Shown in pieces: positions 1 to 64,000 of a stretch of 64,000 nucleotides of DNA. The DNA is from a virus: the IMG/VR virus record IMGVR_UViG_3300037046_000297, positions 3,258 to 67,257 of that record; one strand, written 5' to 3'. Position 1 is the first letter of the stretch, and every line of letters begins with the position of its first letter. The position numbers and the translations under genes were made by a program. The notes under the pieces are model-generated. The model was not told the origin of the DNA. It searched no databases and was given only the letters and a program-made list of their open reading frames with translations.

Positions 1-82
1 ATTTGCAATAAATCCTTAAACCAGGAGTATCCCTATGCAATTGCAATGTTCTGAATGCGTGTTTGGGTTTGGAGGTAGAGCC

Positions 83-277
83 ATGAAGACAAACAATCCC
101 CTCAATATCAAGATTGATGACCGGTTACTTGGTGTCGTCAACACAGCAACAAATTCCCTGGACTGTTCGCTATCCGAACTTGTCCGCGCCTGCCTGGAAA
201 TCGGAATCCCTGTCCTTATAGCCCATCCCGATATGGTTAAATTATTGCCGTTAAGGGCGTCCGGGTCAATAAAATAG
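83..277 (+). CDS. Small putative DNA-binding protein (ribbon-helix-helix-like)
   Basis: GGAGGT RBS before ATG at 83; LNIKID strand followed by SLSELVRACL helix pattern. Confidence 0.45.
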   Translation: MKTNNPLNIKIDDRLLGVVNTATNSLDCSLSELVRACLEIGIPVLIAHPDMVKLLPLRASGSIK

Positions 278-287
278 GGGTAATAAA

Positions 288-524
288 ATGGTATTACAAC
301 CGATGGGGCAGGCCGAAATCCTGTTGTCTCTGATCAATAAAGCCATGAAGGAACTGGAATTGATCAAACAGGAAGTGCGGGCCACGTTGCCGGCTGTCGA
401 GAAAAGATCCGGCGTGCCGATTGTGGACCCGCGGACCGGGATGCCGTTCAGGGAAAAGAAGGCGCCATGCCTGCAGTGCCAGCCGGAAACGGGCGGAACG
501 AAGAAGGGAGCTGAAAAACGATGA
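288..524 (+). CDS. Hypothetical phage protein
   Basis: RBS, operonic spacing. Confidence 0.5.
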   Translation: MVLQPMGQAEILLSLINKAMKELELIKQEVRATLPAVEKRSGVPIVDPRTGMPFREKKAPCLQCQPETGGTKKGAEKR

Positions 525-591
525 ATGAAAGGTGCGAATTTGTAAAGGTAGCGGCGGAGTCAGTTGTCTTATTTGCGGCAATTATCGCCAG

Positions 592-1134
592 ATGAAGTTT
601 CCATCCGTAACAACCATCCTGTCTCCGTTCACTGATTTCTCTGGGATACGGCCGGATGTCCTGGCGGCAGCGGCTGAGCGCGGGAACCGGGTCCATGCAG
701 CATGTGCAGTGCATGCCCGGGGATTGTGGGCGGATTGTTTTCTGCGGCAGGAAGACAAGGGCTTTTTTAAGAGTTTTCTGGGCTGGACAGATCGGGCCGT
801 GATGGAGTTTAAGGCCATCGAAATCGAGCTGATCAACACCAAACTCGGCTACATGGGGCACCCGGACGCAATCGTTAGAATGAAGGGTGATAGTCGGTTG
901 ACAGTCATCGATTACAAAACGCCGATGTCAGCATCAAAAACGTGGCTGCCCCAAATAGCGGCATATGCACATCTGGCAAAGGAAGGCGGATATGATATCA
1001 AGCGCGGACTTGCCGTTCGGCTGAGGAAGTCAGGCGGGAGCCCGATATTGACACAGGTCGATATCGACGGAGAACCCTGGGCTGCATTTCTGAACGCACT
1101 TGGAGCTTACAGGTACTTTAAAAAAGGGAGGTAA
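592..1134 (+). CDS. PD-(D/E)XK exonuclease-like phage protein
   Basis: PSVTTIL, RGNRVH, GHPDA, IDYKT, QIAAY motifs; lies upstream of the annealase; start could be 532. Confidence 0.8.
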   Translation: MKFPSVTTILSPFTDFSGIRPDVLAAAAERGNRVHAACAVHARGLWADCFLRQEDKGFFKSFLGWTDRAVMEFKAIEIELINTKLGYMGHPDAIVRMKGDSRLTVIDYKTPMSASKTWLPQIAAYAHLAKEGGYDIKRGLAVRLRKSGGSPILTQVDIDGEPWAAFLNALGAYRYFKKGR

Positions 1135-1139
1135 GGCGA

Positions 1140-1910
1140 ATGGATTTCATGGCAGCGGTAAAACAGGTTGAGGAAGCGCCGGCTGTACCTGTTCCGCCGG
1201 CATTGATTGGCATCAATGCGACCCATGCATGCCGGGTATTGAAACAGATGTACCTGCCTGAAATCGAGCGGATGAAGGCCCAGGCCCTGGCACATGTCGT
1301 AACAGATGAAGCCGGCCAAAACGGGGCTATCACAATGGCCGGACAAGCAAAAAAACTGGCAACAGCGATCGAGAAAAAGCGCAAAGAGGTTATCGAGGCG
1401 CCGAGTGAGTTTGTAAAGACTGTGAATAATTTCGTCAAAGTTTTTAAGGATACTCTTGACGAGATTGACAGGAAGTTGAAAGCCGGCATCCAGGCACACA
1501 TGACCAAGGTCCAGATGCAGCAAAGGGAGGCTCAGGAACGTGCGCGAATGGAAGCCGCAAAAATACAGCAGGAACTGGATGCACGGGCAGCGGCACTGAA
1601 CGCCCAGCGGGAAGCTGAGGCGCGGAAAGCAGTGAAGACCGGCAAATCTGTCAAGCCGATCGAGGATGAAGTATTGGCTCCGATTGTGGTGGCTCCAGTG
1701 GTCCCGGTTCAAAAGGTTTTCCGCTCGGAAACCGGGTCTTCCGTGCATCTCCGGAAAGATTGGGTTTGGGATGTTCTGGACATCAGTCTGATTCCTGGAA
1801 AATATCTTATGGTTGACAAGGTTTCCGTGAACCAGGCCGTCAAAAGCGGAATCCGGGAAATTCCGGGAATTCGAATCTATGAAACAGAATCTGCAATCAT
1901 CAAAGCATGA
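1140..1910 (+). CDS. Phage coiled-coil protein with Gp157-like C-terminus
   Basis: Long helical region; C-terminal DISLIPGKYLMVDKVSVNQAVKSGIREIPG. Confidence 0.6.
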   Translation: MDFMAAVKQVEEAPAVPVPPALIGINATHACRVLKQMYLPEIERMKAQALAHVVTDEAGQNGAITMAGQAKKLATAIEKKRKEVIEAPSEFVKTVNNFVKVFKDTLDEIDRKLKAGIQAHMTKVQMQQREAQERARMEAAKIQQELDARAAALNAQREAEARKAVKTGKSVKPIEDEVLAPIVVAPVVPVQKVFRSETGSSVHLRKDWVWDVLDISLIPGKYLMVDKVSVNQAVKSGIREIPGIRIYETESAIIKA

Positions 1911-1939
1911 CGACTTCGTAAAAAGTAAGGAGGTGGGTT

Positions 1940-3334
1940 ATGGAAGCAAGTTTACCGACGGTACAAAGCCGGTCTTTCGGGATAACCCCGAGGGGAATTG
2001 ACGAGGCAATCCGGCTTGCCAAAATCATGGCGGCATCCGGATTGATGCCCAAATCGATCGAAACCCCGGAAGCCGTTTTCGTGGCCATGCAGATGGGCGC
2101 GGAAATCGGATTGTCACCGATGGCGAGCGTTCAGAACATTGCTGTAATAAATGGGCGGCCTGGTATTTACGGCGATGCGGCCCTTGCGATTGTCCGGTCT
2201 TCCGGACTGCTTGAAGAATTCAAGGAATGGTCGGAAGGTGAGCGGAAAAAACCCGGCTGGACGTATTTCTGTCGGGTGAAAAGAAAGGGTTCTGAAGCGG
2301 TTACCGGTTCATATTCGTGGGCTGAGGCGTTAGAGGCCGGTTTTGATCAGGTGAAACCTGAAAGCCCGTGGAAAAGATGGACGAATCGTATGATGCAATT
2401 TAAAGCACGCAATTTCGCCATGCGGGATCAGTTCGCGGATTTCCTGAAGGGAATCCGGACCATCGAAGAAAACAGCGATGCGATTGTTTTGGAATCTACA
2501 GTCGGCAATGACGGGCATGAACAGTATCAGTTAAAGGCCCCGGCAGAAACCGAATTGTCGGGAAGCGGAAGTATTGATGAAAACGCTTTTGATATTCTTG
2601 CGGCAGAACAGTACCCGGAAGGCCAGGAAAAGCTCGTTGAATTTGTTGTTCTTACGGCAAAAGCCAACAGTGCGAGTGTTGACGATCTTAAAAACCGTGC
2701 AGTCGGAAATTGGAATGAATTTATCAAAGCGTTTGAGACCTGGGTGTCGAAACAAGCCTCGGCAAAAAAAGAACCGGAGAATGAAAAAGTGATTTCGGCT
2801 GCCCCGGAAACGACGGCGCCAACTCCTGCTCCGGATCCGGCAAGCAGGCCAGTAAACGTAACTGACCACCAGTGCCCCCGGAGTGATGCCGTGGTATGGA
2901 ATGATTTCCGGACCCGGTACATAAACCTGAAAGGCCCCGGTTTTTCAACTTTTGTTTTCCAGAACCTTGATTTATTCCGGCACTGCCCGCAAGACTTGCG
3001 GATGGAAGCGGTTGAAAAGTGGGTAAAATTGTACCCGAATCAGCCCTGGCCACTTGCGGGCCCACAAGCGCCCGCACCGGAAATACCGGCATCGGAAAAA
3101 AGCGCAGCCGCTATGCCCCTGAGTTACACCCCCCAGTACAAAAACCTGATGACACGAAAGGCTGAGTTCCCCAATGAGTATGCTGAGACAAAAAAAGAAC
3201 TTGGTGTTATGCCGAACACAGTAGAGGACTGCGAAAAAATACTGACTCGCATGATGGAAATGGTTGAAGCTCAAATAGACGGAAATACTGGGATCCCTGA
3301 TGGTGCAGAACCTGACGGATATGAAAGGTTTTAA
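1940..3334 (+). CDS. RecT/Redbeta-like ssDNA annealing protein with long C-terminal extension
   Basis: GAEIGLSPMASVQNIAVINGRPGIYG and RMMQFKARNFAMRDQFAD motifs; AGGAGG RBS. Confidence 0.8.
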   Translation: MEASLPTVQSRSFGITPRGIDEAIRLAKIMAASGLMPKSIETPEAVFVAMQMGAEIGLSPMASVQNIAVINGRPGIYGDAALAIVRSSGLLEEFKEWSEGERKKPGWTYFCRVKRKGSEAVTGSYSWAEALEAGFDQVKPESPWKRWTNRMMQFKARNFAMRDQFADFLKGIRTIEENSDAIVLESTVGNDGHEQYQLKAPAETELSGSGSIDENAFDILAAEQYPEGQEKLVEFVVLTAKANSASVDDLKNRAVGNWNEFIKAFETWVSKQASAKKEPENEKVISAAPETTAPTPAPDPASRPVNVTDHQCPRSDAVVWNDFRTRYINLKGPGFSTFVFQNLDLFRHCPQDLRMEAVEKWVKLYPNQPWPLAGPQAPAPEIPASEKSAAAMPLSYTPQYKNLMTRKAEFPNEYAETKKELGVMPNTVEDCEKILTRMMEMVEAQIDGNTGIPDGAEPDGYERF

Positions 3335-3486
3335 CGGCTAATCTGACTGGATGCCTCCCCGCTGGCGACCCGGCCCGTCAACGGCAATAATAAAGATTCT
3401 GTCGCAATCCAGTTCCAGTCAGGAAAAATCATTTCTGGGAAACAGAATCAAGGCCGGGGGTTTCTGAATAATGAATTGGAGAAATC

Positions 3487-3957
3487 ATGGAATATTCAGA
3501 TCCAAAACTTAACGCATGGGTCGGTATCGATCCGGGCGCTACGGGTGCTTGCGCATTGTTAAATGAAAATGACCACTACGATATTTTGGACTGGGAAGAT
3601 GAATTTGTATTATCTGAGACCATTTCAGAATGGAAAGAAATCTATAACATCAAAATCGTTGTTGTGGAAGCGCAGCATTCGATGCCGAAGCAAGGCGTTT
3701 CGAGTACATTCAAATTCGGCATCAATTATGGTTTAATCCGCGGAGTATTAGCTGCACAAAAAGTGCATACCGAGCTTGTCTCTCCGCAAGTATGGCAACG
3801 TGTCATGCTTCACAACGCTGATGGACCCGATACCAAGTCAAGGTCTTTGGTTTCTGCACGCAGGCATTTCCCAAATCTTCAACTCAAAAAGTCTCAACAC
3901 GGAAGGAGTGATGCAATACTTATGGCTTTATTTTCCAAGCGCCTTTTTCCTGTTTAA
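3487..3957 (+). CDS. RuvC-like Holliday junction resolvase (phage type)
   Basis: VGIDPGATGA, VVVE, STFKFGINYG, GRSDAILMA catalytic motifs. Confidence 0.85.
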   Translation: MEYSDPKLNAWVGIDPGATGACALLNENDHYDILDWEDEFVLSETISEWKEIYNIKIVVVEAQHSMPKQGVSSTFKFGINYGLIRGVLAAQKVHTELVSPQVWQRVMLHNADGPDTKSRSLVSARRHFPNLQLKKSQHGRSDAILMALFSKRLFPV

Positions 3958-4086
3958 AAAAAATGACTCAAAGGAGAACCGCATGAAACGCATGTTTTTT
4001 TATGGGGTGTTTGTCGGAATTTTAAAAACGGGAGGCGCTTGACGGTAATTCGGCAGGTGTCATGGCAAATTTTGATTCAGCAGGAA

Positions 4087-4119
4087 TCGGACCAAAAGGA
4101 GCCTTTTTTATTGGTCCGA
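4087..4119. terminator. Hairpin, possible terminator
   Basis: TCGGACCAA...TTGGTCCGA inverted repeat in an intergenic gap. Confidence 0.35.
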
Positions 4120-4178
4120 AAAAGCCCGGAAATTATAAAAAAAATACCACGTTATGATTAATAGATAGGGGGAAAGTC

Positions 4179-4502
4179 ATGTGCGATATTGTCTGGGTCA
4201 TCAACAAAAACACAAATGTCAAAAAAAGACTGGCAAAGTACGAGCGGATCGCTGGTTGCAACGAAAAAACCGGCGAGGTTTATATGCCTGCCGCACTCTT
4301 CGGTGGAGAATCCAACTGTATGATATGTTTATCTTTTGATGGGGTTGATTCACTTATTTACAATAAACACCTCTATTGTCCTGTGTCCTGGTTGAAAAAA
4401 GAATATCCATCAGATGCGATTGCCATTGAAAAAGCAGCGGAAAATATCCGGGAACTCGTACGAAATCAAGCGAAAGAAGTTCTAAATTTTCGGAAATCAT
4501 AA
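4179..4502 (+). CDS. Hypothetical phage protein
   Basis: ORF with GGGGG RBS. Confidence 0.55.
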   Translation: MCDIVWVINKNTNVKKRLAKYERIAGCNEKTGEVYMPAALFGGESNCMICLSFDGVDSLIYNKHLYCPVSWLKKEYPSDAIAIEKAAENIRELVRNQAKEVLNFRKS

Positions 4503-4584
4503 TCGGTCTTGTAGAAATTTTCTCCGCCCAGGTGACAAAGCCGGAGCTGGCCATGCGCTTTGATGCTTTGCGCGGAATGCCAGG

Positions 4585-5220
4585 GTGTTTTCCGTGACAA
4601 AAAAAGCAAAAAACAAATCCCGTAAAAAAACCAATTTTCAATCTATACCGGATAATTACGGGAACGTTACCGACCTTGCCAACCGCCTTGGCGTCACCAA
4701 GGGACGTGTTTCTCAACTCCACCAGAAAGGCGCTTTCGGCGATACATTTACCAGGCTCAACAACAGGCGATACATCATCGACATTGAAGCTGCCGTTGAA
4801 AATGTCAAAAAATATTCAGATCCCGTGGTCCGCGGACATAAAAACAAGATCGCCAGGTTGAACCTCCCGGATACACCACCTGAGCAGCGGACAGATGACA
4901 GAAGGCAGAAGGCAGAAACAGCAAAAACCATTGAGTTAGCAGGAATGTCCTTTAGCGCAGCTCGAACGTTAAAAGAACAGTATAACGCCGAAATGAAAAA
5001 ACTGGATTATGAGGAACGGGCCGGAAAATTGCTCCGGGACGAAGATGTCAGGAAAGGCGCCTTTGAAATGTACCGGAAAACCCGCGACAGTCTGTTAAAC
5101 ATCATCGACAGAATCAGCGCCCAGCTTGCAGCCGAAAAGAAGGAAGCCAATATCCGGATAATCCTGGAAAATGAAATCCGAAACGCTTTGACGCATATCC
5201 GAGACAGTTCCGATGATTAA
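4585..5220 (+). CDS. terS: Terminase small subunit (Nu1-like)
   Basis: N-terminal HTH (DLANRLGVTKGRVSQL), LDYEERAGKLL motif, overlaps terL start; exact start uncertain. Confidence 0.8.
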   Translation: MFSVTKKAKNKSRKKTNFQSIPDNYGNVTDLANRLGVTKGRVSQLHQKGAFGDTFTRLNNRRYIIDIEAAVENVKKYSDPVVRGHKNKIARLNLPDTPPEQRTDDRRQKAETAKTIELAGMSFSAARTLKEQYNAEMKKLDYEERAGKLLRDEDVRKGAFEMYRKTRDSLLNIIDRISAQLAAEKKEANIRIILENEIRNALTHIRDSSDD

Positions 5221-7069
5221 TAGCCGCACTTTTTTTATTCAAGCCGCCTGCGCAGGTCTTGAACTGGATCCCCTGACCACTGTTGACGAATGGGCAGATG
5301 AGAAACGGGTTTTAAATACCGTTGCTTCCCGTGAAGCCGGCAACTACCGCACAAAGCGCACGCCATATCTGCGGGAGATCATGCAGGTACTCTCGGTAAC
5401 CGAAACAGAGGTAAACGACGTCGTTGTTATGAAAGCCACGCAGATTGGCGGATCTGAAGTGGCAAACAATTTTATCGGTTATATTATCGACTGTGCCCCC
5501 GGTCCGATACTTTATATGTTGCCTACCGTGGAGCTGGCGGAACGCCACAGCCGGAACCGTATCGCCCCCATGATCGAAAGCATCCCCTCGATCGCTGCAA
5601 AGGTCCACCCGATAAAAAGCCGCACCGGCGGTAACACGGTACTGGCAAAAAACTTTGTCGGCGGCGCACTGTACATGGCCGGCAGCAACTCCGGCGCGGC
5701 TTTTAGAAATATCTCCATCCGATATCTGATCCTGGATGATATCGATGGGTTTGAACCGGATATCGGCGGTGAAGGAAGCCCCGTGAGCCTGGCCGAGCGC
5801 CGGACCGATACTTACTCCAGCCGGAAAAAAATTTTAAAGATCAGCACACCGACCCAGAAAGGCGGATCCCTGATCGAAAAAGAATTCCAGAAATCCGACC
5901 AGCGGTATTATCACGTGCCCTGCCCTTTTTGCGAGACCGTGCAAATCCTTATTTTCTCCACCAATAACGAAGAATATGGACTTAAATACACAGCGGAAAA
6001 CGGTGAGATAACAGATGTCTGGTACACCTGCATGCGCTGCCGTGAAAAAATCAACGAGCATTACAAAAGCAGGATGTTGAAAAATGGAAAATGGGTACCC
6101 CTGCAACCCAATCGGAAAAAACGCGGATATCACATCAGTGGTCTTCTGTCCCCCCCGGGGTTTGTATCCTGGCGCCAGATCGCTCAAGAATACATTGACG
6201 CAAAAAATGACCCCATGGCCCTGAAGGTCTGGGTAAATACCCGACTCGGCGAACCTTATGAAGTTGCCGGGGAACAACCGGAATGGGAAGATCTCCGGCA
6301 CCGGTGTGAACCTTACCCGCCGATGAAGCCGCCCCCGGGTGTCGTGTTCATCACGTTTGGCATTGACGTACAGGAAAACCGCATTGTGATTGTGATCCGT
6401 GGATGGGGAGTCGGTGAAGAATCCTGGCTTATCTGGCATGGGGAGATATACGGGGAATGGGAAATGCAGCTTGACGACTTGATTGCTTTCAACTTCACGC
6501 GCGATGATGCAGGCATCCCGGTTGTCGGTGTCGCCATCGATTCAGGTTATAAAACACAACAGGTTTATAACTATTGCCGGAAAAAAGACAGCCGCATATT
6601 CGCTGTAAAAGGCGAGCGAGCACGCAATAAACCCGTGCTCGGGAAACCATCGGTCCAGGATCTGAACTGGAAAGGCAAACTTATACCCAAAGGCGTCAAA
6701 TTATGGCCGGTCGGAACCGATACCGCAAAATCCACCCTTTACGGACGGCTGAAAAATATTACCACGCCCGGCCCCTGCTGTTACCACTGGTATGAATCCG
6801 TTACGGATGAGTATTTTCTTCAACTGACTGCTGAAAAAATCGAAACGCATATAAAAGGCGGTTTTCCGTACCTGGAATGGGTGAAAACGCGGGATCGAAA
6901 CGATGCACTTGATGCAGAAATTTACGCATACGCCGCCGCTATCCGCGCCGGTCTTCTCTGGCTCGGCAATCCCAAAAAACCGACGAAGACCGCCACCTCT
7001 CAGGCTCCCTTTAAAAAGAAAGTTACCGTGATCAGCTCATTCATGGAGCGGCAAAAGGGGAAACCATGA
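5213..7069 (+). CDS. terL: Terminase large subunit, lambda GpA family
   Basis: RTPYLREIM, MKATQIGGSE, LILDDIDG, ISTPT, YHVPCPFC, GIDVQ, IDSG, DALDAEIYA. Confidence 0.95.
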   Translation: MINSRTFFIQAACAGLELDPLTTVDEWADEKRVLNTVASREAGNYRTKRTPYLREIMQVLSVTETEVNDVVVMKATQIGGSEVANNFIGYIIDCAPGPILYMLPTVELAERHSRNRIAPMIESIPSIAAKVHPIKSRTGGNTVLAKNFVGGALYMAGSNSGAAFRNISIRYLILDDIDGFEPDIGGEGSPVSLAERRTDTYSSRKKILKISTPTQKGGSLIEKEFQKSDQRYYHVPCPFCETVQILIFSTNNEEYGLKYTAENGEITDVWYTCMRCREKINEHYKSRMLKNGKWVPLQPNRKKRGYHISGLLSPPGFVSWRQIAQEYIDAKNDPMALKVWVNTRLGEPYEVAGEQPEWEDLRHRCEPYPPMKPPPGVVFITFGIDVQENRIVIVIRGWGVGEESWLIWHGEIYGEWEMQLDDLIAFNFTRDDAGIPVVGVAIDSGYKTQQVYNYCRKKDSRIFAVKGERARNKPVLGKPSVQDLNWKGKLIPKGVKLWPVGTDTAKSTLYGRLKNITTPGPCCYHWYESVTDEYFLQLTAEKIETHIKGGFPYLEWVKTRDRNDALDAEIYAYAAAIRAGLLWLGNPKKPTKTATSQAPFKKKVTVISSFMERQKGKP

Positions 7070-7257
7070 CAATCGGAAAATTTACTTATGTTCACAAAGC
7101 CGCACAGGAGCTTTGTTGCACCGAACGACACATTTACGATTTGATCAAATCCGGTAAGCTTAAAGCCATCAGGCTCGGGCCTCGCGGCTTGCGTGTGTTG
7201 AAAGACTCCATTGATAAGTACATCAAGAAGAACATGCTCAAGGTATCTAAATTTTGA
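7066..7257 (+). CDS. Excisionase-like (HTH_17/MerR-type) DNA-binding protein
   Basis: AAQELCCTERHIYDLIKSGKLKAIRLG; its stop codon overlaps the MITE end. Confidence 0.8.
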   Translation: MTIGKFTYVHKAAQELCCTERHIYDLIKSGKLKAIRLGPRGLRVLKDSIDKYIKKNMLKVSKF

Positions 7258-7379
7258 TGGCTTCGCAAAAAGTCCAATCTCTGCGTTGCACTGCATCCTT
7301 CGTCATTGCGGCGTACGAAAAGTACGCCTCACTCCTCAGGGTTTGTGCGCCTTGATCTTGAACGTTTTGCTTTGCCATC
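7256..7379. mobile_element. MITE-like non-autonomous repeat
   Basis: Imperfect terminal inverted repeats GATGGCTTCGCAAAAAGT...ACGTTTTGCTTTGCCATC; internal hairpin GGCGTAC-GAAAA-GTACGCC. Confidence 0.7.
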
Positions 7380-7417
7380 ATGATCTGCATTTTTCTTTCA
7401 GCATCGAGGGCGGCAGC

Positions 7418-8371
7418 ATGTCAATAGGAACCGGATTCATCAAGCTACACCGGGCAATTCTTAATTCGGAAGTTTTTCAAAACGTAGCGCTGTTCAAGGT
7501 TTGGATATGGTGTTTGTTAAGAGCAAACTTCAAAAAATGTTCCTACAGCATACCAGCGGGCAAGGGTACGGCTGTTATTGAATTAGAACCGGGTCAATTT
7601 ATTTTTGGAAGAAATAAGGCGGCGCTTGAACTTAAAATGACCGAGAGCGGACTTTATAAACGAATACAAAAATTGAAAAATTCCGGGAACATCACCGTTG
7701 AAAGCAACAACAGATTTTCAATTATTACCATTGTAAAATGGCGTACTTACCAGGATTGCATCGGAATTGGCAACAGGGAGAACATGGACGAAAAAAAGAA
7801 ACAGCAAAGTAACAGCAAAAGCAACAACAAAAGTAACAGCCGAAGAAGCAGCGAAAGCAACAACAAAAATGATCAAATTATAACTGAAATTTCAGATAGT
7901 TGTAATCGTGGCGATGAAAAAAGCAACAACAAAAGCAACTGCAAAGTAACAGCTAAAGCAACTGCAAAAAGTTTTGAAAAGGATCACAGGATAAGAAGTA
8001 AAGAAAGAAAAGAAGAAGAAAGAAAAAAAAATTCTAGCGAATTTTCTTCCGGTGAGCTGGAAACCCCAACAGAAGTTTTCATTTTTAAAATTCCCCTTAA
8101 CGACAAAACAGAATTTGGAATCACTCAAAAAGATTACGACAAATGGCAGGATACTTTCCCGGCGGTAGATGTCATGGCACAACTGAAACGCATGGCACTA
8201 TGGTGTGATGACAATCCGAAGAACCGGAAAACTTCACGGGGAGTCCGAAAATTCATTTCTTCCTGGCTATCGAAAGAACAAGACCGGGCACAACGTGTCA
8301 ATCCAGGGTTCAAAAAATATGACAATGCGGCGAACATCAAAAAAATGATGGAGGAGCTCAGCGATGATTAA
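7418..8371 (+). CDS. Phage replication initiator protein
   Basis: GFIKLHRAIL, LEPGQFIFGR, ITIVKWRTYQ N-terminus; WCDDNPKNRKT..FISSWL C-terminus; start set at ATG 7418 because the longer ORF reads through the MITE. Confidence 0.85.
   Translation: MSIGTGFIKLHRAILNSEVFQNVALFKVWIWCLLRANFKKCSYSIPAGKGTAVIELEPGQFIFGRNKAALELKMTESGLYKRIQKLKNSGNITVESNNRFSIITIVKWRTYQDCIGIGNRENMDEKKKQQSNSKSNNKSNSRRSSESNNKNDQIITEISDSCNRGDEKSNNKSNCKVTAKATAKSFEKDHRIRSKERKEEERKKNSSEFSSGELETPTEVFIFKIPLNDKTEFGITQKDYDKWQDTFPAVDVMAQLKRMALWCDDNPKNRKTSRGVRKFISSWLSKEQDRAQRVNPGFKKYDNAANIKKMMEELSDD
7798..7970. repeat. Iteron-like repeats (putative phage origin) inside the initiator gene
   Basis: Repeated AAAG(C/T)AAC(A/T)(G/A)C units in an A-rich tract, analogous to the iterons within lambda O. 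Confidence 0.6.
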
Positions 8372-8657
8372 CAAGAAACGGCTTTTGGAAATGATGGTTG
8401 ACTTTGCCGAGGTTTGGCCGCGTGAAGTCACCCCCAAACTTGTGAACCTTTACGCGGATGTCTTGAAGGGATACCCGGCTGAAGATATTGAAACCGCTTT
8501 CCGGCAGGTTCTTGCAACAAACAGATACAAGTTTCCTGACCCTTCCGCATTTGTCGAGGCACTGGGCGGATACACGCATTCAGGGGTTCAGACGAAGAAT
8601 CCCATGCGAGAGTTCCGGGCGGGTGATCTTTCTTTTAACGCTGACCCAAAGGATTGA
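8364..8657 (+). CDS. Putative helicase loader/inhibitor
   Basis: Position between initiator and dnaB; LYADVLKGYP...KFPDPS pattern. Confidence 0.55.
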   Translation: MINKKRLLEMMVDFAEVWPREVTPKLVNLYADVLKGYPAEDIETAFRQVLATNRYKFPDPSAFVEALGGYTHSGVQTKNPMREFRAGDLSFNADPKD

Positions 8658-9964
8658 CCATGATTTCAGAATCATTGCCGCATAACGAAACAGCCGAGCT
8701 GAGTTTGTTGTCGGCATGTTTGCGAGATCCCCAAAGCCTGACCGATTCGGGTGACCTGCTTTCTCCGGGCGATTTCTATTCATCCAGGAATGGGAAGATC
8801 TTCAAAGTTTTTATGGAGTGCGCAGTCAGAAACCCGGAAAAACCGCTTGAAATGGCCGAGGTGATGACCGCGTTACAGCGTGAAGGCGTTTCCCTGTCCG
8901 TTATTCCCGAGCTTGACTTGGAGCCGATAGCCGTCAATATCGCAAGGGTTGCCGGGATCATCAAAGAAAAAGCCGTTCTACGGAGAACCATCGAAACATC
9001 ATTGGCCGGAATCAAGGCCATGATGACCTGCAACTGTGATGCCACTGAAATCATTGACGACTACCAGCGGAAGATTCTTTCAATCGAAATTTTCGGCAGG
9101 GCTGCGTGTGAAGCGTCCAGTATCAGCGAGCTGGTGAACGAGAGCCTTGACCGATATGAGCTTGCAGCGACAAAGGGCGGGGTTACCGGCCTTCCCACGG
9201 GCCTTTGTGACCTTGATGCGGTGCTGGGGGGCCTTCAGCCTTCTGACCTGATAATTTTGGCAGCCAGGCCGAGTATGGGCAAAACCGCCTTTGCCTTGAA
9301 TATCGCCGAGCGGTGCGGCGTTCCGGCGATTGTGTTCAGCCTTGAAATGTCAAAAAACCAGTTATCTGACCGGTCGTTATCCGGGCGGGCAAGAATAAAC
9401 CTTTCCCGGCTGACCACCGGCAAACTGTATGCCGATGATTGGGACCGGCTGAACCAGGCAGCCGGGGAGGTTTCAGAATTGCCGATTTACGTTGATGACA
9501 GTCCGGCGCTCCATTTTTCGGAAGTCAGACGGCGGGCGCGGATAGCGTACAAGCGGCACGGAATCCGCCTTGTGGTCATTGACTATCTGCAATTGATGCG
9601 CGGCGATGCAGTAAAAGGGAACCGTGAAGCCGAGATCGCAAGCATTTCCAGGGCGCTGAAGGGTCTTGCAAAAGAATTGTGCATTCCTGTCCTGGCGCTG
9701 AGCCAATTAAACCGAGAATTGGAAAAACGCAGCAACAAAAGGCCGCAGCTGTCTGACCTGCGTGAAAGTGGTCAAATTGAACAAGATTGCGATGTCTGCC
9801 TGTTTCTCTACCGCGATGAAGTCTATGACAAGTCACCCGAAAATCCGAACAGGGGCATTGCTGAAATTATCGTGGCGAAACACCGCAACGGGCCTATCGG
9901 CTTTGCAAAGGTTGCGTTTAATCCTGAAACTGTAATGTTCCGGAACCTTTGCCGGGGAAGATGA
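8654..9964 (+). CDS. dnaB: Replicative DNA helicase (phage DnaB)
   Basis: AARPSMGKT Walker A, FSLEMS, VIDYLQLM, LSQLNR, DLRESGQIEQD, KHRNGP. Confidence 0.95.
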   Translation: MTMISESLPHNETAELSLLSACLRDPQSLTDSGDLLSPGDFYSSRNGKIFKVFMECAVRNPEKPLEMAEVMTALQREGVSLSVIPELDLEPIAVNIARVAGIIKEKAVLRRTIETSLAGIKAMMTCNCDATEIIDDYQRKILSIEIFGRAACEASSISELVNESLDRYELAATKGGVTGLPTGLCDLDAVLGGLQPSDLIILAARPSMGKTAFALNIAERCGVPAIVFSLEMSKNQLSDRSLSGRARINLSRLTTGKLYADDWDRLNQAAGEVSELPIYVDDSPALHFSEVRRRARIAYKRHGIRLVVIDYLQLMRGDAVKGNREAEIASISRALKGLAKELCIPVLALSQLNRELEKRSNKRPQLSDLRESGQIEQDCDVCLFLYRDEVYDKSPENPNRGIAEIIVAKHRNGPIGFAKVAFNPETVMFRNLCRGR

Positions 9965-10324
9965 AAAATTGGTTGTTTGAGTATATATGTTTATTAAACA
10001 CATACCTCTATGGAAACACCCGTGAAAAATCCTTGCCATCCCTTAATAATCCTGCAACGACATTGCTTCTACCCTTAAGCGCCATGCCGTGCATGTTGTA
10101 TATACAAGTTGACTGCCTTTTTGTTGAGTTTTTTTTGATGTTTTTTAGGCGTGAATGCAGGACCGTTTTGACGTCTGTGACTGGGCTGGTGGATTGCGAC
10201 ATTTATGTTCCATTAATGGGGGAACCCCGGCTGCGCCTCGGTAGGTGGTAACTATTATAAATATAACCATAATATGGTAGAGAAAATTCATGTGTTGCAA
10301 CATTTTGTAACGTGAATGATACAC

Positions 10325-10355
10325 AAAAAAGCGGCGCCCTTGAGAGGATGCCGCT
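10325..10355 (-). terminator. Rho-independent terminator
   Basis: Minus strand AGCGGCATCCTCTCAAGGGCGCCGC followed by TTTTTT, directly after the stop at 10371. Confidence 0.75.
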
Positions 10356-10370
10356 GACAGACGGACTGAA

Positions 10371-10757
10371 CTACGCGGCTTTGGCTTCTTCATCGCAAAC
10401 GGCCGGATCGAGCACGATGTACTTTTTCTTGAAAGAAACCAGCCCGGTGCTGGCCCGGAACACGCCTGCGAGCTCGTATTGATAGACATGATATGCATAC
10501 GACACGCACGCCCCCTTGCCGTTATAAAAATAAATATCATATGCCTTGTGAGCGTTTTGCGTGACATGAATCATGGTAACGCCATTGACTGCGCAAACAT
10601 CGATCTGCAGGGCATTGTGGCTGCTGAGGATATTGTGCGCCCCAACTTTTTCGAGCGCCTGCACACCGCCCAGGGCAAGAAATATTTCCGTGGGAACATC
10701 GGGATAGAAACGGACATATCCGGCCGGCAAAGAAGCGGGAAAAAAAGATAGCTGCAT
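10371..10757 (-). CDS. Small phage protein of unknown function (paralog B)
   Basis: AGGAGG RBS before ATG at 10757, downstream terminator; IFLALGG...YDIYFY...VYQYELAGVF. Confidence 0.7.
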   Translation of the reverse strand: MQLSFFPASLPAGYVRFYPDVPTEIFLALGGVQALEKVGAHNILSSHNALQIDVCAVNGVTMIHVTQNAHKAYDIYFYNGKGACVSYAYHVYQYELAGVFRASTGLVSFKKKYIVLDPAVCDEEAKAA

Positions 10758-10836
10758 AAGGCACCTCCTGAAGAAATATGTGAAAAATGGAAGCATTGAA
10801 AAACCGCCCTCGGAAACACCGGGAGCACGGCGAGCA

Positions 10837-11247
10837 TTACGGCTGCGGAGCAGGTGCAGCCGGACAGACAGATCGGAACAGATCCGACAGATCGGCGAGC
10901 AGGACATGCTCGACACGCTGAACGACCGAGTTTTGAGAGCCGGAAACCATGCGGAACTCGACGGAACAATGGCCATTGTAGCAGGATACAAAGATAAAAT
11001 TGGCATTGTTGCAGCCTTCGAAAAATAACGATAGAGAAGAAGATGACGCATGCGAATAGCGGGCCTTGAGGCATTTGATAAGCGCCTGGCCCCCGAGTGC
11101 TTGAAAGATTTGGTGAGCAACGGAACCATGGCCCAGGTAAAGCAGCGGATTTGTAGTTGCGCCATCGGAGCGAATATCGAACGGCGGAAGCTTGACACAG
11201 GGAACGCACGGCGAATGAACGGACGGCATACAAAAATTGAGCGACAT
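10837..11247 (-). CDS. Small phage protein of unknown function (paralog A)
   Basis: GGGGGG RBS; IFQALGGQAL...VEF...VLLADLSDLF aligns by eye with the neighbouring gene. Confidence 0.6.
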   Translation of the reverse strand: MSLNFCMPSVHSPCVPCVKLPPFDIRSDGATTNPLLYLGHGSVAHQIFQALGGQALIKCLKARYSHASSSSLSLFFEGCNNANFIFVSCYNGHCSVEFRMVSGSQNSVVQRVEHVLLADLSDLFRSVCPAAPAPQP

Positions 11248-11307
11248 AAGACCCCCCCTATGGTGAAAAGTTGCGCCTGGCCGACACGCCCAGGCACTAT
11301 AAGAAAA

Positions 11308-11323
11308 TGCAAGCTGCGTGCCA
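11308..11323 (-). promoter_or_regulatory. Sigma54 (-24/-12) promoter
   Basis: Minus strand TGGCAC-GCAGC-TTGCA is an exact match to TGGCAC-N5-TTGCW, about 60 bp upstream of the 11247 start, with an AT-rich tract further upstream. Confidence 0.65.
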
Positions 11324-12186
11324 ATTTATGCCACGATATAAGTTTATTATTATATAAAATCAGTTAGTTATAATAACAATAATTAACAAAACAAGCAATT
11401 AAGCCATTGTACAAGATAATGAACGATATGCCCAAAATGGGTTCATTTTTATGAACTATATAATAAATACAATATGTTATGAGTTTATTTATATGTACCG
11501 GAACCCCTGGCGCACGGGCGCCTGAACCCGAAAAGACACCCTTCCCGGACAGCCTGGACACCGGCCGCCGGATGCCGACTGGAACTGGTACCGACACCTG
11601 GCCGCCGATACCGGCAAACCGACAGGAGCACACCCAACAACGACCAGCCGAAAACCCATTTTGACTAAGGATTTTTTAACCGAAAAAACATTCATCACGA
11701 AATATGGGAGGAAAAGATTCAATATGAATTTTGAGCGCTTAGAGTTTTGAGGTTTTGAATAAATAACGGCTAGCCCCCTTCCAATCTTTTGACAAAAAGG
11801 GGGCTGTTATTTTTTTGAAACCGAAAAAGAGCCAAGCGATAGCGCGGCAGGTTGGAACAAAGGATGAACGATACAACACTTCGGCCTCAAATTGACTTTT
11901 TATCCTTTTAGCAAGTGTTGGGGAATTGCATAAATTTCCAGATGGGAAACCCGGCGGCCGCTAGATTTGGTGCAGGGAATCACGGAAAGTGACCGGCCGC
12001 CCCACAACGGACTTGCAAGGAGCAGGCATCCTAACCCCTTTCCTTGCCCGCCGCAGGCGCGTTGTTGAGTCCCGATAGGTCCAGTGGCGCGCCCCGTGCT
12101 TTTTTTGCATGAGGCGTGACACTAACTCTTTACGTTCCGCAGCATCCGGACCTCTCCCCGTCGCATTTTATTCAATCCTTTGTTAG

Positions 12187-14223
12187 CCTGGATTCCCATG
12201 TGTATAACCCAGGCTAACACATTAATTGCGTTGGATTTGATTTTACGCATGGATTAAGCCATAATTTATTAGTCATAATGATAAACTTATAAATATATAG
12301 CAACATAGTTAAAATAAACTTCATTCTCTTTAAATGACAATTATAAAGTGCAATATGGCTTAAATAAAAGCTTTGAGGCCATATTCATTTTCTTCTTTAC
12401 ATATATCCAATAATTTGACATAGTGGATATATGTTTATTGATAAACAAAATAAATTAACAAATGTGGCTAACGCTTTCCTTGAACCGACCAATGCTACCC
12501 ATCGGCAATATGAAGCATTGAGGGCATTTTTTGTCGATAAGCTGCCAAGCAAGGAAGTTGCCAAGCGGTTTGGGTATACCGATGGAAGTTTTCGCGTTCT
12601 TGCCCACCAATTTCGACAAAATCCTCAACGTGAATTCTTTCTCCCCTCAGCAAAAGGACCTCAACAAGCGCCCAAGAAAGACAAGGTGCGGGAAATGGTA
12701 ATCTCAATGCGCAAGCAGAACCTATCGATCTATGACATCGGCAGGATTCTAAAAACAAAGGGTCATGAGATCAGCCCGGTCAGTATTTCCAATATCCTTA
12801 AAGAAGAGGGTTTTTCAAAATTGCCAAGAAGACTGGATGACGAACGTCTTCCTGGTACACAGCCGACTCGCGGCGATGTGGCCGATGTCCGGCAAATTGA
12901 TTTATCCACTCAAAATTTTCGCACCAAGTTCGGTGGTCTTTTCTTGTTTCTGCCCTTTATTGCCACAATACCTTTTGACGACATTATCGATCAGGCTGGA
13001 TTTCCAGGAACCAAGATGGTCCCAGCCGCCTGCGCCATACGCTCGCTTTTGGCCCTGAAGCTTTTCGGATCCGCCCGCCACAGCCACGTCATGAGCTATG
13101 TCCTTGATCAAGGACTTGCCCTGTTTGCCGGGTTAAATATCGTACCCAAACGCGCTTTTCTTACCGAATACAGTTGCCGTGTAGATCCAGCCGTTTATCA
13201 TATTCTGATGCAATCATGGTTTGATGCCATGCAAAGCATAGGCATCGACCGGGGAACTTCTTTTGATCTGGATTTCCATTCCATCCCTTTTCACGGTGAA
13301 GATGCCCTGGTTGAAAAGCATTATATCTCCAAACGCAGCAGAAAGCAGAAAGGGATATTGGTTTTTTTGGCTCAGGATGCAAAAACCCGTGTTTTCTGCT
13401 ATGCCAATGCAGATCTGCGAAAAGATGAACAAAATGATGAAATCCTTCAGTTTGTAGAGTTCTGGAAACAGCGTACCGGAAATTACCCGCAAGAGCTTAT
13501 TTTCGATTCCAAATTGACCACTTACGCAAACCTGAACAAACTCAACCAGATGGGTATTCTCTTTATGACCCTTCGACGACGCTCTCAAAAAATGCTCCAA
13601 CTGATCAACGATGAACCAGTATCGGCTTGGCGTCGGATTGAGCTGGAAAGCGTTTCCCGGATCTATAGAACCCCTCGAATATTGGATCAAAAAATCACGC
13701 TGAAAGATTATCAAGGAGAAATCCGTCAGCTGGTGGTTAAAGATCTGGGCCATGAAGAGCCGATGTTTCTTTTAACAAACCATTTGAAATGCTCGGCAGC
13801 AAAATTGATCAATCGCTATGCCAAAAGAATGATCATAGAAAATCGAATCGAAGACAGCATCGATTTTTTCCATATGGATGCCCTGTCCTCATCGGTTGCC
13901 ATGAAAGTCAATCTCGATGTTCATCTCTCCTTAATGGCCAGTAGCCTTTATCGCTTATTGGCTCTGAAAATCGCAAACGGCTATGAAGATGCCAAATCAA
14001 GTCATCTCTTCAGAGATTTTATTGATGCAACAGGCAATGTCAGAATTACAAAAAAACAAATAACCATCGAGTTTCAAAAACGTGCGCACAATCCTCTACT
14101 TATTGCCGCAGGTTTAAACAATATTGAAACTCGGATACCCTGGCTTAATGATAAAAAACTCCGCATTGTTCTGGGATAATCGCTCCGTGATGTTAAGTCA
14201 AAAAGTTAACATGGGAATCCAGG
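12187..14223 (+). mobile_element. Insertion sequence with DDE transposase
   Basis: Perfect 15-bp TIR CCTGGATTCCCATGT (12187-12201 / 14209-14223); TTAG duplication on both sides; the paralogous empty site near 15481 has a single TTAG. Confidence 0.9.
12431..14179 (+). CDS. DDE transposase (IS4-superfamily-like; family not assigned)
   Basis: N-terminal HTHs; DLDFHSIP, IFDSK, Y-x2-R-x3-E (YAKRMIIE) motifs. Confidence 0.9.
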   Translation: MFIDKQNKLTNVANAFLEPTNATHRQYEALRAFFVDKLPSKEVAKRFGYTDGSFRVLAHQFRQNPQREFFLPSAKGPQQAPKKDKVREMVISMRKQNLSIYDIGRILKTKGHEISPVSISNILKEEGFSKLPRRLDDERLPGTQPTRGDVADVRQIDLSTQNFRTKFGGLFLFLPFIATIPFDDIIDQAGFPGTKMVPAACAIRSLLALKLFGSARHSHVMSYVLDQGLALFAGLNIVPKRAFLTEYSCRVDPAVYHILMQSWFDAMQSIGIDRGTSFDLDFHSIPFHGEDALVEKHYISKRSRKQKGILVFLAQDAKTRVFCYANADLRKDEQNDEILQFVEFWKQRTGNYPQELIFDSKLTTYANLNKLNQMGILFMTLRRRSQKMLQLINDEPVSAWRRIELESVSRIYRTPRILDQKITLKDYQGEIRQLVVKDLGHEEPMFLLTNHLKCSAAKLINRYAKRMIIENRIEDSIDFFHMDALSSSVAMKVNLDVHLSLMASSLYRLLALKIANGYEDAKSSHLFRDFIDATGNVRITKKQITIEFQKRAHNPLLIAAGLNNIETRIPWLNDKKLRIVLG

Positions 14224-17200
14224 TTAGTAAAACTTGCCGACTGCTCCGGCCGTGGCATGTTCCCTCAGCGTGTTGATTGCGCATTGCCGTGCCGGAAAAC
14301 AGTAGTTTGTCCAGGCAACTCTGTCCGTCCCCCGACACCGATGACCGGCTGTTTGGTGATCGGTGCCGCACTCCCCACATCCGGGCTCACCACGTTCCGG
14401 CTTTTTCGTCCCATGCGATGGATACCGAGGCTTTTCGCGAGGTTTCCGGAGCCCGCTCTCCACGTTCAAATCTTTTATCCTGCTTTTAACAGTGGGGTGG
14501 TGGGCGGGCATTATCAATAATGCTTTTATCCTTTTCTGACAGAATTCCGACAGCAGATCGTGGCGCTGCTCACCCTGTTCCCGGCGGCGCGGCCGTTGCG
14601 CGCTTTTTTGCAAGGGCCGTGCCGCGAGCTTCTCACGTTCAGACGGCAGGCTTTTCTCTCGGCGTTTTTCCAATGCCTCGATTTTCTGCACAGCCAGCGC
14701 GCTCCCGGTTTTTTGGGAGCGCGCTGGCCAGTGGCATCCGAGGTTTTTTTTCGTGGCGTCTCACCTAAAGGTCGCTTGAGTACCGCTCCCGGCTTTTTGG
14801 GAGCGGTACTCCGGCACCTAACCCCGCAAACGGCTTTTTTTGGGGCATACCACCAGCTGTCCGCTTTTTTTGCACCGCCAGAGCGCTCCCCGGATTTTTG
14901 GGGAGCGCTCTGGCCCTCGGGCCTGTCGGCTTTTTTTGTGGCGGATCTCAATTGTGGCCTTGAGGCCCGTCACGCAGGCCCTTGCGGAGTGACGGGCCGA
15001 ACTGCACGGCCGAAGCGCTCCCGGGCTTTTTTCGGGAGCGCTTCGGCCCCCTGGGCATGCGGCTTTTTTTTCTTGGCGTTTCACAGGTCGTCGCCTAGGC
15101 GCTCCCCGGTTTTTAGGGGAGCGCCGATCAGCACGGACTGTGGCGTCCCTCATTTTTTTTAAACGTACCGAAAGGTCACTTGCCTACCGCTCCCGGCTTT
15201 TCGGGAGCGGTAGGCCTGCACCTTACTTGGCACGCGGTTTTTTTCTACATCGCATACATTCTTACGTGGACTTGCAGCCCGGTCACGTAGGCCCTTGCGG
15301 AGTGACCGGGCTGCACTGCACCATACGTCCAGTGTGCTCCCGTTTTTATCAAATGGGCTAAGCGGTTGTCGGGGCGGGTGCGCAGGCGGTTTTTTTCAGC
15401 CGCGGAGCGTCCACCCCGGCTGCCGCGCCATCCGTCGTCCCCCAGCACCCGAACATAGACCCGTCGCTTTTTATTCATTCCTTTGTTAGTAAAACGTGCC
15501 GGCAGCCCTGCCGCTCGCGTACCGCCAAACGTCCAGACAGTTCCTTGCCGTGCCCGGATGAAAGTAGTTCGTCGCGTTTCACCACCTGTTCCCCGGCACC
15601 GATGACCGGCTGTTTGGTGATCGATGCCGCACCCCGCACGTCCAGATTCCCCGTACCGGCTTTTCCGTCCCATGCTGCCGGTTGCCGCGTCTTTTTGCGC
15701 GGTATCCGGCGGCACGCACCTTACGTCCCGAGTTTCCCCGGTTTTTTGGGCCGTCACTGCGTCGGGTACCGCGGCCTTTTGCGGTTCCCGAAAGCAAGCT
15801 CAGCACGTGGGGTGGTGGGCGGGTATTATCGAATAATGCTTTTATCCTTTTCTGATGAAGCGAAGCGACTCCACCGGCAGAAAGGTTGTGCGGAGCGAGC
15901 AAGAGGACGCATAAGGCCCTGGGGCAAGTCGCTGCGTTCGGCACGGCTGATAAGAGCTCTTATCAGCCGTGGCTTTTTGTCATGCTGGGTGCAAAAAGCC
16001 GCACCCATCCCGCCAAAAACCTCCCCTCACTTCGCTAGACATAACACGCATTATGTCTCCTTGCCCCAGGGCCTTATGCGGCCGGGCACACAAAAGAAGG
16101 GAATCAAACTGACTTTTTATTCCGCCAGCAGATCGTGGCCATGCGCATCACTTCCCGGCGGCGCGGCCGTTGCGCGCTTTTCTGCAAGGGCCGCGCCGCG
16201 TGCCCCTCACGTCCAGACAGCGGGCTTTTCACTCGGCGTTCCCCGGTGTTCCGATTTTTGCACAGCCAGTGCGCTCCCGGCTTTTTGGGAGCGCACTGGC
16301 CCGCGGCGTCCGAGGCTTTTTTGATGGCGTCTTACCGTAAGGTCACTTGAGTACCGCTCCCGGTTTTTTGGGAGCGGTACTCTTACACTGAATGTGCAAG
16401 CTCGTCTTTTCCCTGGCGTCTCTCGGTAGCGGACTTGAGGCCCGTCACGTAGGCCCTTGCGGAGTGACGGGCCGAACTGCTCAGCCGAAGCGCTCCCCGG
16501 CAGTTTGGGGAGCGCTTCGGCCGTGACGCTGCGGCTGTTTTTTTTCGTGGCCCTGCACCAAAGGTCGCTTGAGTACCGCTCCCGGCTTTTTGGGAGCGGT
16601 ACTTCGCTGCTGAACGTGGCCCTTGCGGCTGTTGTTTTTTTGGTCACGGCACAAAAGGTCGATTGCCTACCGCTCACGTAGGCTCTTGCGGAGTGAGCGG
16701 TAGGCCTGCACCTTACGCCCGCCTGTGTTTTTTTTCGTGGCGCACGCAACCATACGTGGACTTGAGGCCGGTCACGACCAGTTGGGAGTGACCGGCCGAA
16801 TCGCACTTCATATGGCACTGTTCCGGTCCTTGTTTTTTTTCGTGGCATCCCCCGATAGTGGACTTGCAGCCCGCTCACGTAGGCCCTTGCGGAGTGAGCG
16901 GGCTGCACTGCACCACACGTCCAGGGCGGGCTTTTGCTTTTATCAAATAGGTTCAGCGGCTGTCGGGGCGGGTGCGGAGGCAGCATTTTCAGCGCGGAGC
17001 ATCCGCCCCGGCTGCCGCGTCATCCACGGAGCGAGGGGCTGGCAAAGCCAATACAACTTTGCCTGTCCCGCGCGACCCCTCAAAGGGGTGGTGGTCGGGC
17101 ATTGTCAAAAATGACGGAGCACGGCCGCAGAGCAGCCAATACAACTGCGGCGTGGCCGCGCGACTCCTTCAGCGTTTTGAATGAACGCATTGCACCCAAT

Positions 17201-18259
17201 TTCGTCGAGGTGCGGCCGGGCAGTTTTGTGTCCGGACGCGCCGGTCAACTTCGTCAGAACGCCTATCGGCTTTTGCTTTTCCGTCCAGACTGAAAGGTCG
17301 TCGCATAGGTGCTCCCGTGCTTTTCGGGAGCGCCGGCCAGCACCTGGCAGTGGCGCAGCGGCTTTTTATCAAATGATGTTGAAGCCAGTCACGTAGCGGA
17401 GCGGAGTGTCTGGCGCCTCCTTATTGCTTTTTTGTCCAAACTGAAAGGTCGATTGATAGGCGCTCCCCGGTTTTTTGGGGAGCGCCGGTCAGCTTCTCAC
17501 GTGGCCCTGCGGCTTTTGCTTTTCCGCGGCGTCTCTCGAAAGTGGCCTTGCAACCCGGTCACGACCGCTGTTTGGGAGTGACCGGGTTGCTCTGCACCAC
17601 ACGCGGCGTCCTGGCTTTTTCGTGGCATTCCACGATAGTTGTGATTTGAAGGCGGTCACGTAGCGGAGCGGAGTGTCCGCCTGAACGGCACCGCATGTGG
17701 CGTCATAGCTTTCCGTGGTGCTCCCAGGAAGGCCGCCTTGAGGCCCGTCACGTAGTGAAGCGAAGTGACGGGCCGAACTGCCTTTCACGTGGCGCCAGGG
17801 CTTTTGCTTTTCAGTTGCGTCTCTCGATAGTGGCCTTGAGGCCAGTCACGACCTGTTGGGAGTGACTGGCCGAATGTATCTCACGTGATCTTGTATCGCG
17901 CCTTTAGGCGCGTTATCCTTGCCGACGGGTGCTTTTCTCCCGGCGGGAGTCAACTACATGAAGTAGAACGCGGGCACGCAATACCGAACAGTCATGTCAT
18001 TGACTCGCGAGCGTTAGGGGGGCTGGAGGGAAGTCTTCGGCGGCTTTTTGCCGAAGACCGGAGCGAAGCGGAGCCGGAAGACACCCGACGGCGAAGCCGG
18101 AACGCCCGTCTCATTTTGCTGTATAGCAGCTACCACTACCATATACACTTGCACACCCACTACCACATCAACATCCACCACCAGATCCACCACAACAACA
18201 CCCACGCGTAGGCGCTAGCGGAGAAATGAAACAACAATAACAACCACGGCCAAAGCGGT

Positions 18260-18289
18260 GCTTTTGCTTTTGCTTTTGCTTTTGCTTTT
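18260..18289 (+). repeat. (GCTTTT)5 tandem repeat
   Basis: Directly visible. Confidence 0.9.
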
Positions 18290-18907
18290 TCGTCCACCAG
18301 GCACCACTAGTTCCAGCGGCGCGACCCTTGCAAGCTTTTCTGCAAGGGGCGTGACGCCTTCACTTCACCTGGCGCGCCACTATCAAATACCAATGCCTTT
18401 ATCCACTTTTTGACGGAGCGAAGCGACACCGCAAGCAGAAAGAGGGCACGGCACCACACGCCCCTGCGGCGCGACCCTTGCTTGCTTTTTTTCGCAAGGT
18501 GCGCGACGCCAGCTCATCACTTCCGGGCTTCACCCAGGCGCAACACACCCGAAAGTTCGTATAAGTCACATCACGTCCAGGCTTCCACCATCAAACTGAC
18601 CCGATCCGAAAGCAGATATACCGCAACAAAACCAAAGTCCAAGCGGCGCGCCCCTTGCGTTCTTTTCTTTTTGCAAGGGGCGTGACGTCAGCACCGTCAG
18701 CGCACTTGCTTCCATCTTCGGCCTTCTGCACACTTGCCTTCGGGTTCAACCATCACCCGCCTTCCGCCACCTTTCCTTCAACATCTGCTACCTGCGTCAC
18801 CACCACTGTCAGCCCCAGGCACCTGGTTTCATTGATAGCGCACTTACCTTCCTTCAGCCACCTGCCTTCATCTTCAGCGTCATTTCGTCGTCACTTACGT
18901 CAAAAAT

Positions 18908-18949
18908 GGGTCCTTCCCACACATAGAAATACATACGGGTGCCCCACTT
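18908..18949 (+). other. Lambda-like cos site (cosQ plus cosN)
   Basis: GGGTCCT, then 19 nt, then TACG, then the 12-mer GGTGCCCCACTT; same spacing as lambda GGGTCCT-N19-TACG-GGGCGGCGACCT; the prophage encodes a GpA terminase. Confidence 0.7.
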
Positions 18950-19542
18950 GCACCATTCCCCCAGATTTCCCCCAAAAACCATTATAAAGCGGAAGACCCA
19001 TGAGCAAAAAGGTCTTTAATACCGCTGTAAATGCCCTTGCGAAGGCAGGTAGATATTTTTAACGAGACACTTTCACTCGGCACAAGCGACAGAAGCAGAG
19101 AATGAAGCCTTTGTTCCCGACGGCGCCGGGGGTTTCAACGTCGCAATCAACCCCCCCGTTACCTTACAGGCGGGTTCAACTGCAAGGCACTAGTATCCCT
19201 ATATTATGGTTGATGGACTGGTTACGGGATCAAGAAAACGTAGGAAGATTGATCATGCAAGCGTGATTGCCCAACACGGACTGCCATCTCTGGGACAAAC
19301 CGTATCGGTCGAATCATGAGCCCTGCCCTAAAACATCAAGGCCGTGTTCTCTTTTTGACCATGCAATGAGATTAACAACGCCGACGGCGCATTCGACCTG
19401 ACTGGACTTAGAGCGATGGAGCTATATGAACCGGAAAAATGATTTGAGATGGGAGTGTTTGAACTTTACGCAAAATGTAACATACTATCGGTATCATTAA
19501 TATTTCCAAACCGTCCAATACTCAACAGTAGGATAACATTTC

Positions 19543-19604
19543 ATTGAACGCTGGGCATCAGCAGGCGCACGCTTTTTGCGATCTGCAGTATGCCCTTGTT
19601 AGCA
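19543..19604 (-). other. attC site
   Basis: Minus strand TGCTAAC...GTTCAAT with an imperfect stem; R'' TGCTAAC is complementary to this cassette's entry core GTTAGCA (20236-20242). Confidence 0.8.
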
Positions 19605-19667
19605 ATACATTTTTGAGATTCAGGTAAAGATCATTCACAATGGTATTCACCATATATACAGAAATCA

Positions 19668-20219
19668 TTAGCTGAAAATAAGTTCTGATATATCGTTAAA
19701 TTGTTCTCTGAGCTGCTTCAATTCACGTAGGAATGAAGACGGTTCAAACCCGTTCGGTCCAGACCATGGTTGTCCTTCCTTATTCTGTGGGTATCTGAAT
19801 TTTTGAGCATGAGGATTGTCCTTCTCCATATTTTCAATTATGATTTTATATTTTTTTACTTTGTCTGGCTCGATATTAGAAAAATCAGGTTCCTCTGATG
19901 TAAATAGAAGACGGAACCTGTATTTTTTTCCTTGATAGAGATTTTTGTATCTGTTGTTAAGAATTCCGATGTTATGTGTTGACCCCACATTTTCCTCGGG
20001 AACCGATTTTAGAATTGCGCCCTTTAGAAATAATTCGGTTGCGTGAAATGCAAGATACAATACAACGGAGCCCCTTACATATGTTGCCTTCTTGGTCGAT
20101 CTTGCCAATACAGTACATAAGCGAATAGCAGAATCGAGATATGCGTTTGAAAATACCGAAAACTGCTCAGGCACAGACAAATTCACAACTTCGTAGTCGA
20201 CTAACATGTTCCACTCCAT
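19668..20219 (-). CDS. Cassette-borne HEPN-like protein
   Basis: YLAFHATELFLKG, THNI, FRYP motifs. Confidence 0.65.
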   Translation of the reverse strand: MEWNMLVDYEVVNLSVPEQFSVFSNAYLDSAIRLCTVLARSTKKATYVRGSVVLYLAFHATELFLKGAILKSVPEENVGSTHNIGILNNRYKNLYQGKKYRFRLLFTSEEPDFSNIEPDKVKKYKIIIENMEKDNPHAQKFRYPQNKEGQPWSGPNGFEPSSFLRELKQLREQFNDISELIFS

Positions 20220-20235
20220 GGATTGTCTCTCACTC

Positions 20236-20283
20236 TGCTAACTCGAAAATCACCGGTTTATCTGGTGCATTTACTTGTTGGAA
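20236..20283 (-). other. Short attC site
   Basis: Minus strand TTCCAAC...GTTAGCA with inner CACCAG/CCGGTG stem. Confidence 0.6.
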
Positions 20284-20349
20284 TTAGGTGTAATGCCCCA
20301 GAACTCCCACCAGTACTCCCACGCGCATTGTTTGCGCCGCGAACATCCC

Positions 20350-21666
20350 TTAGCGCTCAGCAAGAATATTCATATCCATAACTCGCCAAATTGTTCCATC
20401 TGTTATGCGTAGTGCCATTTCACCTTCAGGTGTTTCGGCGATAATTCTTACCGTTATGCCTTTAGACACTGACGAGCCATTGTCGATGTACTCCACAACA
20501 CCACCGACCAATGTGATTGATGGTGCAGTCTCAATGATCCGTTCGACTCTGAAAGAAGTAAACTGGAGTTTGCTGTAAATGCCCCGTATTTTTGCTGGAA
20601 ATGCCTTTACCTCATGTCCATTCATGTATCGTGAAAGATGGTTTCCCATCTTTCCATAATTTTTCTGTTTCCAAAGAATAAGAAATTCTGCAAGATTGTG
20701 CTCAGGCGTCTCGTTGAATATATTCCTGTCCAAGACTATAGTTTCTTCTTCAGGGGTCCATTCACGTGGAATCCATTCACCCTGGTACTTTTTAACCTTA
20801 TTCAGTTCATCGATGACGTGGAAAACTTCCTTCCATGACTTCTTTGGTTCCTCTGGCTGCTCTTCCAATAAGCCCTGCTCAGCTTTTAGTGCCCACTCGC
20901 GTGCGGCAAAGAGCGCTGCCCACGTTTTGGCTGCTACTATATCATTGTCGTATCCTAAATCCATTCCATGCATGATACCGTTTCGGTATGGGATAGTTAT
21001 TGGATCCGTCGTGGTCGAATATCTTCCGGTGTTAAATATCTTTTTTAGTTCATTGAGTCCTTTGCTATGTCCCGCTATGGAGTCCCACGATTCCAGGTCT
21101 GCTTCTTCAGAAGAAAACCCTCGGCGTAAGCCTTTCTGTTTTCCGTGTATTTCGTTTACCATTCCGTCAAGTAAGGCCAATACAACTGGGACACATGCAT
21201 GATAGCGGCCCTCCTCATAATCAATTAGCGCTTTGTTAGCAAGCTCCATTCGTGAGTGAAAAGCCCTCACACCATACATAGACAGGAGTCTCCATTTGAC
21301 TTGCTTTGGCGTATAGTAATCGGCTAATTCTTGCTCTGCTACCGCAATACTTTCATTCTCTGCCAATGATATTGCCCTCTCAGCCACATCGAGGTTCATC
21401 ATCTCGTACATGATCCATCCCAAAGGCGCAAAAATATCATTGAACTTATCAGGTATGGTGGCGAGCCTATTTAATTGATCTTTCATTGAATCAAATTTTT
21501 CAAAGGCGTCGTCCATCTTCAATGTATCAACTTTCAGTAGCTTTAGAAAGGGACGCATAAACGGCATTGCTTTTCTTAAGGCTGTGAAGTTGTCCTGATC
21601 TTTCAAAAGCTTCTTTATGCTTCGGATATCTTGAATTTTTTCTTCATCCATTTTGTCAGCGTCCAC
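20350..21666 (-). CDS. Cassette-borne protein with HEPN-type R-x4-H motif
   Basis: YHACVPVVLALLDG and RNGIMHG. Confidence 0.65.
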   Translation of the reverse strand: MDADKMDEEKIQDIRSIKKLLKDQDNFTALRKAMPFMRPFLKLLKVDTLKMDDAFEKFDSMKDQLNRLATIPDKFNDIFAPLGWIMYEMMNLDVAERAISLAENESIAVAEQELADYYTPKQVKWRLLSMYGVRAFHSRMELANKALIDYEEGRYHACVPVVLALLDGMVNEIHGKQKGLRRGFSSEEADLESWDSIAGHSKGLNELKKIFNTGRYSTTTDPITIPYRNGIMHGMDLGYDNDIVAAKTWAALFAAREWALKAEQGLLEEQPEEPKKSWKEVFHVIDELNKVKKYQGEWIPREWTPEEETIVLDRNIFNETPEHNLAEFLILWKQKNYGKMGNHLSRYMNGHEVKAFPAKIRGIYSKLQFTSFRVERIIETAPSITLVGGVVEYIDNGSSVSKGITVRIIAETPEGEMALRITDGTIWRVMDMNILAER

Positions 21667-21700
21667 ACCTCATAATTTGGTGTTACTTTTGCGACCAACG

Positions 21701-22990
21701 TTAATCAAATGCTGCAAAGATGGACTCCAGAATGACCCGCAAGCCTGACCAATCGGCTTGATCAAAAGCATTGGCGTCGCGCCTAGATCGCTCAAGCTTT
21801 TGTCGAAAGGCCGCATGGATGTCATTTTTTTTCCTCACCTCGCCTTGGTATCTGTCAATCGCGTTGATATACCCCTTCCACTGCACCGGTATCAGAGTTC
21901 CTTTTTCGAGCAGTACGTCGCGGCCAAGATACAGCTCAATACTCGCTGCTGATCCGTTGACGTCTATGTCAGCTTGGCCAGATGGCCCAATCGTTGGGTA
22001 TTGTCTCAGTAGATCAATTGGAGGGTAAGTGAGTACCGCAATGTTTTTTGGAAGCGAAAGGCGGTCAAGCGTGCGAATTGCGTCGGCGGCAGCCGCATCG
22101 TTGTCGAATATGGCAATGATGCGATCCGAAAAGCCCGCGGCTGCAAATGCCTTGACCATCAGCGCCAAAGAACCAGCTCCGCCTTGTGGGCGCATACCAT
22201 CGAAATCAAGGAACGAGTAATAGCCGATAAGATGCGGGTAGAGTAGATGTAAGGATTTTTCCAAAAACTCCCGATCTGTGGAGCCCTCTGTCAAAATGAT
22301 TCGGGATGCACTTTCAGGATGATCTTGACTGAGTGACAAAACTGCCTCTGAGCATATCTTTTGGTCACGAGAGTAGTAGCCACCTTCAACGAGGTCGGTT
22401 ACGTCTTGAACCACACTCGCTTGAGGGTCTACAAGTTCACAAGCTATGCGAATGAGCGATCGGATGTCACTGCACAGGAAGCCGAGCCAGTATTCTTCTG
22501 AGTCGCTGAGGATATACTTGACCACCGAGTCGTGATTAGGGTCATCGCGATCGTCGAACGGGAGCGGTTGCAGTCCATTTGTAATGACGCGTCTCAGCGC
22601 ATCTGAGTATGCTTCAAAGTCGAGCTGGGACAAGAAGTCGACTTCCTCTCCCCACGCGCCATCATCTGATTCCGCCCCCCATTCGTCGTATTTTTCGATC
22701 TCTTTGTGCCGTATGGATTCAAATTCCCTGCGAACACGCTCAAGCGTGATGCCCATTATGGATAGTCGATCGAGTGCCTGCGTCACGGAACAAGAGTAGA
22801 GTATTGCTGTCTCGGTTTCGTCTTTGGCAATTTCACCCTCACTCCAAATGAGAGAATTGCGTTCGGAAACAAACCGCCTGCGGACAACTCGGTCACTCTC
22901 ACGAAATATTGACATAGCTTTAGGGTCGACTTTGCTCTTTGTTGTCCAAAGCGGGTATCCAGCTACTTCCAAGTGGGTATAAGTGCCCAT
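21701..22990 (-). CDS. HEPN/Toprim-associated N-terminal domain plus Toprim nuclease-like domain
   Basis: MGTYTHLEVAGYPL N-terminus; IILTEGSTD and IFDNDAA Toprim motifs; ASIELYLG. Confidence 0.75.
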   Translation of the reverse strand: MGTYTHLEVAGYPLWTTKSKVDPKAMSIFRESDRVVRRRFVSERNSLIWSEGEIAKDETETAILYSCSVTQALDRLSIMGITLERVRREFESIRHKEIEKYDEWGAESDDGAWGEEVDFLSQLDFEAYSDALRRVITNGLQPLPFDDRDDPNHDSVVKYILSDSEEYWLGFLCSDIRSLIRIACELVDPQASVVQDVTDLVEGGYYSRDQKICSEAVLSLSQDHPESASRIILTEGSTDREFLEKSLHLLYPHLIGYYSFLDFDGMRPQGGAGSLALMVKAFAAAGFSDRIIAIFDNDAAAADAIRTLDRLSLPKNIAVLTYPPIDLLRQYPTIGPSGQADIDVNGSAASIELYLGRDVLLEKGTLIPVQWKGYINAIDRYQGEVRKKNDIHAAFRQKLERSRRDANAFDQADWSGLRVILESIFAAFD

Positions 22991-23010
22991 AATACTATCC
23001 TATCTCTGCC

Positions 23011-23082
23011 GCCCAACTGCTGGCATCTGCAGTTGCCGGAAGCCGAAGACTGTAGGCAATCTGAACCATGCCGTGGTTCGGT
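23011..23082 (-). other. attC site
   Basis: Minus strand ACCGAAC...GTTGGGC starting 4 bp after the stop codon; stems GGCAT/ATGCC and TTGCC/GGCAA; R'' matches the core at 23714-23720. Confidence 0.8.
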
Positions 23083-23085
23083 GGC

Positions 23086-23700
23086 CTACTTGCACAAGGC
23101 CGGATCTGGCGAGAAATATGAACTACCTATGGTTTTTGATTTCCAGCCTTTTCCCTCCGCCTCAAGAACGTGGAACAAGGCATCTACATACAGCAGGGGG
23201 ACACCGAGGGTTTCCGCAATAGGTTGCCCCTGAACGCCCTTTCCATCACTTTTGATCGCTTCCCACACAGCATGCCGTAGCTTGGCGGTCGCGATGTCGC
23301 CCTTCACGGCGTTATACACCGCCATGATGAATAGCGGCTCACTGAGGCGTACGCTGATCCACCTATTACCGATTGCGTGCTGGACCTGGACGTGGCTCTG
23401 CTTCTCCCAGAGGCTGAGTACTTCGAGGAACTCCCTCAACTCATCGTCAACAGGCCAGCGACGTTCTCCGGTTTCCTCTATTCGTTTGTAGAAGACTGCG
23501 AGCAACTCCGGGGCCCTTGGGTGACAAGCCATGATCGGATTGCGCAGGCCTGAGACCTGTTCCCTTAGCTCTTCTATGGCTTCATTCTGGGCATCGGAGT
23601 CCATTTCCGCCCACCACTGCGACAGCGAAGCCGCGACTGGGACCGATGCAGCCACCGAACGGAGACCCTTCTTGAAAATAGACTCGGGATCCTTCTTCAT
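23086..23700 (-). CDS. First cassette gene, hypothetical (C-terminal winged-HTH-like)
   Basis: GGAG RBS just after the GTT core; bounded by the attI-like core and attC. Confidence 0.65.
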   Translation of the reverse strand: MKKDPESIFKKGLRSVAASVPVAASLSQWWAEMDSDAQNEAIEELREQVSGLRNPIMACHPRAPELLAVFYKRIEETGERRWPVDDELREFLEVLSLWEKQSHVQVQHAIGNRWISVRLSEPLFIMAVYNAVKGDIATAKLRHAVWEAIKSDGKGVQGQPIAETLGVPLLYVDALFHVLEAEGKGWKSKTIGSSYFSPDPALCK

Positions 23701-23713
23701 TCGTTATCTCCAC

Positions 23714-23880
23714 ACCGAACAATAATTATATTGATCCTCATAACATGCGGATTTCTTGATTCCTGTCCGCATATCACGCCGTGAGATTTCTTGCCGAAGA
23801 CATGTTAACAAAAACGCATTCAATTGGTTACTGCCAGATTAGCAGTTTATCACGACATCTTATGCGGATCGGTATAACAT
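23714..23880 (-). promoter_or_regulatory. attI-like site and cassette promoter region
   Basis: Minus strand AATATAATTATT-GTTCGGT core, preceded by repeated CCGCAT/ATGCGG boxes. Confidence 0.55.
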
Positions 23881-23897
23881 GGCGTCCATTTATCGTT

Positions 23898-23933
23898 TCA
23901 AAATCCGTCCACTGGACTGCGAACGCCCTCCTT
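23898..23933 (-). pseudogene. intI: Remnant C-terminus of an integron integrase
   Basis: Minus strand reads KEGVRSPVDGF-stop, resembling the GVRSPxD end of IntI, immediately upstream of the attI-like site; rest of the gene absent. Confidence 0.55.
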
Positions 23934-24468
23934 TGCCTTCCCCTTCCGTCTGCTTGAAGGTGTGCCCAGCCGTTTCATGGGAGACCACAAACATTGGACA
24001 AAAGGATGAATGACCGAAAGCACTTTGTTTTCTGTCCGCATAAATACCAGCTCATAACTGTTTTCTTTGAAATAACAGGAGGATAATGGCTTGTATGTCC
24101 ATATCAGTCAATTGCCATTTTGTTACGTACAGCTTGCAATAATCATAAGTAGGGTAATCTTTCACGATACGAATGGTATCATTCAGTTTCCTGCCCCCCC
24201 GGCCGTAACAATTTACAATCTGTAATCCTCAGAAGTCTTTCACCTAAAAACACCCCTGCAATTTTTTGCTTCCATTACTACCATAAGCCGTTATTCCAAC
24301 ATTTATCTAAGATTACCCTATGATAAAGCGGCCATGCCTGTCAAACGAATTGACACAACGCGAATAGGCGACTCTGGACACAGTAACTCAACCGCTCTGG
24401 AGGTGCCCTATGGGAAAAGTCCACTGCTATTTAATCGTGTCCGTTCGGCAGGAGTGCACAAATTTTAA

Positions 24469-24492
24469 GCGAATATTGCGAATACTGCGAAC
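24469..24492 (+). promoter_or_regulatory. Three 9-bp-period direct repeats upstream of the head operon
   Basis: GCGAATATT GCGAATACT GCGAAC. Confidence 0.4.
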
Positions 24493-24544
24493 GGTGTCCG
24501 CTGTCCCATTTGCCTTCCTGAAAAAACCCTGCATTAATATTGCC

Positions 24545-24778
24545 ATGGCACAGACCCTATCAGAATTGAGCGCATTACTGACGACTGTTGACGAAGCCAT
24601 TGCAAAGTTGATGTCAGGAGAACGCGTCATCCGCATTTCTCACGGCGACCGTATGGCTGAATACGGTCAAGCCAAGCTCGGGGACTTGCAGGACTACAAG
24701 TCCAGTCTCATCGCGGAGATAAACGCATTGAACAGCAGACCCCGGCACTTCCGAATATCTACGAGCAAGGGGGTTTAA
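24545..24778 (+). CDS. gpW-like head-tail joining protein
   Basis: LMSGERVIRISHGDRMAEY pattern, 77 aa, stop overlaps the portal start. Confidence 0.8.
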   Translation: MAQTLSELSALLTTVDEAIAKLMSGERVIRISHGDRMAEYGQAKLGDLQDYKSSLIAEINALNSRPRHFRISTSKGV

Positions 24779-26265
24779 TGGCCTATCTGAAGATATTGGA
24801 TGCCTCGGGCCGCAAGATTCGCGCCTATACCGCTTTTGAGGGTGCGGGGAATGGCCGTCGTCTGTCGAACTGGGGCACATCTACGTCGGGGCCGAACAGC
24901 ACCCTATACTCATCCCTCGGCAATCTCCGTTCGCGGTCCCGTGAGTTATCACGCAATGACCCTCAGATATGCGGAGCACTGGATTGTCTGGTGTCCAATA
25001 TTGTCGGGATGGGTATTTCCCCCCGCTGGCAGCTTGCCGACTCCAAACTAAAAAAGAGGTTGCAGCAACTCTGGTCGGACTGGACGCAGGAAGCAGACGC
25101 GGATGGGCTGCTTGATTTTTACGGACTCCAGGCCCTTGCCGCGCGGGCGATTATTGAATCCGGAGAGGTTTTCATCCGGTTCTGCCCGAAGCGGCCGGGA
25201 AACAGGCTTATGGTGCCACTGCAATTACAGATACTGGAAGCCGATCACCTGGACCAAAATTACAATACGATTGCCCCCAACGGCAATGAAATCCGCATGG
25301 GCATCGAGTTTGATAAAACAGGTCAACGCAAGGCGTACTGGATGTACCGGGAGCACCCTGGCGAGTACTTCATGACCACAGCGAATCAGTTTGATCGGGT
25401 TCGGATACCGGCCTCTGAGATACTTCACGCATTCCAGCCGCTTCGCCCCGGACAGCAGCGGGGGCGGCCGTGGCTCGCATCCCTGATTCTGACCATGCAC
25501 GAGCTGAACCAATTCAATGACGCCGAGCTGGTGCGCAAAAAAACGGCGGCTATGTTCGGGGGGTTTATCACGCAGCCTTCCGAAGAGGGGAACATGCCCC
25601 CACTCTTTGGAAACGAGGGGGAAGCCGATGTTACCGGTTCCCCCGTTATCCAGATGGAGCCAGGCACGTTTCCATCGCTTCCGCCCGGATACAACGTCAC
25701 GTTTTCGGAACCGGCCGATGTCGGGGGCAATTATGGCTCTTTTGTCAAGCATCAGGAGCAGCGGGCAGCACGCGGGATTGGCGGGCTGACTTATGAAAAG
25801 TTTACAGGGGACCTGTCCGGGGTGACGTATTCCTCTATCCGGGCAGGCAATCTCGAATTTCAACGGCAATGCAAGCAGTTTATCTTCAATGTCATGGCAT
25901 ATCAGATATGCCGGCCGGTTGCCAGGTACTGGCTTTCCCAGGTTGAGCTGTCAAATGCCATGCGGCTGCCGGGTTACGCAAAAGACCCGAAATCTTATAC
26001 GCGGATCAAATGGACGATTGACGGCTGGCCGTGGGTTGACCCGCTGAAAGACTTGAAGGCGTCCACCGGACTTGTCCGCTCCGGGTTTTCTTCCCGGACA
26101 CAAGAAGTGGCTGAGCGGGGATTGGACGTTGAAGCGCTTGAGGAAGAAATTCATGCGGATAATGAGCGGGCGGATGCGGCCGGACTTGTGTTTGATTCGG
26201 ACGCACGGAAACCGATGGGAGAAACAGGAGGAAATCCCAGTGGAAATACCGACCAGACTGTTTAA
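24778..26265 (+). CDS. Portal protein, lambda family
   Basis: LRSRSRELSRND, RPGQQRGRP, GDLSGVTYSSIRAG, WVDPLKD. Confidence 0.95.
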   Translation: MAYLKILDASGRKIRAYTAFEGAGNGRRLSNWGTSTSGPNSTLYSSLGNLRSRSRELSRNDPQICGALDCLVSNIVGMGISPRWQLADSKLKKRLQQLWSDWTQEADADGLLDFYGLQALAARAIIESGEVFIRFCPKRPGNRLMVPLQLQILEADHLDQNYNTIAPNGNEIRMGIEFDKTGQRKAYWMYREHPGEYFMTTANQFDRVRIPASEILHAFQPLRPGQQRGRPWLASLILTMHELNQFNDAELVRKKTAAMFGGFITQPSEEGNMPPLFGNEGEADVTGSPVIQMEPGTFPSLPPGYNVTFSEPADVGGNYGSFVKHQEQRAARGIGGLTYEKFTGDLSGVTYSSIRAGNLEFQRQCKQFIFNVMAYQICRPVARYWLSQVELSNAMRLPGYAKDPKSYTRIKWTIDGWPWVDPLKDLKASTGLVRSGFSSRTQEVAERGLDVEALEEEIHADNERADAAGLVFDSDARKPMGETGGNPSGNTDQTV

Positions 26266-27535
26266 CGCGGCGTTGATGGTGGCCCCGCAAGCAGTTGATG
26301 AAATACTTTCTGCAAAAGCGGTGGGTATCAAGTCAACGGACGTGCCCTTCCTAAGCAAGGACGTCGCATTGCCCAGTAAGGACCCTGCTGACTGCAAGAG
26401 CGCCTACAAATTACAAACATTCGCCTTTTCGGGAAATGAAATTGTGTTTGCGGATGCGGGTTACGCGATCATTGACGGCGTTGCCCTGATCGAGATTTCG
26501 GGCGGGCTGACTTATCGCGCATACAGTTGGTGGACCACGTCATATCTGGATATCCGCGATAGTTTCCGGGCAGCGATGGCCGATGAACGTGCTGAAAGCA
26601 TTTTGTTTCTCATCGATTCTCCGGGTGGCGAAGTCGCGGGCCTTTTTGATCTGGTGGATGAAATCTACCACGCAAGGGGAACCAAACCTATCATTGCCAT
26701 TGCTGATGAAGCGGCTTTTTCTGCTGCTTACGCGATTGCTTCAGCGGCGGATGAAGTTTATCTGCCGACAACCGCGCAGGTCGGCTCGATCGGGGTTATC
26801 GCCATCCATGTTGACCAAAGCGGCTTCGATAAGAACCTGGGACTTCGATATACCGCCATTTATGCCGGTGATCGTAAAAATGATTTCAACCCCCATGAAC
26901 CGCTGAAAGCAGATGGCAGGGAAGTTCTACAAGCCCACGTCGATAAGCTTTACGACATGCTCACTGCTGTCGTAGCGCGAAACAGAAGCTTGACACAGGC
27001 GGCGGTGATTGCCACACAGGCGGGCTTTTATATGGGCGTTGCCGCTGTAGGAGCCGGACTGGCAGACGGCGTACTGTCAGCAAGGGATGTCATGACAAAA
27101 ATGAGTTCAAGCAAAGGAGATATGGTTATGAATTTGAACGAAGTGAAGGATTTCATCACCCAGGCATTGGCGGAAAGCTTTTTAGAAGTGAAAACGATGC
27201 TCGCTGAGCAAGGCCAAGCCCTGGAAGGGATCGAGGCGCGCTTGATAAAAGAGTTGCTTCCAGCGACTGAACCGCCTGACCCCGGCCCTGCAGCCACGAC
27301 TGCCGGAGAAATTGTGGAAATGTGCCACGTTGCGGGAATGCCGGAACTCGCAGGCGCCATGATCCGTGACGGGCTGACGCTCGATGAGGCAAAAAGCGCT
27401 ATTCTGGACGCCAGGGCCAAGGCTGCGGAAAAAGCGCCTATCATATCCACTGTCGGGCCACTGGCCACTGGTGAAGGCAATCCGCTTCTGGCTGATGCAA
27501 AAAAGCGAGCTGAAGAAGTTTCAAAAAACAAATAA
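26240..27535 (+). CDS. S49 family prohead protease / scaffold (gpC-like)
   Basis: IDSPGGEV, AFSAAYAIAS, VGSIGV; AGGAGG RBS before GTG at 26240. Confidence 0.9.
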   Translation: MEIPTRLFNAALMVAPQAVDEILSAKAVGIKSTDVPFLSKDVALPSKDPADCKSAYKLQTFAFSGNEIVFADAGYAIIDGVALIEISGGLTYRAYSWWTTSYLDIRDSFRAAMADERAESILFLIDSPGGEVAGLFDLVDEIYHARGTKPIIAIADEAAFSAAYAIASAADEVYLPTTAQVGSIGVIAIHVDQSGFDKNLGLRYTAIYAGDRKNDFNPHEPLKADGREVLQAHVDKLYDMLTAVVARNRSLTQAAVIATQAGFYMGVAAVGAGLADGVLSARDVMTKMSSSKGDMVMNLNEVKDFITQALAESFLEVKTMLAEQGQALEGIEARLIKELLPATEPPDPGPAATTAGEIVEMCHVAGMPELAGAMIRDGLTLDEAKSAILDARAKAAEKAPIISTVGPLATGEGNPLLADAKKRAEEVSKNK

Positions 27536-27562
27536 ACGACTTGGACGATAAGGAGAACGAAC

Positions 27563-28225
27563 ATGCCGACTGTATTGACTGAAGGGAATTACCTTAACGA
27601 TCTGCTCAAGTGGGAAATGGAAAACAAACACTCCCGCGAGCAGGTCACTGTATTGGCCGGACAGGACCTTGTGATGGGGTCTGTTATCGGAAAGATTAAA
27701 ACCGGGGCTGTGCCCGCTACCGGAACTGCCGGAACCAACACCGGTAACGGCACCTGCATTTCCGTGTCCGGCGGAGCCAGAATTAAAGCCGGCGTTTATA
27801 CCCTGCGATGCGTCGGGGTGGCTGCCAACGGGGGGATTTTTTCGGTACGAGATCCGGATGGTGAAGCGCTGCCGGACGCCATTATGGGCGCCTACTCCAA
27901 CCCGGCGATCAATTTCACCCTTACCGATGGCGCCACGGACTTTGCCCTCGGGGATTCTTTCACCATTACGGTACCGGCCGGATCCGGGAAAGTCCGCGAG
28001 CTTAATCTTACCGGGACTGATGGGTCTGAAGATGCCTACGGTATCATGATTGCCGGAGTTGATACAACGACTCCCAGTGCCGACAAAGAGGCTGTTGCAA
28101 TTGTCCGGGACGCCCAGATCGTTGCCGATTATCTGACCTGGCCGGCTGGCGCAACGGAAGACCAGAAGGCTGCCGCACTGGCCCAGTTGGCGGAAGCGGG
28201 GATTGTCAACAGAACGGATGTTTAA
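27563..28225 (+). CDS. Head decoration protein
   Basis: SREQVTVLAG, GSVIGK, DGSEDAYGI; position before the capsid gene. Confidence 0.85.
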   Translation: MPTVLTEGNYLNDLLKWEMENKHSREQVTVLAGQDLVMGSVIGKIKTGAVPATGTAGTNTGNGTCISVSGGARIKAGVYTLRCVGVAANGGIFSVRDPDGEALPDAIMGAYSNPAINFTLTDGATDFALGDSFTITVPAGSGKVRELNLTGTDGSEDAYGIMIAGVDTTTPSADKEAVAIVRDAQIVADYLTWPAGATEDQKAAALAQLAEAGIVNRTDV

Positions 28226-28389
28226 CGACACAGGAGCAAAGGGGCAGAGGCACAAAGGCACAAAGTTTTTTATGTTTATGCTGGGAATGGAGTTTTAGGT
28301 GTCAGGGGGAATGTGTCAATTTTCATTGCCGGGTGTGAAGTTCTGCAACATTTCATGAACATATACCAGAAAAAATAAGGAGTACGAAT

Positions 28390-29397
28390 ATGTTACTGAA
28401 TCCTTTTGATACAGATGCCTTCAACATGGTTTCGCTGACGCAGGCAATCAATATCCTTCCGAACAATTACGGCAGGCTCAGAGAACTGGACCTTTTCCCC
28501 GACAAGGGGATTACGACCCGCGTGGCGCTGGTAGAGGAACTGAACGGGGTGCTTAACCTGCTGTCAACGCAGCCTGTCGGTGCACCCGAACAGCAGAACC
28601 GGATGGGTAAAAGAAAAGTTCGGGCGTTCAGCGTCCCCCATATCCCCTTGAGCGATGTGATCCTGGCTTCCGAATTTGAAGCTGTCCGTGAGTTCGGCAC
28701 GGAGAACCAGGCACAGACATTGGCCGGTGTCATCAACAGCCACATGCAATCGGCCAAAAACAAGTACGCGATTACCCTGGAACACTTGCGGATGGGGGCG
28801 ATGAAAGGGATCATTCTGGATGCGGACGGGTCCCTTCTGTACAACCTGTATACGGAATTCGGGATCACACAGAATTTCGTTGATTTTGACTTATCAACGC
28901 CCACAACCGATGTCCGGGCCAAATGCATGGAAGTTCTTCGTCTTATTGAAGACAACCTGCTCGGTGAAGTCATGACCCAGCCGCGAGCGCTTGTTTCCGC
29001 AGACTTTTTTGATGCGCTGACCGGGCATGCGAACGTCAAGGCCACTTTCGACAACACTGCCCTGGCCGTACAAATCATTGGCGGAGACATTCGAAAGGGG
29101 TTTTCCTATGGCGGGATTATTTTTGAAGAATACCGCGGCACTGCCACGGATGCCACAGGAGCCACCCGAAAATTCATAAACGACGGTGAAGGGCATTGTT
29201 TCCCCCAGGGAACAATGGACACCTTTAAAACCATTTATGCGCCGGCCGATTTTCTGGAAACCGTAAATACCATCGGGATACCGCTTTACGCCAAACAGGA
29301 TGTCCGGCAGTACAATCGCGGCCTCAATTTACACATGCAGTCCAACCCGCTGCCGATGTGTTTCAGGCCGGGAGTGCTGGTAAAACTGGTGGCCTAA
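28390..29397 (+). CDS. Major capsid protein (lambda gpE family)
   Basis: FNMVSLTQAIN, TLEHLRMGAMKG, QSNPLPMCFRP. Confidence 0.93.
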   Translation: MLLNPFDTDAFNMVSLTQAINILPNNYGRLRELDLFPDKGITTRVALVEELNGVLNLLSTQPVGAPEQQNRMGKRKVRAFSVPHIPLSDVILASEFEAVREFGTENQAQTLAGVINSHMQSAKNKYAITLEHLRMGAMKGIILDADGSLLYNLYTEFGITQNFVDFDLSTPTTDVRAKCMEVLRLIEDNLLGEVMTQPRALVSADFFDALTGHANVKATFDNTALAVQIIGGDIRKGFSYGGIIFEEYRGTATDATGATRKFINDGEGHCFPQGTMDTFKTIYAPADFLETVNTIGIPLYAKQDVRQYNRGLNLHMQSNPLPMCFRPGVLVKLVA

Positions 29398-29465
29398 AAG
29401 ATAATTATGAATGAAGAATGAAAAAAGAATTAGTCAATGTTCATCCTTCATCATTGGTTTTAACG

Positions 29466-29786
29466 ATGACTGACTTCGACATACTACAAAACAGACTCTG
29501 GGCTGATGTGCTCGCCAAACTCGGTGGAGTAGATGCCGTATTTACCCCTTTGATTGGTGAGCCCATCGAGCCTTTCAAGGTCATGCTTACCGAATCGATG
29601 CAGTTACAGCCCGGCGGCATATCTCAAACCTGGGTTCAGGCAATCAATATTGAGTATTCACTCAATGACCTGTCCAGAGAAGCGATGGTTGGCGAGACTT
29701 TCAGGATCGATGATACCGACTACCGCGTCAATGCTGTCACAGAAAACGACGGATATGTCGTAAAGGTGGTGGTCAATGAACAGTAG
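29466..29786 (+). CDS. Head-tail joining protein (FII-like)
   Basis: Size, position, GETFRIDDTDYRV. Confidence 0.6.
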   Translation: MTDFDILQNRLWADVLAKLGGVDAVFTPLIGEPIEPFKVMLTESMQLQPGGISQTWVQAINIEYSLNDLSREAMVGETFRIDDTDYRVNAVTENDGYVVKVVVNEQ

Positions 29787-30405
29787 CATTTCCGTGACAA
29801 TCGAGCCCGTATCTTTCGATGATGCGCTGGCGACAATGCGGATATTAAAATCGATCCTTCCCACGAATGCCGTAACCACAATCACGAAATGCGCCGAGCA
29901 GACAAAAGATCAAGTCGTTTATGAGACCGTAAAAGTTTTGAACATTGATGACGAGCGCGTGAGTTCAGAAATCAAGGTTGAGCACCATTCACAAGCTGCT
30001 CTCAAAGATTTTAAGGCAGCGGTCATTTCAAAAGGCAAACCCATTGAACTGAGCGCTTTTTCCGAAGATGCCGCGTCCTGGAGCTGGAAAAAACCCACGC
30101 CGGTACATGCAAAGATTTACAGACAGGGTGTAACCCATGAATTCAGGCACGTCTTTGTTTCAAAGGGGCGAATTTTCAGCCGCAAGAATAACCAAGGCGG
30201 CGGAGCCCCCGGAGAGGTTTACGCCTGGATGAAGTATGTCGCAAAAGCACAGGATTACAGATACCCGATAGAGCGCCTGCAAACCGTGCGGGTGCAGGAT
30301 ATCCAGGATAAGCCGCAACTGATTGATCCGGTAACGGACGCCGGCGCCGAAGACATCGTAACGGATTACAAAAAAGCGGTAGAAGAGGTTTTTGCAAATG
30401 TCTGA
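29776..30405 (+). CDS. Neck / minor tail protein (Z-like)
   Basis: Position; RYPIERL motif. Confidence 0.6.
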   Translation: MNSSISVTIEPVSFDDALATMRILKSILPTNAVTTITKCAEQTKDQVVYETVKVLNIDDERVSSEIKVEHHSQAALKDFKAAVISKGKPIELSAFSEDAASWSWKKPTPVHAKIYRQGVTHEFRHVFVSKGRIFSRKNNQGGGAPGEVYAWMKYVAKAQDYRYPIERLQTVRVQDIQDKPQLIDPVTDAGAEDIVTDYKKAVEEVFANV

Positions 30406-30841
30406 TTCAAAACGCGAACTGATCATTCAGGCCTGTCTGTCGCGTGCGGCGTGCATCACTGCGGATAACGGATACAACACAGATATTGGCCAGAACACAT
30501 TCCGCGCGATAACAAAAATAGATCCGTCGAGACTGCCTGCATGCGTCATATATCCGCTTACCGAAACAGCGGAGCGGATCGGCGGCGGTGAGTATCTCTG
30601 CTCGATGCCGCTACGGGCGGAAGCTGTTGCAATGACCGGGATCGTAAACCCTTCCGTACTTGCAGAACAGATCCTCGGGGATCTGCGGGAAGCTTTTTTG
30701 GGATCAAAGATCACGGCCCTTATAGAAGAAATCCATTACGCATCCGGCGGAACAAATGACTACGCATCAAAAGACACCGTGTCGGTAACAGCCAACTACA
30801 CGATTAAATATTTTTCGAAAATAAACGACCCTTACGCATAA
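30398..30841 (+). CDS. Tail terminator-like protein
   Basis: RELII...ITADNGYNTDIG...LPAC; position. Confidence 0.6.
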   Translation: MSDSKRELIIQACLSRAACITADNGYNTDIGQNTFRAITKIDPSRLPACVIYPLTETAERIGGGEYLCSMPLRAEAVAMTGIVNPSVLAEQILGDLREAFLGSKITALIEEIHYASGGTNDYASKDTVSVTANYTIKYFSKINDPYA

Positions 30842-30917
30842 AAAAAGGGGGCAGGTATCAGGAATCAGGGGGCAGGAAAAACCCTGTACCCGGCACCCTG
30901 TACTTTAAGGAGAAAAC

Positions 30918-31931
30918 ATGACAACCGCCGAAAACTCAGTTCTGTATTACGAAGACGGGCAAACCTTCATGCCTATGACCGAACTTGCCGACGCAGGGGA
31001 TCATAAAACATTCAATTCCAATGCAGAATGCTGGTCTGACGAGGCTGGTTTTTCGCCTGTTGTAAAAGCAGACGGAGTCCTGACAGGGCTGATTGTAACA
31101 CCTGCACTGTCCGCGGCAAATGACAAGGTTGATTTATCGGCCGGATCCCTGAACCTGGCCGGCGTTGCAGCCACCCTTTCGGCAAGCGCTGATAAAGCCT
31201 GCCTGCGCGGCTCAGGCACAGATATATGTCGGATCAATTCCATCACCATTACTTCAGCCGGGGTCGTTGCGGTTGTAAGCGGCGTTGCCCATACAGCTTT
31301 TTCAGAAGTACGCGGCGCTGACGGTGGCCCCCCCTTCATTTCTGTTGGCAGCGTCGAGATTGCCCAGGTGCGCTTTTCATCCATTACAGCGGCGCCTGTT
31401 GCCGGAAGCGAAATAAAGGCGGTACCGAACCGCCACCGCGAAATGGCAAATTACCCGGCAATCGTCAAGATCAATCTGATCCGCGAACAGGATACGCTGA
31501 TCGGTGTTGCAGGTGTCGATCTCAGCACGGCCCTGATGTGCAACCATTCCGGGAATACCACAAAAAAAGTCTATGCCCAGTATTACGAGCCGGATTTCAC
31601 GGAAGTCTTAAAGGCAACGGACTTTCAGCCGGCTGCAATCAGTATGACAACGTCTTCCCAGCCGGTTTACGGCGGCGCCATCGGGGAAGTCAGCTCATCA
31701 CTGAAAAACGGCAAGTTCAAAGTCTTTCTGGAGAACGGTATTTCGGACCCGATTCTGAAAAAAGAAGGGAAAAAGATATGGTTCAAGTATTACGCGGACA
31801 GACTCCAGACTGAAAATTATATCCTGACTCAAGGATATCTCGGGATTACCCCGAGTTATCCGGCACGAAGCAGCATTACTGCTGACTGCACCATAAATGC
31901 GATAGATCCCGGCAAGAGAATCACCGGATAA
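30918..31931 (+). CDS. Major tail (tube) protein
   Basis: Position before the chaperone and TMP, strong RBS, beta-rich. Confidence 0.65.
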   Translation: MTTAENSVLYYEDGQTFMPMTELADAGDHKTFNSNAECWSDEAGFSPVVKADGVLTGLIVTPALSAANDKVDLSAGSLNLAGVAATLSASADKACLRGSGTDICRINSITITSAGVVAVVSGVAHTAFSEVRGADGGPPFISVGSVEIAQVRFSSITAAPVAGSEIKAVPNRHREMANYPAIVKINLIREQDTLIGVAGVDLSTALMCNHSGNTTKKVYAQYYEPDFTEVLKATDFQPAAISMTTSSQPVYGGAIGEVSSSLKNGKFKVFLENGISDPILKKEGKKIWFKYYADRLQTENYILTQGYLGITPSYPARSSITADCTINAIDPGKRITG

Positions 31932-32016
31932 AAATAAATAGGACTGAGGGCAGAGGACTGAGGACTGAGGACTGAAAAAACCGCTACCCTGTACCCGTAA
32001 TTAAAGGAGAAAGACC

Positions 32017-32361
32017 ATGAGAAAATCTATAATTGCCAGTCAGTTGATAGCATTGATGTTTGTAATGACCAGCTTTGCCATGGCCGGGGATATCAAAACG
32101 GATATTGCCGGACACACTTATGCTGTCACCCTTTCCGGAACCCTTTATGAAATCTTCTTTGAACAAGGCCCTTTTGGCCCAGGCCCCTGCGGAACAGCGA
32201 CTCTGAAGGCTGACGGGAAGCTGTTTAATACGTACTCCTTTTACACCCAGGGCAATCTTGTCGTTATCGAAAAACTGGGGAATTTCTATTACACGGACTG
32301 GAAACTGATCTGGATACAAGGAGAACTGCTGACCCTGTACAGCACAGGCACCATGGAATGA
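32017..32361 (+). CDS. Small secreted protein (moron-like)
   Basis: Signal peptide MRKSIIASQLIALMFVMTSFAMA. Confidence 0.6.
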   Translation: MRKSIIASQLIALMFVMTSFAMAGDIKTDIAGHTYAVTLSGTLYEIFFEQGPFGPGPCGTATLKADGKLFNTYSFYTQGNLVVIEKLGNFYYTDWKLIWIQGELLTLYSTGTME

Positions 32362-32389
32362 ACTATTTGGCGGAAAGGAGTGTTTTGAC

Positions 32390-32857
32390 ATGCCCTTTAA
32401 ATCAAAAGAGTTCAAGAAGGCCAAGTTTGCCTACAGGACCGAAGCCGTTTCTTTGCCTGATTTAAAAGACTGGTTCGAAGGGCCACCTGAATGGATCGTA
32501 AAAGGCCTGAACGGCAATGAACTGGCCCACTGCAAGGAAATGGCCGCGCGAAACAGAAAGACCATCAAGACGCTTCTTGAATCTCTTGTAAAAGAGCAAT
32601 CGGAAGATGTTGTTGAAGCCGTAAAGCACTTGACGGGTACTGATGGCACGGTACCGATGGATATTGCCCTGCGGGCCGAGCTTCTGGTTGCGGGCAGCGT
32701 GGACCCGCCATGTGATATTGCCCTGGCGCTCAAACTGAACATGACGTATCCGATTGAATTTCAAATCCTGACCAAAAAAATAGAAACGTTGACCGGGATG
32801 GGTTACGAACCGGGAAAATTGAAGCCCTCTGGAATCGAGCCGACATCAGAACCCTGA
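32390..32857 (+). CDS. Tail assembly chaperone (gpG-like)
   Basis: Position; slippery heptamer near the 3' end. Confidence 0.75.
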   Translation: MPFKSKEFKKAKFAYRTEAVSLPDLKDWFEGPPEWIVKGLNGNELAHCKEMAARNRKTIKTLLESLVKEQSEDVVEAVKHLTGTDGTVPMDIALRAELLVAGSVDPPCDIALALKLNMTYPIEFQILTKKIETLTGMGYEPGKLKPSGIEPTSEP

Positions 32858-33003
32858 TGAACCTTTGTGCGTCCAGGGGGCGTTTCTTGTACGAAGTCAG
32901 ACCCGATCTGTTCCCCCAGGGTTTTTTAACAGACGCGGAGACATACCTGTGGGGATTCTACTACCTGGAAAAAAACAGGAGACATCAGCGTGGCCGATCT
33001 TGA
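32818..33003 (+). CDS. -1 frameshift extension of the tail assembly chaperone (gpGT-like)
   Basis: G GGA AAA at 32812-32818; the -1 frame is open (IEALWNRADIRTL...RGRFLYEVRPDLFP...LWGFYY) to TGA 33001-33003. Confidence 0.75.
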   Translation: MEALWNRADIRTLMNLCASRGRFLYEVRPDLFPQGFLTDAETYLWGFYYLEKNRRHQRGRS

Positions 33004-33793
33004 AAAAACAGTCCAGATTATCTTTGAAGCCATCGACAACATGACGGACCCCATTGGTGAAATGGGCGAAGCTTTGAGCAGCTTCGGCGGCAAAGCCGGT
33101 GAAGCTGCCCAAAAGGCCGACGGCCTGGGCGATGCCATTGACACGATGCCTGCTGAAGTGGAACTGGATATCAGCCTTGAGGACAATGCAAGCGACGGTA
33201 TCAATGAAATTCACCTGGGCGTTGACGGTGTGCCCGATGAAAAAGAAATTTCGTTTGACTGCGATTCGTCTGCAATCGGGGAAGTCAATGACCTGATTGA
33301 CAGCATACCTTCCGAACATGAATTTGATTTTTATTTCAGCGGGGATCCTAGCGGTGAGATATCGGACCTCGGCGGTGCGATCGGAGAACTGCCCGATTCC
33401 GTGGAACTTGATATCGGCGTGGAAGCCGGCAATTACGTACAGATTTTCGATGATTTTTCAACCAGCGTCGATACCACACGACAGGAAATTGAAGACCTTT
33501 TCGCCGATCAGCCCTGGGAACTGAAAGAATTTGAAGCTGAAGCCTGGCGCGCGGCAATTGACGAAGACATGGAGCTGAAAAACACTGAATTCGAATCTCA
33601 GAAAAAACTGATCGATCAACAGCTCGAACTGCTGGACATGCGAAAAGAATTATTTGAATCCGGCACGGCACTTATCAACATCGATACGACCGGCCTGGAA
33701 CCGATACTTGAAGATTTATTGATGAGCCTCTGTGAAAAACTCCAGGTGCGTATCAGTGAAAGCTTACCGGCCTTCCTGGTGGGGATAGGATAA
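32990..33793 (+). CDS. Unusually short tape-measure-like protein
   Basis: Directly follows the chaperone; TVQIIFEAIDNM N-terminus; only 267 aa. Confidence 0.6.
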   Translation: MADLEKTVQIIFEAIDNMTDPIGEMGEALSSFGGKAGEAAQKADGLGDAIDTMPAEVELDISLEDNASDGINEIHLGVDGVPDEKEISFDCDSSAIGEVNDLIDSIPSEHEFDFYFSGDPSGEISDLGGAIGELPDSVELDIGVEAGNYVQIFDDFSTSVDTTRQEIEDLFADQPWELKEFEAEAWRAAIDEDMELKNTEFESQKKLIDQQLELLDMRKELFESGTALINIDTTGLEPILEDLLMSLCEKLQVRISESLPAFLVGIG

Positions 33794-33797
33794 CGGC

Positions 33798-34139
33798 ATG
33801 CTGATATCATTTTCTTCCATAGACTCCGGAGACTTTATCTTACTCGACATGACCGCACCACCACCAAGGGAAGGAAGCCGGCGCCTTTCCCGGACCGCAA
33901 CCCTTGACGGCGGCGCTGTCATCACCGATGGAGGCGTAACGCATGCAGACAGGAGCTTTGATTTTACAACGACTCAGGTACCGGAAGATATCCGGGAGAC
34001 CCTATGGGCGATGTTTATGGGTCAAGACCTGGTGCATTTATCCTGTCCGGAGGGTGTGTTCGCGGGGTTCCTGCAAAAGGTAAGGATTACGGCTTCAGAT
34101 GTGTCTTTAAGTTTTATGGTTTGTGAAAAATTGACGTAA
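33798..34139 (+). CDS. Distal tail-like protein
   Basis: RRLSRTATLDGGAVITDGG; position after TMP. Confidence 0.55.
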   Translation: MLISFSSIDSGDFILLDMTAPPPREGSRRLSRTATLDGGAVITDGGVTHADRSFDFTTTQVPEDIRETLWAMFMGQDLVHLSCPEGVFAGFLQKVRITASDVSLSFMVCEKLT

Positions 34140-34187
34140 CTACACAGGTATTCAGAATCCAGGAGTCAGAATTCAGGAGATGGAAAA

Positions 34188-34619
34188 ATGGCAATCGTTG
34201 TAACGGTCCCCAACCACTACAAGTACCTGCTTAAAACAAAGCAGATAGATGAGTCGAGCGATACTTACAAGATCATCCTGATGAACACGACATTTGCATT
34301 TGATAAAGATTCCCACGCGGAGCTTGCGGATGTGACGGCGGATCAACTGGCAACCGGCAATGGTTACACCCAGAACAGCAAGGTCTTGACCGGGGTTTCG
34401 ATCACAGAAAACGATATCACGGACAAAGCAGAAACAAGATGGGCAAATGTTTCCTGGACAGCTTCCGGCGGGTCCATCGGGCCATCCGGCGCGGCGATTA
34501 TTTACAATGATTCGGTTGCGGGTGATCCCATTGCCTGCTGCATTGATTTCGGGATCGATAAAACGGCGGAAGACGGTACCGGACTGATCATCGAGACGCC
34601 GGGACTGGACATCGGATAA
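34188..34619 (+). CDS. Virion structural protein (tail-associated)
   Basis: QLATGNGYT, WTASGGSIGP. Confidence 0.6.
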   Translation: MAIVVTVPNHYKYLLKTKQIDESSDTYKIILMNTTFAFDKDSHAELADVTADQLATGNGYTQNSKVLTGVSITENDITDKAETRWANVSWTASGGSIGPSGAAIIYNDSVAGDPIACCIDFGIDKTAEDGTGLIIETPGLDIG

Positions 34620-34631
34620 GGGCTATAAGCC

Positions 34632-36668
34632 ATGACGATATTTCATATAGACCCGGTAGGCGGGAATGACACCAACGATGGTTCCACCTGGGCGCTGGCC
34701 TGGAAAACAATCACTTCCGGCGCAACTGCGCCAAGGATTGCCCCAGGGGATATCATCAAGGTTGCAAAATCCCCGAATCCAACCAGCATCGGAAACGCGA
34801 CGTGGAATAACCTGTCCAAAACCGTAACCCTTGCATCGGCTTTGACCGCAAATGTTGACCTATGCGCAACGGCCTGGACGCCGACTGCAAATGTAACCGC
34901 AACGACAAACACCTCGAATTACAAAATAGGCACTTGCTCTGTGTCTCTTTCGATCGCCGCGGCTTTCACTTCCGGAAAAGTGGGATACAAGGCACTCGGG
35001 AGTGCTGTCGATTTTTCGGCATACCATCAGCTTTCTTTCTGGCTTCTTGCAAGTACGGTGTTGGCGGCCAATGTATTAAAGCTGTGCCTTTGTTCCGATA
35101 CGACCGGGGACGTGATTGTTGACGAGTTTATTATACCGGCAACCGATGTTTCTTCTTATAAACTTCCCTGCACCATAAACAAAGGATCTGCGCTCGGTTC
35201 TTCCATCCAGTCCGTGGCCCTTTATGCGATCGTGGACCCTGCAACAGTAATCGTCCTGCTTAGTAATATCATCGCCTGCAAGGCGAGCAGTGCAGCCGAT
35301 TCTTTAAGCCTGACAAGCCTGATATCAAAGAACCCGGCAGCCAGCGGCGGAGACGAGGGCTGGTACCCGATACAGTCCATCAATGGCACAGCGGTCATGC
35401 TGGACAACGGGCCGGCAATAAACGCAAATACGGGGCGTGGGTATTACGGAACGACCGAAACCGTAACAACATACAAGCGGGAATGTTTCAGGGTTTTATC
35501 CACTGTCTGTACCATTCAAGATTCCGGAACACCTGGAAGCCTGATCGAGTTCCAGGGCGGATATGAACCGTCCACCGGGAACCAGAACGGAGAAACCTAT
35601 TTTGACGTGGGTACAGGCAGGGGCAACGGCATTGATTTTTCGAACAAAAACTATGTCCTGATCAACAGAATAAACATGGTGCGGTCAATGCGGGGCGTGT
35701 GTCTTCTTACCGCATCTTATTGTGAAGTAACTGCCCACAGCTTGTGCGGCAATGACAACGCCGGGCTTTACCTTTCCGGGGCGAGTTACTGCAAAGCTGA
35801 TGTAAAAAACGCCAACAATACCACGGGTACAGGTGTTTTGTACGCGGGATCAAATAATGTCGGAAACGAAATAACCATAGGCAATGCGAACAATAACACC
35901 AGTAACGGCATATCGGCTGCTGCGGCCTATGTGAACAAAATCACGGCAGAAAACGTCTGTAATAACGGCTCTTCAAATGTTTCAATCAATGCGAATGCGA
36001 TCCGGAACACGTTTAAAATCACGAATGTCAAAAACTCGGGGGCCAATGGATTTTCTATCGACTCATCCCCTGCCCTGGATAACAAAATCAACGGAACCAC
36101 CACCGCATCAAACGCCAGCGGGGCCGTGTCCGCATTTTCACCCGGTACCCAGTTTTTCAGGGGCTGCACCTTTGGTGAAGCCACCAAGGTTGCCAATCAA
36201 ACGGCCTGGCTGAATGGCAGGATCTGCTTGAGCGTCCATGACGGATCTCCGGACAACAACTACGTTTACACAGATGGTGGAATCATAAAGTCTCAAACAA
36301 CGGTCAGACGTACTACGCCCGGGATTGCATGGCAAATGTCGCCGACATCGGCAAACAGAAGCGCCTACTATCCCCTTTTCATGTCGCTGGCAAAAATTGC
36401 CGTTGCTGCAGGCAGTCAGGTGACAGTTTCTTGCTGGTTCCGGAGAACCGATACCGGAATCACCGGAAAGCTTGTTTGTCGCGGCGGACAGATTGCCGGG
36501 GTTGCTACGGATGTTTCAGCCGCAATGGTTGCGGCGGCGGATACCTGGGAGCAGCTTACAATCAATTTTACCCCGACGGAAGCGGGAGTGGTGGAGATAG
36601 AAGCATGGGCCTATGGCGGAACGACCTACAGTGTTTATGTCGATGACTTTGATTGCAGCCAAACATAA
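34632..36668 (+). CDS. Tail spike/fibre-like protein with beta-helix and C-terminal carbohydrate-binding-like domain
   Basis: IDPVGGNDTNDGSTWALAWKTI start, Asn-ladder repeats, DTWEQLTINFT...YVDDF end. Confidence 0.65.
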   Translation: MTIFHIDPVGGNDTNDGSTWALAWKTITSGATAPRIAPGDIIKVAKSPNPTSIGNATWNNLSKTVTLASALTANVDLCATAWTPTANVTATTNTSNYKIGTCSVSLSIAAAFTSGKVGYKALGSAVDFSAYHQLSFWLLASTVLAANVLKLCLCSDTTGDVIVDEFIIPATDVSSYKLPCTINKGSALGSSIQSVALYAIVDPATVIVLLSNIIACKASSAADSLSLTSLISKNPAASGGDEGWYPIQSINGTAVMLDNGPAINANTGRGYYGTTETVTTYKRECFRVLSTVCTIQDSGTPGSLIEFQGGYEPSTGNQNGETYFDVGTGRGNGIDFSNKNYVLINRINMVRSMRGVCLLTASYCEVTAHSLCGNDNAGLYLSGASYCKADVKNANNTTGTGVLYAGSNNVGNEITIGNANNNTSNGISAAAAYVNKITAENVCNNGSSNVSINANAIRNTFKITNVKNSGANGFSIDSSPALDNKINGTTTASNASGAVSAFSPGTQFFRGCTFGEATKVANQTAWLNGRICLSVHDGSPDNNYVYTDGGIIKSQTTVRRTTPGIAWQMSPTSANRSAYYPLFMSLAKIAVAAGSQVTVSCWFRRTDTGITGKLVCRGGQIAGVATDVSAAMVAAADTWEQLTINFTPTEAGVVEIEAWAYGGTTYSVYVDDFDCSQT

Positions 36669-36681
36669 CGAAGGCAAGACC

Positions 36682-37239
36682 ATGAAAAATAGAACCTGGG
36701 TCCAGATTTTTTTATTTGTCGTTTCGGTGCATCTGGCGTGGGACGCCAACACGGAACCCACAGTGAGCGGGTACAAGCTTTACTATGGCAAGGCAACCCG
36801 GACATACAGCGTTATTGTCGATGTAGGCAAAGTAACGGACTACGTGCTGACAGGGGTTTCGGAGACCAGTCCCATATTTTTTGCTGTAACAGCGTACGAC
36901 ATAAGCCGCAATGAAAGCGCATACTCAGTGGAACTGGAATGCGCGGTCATTAAAGAGGAAGTCACCGGCACCGGAAAGGCAACCATCGCCAATACAGTTA
37001 CAGGCTGGACGTCTTCATTTACAAAACAGCTTTTCGTAATTGAGAAAAACAGAAACAGGACCCTGACAATCACAGTAACGCCGGAAGACCAAAGCAATTT
37101 CGTTTCTGCGGTCCGGGATAACGAAATTTTACTGACGCCCACTGCCCCGAAAATAACGCTTGAGAACATCACCGGGGATCATTTTCTGAATTTTGAAGTA
37201 AAGAAACTATTCGTTCCTTCGGGCGTAATGGTGAAATAA
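36682..37239 (+). CDS. Fibronectin type III domain protein
   Basis: LAWDANTEPTVSGYKLYYG...FAVTAYD..NESAYS. Confidence 0.8.
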   Translation: MKNRTWVQIFLFVVSVHLAWDANTEPTVSGYKLYYGKATRTYSVIVDVGKVTDYVLTGVSETSPIFFAVTAYDISRNESAYSVELECAVIKEEVTGTGKATIANTVTGWTSSFTKQLFVIEKNRNRTLTITVTPEDQSNFVSAVRDNEILLTPTAPKITLENITGDHFLNFEVKKLFVPSGVMVK

Positions 37240-37245
37240 AACGAT

Positions 37246-38385
37246 ATGGCATTGCCGAATTTCAACAATCTGAAAGGCCTCGACGCTTCGTTCAACGGGG
37301 AGCCGTTTTGCAATATTGCAACAGGAACCGGCTCCCTCGACGGCCTGGACACAACTTATGAGGGGGAACCGTTTTCCGGAACCAAAGCCCCCAGCGGTGG
37401 CGGAAATGTCGTGATTCAACCGGACCCCGCATTTGCGACAGCAAGCGGGGTGTTATCCAGGATTAGCGTCGTTTTACCGGCTGGGCTGGGAGCGATTACA
37501 GCAACTGCCGACTGCGGGGATATCAAGATCATACCCGGTGACATAAAGCCTGATCCTGGAATGGTGACGGCGACCGGATTGATTGCCGGAATCAAGCAGA
37601 TAATTCCTGCAACCGCAGGCCAGGCCGACGCGGCAGGCGTGTGCGGCGGCGTTGTGAATGCAGCGGTTATCACTGCGGCGCCGGGCCAAACAACCGCTAC
37701 GGGGGCCACAGCGGGGCTGAGCAGCACGATCAGCCCACCACCGTCACAAATAGTCTGTAGCGCGGATATCTCCGGCCTGCTCTGCGTATTGACGGCAGTG
37801 CCTGCGCTCGGGTTTGTTACCGGCGGCGTTACGGGCGTCAAGTGCCTTTCGCTAACCAGCGGCGTAAAACGACGCTATGCGTGCAGGATTGAATGTGATG
37901 GTTTTGCCGATATCATTGTACCGGTCTCGGCCTTCTCGTCACGGCAGCGGCGCGGATACCCCTCGTATTCGGAAATAACGATACCCGGACTGCACCGTTT
38001 TGCTGAAGTTGCCCTGCGCTCTGAAGGATATTTTGTTGTTTCGGTGATTATTTCAAGAGACGGCGAAGATTTGTTGGTGGCGGATATTTTTAATGCCCCT
38101 ATCGATAAGATGACCATCACGGGCAACCAGAATTTGCAGCACATGGTGTTATCCGGCACCCGGCCTGTAGAAGAAAACAAGGGGCCACAAACAGCACCTT
38201 TGCAAGGTGTCATTTACCGGAGACAGTCTTATGGCGAACTGTCGTTAAGAACCAAGGTTACGGATCTGTACCTTAAACCCGGCGATACGGTTACTTACGA
38301 TGGAGATAGCTTTATTGCAAGAACCGTCACCCATTCCTTTTCTTCAGCAGGAGCTTTTATGGAAGTGAGGGAGTCCGATTCATGA
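37246..38385 (+). CDS. Minor tail protein
   Basis: Ala/Gly-rich repeats; position. Confidence 0.55.
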   Translation: MALPNFNNLKGLDASFNGEPFCNIATGTGSLDGLDTTYEGEPFSGTKAPSGGGNVVIQPDPAFATASGVLSRISVVLPAGLGAITATADCGDIKIIPGDIKPDPGMVTATGLIAGIKQIIPATAGQADAAGVCGGVVNAAVITAAPGQTTATGATAGLSSTISPPPSQIVCSADISGLLCVLTAVPALGFVTGGVTGVKCLSLTSGVKRRYACRIECDGFADIIVPVSAFSSRQRRGYPSYSEITIPGLHRFAEVALRSEGYFVVSVIISRDGEDLLVADIFNAPIDKMTITGNQNLQHMVLSGTRPVEENKGPQTAPLQGVIYRRQSYGELSLRTKVTDLYLKPGDTVTYDGDSFIARTVTHSFSSAGAFMEVRESDS

Positions 38386-38678
38386 ACGCAACAACTGTGA
38401 TCTGCAAGATGACAAAGACCGGTTTTGCAGACCTTATGATCCCGATAAATTCTTTCCAGGTATTCAAGCGGCGCGATGGATCGTTAGGGTTGCAGGTTAC
38501 AACCCGAAGATTTGACTTATCGGGGGCAATTGCAGCCAGGTCAAAAGGCTATATCGTACTGACTGCAAAAATCAACGGGGCACTGGAAGAGGTCGGCACA
38601 GCCAAAGTAACCCGGATACGGCTTGACGAAGGGCCGATGAATAAATCGATCACCATCCAGGCAACGGCCGAGGCTTAA
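38382..38678 (+). CDS. Small tail protein, paralog of the preceding gene's C-terminal domain
   Basis: CKMTKTGFADLMIPINSF versus CRIECDGFADIIVPVSAF. Confidence 0.55.
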   Translation: MNATTVICKMTKTGFADLMIPINSFQVFKRRDGSLGLQVTTRRFDLSGAIAARSKGYIVLTAKINGALEEVGTAKVTRIRLDEGPMNKSITIQATAEA

Positions 38679-38679
38679 C

Positions 38680-40299
38680 ATGGGAAAAGGCGAAATCATA
38701 TCCGGTGGCGACGGCGGCCTGTACCAGGTGAGGCTGAACTACTACCGTGCGACACTTCAAGAAAGACTTGATGTTCTTGATTTGAAAATCATCGAGCAGG
38801 AAGAAAGAATCGTCGAATTGCTTATAGCCGAACCCATAGACCATGATGAACTGGGCAGGGCCAGACTGCAACTGGCGGCGCTTGAAAATGAAAAAGAGCT
38901 TTTCGAGATGCTTCCCGAAGATCCGGAAATGACTGCGTGGTGTGTGGACCTCACAGAGGATCTGACAGGAGAAGTGGGAACAATCGAACTTGGTGGACAG
39001 CTTGAAACCGGCAAGGTGCTGGTTCGCCCAGGCTATGACGGCAGGGCGGACTTTGATCCGGGGCGTGACGGGCAACTGATGCACGTTATGGTTATGAGTC
39101 TTGCACAGGCGGTGCTTAATTTCATTCAGATGGCCGGCTGGCAAAAGTGGATGCCGACATACCGGGCCGGGACGATCACGGCAATCGACGACGACACATG
39201 CAGCGTATCAATTGATACCGTATTATCCTGCCATCAAGGAATAGACGTGACCGGAGAAACTGAACTGACCGATGTACCGATTGAATACATGAACTGCAAT
39301 GGCGCTGCCTTTGAGGTTGGAGACCGGGTGATCGTGGAATACCGGAACCGATCGGCAGAGAATAAAGAAACACCTTATGTAATCGGTTTTGAGTCTGAAC
39401 CGAAGCCCTGTGAATGCTACGTTCGGATAAAAATAAACGGGACAACCCCGACAAAAATCAAGACGGTTTATCTGATCGAACAGGAATCCGGGAAGGTGCA
39501 CACGGCAAGCAGCCATGCCCCAAGCAGTCCACCCTCCCCTTTGTACGCATACGACGTGTGCGGGCCGTTCTCCGGTGTGGTTTTTCCGGCAAAGCTTTAC
39601 CTGGCCAAGATAGACGGGACGGGCGATGCCATGTTTGAATTCTGGTGCGAGTGTACGGACGGGACGCTGGATCATATCCATTTCGGGTCAAGTATTTACC
39701 CGGGCGAGTACCCGCACGGAAGTTATCTTTATGGCGGAATCCGGGGCCATGAGGCGATACCGCACTCACGGGAGATCATTGCAAAAAAGATTGAACGTGC
39801 CCAATACGCAACCCCGTTGGCAGCGGTACCGACACTGAACACGGTGCACAATTTTGCAAACATGAAGGTTTTGATGATCGCCCTTTATCAAAAGCTGGAC
39901 CAAGACGGCTGCGGTGACCTGATACCAGTTACGGATAAAAAGTATTATCCCCAGGTATGGCAAGGGTTTTACCCGCAAGTACCCGGTGGGGCATACCCCC
40001 CAAACGCCGGGTGCCTGAACTGGGGAGTCTGGCACCAATGCGAATCCGGTTATTTTGGTGAAGAGTTCGGGGACCCGATTTATGACGATTTTACTGCACA
40101 ATACACGGCCGGCACCCTGGTGCCCAACAATGCAGTTGCCATTTTTACGGATGCTGACGGACTGAGCCCGGCACACACAACGTGGGAATGGAAGATTCAG
40201 AATTTTTACCCATACCCGGAACCCGAACTTGTACCGCGGTACGAAGACGGGGCCTTCTGGAGGATATCGGCTATAGATACGCCGAATGACAGGATTTAA
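38680..40299 (+). CDS. Tail tip/hub-like protein
   Basis: GWQKWMPTYRAGTIT, VPIEYMNCNGAAFEVGDRV; last gene of the tail module. Confidence 0.55.
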   Translation: MGKGEIISGGDGGLYQVRLNYYRATLQERLDVLDLKIIEQEERIVELLIAEPIDHDELGRARLQLAALENEKELFEMLPEDPEMTAWCVDLTEDLTGEVGTIELGGQLETGKVLVRPGYDGRADFDPGRDGQLMHVMVMSLAQAVLNFIQMAGWQKWMPTYRAGTITAIDDDTCSVSIDTVLSCHQGIDVTGETELTDVPIEYMNCNGAAFEVGDRVIVEYRNRSAENKETPYVIGFESEPKPCECYVRIKINGTTPTKIKTVYLIEQESGKVHTASSHAPSSPPSPLYAYDVCGPFSGVVFPAKLYLAKIDGTGDAMFEFWCECTDGTLDHIHFGSSIYPGEYPHGSYLYGGIRGHEAIPHSREIIAKKIERAQYATPLAAVPTLNTVHNFANMKVLMIALYQKLDQDGCGDLIPVTDKKYYPQVWQGFYPQVPGGAYPPNAGCLNWGVWHQCESGYFGEEFGDPIYDDFTAQYTAGTLVPNNAVAIFTDADGLSPAHTTWEWKIQNFYPYPEPELVPRYEDGAFWRISAIDTPNDRI

Positions 40300-40402
40300 A
40301 CCTTTTAAATCAAGATGCGCATCGGTGCGTAATTTATGTACACCGCATGAACACGTTTTCGGCGACTGTGTTCTTGCAAATAACTGATAAAAAAAGGCGG
40401 CC

Positions 40403-40807
40403 ATGATCATGGAAAGTTGGATTCAAACAGCAATTTCTTTAGCGACATTTACACTTATCAATTTATCGGCAACGGCTTTTCTCATCGGAAAGATCGTACA
40501 AACCGTCAAGGAGCATGATGAGCAACTTGAAGATTTAAGAGTGGATGCCTGCAAGCTTAAAGAAAGGATGAGCCCGGTAAGCAGCGACGACAGGATGATA
40601 ACTTCGAAAGAATGCGTATCAAAGCAGGTCGTTATTATGGCCGGCATCTCTGAAATAAAGGCAATGCTCAGTGTCGCAGACCAGCGTCATGAAGAGCGGA
40701 TGACGCGAATTGAGGCAAGAAGGGATGAACTCCTGACGATGGTCTTTAACCTGGCCGGAAGATTTGAGGGTTTTAAAGGAGGGCAAAAAGAAAGCAACCG
40801 CGTTTGA
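40403..40807 (+). CDS. Holin-like membrane protein
   Basis: N-terminal hydrophobic helix plus coiled coil; upstream of the endolysin. Confidence 0.45.
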   Translation: MIMESWIQTAISLATFTLINLSATAFLIGKIVQTVKEHDEQLEDLRVDACKLKERMSPVSSDDRMITSKECVSKQVVIMAGISEIKAMLSVADQRHEERMTRIEARRDELLTMVFNLAGRFEGFKGGQKESNRV

Positions 40808-40846
40808 CAAGAAGATGAATGAAGCTTTTTTGACAGGGGGTGAACC

Positions 40847-41023
40847 ATGGCATGTTGCGTGATCGGATGTAAGGGTGAACCTGTAGCTGATCAGATAATC
40901 ACTTTTGAAAATAAGCAGGGCTATACCGTAAGAACAAGGATTCAATGGTGTAAAACCCATCGGGCAGAAGGCACCCTGGAGGATCTTGTAAAAGATGAAC
41001 CGTTAAACAAGGGAGAAAAGTGA
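40847..41023 (+). CDS. 58-aa putative zinc-binding protein (below the ORF-track cutoff)
   Basis: GGGGGTG RBS; MACCVIGC...WCKTH; stop overlaps the next ATG. Confidence 0.55.
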   Translation: MACCVIGCKGEPVADQIITFENKQGYTVRTRIQWCKTHRAEGTLEDLVKDEPLNKGEK

Positions 41024-41472
41024 TGGATTTCATAACGCTGGTAAACGAGGCAACAGAAAAAGTCTTTCTTGCCCTGGTGATCTGGCGCGAGGCTCGCGGG
41101 GAATCATATGAAGGAAAAGCGGCTGTGGCATCCAGTATCATGAACCGAGTGGCCAGACCCTCGTGGTGGGGCAATGATGTGCTCTCGGTTGTTTTCAAAA
41201 AATGGCAGTATTCATCGATGACTGACCCGAAAGACATACAGCTTACGACATGGCCGCAGAAGCACGCTCCGGACTGGGTAGAGTGCTTGCAGGCCGCAAG
41301 CAACGCCGTTGACGGGATTTTGAAAAATCCGGTCCCGGGCGCGGATGGATATTACGACATATCCATACCGCCACCCAAGTGGGCAACGACGGAAACGTTC
41401 GTCAAGCAGATCGGAAGATTGAGGTTTCACAATCTGGACCATGACATTGAGAAAAAGGAGTTAAAAATATGA
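41023..41472 (+). CDS. SleB-like cell wall hydrolase (endolysin candidate)
   Basis: IWREARGESYEGKAAVASSIMNRV, QYSS, QIGRLRF. Confidence 0.85.
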   Translation: MDFITLVNEATEKVFLALVIWREARGESYEGKAAVASSIMNRVARPSWWGNDVLSVVFKKWQYSSMTDPKDIQLTTWPQKHAPDWVECLQAASNAVDGILKNPVPGADGYYDISIPPPKWATTETFVKQIGRLRFHNLDHDIEKKELKI

Positions 41473-41810
41473 AATCAATTATCCTGGGAATCATTGTTGT
41501 CTTGTTGTCTATAGCACTGGCTTCAGCGGCGCCCTTTCTGGTGTCGGACCCGGCAGCATCGGCCGTGGGCGCATCGTTTGAGATTCAAGAAAAAACCGGC
41601 GCCGTTATTGCCGTCAAACCCAGCCAGGCGGACGGGTCAATCCGTTATGACCTGCAAAGCCTTGCGGTCGGAAGCTACGATTGGCAGATTCGATATGTGG
41701 TTGATAACGGGGTGTGGGGTAAAGCGTATTCCGCTTTTGTCCCTTTTGTCTTCAAGAGACCTGGAAGTGCAATCGACTCTATAAAGGGGTTGCGACTTGC
41801 AACGGAGTAA
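41469..41810 (+). CDS. Secreted small protein
   Basis: Signal peptide followed by APFLVSDP. Confidence 0.6.
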   Translation: MKSIILGIIVVLLSIALASAAPFLVSDPAASAVGASFEIQEKTGAVIAVKPSQADGSIRYDLQSLAVGSYDWQIRYVVDNGVWGKAYSAFVPFVFKRPGSAIDSIKGLRLATE

Positions 41811-41834
41811 TCAAACTGGAGGGCCGGTAAGCAG

Positions 41835-43316
41835 ATGAATATTTTACTGGTGGTCCCGCATTACCCGGATTCGTTCTGGGCCTTTAAAACGATACTGCCT
41901 TATGTCGGCAAAAAGGCGGCATGTCCGCCGCTTGGCATGCTTACGGTTTCGGCAATGCTTCCGAAAGAGTGGAACAAAAAGCTCGTCAACCTGAATATTG
42001 AACCGCTTCGGATATACGACATCCTCTGGGCCGATTACGTTTTTATCAGCGCCATGTATATTCAAAAAAAGTCCGTAGATGAGATAATCAACCTCTGTTT
42101 AAAGTACAATATCAAGATGGTTGCCGGCGGGCCGCTGTTTACACAGGAATATGAAAGCTACCCTCAAATTGACCATTTTGTTCTGAACGAAGCAGAAATT
42201 ACGCTGCCCCGATTTTTAAGGGATTTGAGACCCGGCCGGAAACTCAAAAAAGTTTATAAGACCAGGGCATTCGCGGATCTTTCACTGACACCGGCGCCGG
42301 ACTATAGCCTGTTACCACTGAAAGATTATGTTTTCACGAGCATCCAGGTTTCCCGCGGCTGCCCGTTTTCCTGCGAGTTCTGCGAGATATCCGTTTTACA
42401 GGGCCGCAAGCATCGAATGAAAAGTGTGCGAAACGTAATTAAGGAATTGAAAGCCCTTTATGAAATGAACTGGCGCGGGCACGTGCTTATTGTGGACGAT
42501 AATTTTATCGGAAATAAAAGCGAGCTAAGAAAGAAACTTCTACCTGTCATGAAAAAATGGATGAAAAAGCACGGGTACCCTTTTACCTTCAACACGCAAG
42601 CATCCCTTAACCTGGCCGATGACGATGAATTGATGACACTGATGGTTGAAACCGGCTTCAGCTCGGTCTTTATCGGGATTGAGACCCCTGAAGAAAAATC
42701 GCTGAAGGAATGTAACAAGATACAAAACACAAACAGGGATATGGTTCAAAGTGTCCATAAAATGCAAAACGCCGGTTTGCAAGTTTCGGCCGGCCTGATC
42801 GTCGGTTTTGACAGCGACACGGAAGCTACTTTTCAGCGACAGATCGACTTTATACAGGAAAGCGGGATTGTCACGGCCATGATCGGCCTGCTGAACGCCC
42901 CCAAAAAAACGCCGCTCTACAGGCGGTATGAAGCGGAAAACAGGATCATTGCTGAGGCCTCCGGGAATAACACGGACCTGACCCTGAATTATATCCCCGT
43001 GATGGACGCCGAAGTGCTGGTGGCCGGTTACCAGAGAATCCTGAAAGAAATATACTCGCCTGGCCCTTATTACAAGAGAATCAAGCAGTTTTTGCGCAAC
43101 TATAACCCAAACCCGAAATTACCTGCGGAAATAGGCATTGTTGCGTTTGTTACTTTTTTTAAATCCCTTTACGCGCTTGGCATGCGCGATCCTGGTTGGT
43201 GGCGATACTGGGCACTGCTGCTGTGGACACTTTTTTCACGGCCGCATCTTCTGTCGGACGCCGTATCGTTTTCACTTTATGGCCTGCACTTTCGGAAATT
43301 ATTTGGGATACGGTAA
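41835..43316 (+). CDS. B12-binding radical SAM protein (DUF4070-like C-terminus)
   Basis: PPLGMLT, AGGP, SRGCPFSCEFC, VDDNFIG, FIGIET, IVGFDSD. Confidence 0.9.
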   Translation: MNILLVVPHYPDSFWAFKTILPYVGKKAACPPLGMLTVSAMLPKEWNKKLVNLNIEPLRIYDILWADYVFISAMYIQKKSVDEIINLCLKYNIKMVAGGPLFTQEYESYPQIDHFVLNEAEITLPRFLRDLRPGRKLKKVYKTRAFADLSLTPAPDYSLLPLKDYVFTSIQVSRGCPFSCEFCEISVLQGRKHRMKSVRNVIKELKALYEMNWRGHVLIVDDNFIGNKSELRKKLLPVMKKWMKKHGYPFTFNTQASLNLADDDELMTLMVETGFSSVFIGIETPEEKSLKECNKIQNTNRDMVQSVHKMQNAGLQVSAGLIVGFDSDTEATFQRQIDFIQESGIVTAMIGLLNAPKKTPLYRRYEAENRIIAEASGNNTDLTLNYIPVMDAEVLVAGYQRILKEIYSPGPYYKRIKQFLRNYNPNPKLPAEIGIVAFVTFFKSLYALGMRDPGWWRYWALLLWTLFSRPHLLSDAVSFSLYGLHFRKLFGIR

Positions 43317-43334
43317 CGATGGGAGCCCGGACTT

Positions 43335-44666
43335 ATGAAAATTGAACTGTATCATTTATATCGGCGCTTCAGCCTTATCAACCTGGCTTATCCTATCGTG
43401 CTGGATACCTTGAAAACCTGGGCGGAATCGGCAGGGTGGCAGGCACGCGCCTTCGTCTGCAAGGAATCAGCGGTTGATATTACAAGTGGTGCAAGCGTCG
43501 TGGGCTTCAGCGTTTACACGCAAACAGCAAACGCTACTTACCGGGTTGCCGAAAAGCTGCGCGCTGCAGGAAAAATCGTTATTCTTGGCGGCCCCCATTT
43601 TCGGGGCCCCCAGACGTTCGCAGAGGCTGTTCCTTACTGCGATGTTCTTGTCAGCAGTATCTGCGAACGCCAGTGGAAAACAGTTCTCGGTGCAATCAGC
43701 AACGGAAAGATTGTGCCCAACATGCAGCGGCCTGTCCTGGTAATCGACAAAGAGAACAGATTCAAATACTCGAGTCTTTCTTGCCAATCATACAGTGACA
43801 AGAAATGGTTTCAGTTTCCGTGCATCCCCACTTCACTGGGTTGCCCTTATGCCTGCGAATTCTGTAGCCCTTTTATGCCCGGTGAATATGTGATGAGAGA
43901 CGTGGAGACGATTTATAACGAAGTGGCACATGCGCATGGACGTTATATGTGGCTGTGTGATGCCACGTTCGGCCTGAACAAGCGGCACACCAAAGAACTG
44001 ATGAAAGCCATAGCCCCGCTGAAAAAACGTATCTGCGTTGAAACAACCATAGCCAGAGTGCAAGACCTGGAACTGATCCCGCACCTGGCAAGCGGCGGCG
44101 TGAGGTGGATCACGCTCGGGGTGGAGACGCCTACCGCGAAACTGAAAAAACAGGGATCGGGCAACATGGTTGCCAACTTGAGGAACATCATCCGGTGTGC
44201 GCATGATAACGGGATCATCGTTCAGGGCAACTTCATGTGCGGGCTTGATAGTGACGGGCTTGACGTCTTCGATCGGATTTATGACTGTTATCAGAAATCA
44301 AGGATCGACTCCGCCATGGTGAATATCCTGGTGCCTTACCCGAACACCGTGCTCGGAAAACGCATGGTTGCCGAAGGCAGAATAACCGATACCAACTGGG
44401 AGCATTACGATAACCGACATGTCGTTTACCTGCCAAAGCAAATGACTGCGGAACAGCTTGTGAACGGTTACGTCCAGTTGACGCATAATATTTACAACGT
44501 CAAGCAGGTGATGCTTGACAGCCTGGCCGTCCTGAAAAACAAAGGCGCCTGGTCTACCATTGCGATAGGGCACAAAATGAGTTTTTTATACGACCATTTA
44601 AGAAAAGAAAGGGCATTACGCTCCGGAGTTAAAGCGCAGGAACAAAGTGGCAAAGGCACAAAGTGA
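43335..44666 (+). CDS. B12-binding radical SAM protein
   Basis: ILGGPH, SLGCPYACEFC, LGVET, CGLDSD, PYPNT. Confidence 0.85.
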   Translation: MKIELYHLYRRFSLINLAYPIVLDTLKTWAESAGWQARAFVCKESAVDITSGASVVGFSVYTQTANATYRVAEKLRAAGKIVILGGPHFRGPQTFAEAVPYCDVLVSSICERQWKTVLGAISNGKIVPNMQRPVLVIDKENRFKYSSLSCQSYSDKKWFQFPCIPTSLGCPYACEFCSPFMPGEYVMRDVETIYNEVAHAHGRYMWLCDATFGLNKRHTKELMKAIAPLKKRICVETTIARVQDLELIPHLASGGVRWITLGVETPTAKLKKQGSGNMVANLRNIIRCAHDNGIIVQGNFMCGLDSDGLDVFDRIYDCYQKSRIDSAMVNILVPYPNTVLGKRMVAEGRITDTNWEHYDNRHVVYLPKQMTAEQLVNGYVQLTHNIYNVKQVMLDSLAVLKNKGAWSTIAIGHKMSFLYDHLRKERALRSGVKAQEQSGKGTK

Positions 44667-44720
44667 AATGGTTAACAGCTCACCTGAGTAGATACAATTC
44701 AGTAAAGGGGAACCGGATTT

Positions 44721-45131
44721 ATGGGCGGATTTGCCAGTACATTAAAGATTGAAGACATCGGAACGAGTGGCGGAAAAACTGTTTACCGTTTGGAGGAACC
44801 TCTTGTTTATTTCGACGGCGATCGGACCATAACCGTCCCGGAGGGATTTGAAACGGATCTGGCTTCGGTGCCACGACTGCCGATTGTATATATAGCGTGG
44901 GGTGACCGAGCACACCGGGAGGCCGTACTGCATGATTACCTATACAGCATCGGAGCCGTACCGGACCTGCCCAGGGAGGAATGCGACAAGCTGTTCCGTC
45001 AGGCAATGATTTCACGGGGCAACCCGTGGTGGATATACCAGCCGATGTACTGGGGGGTCAGGCTGGGGGGCTGGACAGGTTATAAAAAAGCGCCTGTGGA
45101 CTATAAATTTCCGGCAGGGACAAAAACATGA
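44721..45131 (+). CDS. DUF1353-like phage protein
   Basis: VPEGFETDLASVPR, AVLHDYLY, MYWGVRLGG. Confidence 0.8.
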   Translation: MGGFASTLKIEDIGTSGGKTVYRLEEPLVYFDGDRTITVPEGFETDLASVPRLPIVYIAWGDRAHREAVLHDYLYSIGAVPDLPREECDKLFRQAMISRGNPWWIYQPMYWGVRLGGWTGYKKAPVDYKFPAGTKT

Positions 45132-45544
45132 GCTGCTACAACTTCCTCTATGCGATTACCATCACAGAGGGCGGAACATTTAACCAAAGGTTCCGGTGGC
45201 GTACCGGAGATCCCTTAACCCCGGTTGATTTGACGGGGTTTACAAGCCTTACTCAGATTCGCGTTAAGCCTGCTGATGAAACGCCGTTGATAGAGCTGCC
45301 GCATAAGGATTCAGCATGGGAAGCGGACGGGGAAACAGGTTTTTACCTGGACGAGAACCCTGAAACCGGAATCTACCGGCTTTACATCAATGACAACGAC
45401 ACGATCGGACTTTGCGCGGCGCATAAGGATATCACCGGAATTTATAATGCTTTCATGTATTCACCGGCAGGCGAAGCTGTATTTCGTCAACACGGGCCTG
45501 TCACAATTCTTGCGGCGGCAGCCCGGAAGCCCGTAACGTCATGA
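45128..45544 (+). CDS. Virion accessory protein
   Basis: GGTFNQRFRW..PVDLTGFTSLTQIR. Confidence 0.55.
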   Translation: MSCYNFLYAITITEGGTFNQRFRWRTGDPLTPVDLTGFTSLTQIRVKPADETPLIELPHKDSAWEADGETGFYLDENPETGIYRLYINDNDTIGLCAAHKDITGIYNAFMYSPAGEAVFRQHGPVTILAAAARKPVTS

Positions 45545-46116
45545 CCAATGTTCTGACAGCCGAAGACCAGATTGTTGAAGTGGTCGGATCTTGCGAACAA
45601 ATCACAGTTTACGATGCGGCAGTGCCCCAGGTGGTTGAAGTTGATTCCCAGGCTGAACTGGTGGTGATTGTTGAGGGAAATGATAATCAGGCCGTGGATG
45701 TCGTATCGCCGGTTGTTGCGTTCATGCAGGTCGATGTCCTTGAAACCGGACCCCAGGGCAGGCCCGGTACTGAAAACATAGATCTGTTGATTAAAGCTGC
45801 CCTGGCTATAGGCGGGCAGCGGGTTATCGCAACGGATGAACAGGGGATGGCGGTGTATGCGGACAATTTGACGCGGTATAAAACGGTTATCGGCATATCA
45901 ACCGGGGCGGCTGTCCAGGGGGCCTTGGTGACCGTAAAACCGTTTGGAAGGCTTGAAGATCCGAGCTGGAACTGGAATCCTGCAAAGGGACTGTTTTTAG
46001 GAATAAACGGCCTGATCATGCAGGATGTAACCGATACTGGTGCAATTGTCCCGCTCGGGCATGTGGCAGGTGTGGATGCAATATTTATAACAATCAGTGA
46101 ATTTGTCGAAAGGTAG
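45541..46116 (+). CDS. Virion decoration-like protein
   Basis: Short GPQGRPG; IGISTGAAVQGALVTV; LFLGING. Confidence 0.5.
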   Translation: MTNVLTAEDQIVEVVGSCEQITVYDAAVPQVVEVDSQAELVVIVEGNDNQAVDVVSPVVAFMQVDVLETGPQGRPGTENIDLLIKAALAIGGQRVIATDEQGMAVYADNLTRYKTVIGISTGAAVQGALVTVKPFGRLEDPSWNWNPAKGLFLGINGLIMQDVTDTGAIVPLGHVAGVDAIFITISEFVER

Positions 46117-46122
46117 GGCTCC

Positions 46123-46638
46123 ATGGCGGGAAATCTATATTTGACTGTTTTAAATGGAATCAAAACCCTGGTGGCGGCACTGCAAACAAGCGCCGGCGCA
46201 GGGGATGCCGGAAAGCTGGTTGCGCTCGATCCAACCGGAAAAATATCAGATACGATGATGCCGGTCGGTATCGGGGCGGAAACCGCTGTGATTGCTGTAT
46301 CTGAATCATTGGCAGCCGGCGACTGGGTGAACATTTATGGATCAAGCGGCGCAAAGTGCAGAAAAGCAGATGCAACGACTGCTGGAAAAGAAGCCCATGG
46401 TTTTGTGCTGGCCGCAGCGAATTTTCCAGGAGACGCCACAGTTTATGGAATATCGCAAATGAATAACCAGTTGTCAGGCCTGACACCCGGAGAAATGTAC
46501 TGGCTTTCAACGACCGCGGGCCAGGGCGTGGCGACTACTCCCCCATCGGCTTCCGGAAACGTCGTGCAAAGGCTCGGAAAGGCGGTTTCAGCAACAGAAA
46601 TCGTTTTTTCTCCGGATGATCCGGTTGTGATTCCTTAA
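46123..46638 (+). CDS. Capsid cement/decoration-like protein
   Basis: ESLAAGDWVNI, AHGFV, GLTPGEMYWLS. Confidence 0.55.
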   Translation: MAGNLYLTVLNGIKTLVAALQTSAGAGDAGKLVALDPTGKISDTMMPVGIGAETAVIAVSESLAAGDWVNIYGSSGAKCRKADATTAGKEAHGFVLAAANFPGDATVYGISQMNNQLSGLTPGEMYWLSTTAGQGVATTPPSASGNVVQRLGKAVSATEIVFSPDDPVVIP

Positions 46639-46650
46639 AAGGGGCTTGTA

Positions 46651-46956
46651 ATGGCGAACCGAAGACCGCTCGTAATAATTGACGGCTTAAAACAGGGGAT
46701 CGGCGCAGGCGATTCCCTGGATATTGCAACCGGCCAAACTTACAATGTCGGCGGTGAGCCTCACACACACGCGGACGTTGAGGAATCCGTCACAATCAAC
46801 AGGACAGACGGCGAAATAAGCTCCCTGGCGTTTGAAGGCGGCAAAACCATAACCATCAACCGGGTTGCGGGTGAAATAGTATCTGTTTATGACGGCACAT
46901 ACACGAAAACAATTGTAAGAGAAAATGGTGAAATAACAGAGGTAATTGTAACGTAA
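46651..46956 (+). CDS. Hypothetical virion protein with short internal repeats
   Basis: TINRTDGEI / TINRVAGEI / TIVRENGEI. Confidence 0.55.
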   Translation: MANRRPLVIIDGLKQGIGAGDSLDIATGQTYNVGGEPHTHADVEESVTINRTDGEISSLAFEGGKTITINRVAGEIVSVYDGTYTKTIVRENGEITEVIVT

Positions 46957-46967
46957 GGAGCTTCAAA

Positions 46968-47399
46968 ATGCCTAAATCAACCAGTGTCTGCAACAGTATT
47001 TTAGCGCTTATTTATAACGCTACACCCTGGGCCAATATTGCCGATAACGCGGCTTCATCGCCGATCACAAACGTTCATATGGCGCTGGCGACGGACAGTT
47101 ATGGGCCATCTTCCACGCTGGCCACAAATGAGGCAGCATATACAAACTATGAGCGGCAAGTTATCCCAAGATCAACTTCGGGATGGGAAGAACCTTCCGG
47201 GGGGGTAACACGAAACCAGGCAGGCGTCGAATATCCGCAATGCGGGGCAACGGGGGCCTCGATCAAGAGCGCGGCAACCGGAAAGGCTGCCGGTGCCGGT
47301 GTTATTTTTCATTACGGGGACCTCAACAGCCAGATTCTGGTAAGCAATCAGATACAGCCGCGTTTTCCTGCTGGGGCAATTACGATAACGGAGACTTGA
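46968..47399 (+). CDS. Virion structural protein
   Basis: NEAAYTNYERQ, PRFPAGAITITE. Confidence 0.55.
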   Translation: MPKSTSVCNSILALIYNATPWANIADNAASSPITNVHMALATDSYGPSSTLATNEAAYTNYERQVIPRSTSGWEEPSGGVTRNQAGVEYPQCGATGASIKSAATGKAAGAGVIFHYGDLNSQILVSNQIQPRFPAGAITITET

Positions 47400-47402
47400 G
47401 AT

Positions 47403-47654
47403 ATGAATATTGCAGAAAAGTTCCCTCCGCTTTATGAATGCTCTGTTTGCGGTTTGCCTGTCACGGTTGTTCCGGTGGACGGGAAAGAGCCGGAAAAGAT
47501 TTTTAAATGCAGCCATACCAATGCCATTATCTGGGCGAACCGCAAGGTAACACTGATTGGAAAAGGGGACTTGACGCAAATCCAAAAGACAAAGGTCAAG
47601 GTCCGGCTGACTATCCGGCAAATTTTATCTTGGATTACCGGGAGATCCATTTGA
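47403..47654 (+). CDS. Small CxxC protein
   Basis: YECSVCG; operonic. Confidence 0.55.
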   Translation: MNIAEKFPPLYECSVCGLPVTVVPVDGKEPEKIFKCSHTNAIIWANRKVTLIGKGDLTQIQKTKVKVRLTIRQILSWITGRSI

Positions 47655-48517
47655 AAACGCAAGCGGAAATTGTAGCAGCGCACGAACAAGGACGCGTTCT
47701 TTTCCGGTCTTTTAACAAGAACATCACGGTAAATACTGCGGCCGGTTTTGCCCAGGATCTGTCCGGCTTGCCGGGCAATCCGATAGCGCAGTATTTTCTG
47801 GGAGCCCCCGGTGAGGCGACTGTGATGTCACACTCCACGGTAAACAAGGGCCTGGATCACGGGCCATCGATCGCGGGATACCGAAAATATGCACACGTCG
47901 TCGATCTGATGACGGTGACGGCGGCGCTGGCGCCATCGACATTGAGGCTCTGCGATTACCTGATGTGTTATCCTTACATCGGGATGGAAACAGGGCTGCA
48001 GGAACTGGTGAACGTGCAGACTTGCCCGCGGTACGCGGCAAAAGAAGGGGTCTTTATTGCCATGATTATCCAGTTCCCGTACATCGGCGGTGCGACAGTG
48101 CAACTGGGCTACACCAATCAGGACGGCGTGGCCGGCCGGTTGACCCCGATTGTAAAACTGAATAGCAGTGTGACAGCCGGCGCTATTGCCACATCGGCGC
48201 CGACACTTGCAGGCGTTTGCGGAGACTTCATCCCGCTTCAGGGCAGAGATTACGGGGTGCAGAAAGTGGACACCATTGAATTTTTCACTGAAGATGTCGG
48301 CATTGTCTGCATCTGCCTGATGAAACCGCTTGTGAGCCTGCCGATTTACGAGGTAACAGCGCCATGCCAATATGATCTCTGGAATCATTTCGGCATGCTG
48401 CCGGAAATCCGAAACGATGCCTACTTGAATTTTATCTTAAAACCTGGAGCGACAGGAACCGGCGCCATCACCAATACGATACACGGCAATCTGACAACTA
48501 TCTGGGAAGAAATATAG
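47651..48517 (+). CDS. Hypothetical virion protein (paralog of the next gene)
   Basis: TTG start overlapping the previous stop; LGYTNQDGVAGR, FIPLQ. Confidence 0.6.
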   Translation: MKTQAEIVAAHEQGRVLFRSFNKNITVNTAAGFAQDLSGLPGNPIAQYFLGAPGEATVMSHSTVNKGLDHGPSIAGYRKYAHVVDLMTVTAALAPSTLRLCDYLMCYPYIGMETGLQELVNVQTCPRYAAKEGVFIAMIIQFPYIGGATVQLGYTNQDGVAGRLTPIVKLNSSVTAGAIATSAPTLAGVCGDFIPLQGRDYGVQKVDTIEFFTEDVGIVCICLMKPLVSLPIYEVTAPCQYDLWNHFGMLPEIRNDAYLNFILKPGATGTGAITNTIHGNLTTIWEEI

Positions 48518-48529
48518 GGGACGGCGACT

Positions 48530-49693
48530 ATGGGCGGCTTTGTATCCAAAGACGATGAAATCAGTAAAATGTCCAACTCGGGGAACGTGTTCTCGACGTT
48601 TCTATCCAAACAAACCAATCCGACAGCGGCGGCCGTTGCACAGGAATGGCACACGATGTTCCGCGGCGGCGGGTACCCGCAAGCAGACGCGATTTTCGAT
48701 ACCGGAACAAGCCTGGTTTTCCAGTCGCTGTGCGACCAGACCGCAAATGCCGGATGTATTGCCCATGGCGGCAATATCGGCCCGGATGGCGACGGGTACA
48801 AGGTGCTGACAGCAGGGCTTGCGGTGACGGCCGCTGCAACCGTTGTACCGGCAACAGCCATGCTGGTAGATGTGCTGGGCTGGATACGGGTGACGCCGGT
48901 CACCGTAACCTCGGCACAGAACGCGATTTGGGGAGAGACGTTCACGGCATCTGATTCAAGCGGGCTATTGCTGACCTATGCCCAGGACTGGCAGAATTTC
49001 AGCAAGGTGCGGTTTACATCAAGCGGGACGCTACCGACCGGGTTGAATCCGGACACCGACTACTGGCTTGTTCGTCAGTCCGCCACAACGGCAAAAGTTG
49101 CAACTTCGTTTGCCAATGCGATTGCCGGAACTGTTGTGTCGTACACAGACGGCGGGTCCGGAACCCATACATTGAAATGCGTCCTTCCCAGATCAACTGA
49201 CGGGGCAAAGGTCAATGCGATTTTCTTCAATCCGCAGGCAACACCGCTCGGCGCCGGAACGCCTGGTCTTTCTCTGGGATACACCAATGCGGTCGGCGTG
49301 GCTTCACGGGCAACACCCTCAACGCCGTCTCTTCCGATCGGTAAGACGGCTGCGACAAACAGCCTCATTCTGCATTCCGGAGCAACCGGAGCAGGCAAAT
49401 ACGGGCCGTTTGTTCCGCTCCAGGCGGCGGACACCGGTATCCGGTCGATTGAAACCATCCGAAACACTGCCACTTACACATCCGGCATGTACTCGGTTGC
49501 GCTGGTGCGGCGGCTGGCGATCATCCCCGTTCAGGTTTTAGGACAAGCTGTTATGGTGGATTTTACCAGCAATATGTATCCGACCTACCCGCGAATCGAT
49601 GACGGGGCGGCGCTTTACTGGCTGCTGAAATCCGGTGTTGCAACCCCTGCCAACGCAGCCATTGATTTTGACCTGAATTTCGGGTGGTCATAA
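48530..49693 (+). CDS. Hypothetical virion protein
   Basis: LGYTNAVGVASR, FVPLQAADTGIRSI; inserted SGTLPTGLNPDTDYW module. Confidence 0.6.
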   Translation: MGGFVSKDDEISKMSNSGNVFSTFLSKQTNPTAAAVAQEWHTMFRGGGYPQADAIFDTGTSLVFQSLCDQTANAGCIAHGGNIGPDGDGYKVLTAGLAVTAAATVVPATAMLVDVLGWIRVTPVTVTSAQNAIWGETFTASDSSGLLLTYAQDWQNFSKVRFTSSGTLPTGLNPDTDYWLVRQSATTAKVATSFANAIAGTVVSYTDGGSGTHTLKCVLPRSTDGAKVNAIFFNPQATPLGAGTPGLSLGYTNAVGVASRATPSTPSLPIGKTAATNSLILHSGATGAGKYGPFVPLQAADTGIRSIETIRNTATYTSGMYSVALVRRLAIIPVQVLGQAVMVDFTSNMYPTYPRIDDGAALYWLLKSGVATPANAAIDFDLNFGWS

Positions 49694-50451
49694 TGGGGAT
49701 TCTCGGCAGCAACTTCAGACTGAACCTCGGGGTTCACCGGCCTATCGGGGATGTGATGAGCCGGACGCCGGGGGTGTTTGCCCGGTATAGCGCGCACTGC
49801 AATACCAGAAGCCAGGACGGAAACACAACTGTACTGGCAACAGAGGCGATACCGCGAGGCGGATATCCCCCAGCGGCTTTTTATCCTCCCCAGGTTGTGG
49901 GGGATATGAGCTTTGCCATGTCCGGCAAAGGCGCACTTACAGCGAGTTTGTACGCCTCAAGATCCATGACGATTGACCTGACCGGCGCCGGAACGCTCGA
50001 AGCGGATGCCGGGCTTGTGGTCTCGATGCTGCTGGCACTTGCTGGAAGCGGCGATCTTTCAGCGACCATTGTCGGGCAATCCAACATGAGCATTGACCTT
50101 ACCGGAGGCGGCGGGCTATCTGCAACGATAGCGGGAATTGCTCACATGATAATTGACCTGATGGGTGCCGGGTCCCTCGAAGCAACAATATCAGCTTACG
50201 GCAACATGGCTATCGATATCGTTGTGATCGGCACCGGGCTTTCCACGGCCAATGTGGGACAGGCTGTGTGGGAATCAATACTAAATGGCGATATAACGGC
50301 AAAAGACGCCCTGCTTGCTGCCGGTTCCGCCGGAGATCCCTGGATAACCGAACTGCCCGGAAACTACACGGGCAGCTCTGCCGGTGCCCTGGTGAAGAAA
50401 ATTGAAAAAATCATCAAGGATAACCAGGCACTGATACTGGCCAAAAAATGA
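49693..50451 (+). CDS. Hypothetical virion protein with IDLTGxG repeats
   Basis: Repeated (I/L)DL(T/M)GxGxLxA units. Confidence 0.6.
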   Translation: MGILGSNFRLNLGVHRPIGDVMSRTPGVFARYSAHCNTRSQDGNTTVLATEAIPRGGYPPAAFYPPQVVGDMSFAMSGKGALTASLYASRSMTIDLTGAGTLEADAGLVVSMLLALAGSGDLSATIVGQSNMSIDLTGGGGLSATIAGIAHMIIDLMGAGSLEATISAYGNMAIDIVVIGTGLSTANVGQAVWESILNGDITAKDALLAAGSAGDPWITELPGNYTGSSAGALVKKIEKIIKDNQALILAKK

Positions 50452-51025
50452 CATCGGGTTATAACGTTATTGTATCCGCTATATGTCCAAATCTCGACCC
50501 ACCTCAGTTATGCCCGGACTTCGAACTTACCTCGCCTTGACACTCTCGGACCTGTTCCCGTTAAGAGAAACCTTCTGCACCCGGATCACGCCGGCAGATT
50601 CGAAAACAAAAGCTCCTGGCCCACTAAATCCAACTGCTGCACATCGACTGCCGCGAATTTGTGCTCTCCTGCTGAATAACTGGATTAATTGGCTGTGTGA
50701 TCATTCCATCGGGCGCCTATTCGGAATAAGTCATTTCGTTTGACAGAAATGGCAACATTATCATAGGGTATTTTAGGGAAAATGTTGGAATATGTCTGAA
50801 GGAGCGGTCACGAGAGTCAATGATATCATTCGTATAGTTAAAAATGGCCAGACTCATGATTATATGCAAGTATGGTTGAGTTTTAAGACGCTGTTTTGCT
50901 CCACTTTGGTCATGAAGCTAAAAAATGGTTTTTTACCACTATACTGCCACATCAAACGGCGAAGAACCGATTAAAATTCAGGAATTCTGGCAGCAACTGA
51001 TTGATAAGGTCGATTAGAGGAAACT

Positions 51026-52099
51026 GTGTATAATTATCGTAAAGATGTGTCCTGTGTCGATCTCTTCTGCGGTGCCGGAGGCTTGACGTACGGCTTCGCT
51101 AGAGAAGGACTCCGAGTTAAGGCTGGCATAGACCTTGATCCCACCTGTCGCTATCCATTTTCTGCCAACAATGATTCCACATTTATAGAGCGAGATGTTT
51201 CACAAGTCGATGTATCCGAAATAATAGAACTTTACTCACCGAACACGATCTGGGTATTAGCGGGATGCGCCCCTTGTCAACCGTTTTCGACCTACAGTCA
51301 GCGATATGACACGAGGACGGATCAAAAGTGGGGCTTGCTTTACGAATTCGAACGGATAGCTGAAGGCGTCATGCCCGATATCGTGACCATGGAGAATGTA
51401 CCTACCATTAAGCGCCACAAGGTATTTAGCGATTTCGTGAAGGCTTTGAAGCGGCGGAGCTACGAAGTGTGGCACGATGTTGTGGACTGCGCAGCATATG
51501 GCGTACCGCAGTCTCGCCAGCGAATGGTTTTACTCGCGTCTCTGCATGGGTCGATAAGCTTGATCGAACCCCTCAGAGACGATTCGAGATACAAGACAGT
51601 CAGGCAGGCCATCGGACGGTTGCGCCCCATCGGTGCGGGAGAATCAGATCCTAAGGATGAGTTGCATGTCGCTTCGACGCTTTCTGCCAAGAATATGACT
51701 CGGATGCGTGCATCCAAACCTGGCGGAACCTGGCGGGACTGGCCGCGACATCTCGTTGCGAACTGTCACAAAGCAGATTCGGGGCGTACCTATCCCAGCG
51801 TATATGGGCGCATGGAGTGGGATAAACCTGCGCCGACGATCACGACGCAATGCTACGGGTTCGGCAATGGACGATTCGGTCATCCTGAACAGGACAGAGC
51901 GATATCCTTACGCGAAGCAGCAATACTCCAAGGCTTTCCTAAGAGCTATAAGCTCGTACCGCCACGTAAAGAGGTTCATATCAAACTCGTCGGACGACTG
52001 ATAGGCAACGCCGTACCCATTGATCTCGGGCGAGCTATAGCTAAGAGTATCGCCCGGCATATAGATGAGCGAAATGTGAGCCCGAAACACTATAAGTAA
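51026..52099 (+). CDS. dcm: C5 cytosine DNA methyltransferase (DruM-like position)
   Basis: DLFCGAGG, GCAPCQPFS, ENV, QSRQR, IGNAVP. Confidence 0.95.
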   Translation: MYNYRKDVSCVDLFCGAGGLTYGFAREGLRVKAGIDLDPTCRYPFSANNDSTFIERDVSQVDVSEIIELYSPNTIWVLAGCAPCQPFSTYSQRYDTRTDQKWGLLYEFERIAEGVMPDIVTMENVPTIKRHKVFSDFVKALKRRSYEVWHDVVDCAAYGVPQSRQRMVLLASLHGSISLIEPLRDDSRYKTVRQAIGRLRPIGAGESDPKDELHVASTLSAKNMTRMRASKPGGTWRDWPRHLVANCHKADSGRTYPSVYGRMEWDKPAPTITTQCYGFGNGRFGHPEQDRAISLREAAILQGFPKSYKLVPPRKEVHIKLVGRLIGNAVPIDLGRAIAKSIARHIDERNVSPKHYK

Positions 52100-52144
52100 A
52101 AGACGAATTGCAAACGTTATGCAACGTGAAACAGGGGGACCTGA

Positions 52145-52636
52145 TTGAGCAAAAACGTCGACGTTAAGAGGGAAATGAAATCGAGGAGTCGGATCCCTTT
52201 GACCCGTTCGGAGATCATGAAACGAGTAAAAAACAAGGATTCTGAAGCGGAACTCGCTCTTCGATCGGCCCTCCATGCGGTAGGGTTGAGATTCCGGCTT
52301 CATCGTCGCGTTGAAGGCGTAACAGTTGATATCGTCTTCCCCAGACCGAAAGTTGCCGTTTTCGTCGATGGTTGCTTCTGGCATGGCTGCCCGGAACACG
52401 CCACATTTCCGAAATCCAATCAGGATTATTGGCTGCCCAAGCTCGCTGAAAACATGGAGCGAGACGAACGCCAGTCGAATCGTCTGAAAGAATCGGGATG
52501 GAAAGTCATTCGTGCGTGGGAACACGAGGATTCGAAACTCGCAGCGGAGAAGATCGCTCGCATCGTCAGGAGCCAAGACCAAGTCGGAGATGGTTGGCGA
52601 CGAAGCCGAGACGAACGGGGTGGACGATGTCGGTGA
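52145..52636 (+). CDS. vsr: Very short patch repair endonuclease
   Basis: RSEIMKRVK, FVDGCFWHGC, WKVIRAWEH. Confidence 0.92.
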   Translation: MSKNVDVKREMKSRSRIPLTRSEIMKRVKNKDSEAELALRSALHAVGLRFRLHRRVEGVTVDIVFPRPKVAVFVDGCFWHGCPEHATFPKSNQDYWLPKLAENMERDERQSNRLKESGWKVIRAWEHEDSKLAAEKIARIVRSQDQVGDGWRRSRDERGGRCR

Positions 52637-55600
52637 AGGACCGCCAGTGGCAAAAATGGACCGTGCAGGATTGGAACGAAGCTCTATTCGAGCACTTCTT
52701 CCTTGATTCCGATGGCGAAGATCGCCCCGTCCACCGCATCCCGGTCACCGGAGACGAACTTCTCAAAATCGTCGGGGATCCCACCGGGGACGCCGACGAG
52801 GTCCAGAAGGCCTTTCTGACGGTTATTCGAACCTCCTCGCACATCGAATTCAATCACAGAATCTCTCGATACCCGACTGATCCGCAAGTCGGGTGGAGAG
52901 GCGCCGGAATCCCTCCCTTCTTCGCAGAACTAGCATTCTCATGCCTCGTCGCTTCTCCATCGGATGGCGAGATACGGGATGAAGGGAACTTTCGGAGCAG
53001 GCTTGCGTTGATAATGAATCACGATCTATCCTCAGCCAAATACCCCCTCGATACTCTCGCCACGCTGTGGAAGGCATTCGGCCGCTGGCTTAATACGAGG
53101 CGGGCCGCGGGGAGCCGGTATCGCAGACTGGAACTACCTCCACCCGATCACCGGGTTCGAATCGGATATTCGATCAAACTCGCGTTTCCATCCCGCAAGG
53201 ACATGGAGAACCTGATCAGGGTCTTGTCGTCAAAAGGGTTGACAGCCGATCCGCCGATACCGACGGTCTTAGCCTTGGTCGGGAAAGCATACCACAACTT
53301 CAGCCCCGGGTTCTGCGCATCGTACGATGAGTTTCGGTTCGCCTATCGAACCCGCAAGACAGATCTTGATCAATATCCATTTTGGGGGGCAATCCGCGAA
53401 GCGCTGGATAGTGTCGAAGACGCCCGACCTGGTGCCGCCGAGGACGCCGCCGTTCTATTGCTCGTAATGGAGCCTGGGGGCATGGTTCTCCTTTTGAGCG
53501 ATGCACAAAGAGAATTGGTCAAGGGTCAACTGTCGTTCGTCAAAGCCGACACGCCCTATGGGGAATTCCGAAATGTCCTCTGTGTCGGAAGAGACTTCGA
53601 ACAGGGTATCCAGAATGCTACACACATGATGCTACAAGGGCAATATAGGGGGCACCTGACTGGCAAGGGATGGTCCTCGATTCGCGTAGCCATAGAGCAG
53701 GGTGTCCTCCTCTTCATGAAAACCGAACGACTGTCCTGGGAACTCGTATTCACTCTGCAGGAGGAGGAGGGAGACTATCAGGTGCTCATCAAGGATTCCC
53801 TGGCACCGGCCCTTCTCTCTGCCTACCACGAAGATCGACCCCTCCATCCGAGAGCGTCTCGTTATCCAGGCTGGAAGACGTTGGGACGCTTTCGTGGAAA
53901 ATGGCTGGCTTCGTTGAGTTACGACGACACAAGCCCTCTCGCCGGGATACGCTGCCTGCAACCGACGGTTCGCGGAGCGCGGTTGTCGCTCGTCGGCGGT
54001 TGTTCGATTGACGGTGGCTATCTGGGAATCCCCGAGTGCCTCCCCTCGGTTCGGGCGCCCTTTTCCACCAAGGTTGAGTTGGTCCCACTGGAACCTAAAC
54101 GATGCGGTGACTTCCTTCGCCTCGCCAGACTTGCGCCCGATTCGGTGGAGTTCGCATTCCCCAGCGACTTTAAAACCACCCTGGAGGGCCACTTTTGTTT
54201 CGTTGGAAGTGTCGACGATCGCGTCTTGGTTCGAAAGGAAGTCGTCTTCCGACCGGACATCGTCGTGAACGATTATGCCCGGCCTACGAATCCAGATGCA
54301 TGGCTCGTTGAGGCGGGAGGCCCGGACATCATTACTTTCGCAGAGTCGTGCAGGAGGGAAAGGGAGAACATTGATCGATCGGGGGCAAAAGAAAACGGTG
54401 GTCGTGACGGAGGAACACCGTCCACCGAAACCAGCGTGCAGTCACTTTCAAAGACGGGGATTCTTGACTGGCAACGATTCATCTCACCAATTCTGCCAGG
54501 ATTCCACACCTGCGGGGATTTGGACGATTTCAGAGCCACTGGTCGCCTCATGGAGATCTACGGCGGGCTCGCAATGCGGCGAAGGGGCCTTCCAGAAGCG
54601 GAGTTCCTGGAGTTCCTGCAAAAGACGCTGACGGTGGATCGATACCGGTTATGGGACGTGGTCCGTGCCTGGGTCGAGGCAGGATATCTTGACAGATTGA
54701 TGTCCCGGAACTGGCAACGGACGGAGTACTTTCCGCGCATCCCTCGGTTCGTATTGGATCAAAATGGCTCTCAGGTGAGAGGGGCACTGCCTGGCTTGGC
54801 TACGAGCTCTCTTCGCAGGCGCGTGGATGTCGACCTTTTGGAAAGGGGCGCCAAGCGAATCGAGACCCTTTCCTTTTCCGAGTGGCTTCCACCGATCCCC
54901 ATGTGGGTAGCTCAAGATGCCAAAGCATTCGAAGAGGTGTCTCGATCCCTTGCGCTGGAGGAGCCGACGTGGGTTCGACCGATAACAGAAGCCCTCTGGA
55001 CCCTCTCGAAGGTCACTTCCTGCAAGCAGGATCCACCTCGATTCTACTATTGCTGGGGTTGTTGGGATTGGAAGCGGGGAGGGTTCGTGAGGGAAACCAA
55101 GCCTTCGGGTCATGGGGTCGAGGTGATTCGCTTCCTTCACAGGGAGAGACCGCCCTTCTACCAGGTACTGGCGGATGGGGAACACGTGTGGTGGAGCATG
55201 TCGCGGAACTGGGCGTTGCTGCTGGCCCATGATCTCTTAGGCGTGCCGTGCTTCGCGCTATTCGGGTCCGAACAGGTCGTTCGGTCGGTCAGGGGTCAGG
55301 TCCATCTGCCGCTCCCAATCGCTCGGTACCTTGCCGTCACGTGCCCGGTCTCGTCTGGGCCCGTATGCGATCGACCCGGCGCATATTGCTACCAGTTCCG
55401 AGATTCGTCGGAGAGGTCTCGTATAGCTGCGGCCATTTGGGGTGGCACTAAGATCCCGGTCGAGGAGTTGAGACGATGGGGCCGGTGGATGCTTGATTTA
55501 TCGAAGCGTCCGCCCGCGAATTTCGACGGTCGCTCCATACCGTTGCCCACATCGGTCAAGCTGGAACTCGACCGATTTCCGGACGTCCCTGAGTTCCAGG

Positions 55601-55686
55601 AGTTATCTCGCAGCAGGTTCGACCTTTCTCTCCTTCCAAGACTGAGAGATGGGCTGTCTCGCTTAACCAAGGATAGGGGGGATTGA
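52627..55686 (+). CDS. Large defence-associated protein (Druantia accessory-like)
   Basis: About 1020 aa, starting at ATG 52627 which overlaps the vsr end; WNEALFEHFF start; operon context. Confidence 0.55.
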   Translation: MSVKDRQWQKWTVQDWNEALFEHFFLDSDGEDRPVHRIPVTGDELLKIVGDPTGDADEVQKAFLTVIRTSSHIEFNHRISRYPTDPQVGWRGAGIPPFFAELAFSCLVASPSDGEIRDEGNFRSRLALIMNHDLSSAKYPLDTLATLWKAFGRWLNTRRAAGSRYRRLELPPPDHRVRIGYSIKLAFPSRKDMENLIRVLSSKGLTADPPIPTVLALVGKAYHNFSPGFCASYDEFRFAYRTRKTDLDQYPFWGAIREALDSVEDARPGAAEDAAVLLLVMEPGGMVLLLSDAQRELVKGQLSFVKADTPYGEFRNVLCVGRDFEQGIQNATHMMLQGQYRGHLTGKGWSSIRVAIEQGVLLFMKTERLSWELVFTLQEEEGDYQVLIKDSLAPALLSAYHEDRPLHPRASRYPGWKTLGRFRGKWLASLSYDDTSPLAGIRCLQPTVRGARLSLVGGCSIDGGYLGIPECLPSVRAPFSTKVELVPLEPKRCGDFLRLARLAPDSVEFAFPSDFKTTLEGHFCFVGSVDDRVLVRKEVVFRPDIVVNDYARPTNPDAWLVEAGGPDIITFAESCRRERENIDRSGAKENGGRDGGTPSTETSVQSLSKTGILDWQRFISPILPGFHTCGDLDDFRATGRLMEIYGGLAMRRRGLPEAEFLEFLQKTLTVDRYRLWDVVRAWVEAGYLDRLMSRNWQRTEYFPRIPRFVLDQNGSQVRGALPGLATSSLRRRVDVDLLERGAKRIETLSFSEWLPPIPMWVAQDAKAFEEVSRSLALEEPTWVRPITEALWTLSKVTSCKQDPPRFYYCWGCWDWKRGGFVRETKPSGHGVEVIRFLHRERPPFYQVLADGEHVWWSMSRNWALLLAHDLLGVPCFALFGSEQVVRSVRGQVHLPLPIARYLAVTCPVSSGPVCDRPGAYCYQFRDSSERSRIAAAIWGGTKIPVEELRRWGRWMLDLSKRPPANFDGRSIPLPTSVKLELDRFPDVPEFQELSRSRFDLSLLPRLRDGLSRLTKDRGD

Positions 55687-55687
55687 G

Positions 55688-57889
55688 ATGTCCGACGTCG
55701 TCTACATCGGTCGGGTCAAGTGGGTGTTCGAGAACGACAAGAAAAACTATCGACACGCGACCGTGGTGCCTCTAATCCAATCGTCCGATGACCAGAAGCG
55801 TTGGATCGGATCCATTGAAGAACTAGTGGTCGAGTTCCCGGCAAGAGGTTTCGTGAACTGGCACGATGCCCCCAAAGGGTTGGAGGTGGGTGATTACCGC
55901 CAGTTCGAAGTAGAACGCCACCCGTTCTATGAGAGGCAACCAGACAAAGAAGAATTCCAGATTCGGAACCCCAAGTACCCGACGGAGATCATCGACCTTA
56001 GGGAAATCGGATCGGAACGCGACATCCGAATTCTCATGACGAGCAAAGGAGTGTTCCTGAACGAAAGGCCCCTCGTCGAGCGTTGCTTGCTATGGATCCG
56101 CGACGAGAAGTGGATCGGCCCCGTTGATTTGCTCCAGAGAACCGGTACCAGTTCCTGGGTTATGGCTCCCTCGCAGCTGCTTGATGCGATCCGTTGTTGG
56201 AAGGTCCCAGTCGTCGCCATTCAACAAGTAGAACTAGAGGGGACGAGATACCTGCTGACCCCGAATCAGGATACCCTCGGACAGCACATGGGTTTCGTCA
56301 CATGGGAAGAAGACGAGATCTTAGCTAAACGAGTGTTGAACCGACTCCAGAAACGGGACAAAAAGACCGCAGAGGCTTTGAAGATTTCGAAAGATGTTTT
56401 CAAGACATACGTTGACATCATAGTAAAGGCTGGGCTCGTAGGTTCTGAACTTGATCAGGAGCTATCCTTCAAAGAGCGTATTCAAGAAATACTGGATGTC
56501 CTCGCGAAAAACGAAGAACTCTTGGACGAAGCCGCTAGCGTTTGTTTCGCTATCGGCCCAGTCAAACAAGAGATAGAGGAGAAGGCGAAAAAGGAGTACG
56601 AAAAGAAGCTTTCGGAGCTTGAAGAACGGCTGGACACCGATCTCGCCGCCAAGAAGCATGAGATCGAGGACGCCGAGACCGATTTAGAGGAGAAGAGATC
56701 ACAGCTTGATTTCTTGCAGAATCGCATCACAACCGCCGAGCAGAAGTTGGCCGAGCTGGTGGACCAGTTCGACACCGAGTTAACCGAGAAACTCCGAGAA
56801 GTCGCCGCGAAGCCTGAACGGCTGTTTGCAGAGATGGCATTCATCGGGGCTATTTCGTCGGCTTTCCGGCCTGCGATTTCCGCTGCATCACGAGGAACTC
56901 CCCGCGCAAAGCACATTCTCGTGCCAGACGTCCCGGCTTTACGAGAACCGAACGCCTTGGTGGGGGAGCTCTCTCAACGACTTTTAAGCATTGGTGTCTC
57001 ACCGCAGGTCGGACAGACTCTCCACTGCGCTTTGTCGTCTGGCATCGTACCTGTCGTTATCGGGCCCGATGGCCTCGACGTGGTCCGCTCATATGCCGAT
57101 TGCATTTCAGGGGGTGTGCTCCACTGGATTCCAGTCAGTGGAACGTTTTTTGAGCCCGCCGACCTGCTGGGAAGGATCAATCCATCTTCGCGCTCCTTCG
57201 TTCCTCACCCCGGCGGCTTGCTCGATTTGCTCCTTGACGATTCGGATGCTGTTCATCTCGTGGTCTTGGAAGGGTTCAATCGGGCCGCCTCGGATGGGTA
57301 TTTGCTCCCGCTAGTCCAGTCGCTTCAAGACGCAGCCGAAGGACGCTGTCAAATTACCGTTCCACTCGTTCCGCAAGGCTTCTCAAGAGATGGAGATCCC
57401 TATGGTGCAGCACGCCGCGTCGCCTGGCGCCGTAACGTCCTCCTAGTGTTGAGGCCCACTTCGGGAGCCTCCGTGTTGCCCGTACCCCGTGAGCTTTGGA
57501 CGCATTGTGTCGTGATAGATACCGAGTCGGCAGCGGGCTTGGTCAAATTGCCACCGAAACAGGCGACCCGCGTGACCAAGATGGACTGGGACAGATGGTT
57601 CGATCAATCACTGTCTCTCTCTGAACCACTGGAGAGACTCTCGAAACATCCCAAGGCGCGCACTCCTCTGCCTCGCTGCATTCGTCGAAAAATCGAACGC
57701 ATCTATGGGGCAGGAGTGGCACTCGGGTTGAACTCGGACAGGGCGACCGACCAAGCCCTCAAGGTCGGCTTGGTGCCCTATCTCGTGACATGCGACGAGC
57801 CGCTGGCCGAGTGGTCGAAGGTCTTGGGGTTCGAACTGGACGAACAGAATAAACGAGTCGAAAACATCGTAAGACAGCTGGAGGAGTGA
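55688..57889 (+). CDS. Defence-associated protein with coiled coil and degenerate AAA+/McrB-like domain
   Basis: Central coiled coil; EPADLLG, LVVLEGFNRA; no intact Walker A lysine. Confidence 0.6.
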   Translation: MSDVVYIGRVKWVFENDKKNYRHATVVPLIQSSDDQKRWIGSIEELVVEFPARGFVNWHDAPKGLEVGDYRQFEVERHPFYERQPDKEEFQIRNPKYPTEIIDLREIGSERDIRILMTSKGVFLNERPLVERCLLWIRDEKWIGPVDLLQRTGTSSWVMAPSQLLDAIRCWKVPVVAIQQVELEGTRYLLTPNQDTLGQHMGFVTWEEDEILAKRVLNRLQKRDKKTAEALKISKDVFKTYVDIIVKAGLVGSELDQELSFKERIQEILDVLAKNEELLDEAASVCFAIGPVKQEIEEKAKKEYEKKLSELEERLDTDLAAKKHEIEDAETDLEEKRSQLDFLQNRITTAEQKLAELVDQFDTELTEKLREVAAKPERLFAEMAFIGAISSAFRPAISAASRGTPRAKHILVPDVPALREPNALVGELSQRLLSIGVSPQVGQTLHCALSSGIVPVVIGPDGLDVVRSYADCISGGVLHWIPVSGTFFEPADLLGRINPSSRSFVPHPGGLLDLLLDDSDAVHLVVLEGFNRAASDGYLLPLVQSLQDAAEGRCQITVPLVPQGFSRDGDPYGAARRVAWRRNVLLVLRPTSGASVLPVPRELWTHCVVIDTESAAGLVKLPPKQATRVTKMDWDRWFDQSLSLSEPLERLSKHPKARTPLPRCIRRKIERIYGAGVALGLNSDRATDQALKVGLVPYLVTCDEPLAEWSKVLGFELDEQNKRVENIVRQLEE

Positions 57890-57892
57890 CAA

Positions 57893-60800
57893 ATGCAAGA
57901 TCCGATCGGCGGTTTTGAACGCATCAGGGACTTCTACATCACCTACACCGAGACCGCGTTCCGGATACGCGATCCTGGGGTGACGAGAGAACGACGTGAC
58001 CTCCTCGAATCCCCGGGCTCGCTCTGCACGGAACCACTGTTGGAGCCGATCCCCCGGTACGAGCCAGACTACCTGATTGAGTCCTTGGCTACCGACGTTG
58101 CCGAAGATCCCAGGGTTCCGGGTTTCTCTCCGCAGGCCCGGCGGGCCTTCGTAGACCTTACCCTTTCCGGCCTCCTGGATGGCAATGTCACCGAGGAGGG
58201 GAAGCGGGTATCCTCGTTCAAGATCTACGAGCATCAAGCAACGATGCTGAAAAGAGGTGTCCAGGAGGGGCTGCCGGGCATCGTGACTTCGGGCACTGGA
58301 TCCGGGAAGACCGAAGCCTTCTTGCTGCCGATCTTCGCTCGGATCGTCAAAGAGGCCATCGGCTGGCCTGCGCCTAGAGACGGTTTCCTGAAGAATCGTT
58401 GGTGGCAGCGCCCGGACAGCCGACCGTACGCTAAGTACACGGAGATCCCCGAGCATCTGCGACCGTCGAAGAAACGCCCCGACTCGACTCCCTTTCGTAT
58501 CCAGCGGGAAGGCGAACATCCGGAGAGGCCGAAGGCGCTTCGTGCGATCGTATTGTACCCCATGAACGCTTTGGTCGAAGACCAGATGACACGTATCCGC
58601 GTCGCCTTGGATTCGGACGAGGCTCGTGCGTCCATGGACGAGCACTTCAAAGGGAACCGGATTTTTTTCGGCAGGTATACGAGCATGACGAAGGTCACAG
58701 GATTCCACGTACATCCCAGGCCGAACGTCGACGAGGTAAATGGTCAACCGGAATACGGGAGGCGCACCAGAAAGCTCCAGGAACTGTTCACCGCTTGCGT
58801 AGCGATGCAGGAAACCCAGGAGAGGGCGCGAGAGATCGACGGGAAAGGCGGCGGAGAGGACGAGGAAGTTCGCTATCTGTTCCCATCGGTTGATGGGGGC
58901 GAGCTGACGAGCCGGTGGGACATCCAGGAAACGCCTCCGGACATCCTGATCACGAACATCAGCATGTTGAACGCGATCCTCGCCCGGGAGGTGGATTCTC
59001 TGATCATCGACAAGACTCGTGATTGGATCACAACCAACGACGACGCTTACTTCTACCTCGTTCTAGACGAGTTGCATCTCCAGCGGGGGTCGGCTGGTAC
59101 TGAAGTCTGCTATCTCCTGAGGTTATTGTTCATGCGCCTCGGACTCACCGACCCCGCACATCGTCACAAACTTCGGATCCTCGCGTCCAGTGCATCGTTG
59201 CCAACCGAAGGGAAGAGCGGTGAGGACAGCCTACAGTATCTCTGGGACATGTTCGGGGTCCACGGAACCTGGTCGAAGACTTCGGGCCGTCCGTCCGACC
59301 CGAATGCCGTCTGGAAGGAGTCCATTGTGCCAGGCCGTTCGGTGGACGAGGTTCCATCGGGCAGACACCGCCTTGATCCGACCCCGTTTCGGGCGTTGCT
59401 GGACGCCAGCAGGGCGACGAGTCGCGACGTTGCCAAACTGGTACCCCCCTCAACCGCCGAACCCCTCTGGAGAGATGTCCATGCGGCGCTGTTCCAGCGC
59501 GTCAGCCCGCCCGAGATCCGGGAATTGGTCGCAGCCTGCTCGGTGGAAGCGGCGAGGCGGGTTGCTCGGGCGTGCTGGTCGGAAAGCGAAGGCCGCTACC
59601 GGGCCAAGACGGTGTCCGACCTGGCCGAGAAGCTCTTCGGAAGCAGGGAAGGCGGCTGGAGCGTAGCACTCCAGGGTCTCCTACTGGTGCGCGGTGCGGT
59701 GGAACTATTCTCCGGTTGGTGGCCGGACTCGATGGTGCCAAACGCATCGTCGTTCAGGGTACACACATTCTTTCGCAGTATTGAGGGACTCTTTGCAGCC
59801 GTCAGCGACTCGTCGAGCATTCCCAAGGAACACCAGAGCCCTCAGCGCGTGATCGGACCGATGACTGTGGACCGCGGGGTTCGGTTCCAGAAGGTCTCCG
59901 ATGGCGGAGTCGGCAATCGTGTCGTCGAGTTGGTCTACTGCGAATGCTGTGGGGAGCTGTTTCTGGCTGGATCTAAAGGAGAGGATCCCAAAGGGGAGTT
60001 CGTGGAAATGCTTCCCTGCGAGCCGGAGCTGGAGGGTTTGCCGGACTCGGCAGCACAGCAATTCTTCGAGGACCTCAGCGCAAAGGAGTTCGCCCTCTTC
60101 TGGCCCACCGAGAAGAATCCGCTCTTCTGGCCGAATGCCGATAGAACCCCAGAGGACCCTCAAGTCGGGGTGTGGAAGAAGGCCGTCTACGACCCTCGTT
60201 CTGCAAGGGTCAGATTCACCTCTGTGACGTCCGGTTCTGTGACACCCGGGTACGTCCGGGGTTTCTTTTACCACCGCGACGAGGCAGGCAAGGACAGTCA
60301 CAAACGCAATGGTTCGGCGCCCGGGACCGCGGTCCCCTACGAGTGTCCTTCCTGCGCCAGCGATTACAGCGGAAGAGACCTACGGTTCCGGCTTTCACCG
60401 ATCAGGAACTTTCGGGCTGGCTTCGCAAAGACGACACAACTCCTTTCGACGGAGATGTTCGGACTCCTCCGAATCGAAGAAGTCACTCCCAAGTTGGTGT
60501 CCTTCTCCGACAGCAGACAAGATGCCGCGCGAGCCGCTCTCGACATCGAAGCGCGACGACATCAAGACCTGTGGAGGGAACTGCTCGTACGCGAGTTGCG
60601 AAAGGTGGACGCCGCAAGACCCCAGAAGGAGGACTTGGAGCGTAGGATCAAGGAATTGACGGTACAGATCCCCCAAGCTTGGACGTCGGGTGAGCCGGGT
60701 AGCACCGATAAGGCAATGGCCCTCACGGAAGAAATGAAGTTTGCTTCGGACGCCCTCAAAAAGGCGAACCGGGACGAGATCCCTCTGTCGGAGGTCTTGG

Positions 60801-63800
60801 AATCGAACAAAGCCACTGGCGATTTCTTCATGCGCCGTGAAGACGGCAGGAAGCCCCTGAAGCCCATGCTCGCTGGTTTCGTGGGGATCGGGGTCCATCC
60901 CGTTTCCCCTACCGGTGTTGGGTGGATCCAGGCCGAGGGAGACAAGTGGTACACATGGGAGAAGCTCTTCACCATCGACGCCGCCAAACGTGCCGACTGG
61001 CGGGACTACACCACGGATTCGGCGCAGATCAACGTGAACACCGCCCGGCACGGACTCGTGTCCAAGGCGCAGAAGCTTGTCACCGAAGTGATCTTCAACA
61101 AGACGTACTTCTCCTTAGAAGAGACCGGGCTCGGATATCCCTGTGTGCCCAGCCAGTTCCCACCCGAGCGGCGGACCGTGCTGGACGCATTCCTCCGAGT
61201 TCTCGGGGATGCCTATCGTTTGTCCGACAGCCCTTGGGCCAATAAACCCTCCGACTACTCCGCCGAGTGGAGTTCCTCTGCAGAAATTGGGCCGAAACAC
61301 AGGGTGCGCAGATTCTCGCAGGCTATCTGGTCCGACGACGACCTGGTGAACGAAGAACTCGACCGTGTATTGGAGGACCTATCGCTTGCGGGGCACAAGG
61401 GCGGCTACGTTTCGACTTCTGCCCTGTACTTTCGCCTCGTGGGCGACGATCACCCGTTTTGGAGGTGCCCCAACTGTGGTCGGGTCCACTTGCATCGTGG
61501 AGCGGGTCGATGTACACGTTGCCAGGAGGCGCTGCCGGAAACGGCCGACGGGAAGGCACAGGACCTTCGCCGGACCAGCTTCCTCGCGAAACGAATCGAG
61601 CGAGACGATCGCACCTTCCGGTTGCGCTGCGAGGAACTGACGGGCCAGACGGACGATCCAGCCGATCGACAGCGCCGTTTCAAGGGCATCCTCATTGAAG
61701 ACGACCCAGAGCCCTTGTTGGAATTAGCTCGGGTCGTGGATCTGCTGACCGTCACCACCACGATGGAAGTCGGGATTGATATCGGCCCGCTGCGCGCCGT
61801 CTTCCAGGCGAACATGCCGCCACAGCGGTTCAACTACCAGCAGCGTGTGGGGCGTGCCGGTCGACGCAAGCGTGCCTACTCAATGGCGCTAACGATCTGT
61901 CGTAGCAAGAGCCACGATCTGCATTACTTCTGGCACCCGGAGTCGATCACCGGCGACGATCCCCCGCCACCGTTCCTCACGAAGTCCCAATCGACCGCAG
62001 CCCTGCGGTTCGTTCGCAAGGCGTGGATGTGCAAGGCCTTCGAGAACATACGAAACGACTGCCAATCAAAGGGGCTTCCTTATCCGGGAGACAACATTAA
62101 ACCACCCGATATCCACGGCGAGTTCGTACCCATGCGAATGTTCTTTAACCATACACTCGGATGGAAGACGAGGCTACGGAATGAGCTGGAGGCGACCAAG
62201 GCATATCGCCGGAAGGTCCAAGACATACTTTTCGAGGACTCCAGCCTGGTCTCCGATTCGACACCCGAGTCCTATGACGTCGGCGACCTGCTCAAGGAGA
62301 TCGCCGATGTGCAGGGCTCTGGAATCGAAGAGCGAGGCCTTGCGCACACCCTTGCCGAGGCGGGTCTCCTTCCCATGTATGGGATGCCCACGCGAGTGCG
62401 AAACCTTTACTGCAACCACCAACGCCAAGACAAGGAGGTGCCGAACCGAAGATGGGAAACCATCGACCGCGATCTGGATTTGGCGATCTATGAATTCGCT
62501 CCGGGCTCGGTGCTCGTGAAGGACAAGCTTCAGCATCTGTGCATCGGTTTCACCGGACCAATAACCGATTTCCGGGACTGGGCACGGAAGGGGACCACGA
62601 TCCCTGTCTCCCCGATGGGTCCAGCGTTTACGGAATCCTTTTGGATGGTTCAGTGTACGAAGTGTGGGGCTTGGAGCCGTTTCCTGTCGAAACCCGAACC
62701 GGGGGAACAGGAGTGTGGGGCATGTGGCGGCATGGTGGATCGCCAGCGTGCAACGGAATGCCGGGTTCCCAGCGGATTCAGAACCGATTTTTCCCCCCGT
62801 TCGTTCGACGACGAAGTTGTCGAATCCCGTAAGCACAGGTCGCTCACGGCTGAGGGAATGCCTCTGCGAATGAGCGACGATCCGAACTCGAACCTGTCGT
62901 ACAGCTGTGAAACAAAGAGTCGGACCTACCGTCTCAACCGCGGCAGGAGGGTCGAGGACGACTCGGCGCGATGGGAGGGCTTCGGGGCATCTGGCGGCAG
63001 CGAGAGACTCAAACGCGCGCGTCAATGTCTTCTTAATGGCCAATTCATTGGAGATGGACAATCAACCCACGGCGATTTCCAGCCCGATCCAGCTGCCGAC
63101 TCTTTCAATGGGATATGGCTCGCCGCCCCCAAGACGACAGACTCCCTCTTCGTTGCTCCCAAATTGGTTCCGCAGGGGCTCAGACCGAACCTCTGGGGGT
63201 CCGAGATCGAACGAGATCCGGCGATCCGTGCGGCTGCCCTCTCCGCCACGTTCATCCTGGTGCATCGCGCTGCGCTCGAATTGGACGTGGACCCAGACGA
63301 GTTCGACGTCGTCGAGCCTCGCATGGGGAAGCCGGGAGGCAGATCTGCGGTTCCTATCCTCCAGTTCACGGACCACCTGATCAACGGGGCAGGGTTCTGC
63401 GAACGTCTGGCTAAGACGGAGGATAGTGGCTCTCCCATGATCGCAAAATTGATCGGATCAATCATCCAAGACGAACACGAATACCCCCTGAAGGACTTCT
63501 TGAAAATCGAGACGAAACCGAATCAATACGATCACCGGGAACAGTGCGATCAATCTTGCTATCGGTGTCTCCAACGCTATGGGAACCAGATGTACCACGG
63601 GTTGCTCGACTGGCGTTTGGGGCTCGACTTCCTCCAAATGATGCACGATCCCGACTACAAGTGCGGATACGACGGCAACTTCGAGGGTCCTGCTCTTGAA
63701 GACTGGCCGAAACTTGCAGCACGATACGCCGATGAGATGATCCGTTTCGAGATCGGCAAGGGAGAGGTCAAAAACGTTGGTGGATTAGTCGCCTTCCGGT

Positions 63801-64000
63801 TGGGCGATGAACCGCACTGGTCCATAGTGGTGCACCCATTGTGGGACACGGATGCCATGCCGGGAATCGTTGAGGATGCCTGGAACGCCCTTGATGGGCT
63901 CAAGGTCAAGCGGGTCTTCTCTAACACCTTCGAATTGGCCAGACGTCAGATCAGGGAGCGGCAGCGGTTGCTGACCCGAAAGACATGGAAGGACGCTTGA
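57893..64000 (+). CDS. druE: DruE-like SF2 helicase with C-terminal DUF1998
   Basis: TSGTGSGKTE, YPMNALVEDQ, LDELH, FSDSRQDAA, TTTMEVGIDIG, QRVGRAGR, CDQSCYRCL; 2035 aa. Confidence 0.75.
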   Translation: MQDPIGGFERIRDFYITYTETAFRIRDPGVTRERRDLLESPGSLCTEPLLEPIPRYEPDYLIESLATDVAEDPRVPGFSPQARRAFVDLTLSGLLDGNVTEEGKRVSSFKIYEHQATMLKRGVQEGLPGIVTSGTGSGKTEAFLLPIFARIVKEAIGWPAPRDGFLKNRWWQRPDSRPYAKYTEIPEHLRPSKKRPDSTPFRIQREGEHPERPKALRAIVLYPMNALVEDQMTRIRVALDSDEARASMDEHFKGNRIFFGRYTSMTKVTGFHVHPRPNVDEVNGQPEYGRRTRKLQELFTACVAMQETQERAREIDGKGGGEDEEVRYLFPSVDGGELTSRWDIQETPPDILITNISMLNAILAREVDSLIIDKTRDWITTNDDAYFYLVLDELHLQRGSAGTEVCYLLRLLFMRLGLTDPAHRHKLRILASSASLPTEGKSGEDSLQYLWDMFGVHGTWSKTSGRPSDPNAVWKESIVPGRSVDEVPSGRHRLDPTPFRALLDASRATSRDVAKLVPPSTAEPLWRDVHAALFQRVSPPEIRELVAACSVEAARRVARACWSESEGRYRAKTVSDLAEKLFGSREGGWSVALQGLLLVRGAVELFSGWWPDSMVPNASSFRVHTFFRSIEGLFAAVSDSSSIPKEHQSPQRVIGPMTVDRGVRFQKVSDGGVGNRVVELVYCECCGELFLAGSKGEDPKGEFVEMLPCEPELEGLPDSAAQQFFEDLSAKEFALFWPTEKNPLFWPNADRTPEDPQVGVWKKAVYDPRSARVRFTSVTSGSVTPGYVRGFFYHRDEAGKDSHKRNGSAPGTAVPYECPSCASDYSGRDLRFRLSPIRNFRAGFAKTTQLLSTEMFGLLRIEEVTPKLVSFSDSRQDAARAALDIEARRHQDLWRELLVRELRKVDAARPQKEDLERRIKELTVQIPQAWTSGEPGSTDKAMALTEEMKFASDALKKANRDEIPLSEVLESNKATGDFFMRREDGRKPLKPMLAGFVGIGVHPVSPTGVGWIQAEGDKWYTWEKLFTIDAAKRADWRDYTTDSAQINVNTARHGLVSKAQKLVTEVIFNKTYFSLEETGLGYPCVPSQFPPERRTVLDAFLRVLGDAYRLSDSPWANKPSDYSAEWSSSAEIGPKHRVRRFSQAIWSDDDLVNEELDRVLEDLSLAGHKGGYVSTSALYFRLVGDDHPFWRCPNCGRVHLHRGAGRCTRCQEALPETADGKAQDLRRTSFLAKRIERDDRTFRLRCEELTGQTDDPADRQRRFKGILIEDDPEPLLELARVVDLLTVTTTMEVGIDIGPLRAVFQANMPPQRFNYQQRVGRAGRRKRAYSMALTICRSKSHDLHYFWHPESITGDDPPPPFLTKSQSTAALRFVRKAWMCKAFENIRNDCQSKGLPYPGDNIKPPDIHGEFVPMRMFFNHTLGWKTRLRNELEATKAYRRKVQDILFEDSSLVSDSTPESYDVGDLLKEIADVQGSGIEERGLAHTLAEAGLLPMYGMPTRVRNLYCNHQRQDKEVPNRRWETIDRDLDLAIYEFAPGSVLVKDKLQHLCIGFTGPITDFRDWARKGTTIPVSPMGPAFTESFWMVQCTKCGAWSRFLSKPEPGEQECGACGGMVDRQRATECRVPSGFRTDFSPRSFDDEVVESRKHRSLTAEGMPLRMSDDPNSNLSYSCETKSRTYRLNRGRRVEDDSARWEGFGASGGSERLKRARQCLLNGQFIGDGQSTHGDFQPDPAADSFNGIWLAAPKTTDSLFVAPKLVPQGLRPNLWGSEIERDPAIRAAALSATFILVHRAALELDVDPDEFDVVEPRMGKPGGRSAVPILQFTDHLINGAGFCERLAKTEDSGSPMIAKLIGSIIQDEHEYPLKDFLKIETKPNQYDHREQCDQSCYRCLQRYGNQMYHGLLDWRLGLDFLQMMHDPDYKCGYDGNFEGPALEDWPKLAARYADEMIRFEIGKGEVKNVGGLVAFRLGDEPHWSIVVHPLWDTDAMPGIVEDAWNALDGLKVKRVFSNTFELARRQIRERQRLLTRKTWKDA

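Follow-up and report, generated by a model that had tools for sequence, protein, structure and literature searches.

The window, the whole 64,000-nt stretch of viral DNA that was analysed, contains a gene-free block of ~5 kb in which ~30 covarying DNA hairpin modules adjoin the cos cut site of a lambda-like prophage. The features of the locus are as follows.

10371-10757, minus strand: sm1, an ORF with RBS for a 128-aa protein, the conserved left neighbour of the array
10837-11247, minus strand: sm2, encoding 136 aa and distantly paralogous to sm1 (25% identity)
11308-11323, minus strand: exact TGGCAC-N5-TTGCA reading into sm2-sm1, the sole match without mismatch in the window
11890-12185, plus strand: left fragment of the array, separated from the remainder by an IS and holding copy 1 of family C (12068-12137)
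12179-14231, plus strand: the IS, not part of the array, with a DDE transposase at 12431-14179 (Pfam DDE_Tnp_1) and 23-nt inverted repeats (I5) at 12179-12201 and 14209-14231
14228-18900, plus strand: main body of the array, with families A (12 copies) and B (11), five more copies of family C, D hairpins and GGC-T(n) linkers
14495-14509, 15810-15824 and 17086-17100, plus strand: nearly invariant G-rich box followed by an AT-rich palindrome, heading each higher-order repeat
14568-14640, 16142-16214, 18300-18372, 18450-18524 and 18627-18703, plus strand: imperfect hairpin of family C (repeat families D5, D6 and D11)
15905-16083, unstranded: invertible segment, a 131-bp core (15929-16059) flanked by 24-nt inverted repeats
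18908-18949, plus strand: lambda-type cosQ (GGGTCCT), 19-nt spacer, TACG and predicted 12-nt cohesive end (18938-18949), by sequence match

A preliminary description had called 11890-18900 non-coding apart from one IS, and ORF, Pfam, indel, tRNA and Rfam checks bear this out. No Pfam family was found in the seven longest ORFs of the array, no tRNA, and no Rfam family at gathering score in the whole window, with matches in 11700-19300 limited to sub-threshold noise (E 0.4-5); the window and its closest relative are separated by 1-nt indels, which counts toward non-coding status. Arrays free of the IS occur in G001:C4, G001:C22 and L001-L003, and G001:C4 connects 12186 straight to 14223 in an uninterrupted array. 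The left fragment is 90.5% identical to L001 and includes repeat families D5 and D6, while the main body, which closes with a C-rich tail at 18100-18900, has an AT skew of -0.19 to -0.24 and a GC content of 54-60%.

The hairpins form two main families, A and B, and several minor ones, spaced at ~85-100 bp and all arranged head-to-tail; 22 of the 30 perfect hairpins in the window (stem of at least 9 bp, loop of 3-17) fall in 14-18 kb. Covariance models for A-type (R1) and B-type (R2) units were built into searches of the window and of related loci. Family A has 12 copies, as first counted: 11 are perfect (14693, 14778, 14877, 15008, 15098, 15182, 16265, 16349, 16484, 16572 and 17459), and the imperfect one near 17308 (17294-17348) was detected by the covariance model only. 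The count of 11 for family B also stands, with nine perfect copies (14964, 15273, 16439, 16665, 16766, 16865, 17550, 17742 and 17840) and two, near 17384 and 17651, with one T.T mismatch each; R2 recovers ten of the 11 at E<=1e-5, the copy at 17384 being recognised by eye only. The single orientation of the units was likewise confirmed, as 13 of 14 R1 matches and all 12 R2 matches in the window lie on the plus strand and the sole minus-strand R1 match is the palindromic reverse of a plus match. The flanking boxes are those originally given, namely AAGGTCG.., GTGG(A/C)CTTG, (C)TGCAC and GGC-T(n). Across six arrays GCTTTT occurs 244 times on the plus strand and 8 times on the minus strand, and CGGCTTTT 62 times and once, respectively; the T-runs of the array have no helical phasing.

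More families are present than were first seen, with a D hairpin and six copies of family C; the array also has higher-order repeats of 1.3-1.6 kb and a higher-order duplication of 1574 bp. The G-rich box heading each such repeat has three matches against 0.45 expected and is found in every array in 2-4 copies, always on the plus strand. Family C, whose plus arm reads CGGCGCG-N4-TTGC and is sigma-54-like as a pattern match, has 3-6 plus-strand copies per array in six arrays, and in the five largest of these 3-4 tandem copies lie immediately left of cos. The core of the invertible segment holds a perfect 30-bp palindrome and then GCTTTTTG, predicted to form a strong one-way terminator. In all nine other arrays that hold this core it is flipped while the flanks stay collinear, and it is inverted also in L001 and L065; in three of four runs a contig joint linked 15908 with 16121 across opposite strands.

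Covariation and constraint on the stems

Searches with the two models gave 252 A-type units and 122 B-type units across ~22 related loci, and no unit in eight array-less relatives. The claim that outer stems differ between copies while still pairing is upheld in both families. Family A (117 distinct sequences) scored 0.215 against 0.082 +/- 0.006 in shuffled alignments, and family B scored 0.337 on 88 distinct sequences where shuffling gave 0.105, with 0 of 500 shuffles reaching the observed score in either case. In family A 143 cells are altered on both sides of a pair; at its ten inner pairs two-sided changes outnumber one-sided changes by 127 to 2, and in family B by 144 to 10. Selection on structure, the other part of that claim, is also backed by comparison of the window with its closest array, G001:C4, where the 414 stem bases carry none of the 75 substitutions (10.5 expected, P=1.3e-5) and none of the 25 indel positions. 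Among hairpins with cores of at least 8 bp in six arrays, one alone extends beyond an internal mismatch. The covariation is real and the structure of the array is constrained.

The character of the compensation bears on the molecule involved. Changes run almost exclusively from one Watson-Crick pair to another, and G-U pairs are nearly absent at covarying pairs, so that a DNA-level hairpin or cruciform element is favoured; the suggestion that the array is a precursor of small RNAs is correspondingly weakened by compensation that is almost purely Watson-Crick. The constraint would then act on DNA hairpins or cruciforms and not on a classical folded RNA. Compensation of this Watson-Crick-only kind could also arise, without selection, from template-switch correction of quasi-palindromes.

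The cos end and the related phages

As had been proposed, the array ends at cosQ, where a lambda-type cosQ-cosN site adjoins it. GGGTCCT-N19-TACG at 18908-18937 is the sole exact match in the window, and the right end of lambda (J02459) has the identical heptamer, the identical 30-nt span and the identical TACG; the predicted cohesive end agrees with the lambda left end at 6 of 12 bases. The cos block is conserved in ten relatives, assembled contigs run straight across it, and the phage carries lambda-family genes for TerL (phrog_15, E 6e-210), gpW (PF02831) and portal (Phage_portal_2, E 2e-110). The assignment of 18908-18937 as a putative cos site is supported by these matches. The arrangement departs from that of lambda, in which cos (cosQ-cosN-cosB) occupies ~200 bp directly upstream of the small terminase gene. 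In distant relatives with this canonical layout the motif lies ~100 nt upstream of TerS (L043 and L045) or ~400 nt from a partial TerS match (L044), whereas in the present phage group cos lies between the terminase genes and the gpW-portal genes, specifically between TerL and gpW, with 4-8 kb of hairpin modules on its cosQ side.

In lambda the DNA packaged last is ejected first ('last in, first out'), and the right end is the entry point for RecBCD. Because the array abuts a lambda-type cosQ-cosN, it would by analogy be packaged last, and since the order sm1-sm2, array, cosQ recurs, it would make up the final 4-8 kb of virion DNA; the array end, by the same analogy, would enter the cell first. 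PMC4669245 describes cosQ as required to terminate packaging.

The arrays recur beside cos and beside the gene pair at 10.4-11.2 kb in related phages, a recurrence that had been proposed as a check, and the order of sm1-sm2, array and cosQ is found wherever the flanks are on the contig. Side and orientation were scored only where the cos motif was located: in G001:C4, G001:C22, G002:C4, L017-L020, L025, L031 and L036 the array occupies the cosQ side and its orientation does not change, and the motif is held by 5 of 17 metagenome contigs, in all five of which side and orientation are the same. Every close relative retains 4-8 kb of non-coding DNA, the array itself ranging from 3.6 to 7.9 kb, and in more distant relatives the interval from TerL to gpW is either filled with ordinary ORFs or empty. 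The arrays are carried by temperate, lambda-like phages in MAGs of uncultured 'delta proteobacterium'; this hairpin-repeat element is conserved and lineage-specific, and appears to be previously undescribed.

The small genes had been described as pointing inward, which is wrong, as sm1 and sm2 point away from the array. The 19 homologues of sm1 (57-100% identity) are all unnamed; sm1 lies left of the array in L036, L051, L058 and L065, and tblastn matches to sm2 adjoin sm1 in these four loci and in L055. The AF2 model of sm1 (pLDDT 73.6) gave no clear fold match in structure comparison. The array is flanked by two cargo slots, and the slot is an accessory hotspot. The adjoining slot carries replication modules in some relatives, a DnaD-like loader and DnaB in the window and a DUF3987 protein with a primase zinc-ribbon protein in L065, and G001:C4 and L003 have the array with no replication genes beside it. 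For phages of uncultured groundwater and coal-seam Deltaproteobacteria, the two covariance models with more than 350 units provide handles, as do the relocated lambda-type cos, the two cargo hotspots and the invertible terminator.

Comparison with known repeat classes

The units resemble REP/BIME sequences as PMC3733652 presents them, being short GC-rich palindromes with variable stems and few loop types that are non-coding and capable of forming DNA or RNA hairpins, and the REP tags GTAG and CGTC occur in or near them. In that account REPs carry an unpaired GTAG/CGTC tag at one end and form predominantly head-to-head or tail-to-tail dimers, head-to-tail being rare. Here the loop of B units opens with GTAG as its first four bases, and A stems have CGTC at a distance of 7-9 nt on their upstream side, unlike the end tags of that description. 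REPs are also scattered over the host chromosome in tens to thousands of copies, whereas the present units occur only inside the phage array. All 17 A-type pattern matches in the 4.7-Mb MAG G001 lie inside two prophage arrays and all five in MAG G002 inside one, so the units are not host REPs. Among 23 genomes of the host family, which include incomplete MAGs, three have clustered matches, two a single unrelated match and 18 none. PF01797 (RAYT/Y1 transposase) is found nine times in G001, six times in G002 and not in the phage record. A REP/BIME identity was rejected on the confinement of the units to phage arrays, their head-to-tail arrangement and the misplaced tags.

The exclusion of CRISPR and ordinary-terminator layouts in the preliminary description also held, on the distinctness of the stem arms and the placement of the T-runs. 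A CRISPR array was rejected for want of near-identical repeats with unique spacers (24 distinct A arms, 15 distinct B arms), and Rfam gave no CRISPR-DR match in the window. Intrinsic terminators were rejected since the T-run is the loop in A units and those of the linkers begin only 15-30 nt beyond the stem; hairpins abutting the linker T-runs are weak or irregular, with terminator-like exceptions at 15942-15971 and 16518-16537. Integron attC (CALIN) sites form imperfect hairpins that have extrahelical bases together with R''/R' core sites; the stems of the array are perfect and without bulges. ToxI-type repeats provide a further comparison case among phage guide- and decoy-RNA arrays, which (CRISPR mini-arrays, VIPR and ToxI-type) are likewise phage-borne, non-coding, tandem and in one orientation; the present units differ in being 85-100 nt long and heterogeneous. 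The VIPR vrRNA array, given in section 17 of 10.64898/2026.10.15.759431 as tandem 5-nt GGYNN units, was rejected because neither strand of the window has a GGYNN run of at least five units with at most one gap.

Two further phage systems are comparable. The first-step-transfer end of T5 (the 'injection stop signal') is a non-coding region of repeats and palindromes and carries DnaA boxes. Compared by description, it shares with the array a scarcity of genes, direct and inverted repeats and a location near the leading end of the injected chromosome; it differs in its terminal repeats, two-step transfer, lack of cos and shorter extent. In T4-type phages, PeSL (promoter-early stem-loop) cassettes border small ORFs, and an early promoter can be recognised in them. 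Array and PeSLs alike consist of a stem-loop module repeated many times within a hyperplastic accessory region, and such modules may promote shuffling of cargo genes. Unlike PeSLs, the units follow one another with no ORFs in between, and no array-type hairpins separate the cargo genes at 19-24.4 kb.

Readings of the array

Tailed phages are usually more than 90% coding, yet about a tenth of this chromosome consists of gene-free hairpins at a fixed cos-side place, which requires explanation. We tentatively read the array as a cis-acting DNA hairpin or cruciform element at the cos end of the phage chromosome. Hairpins could be extruded from supercoiled DNA or form in a single strand exposed by end resection or replication. 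Because the segment would, as in lambda, be packaged last, ejected first and meet RecBCD at its entry end, the most likely job would be that of a gene-free, structure-forming terminal buffer that engages or stalls host end-processing or defence nucleases; alternatively, the array might slow terminase just before cosQ recognition. If it acts on the DNA level, the array would reveal how the end of the chromosome that goes into the cell ahead of the rest is protected or controlled in a cos phage, a question worked out for few model phages only. The sm1 and sm2 proteins are possible partners. With less assurance, one may picture a new class of cis-acting phage element, an 'end-guard', in which dozens of extrudable hairpins on the last-packaged, first-ejected cos arm act with sm1 and sm2 to decoy or stall nucleases before circularisation, or brake terminase for cosQ reading, and the invertible terminator sets the transcribable strand.

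Several observations count against the DNA reading. With loops of 12-15 nt, B-type units are poorly suited to cruciform extrusion, and the T-runs lack helical phasing. Strand asymmetry is strong in loops, linkers and boxes; nothing in a purely duplex or cruciform role calls for it, and a transcript or single-strand role would explain it better. An invertible one-way terminator within the array suggests that transcription through it matters.

A doubtful alternative has the array transcribed from the plus strand, by internal promoters or as a late-operon leader, into structured RNA or hairpin RNAs with U-rich loops and tails that serve as a sponge for a host or defence RNA-binding protein or as small RNAs; for a phage sponge or small-RNA locus its size would be unusual. 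The common orientation of the units fits this, as do loops that are G+U-rich on the plus strand (T 40%, A 11%) and conserved while the stems vary, 35 loop-closing G.T pairs on that strand, the polarity of CGGCUUUU-type motifs (62 against 1), the promoter-like box and sigma-54-like family C element that start each higher-order repeat, and the one-way terminator in mid-array. Near-absence of G-U at covarying pairs is, however, unusual for RNA helices, no Rfam family was matched and no per-unit promoter found, the T-runs lack proper preceding terminator hairpins, and predicted folding energy is near-equal on the two strands (-61.4 and -58.4 kcal/mol per 150 nt).

An unlikely reading makes the array a palindromic repeat, limited to the phage lineage, that propagates itself or expands neutrally and is either tolerated or kept as stuffer for cos-packaging length, its perfect stems being a by-product of template-switch correction. 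Whole units and blocks are indeed rapidly gained and lost, so that close relatives span 3.6 to 7.9 kb, the 1574-bp duplication and the hotspot character of the slot agree with expansion, and the window, with ~10 kb of extra cargo plus the IS, has an array of ~5 kb against ~7.4 kb in L003. The L002 record, however, combines a 7.9-kb array with 6.6 kb of other DNA between array and TerL, which makes length compensation inconsistent. Moreover, substitutions spare stems but not linkers, the boxes hardly vary among diverged arrays, the array always has the same position and orientation relative to cos, and the phage record has no Y1/RAYT-type transposase.

Less probable again is a role in transcriptional control, with the array as a barrier or insulator built from protein-bound roadblocks, pause sites or weak terminators, and maybe from sigma-54 promoters and enhancer-like palindromes, that parts terminase and cargo from the gpW late operon and is passable only to modified RNA polymerase. 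The left flank has an exact match to the sigma-54 promoter consensus TGGCAC-N5-TTGCA, with a 1-mismatch copy at the same place in L036, and the tandem C elements of the five largest arrays point toward cos and gpW. The flip-able strong terminator, the polar GGC-T(n) motifs and an excess of terminator-like sites (24 against 14.1 +/- 4.2 in shuffles) also fit. Sigma-54-like matches across the window are nevertheless not above chance (38 against 33.4), the phage record has no bEBP gene (Sigma54_activat), most T-runs have no abutting stable hairpin, several kilobases far exceed the need of any known promoter or terminator region, and the perfect long stems are left unexplained.

A replication origin, single-strand initiation zone or partition centromere is highly improbable, given arrays without replication genes alongside in G001:C4 and L003, DnaA boxes that are not enriched (13 against 11.0 expected) and the absence of iteron-like identical repeats, although the array resembles sopC-type centromeres, which are tandem palindrome-bearing repeats, and replication modules do occupy the adjoining slot in the window and L065.

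Composition and structural conservation of the array

The window contains 30 perfect hairpins with stems of at least 9 bp, 22 of them between 14 and 18 kb, within the array (11890-18900). All 12 copies of family A and 11 copies of family B, the main hairpin units enumerated in the preliminary description, were recovered, one of the former and two of the latter being imperfect, and the array additionally holds six copies of an imperfect 16-bp hairpin (family C) and a further element, the D hairpin. At the head of each higher-order repeat of 1.3-1.6 kb stand a near-invariant G-rich box and, after it, an AT-rich palindrome. The proposal that the region is devoid of genes apart from the IS was upheld, since none of its seven longest ORFs belongs to a Pfam family and it differs from its closest relative, the prophage contig G001:C4, by many 1-nt indels, chiefly in T-runs. 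The IS itself is a late insertion, with G001:C4 joining 12186 straight to 14223. Tandem Repeats Finder reported small microsatellites only, such as (TGCTTT)5 at 18259-18289. The right tail of the array (18100-18900) is C-rich on the plus strand (GC skew -0.24) and carries CCAC-type repeats with 12- and 18-nt periods as well as three tandem family C elements.

Two covariance models, R1 for family A (E<=0.001) and R2 for family B (E<=1e-5), were each run on 31 sources and retrieved 252 and 122 units, respectively; neither matched in eight relatives that lack an array. The earlier observation that stems differ between copies and yet keep pairing is borne out in both families. In alignments fitted to the model structure, and thus biased toward pairing, 88.0% of cells pair among 117 distinct family A sequences versus 78.7% in shuffles, with a covariation score of 0.215 versus 0.082 that was reached by none of 500 shuffles, and 89.4% pair among 88 distinct family B sequences versus 77.0%, with a score of 0.337 versus 0.105. 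A control free of that bias, in which the partner columns of family A were slid, lowered pairing to 38-50%. Two-sided changes outnumber one-sided changes by 127 to 2 in the ten inner pairs of family A and by 144 to 10 in family B. Equally unbiased is a substitution test against the orthologous array of G001:C4, in which 2,965 aligned bases (the invertible segment left out) differ by 75 substitutions and 25 indel positions, with none in 414 stem bases (10.5 substitutions expected, P=1.3e-5). Across six arrays, 102 distinct perfect hairpins comprise 1,208 Watson-Crick pairs, and only one hairpin extends past an internal mismatch.

Several familiar repeat classes were rejected. The units are not REP/BIME elements, being arranged head-to-tail, not being dispersed and having tags that are not at their ends (REP traits as described in an excerpt of PMC3733652). 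A CRISPR was dismissed on the number of distinct arms (24 in family A, 15 in family B), no VIPR-type GGYNN array was found, and a helically phased bend array was set aside as the T-runs show no helical phasing.

Genomic setting and distribution

The source record is a 67,257-bp IMG/VR provirus with a completeness of 85% (CheckV), of which the window represents bases 3258-67257.

Layout around the array (window coordinates)
Left end of record: tyrosine integrase
Right of the integrase, before the terminase genes: PD-(D/E)XK nuclease, exonuclease and RecT
Before the left cargo slot: putative small terminase, then lambda-type TerL (5213-7069)
Between TerL and sm1: DnaD-like loader and DnaB
10371-10757, minus strand: sm1, small gene
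10837-11247, minus strand: sm2, small gene
11890-18900: array, with the IS at 12179-14231
18908-18949: predicted cos site
Right of array and cos, before gpW, minus strand: four cargo genes, one with a HEPN/Toprim N-terminal domain
Right of the cargo genes: gpW, lambda-family portal and S49 protease

The module formed by sm1, sm2, array and cos is flanked by two cargo slots (7211-9964 and 18990-24400). The left slot, from TerL to sm1, is occupied by DnaD and DnaB in the window, is empty in G001:C4 and the related locus L003, and in L065 carries DUF3987, a primase zinc-ribbon protein, DUF5131 and DUF3102. The right slot, from cos to gpW, is taken up in the window by the HEPN/Toprim-type genes, spans about 6 kb in L017, and contains an EamA transporter and an octopine-type dehydrogenase in L064 and L065. 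G001:C4 lacks the DnaD-like loader, DnaB and all four minus-strand HEPN/Toprim-type genes. That L064 and L065 might be satellites was rejected, since their flanks are homologous to those of the window and their odd genes are thus cargo of the same two slots. No array-type hairpins occur among the cargo genes (19-24.4 kb). Just right of the predicted cohesive end, positions 19000-19062 hold a 20-codon ORF with a DNA sequence similar to a degenerate form of the array unit (AAAGGTC box, GCCCTTGCGAAGG loop motif), with homology, among the relatives compared, mainly in the prophage contig G001:C22.

The orphan genes sm1 and sm2, paralogues with 25% identity, occur only beside arrays. Nineteen proteins, closely related and all unnamed, make up the sm1 family; sm1 has no Pfam or PHROG family and falls into unnamed clusters only in a protein atlas (0.89-0.90). 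Its predicted model is without a convincing structural relative: Foldseek against the PDB returned nothing at E<=0.001, and weak VIA-align matches to Rv3902c (best Z 6.8) and the DNA-binding C-terminal domain of T4 MotA (6.6) both lie in the tool's 'common' range.

The exact B-core pattern was found in three IMG/VR contigs, four loci of two 'uncultured delta proteobacterium' MAGs and 17 metagenome contigs, all 17 of which have hairpin clusters with loops that are T-rich on the B-core strand; a portal search added five array contigs (L017-L020 and L025). Wherever a contig includes the flanks, the array recurs between the sm2-sm1 pair, reading away from it, and a conserved ~85-nt block that is followed by gpW and the portal gene, in keeping with the association first suggested. 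The units are not repeats scattered through the host, as all 17 A-type matches in the 4.7-Mb MAG G001 fall in two prophage arrays and all five in the MAG G002 fall in one. Among 23 genomes of the host family, matches are clustered in 3, single with unrelated loops in 2 and absent from 18.

Portal relatives at 73-83% identity (L024, L032 and L034) have TerL-gpW gaps of 2.9-5.3 kb free of hairpin repeats, and in L034, the one of the three checked for ORFs, this stretch consists of ordinary small ORFs. Relatives at 44-47% identity (L043-L045) have a canonical, contiguous TerS-TerL-gpW-portal order. The absence of the array from both groups indicates that it is cargo of one sublineage.

In contigs assembled from four sequencing runs (X1, X3, X4 and X10), summed depth over window positions 10300-25000 is 2-4 times higher for sm1 and the array than for 19.1-24.0 kb, which has little coverage in X10, and at many joints blocks of units are passed over or duplicated. 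This pattern fits several related phages with different arrays sharing the groundwater and coal samples.

A predicted cos site at the array's right edge

The block conserved along this border includes the motif GGGTCCT, 19 bases and TACG (18908-18937), which has no other exact match in the window. The last 30 bases of the lambda GenBank record are identical in heptamer, spacing and TACG, and the adjoining positions 18938-18949 match the 12-base left cohesive end of lambda at 6 positions. According to an excerpt of Feiss and colleagues (PMC4669245), the 7-bp cosQ is highly conserved in lambda-like phages and is required at termination for recognising and nicking the downstream cos. The motif is kept in ten relatives; in those with canonical gene order it lies ~100 nt upstream of TerS (L043 and L045) or ~400 nt from a partial TerS match (L044).

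The cosQ-cosN motif in canonical-order relatives
L043:7214
L044:4945
L045:7214

Together, the likeness to the lambda end, the conservation and the place upstream of TerS support, on sequence grounds, both the assignment of cos and the placement of the array at the chromosome terminus, as put forward in the preliminary description. The bases of the motif could also be read as a sigma-54-like site, with GG and GC separated by 12 nt, but that reading is weaker. In lambda, as in L043-L045, cos lies upstream of TerS; in the array lineage, in contrast, the motif sits between TerL and gpW, and cos thus appears to have been relocated relative to the terminase genes, which would place these close to the right-hand terminus of the virion chromosome. 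The array lies on the cosQ side of the motif, and in loci devoid of intervening cargo the motif precedes gpW by 70-160 nt. One 5,957-bp contig spans the site (18078-24034) with 0 differences in X1 and X3, these being assembled contigs that do not record molecule ends. In L043 and L044, a sigma-54-like match with one mismatch (L043:7099-7114 and L044:4823-4838, minus strand) is located ~100 nt to the left of cosQ and faces away from cos, paralleling the exact sigma-54 promoter left of the window's array.

Candidate roles of the array

Three facts require a joint explanation: the perfect Watson-Crick palindromic stems, the polarity of loops, linkers and boxes, and the fixed orientation in which the array adjoins cos on the cosQ side. 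The perfect stems favour helices of DNA over helices of RNA; otherwise they may reflect template-switch correction, a process that likewise depends on DNA hairpins forming. The polarity, evident in loops of 40% T and 11% A and in the occurrence of GCTTTT (244 versus 8 by strand), points to one strand being special. The plus strand 3'-ends at the cosQ terminus and would thus be the strand left single on resection of that end. In lambda, the cosQ end is ejected first and is also the end from which RecBCD enters. Our tentative preference is that the array acts in cis, at the DNA level, at the end of the chromosome, as a hairpin-forming buffer without genes that would be first to encounter host end-processing or defence enzymes or, alternatively, may slow terminase ahead of cosQ. 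By type, its kin are palindromic repeat arrays and cos-adjacent cis elements. The cos-proximal repeats described previously extend over a few hundred base pairs. Full-text searches of articles outside subscription journals found no description of a comparable array. That it represents a new class of end-guard element is a doubtful proposition.

The plus strand would also be the strand copied by a rightward transcript. The array might be one of structured RNAs, a possibility to which we give limited credence. Folding energy, as a guide to strand, gave no clear difference; no Rfam family reached its gathering score in the whole window, 11 sub-threshold matches at E<=5 within 11700-19300 being at chance level, and no tRNA or tmRNA was detected. 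A selfish or stuffer repeat, to be weighed against the unchanged stem bases, is unlikely.

A transcriptional barrier or sigma-54 control region seems quite improbable. The sm2-sm1 pair is preceded by a predicted promoter of exact sigma-54 consensus, and the phage record has no sigma-54 activator gene. A row of classical terminators, or terminator cascade, was rejected because the T-runs mostly lack a properly abutting hairpin. 

The best terminator of the region, a perfect 30-bp palindrome with a T-run directly after it, lies in the 131-bp core of an invertible segment (15905-16083) bounded by 24-nt inverted repeats; invertibility of this core would make it a one-way terminator whose direction can be flipped. 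Between flanks that stay collinear on both sides, the window's core is reversed with respect to each of the nine other arrays in which it occurs, and the same holds for L001 and L065. Strand-switch joints at the core are present in contigs of three of the four runs, whose samples mix several related phages rather than one clone. The record encodes no serine recombinase and one tyrosine integrase, at its left end.

An origin or centromere is very improbable, and a DnaA-box cluster was rejected (13 matches versus 11.0 expected). The sequence GNTGGTGG, which we take to be a Chi-like 8-mer, occurs 23 times in the whole window (7.9 +/- 2.9 expected), 16 times on the plus and 7 times on the minus strand; inside the array it occurs three times on each strand and thus has no polarity there, and a Chi-like reading of the array was rejected. 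The same 8-mer is contained in the array's near-invariant G-rich box.
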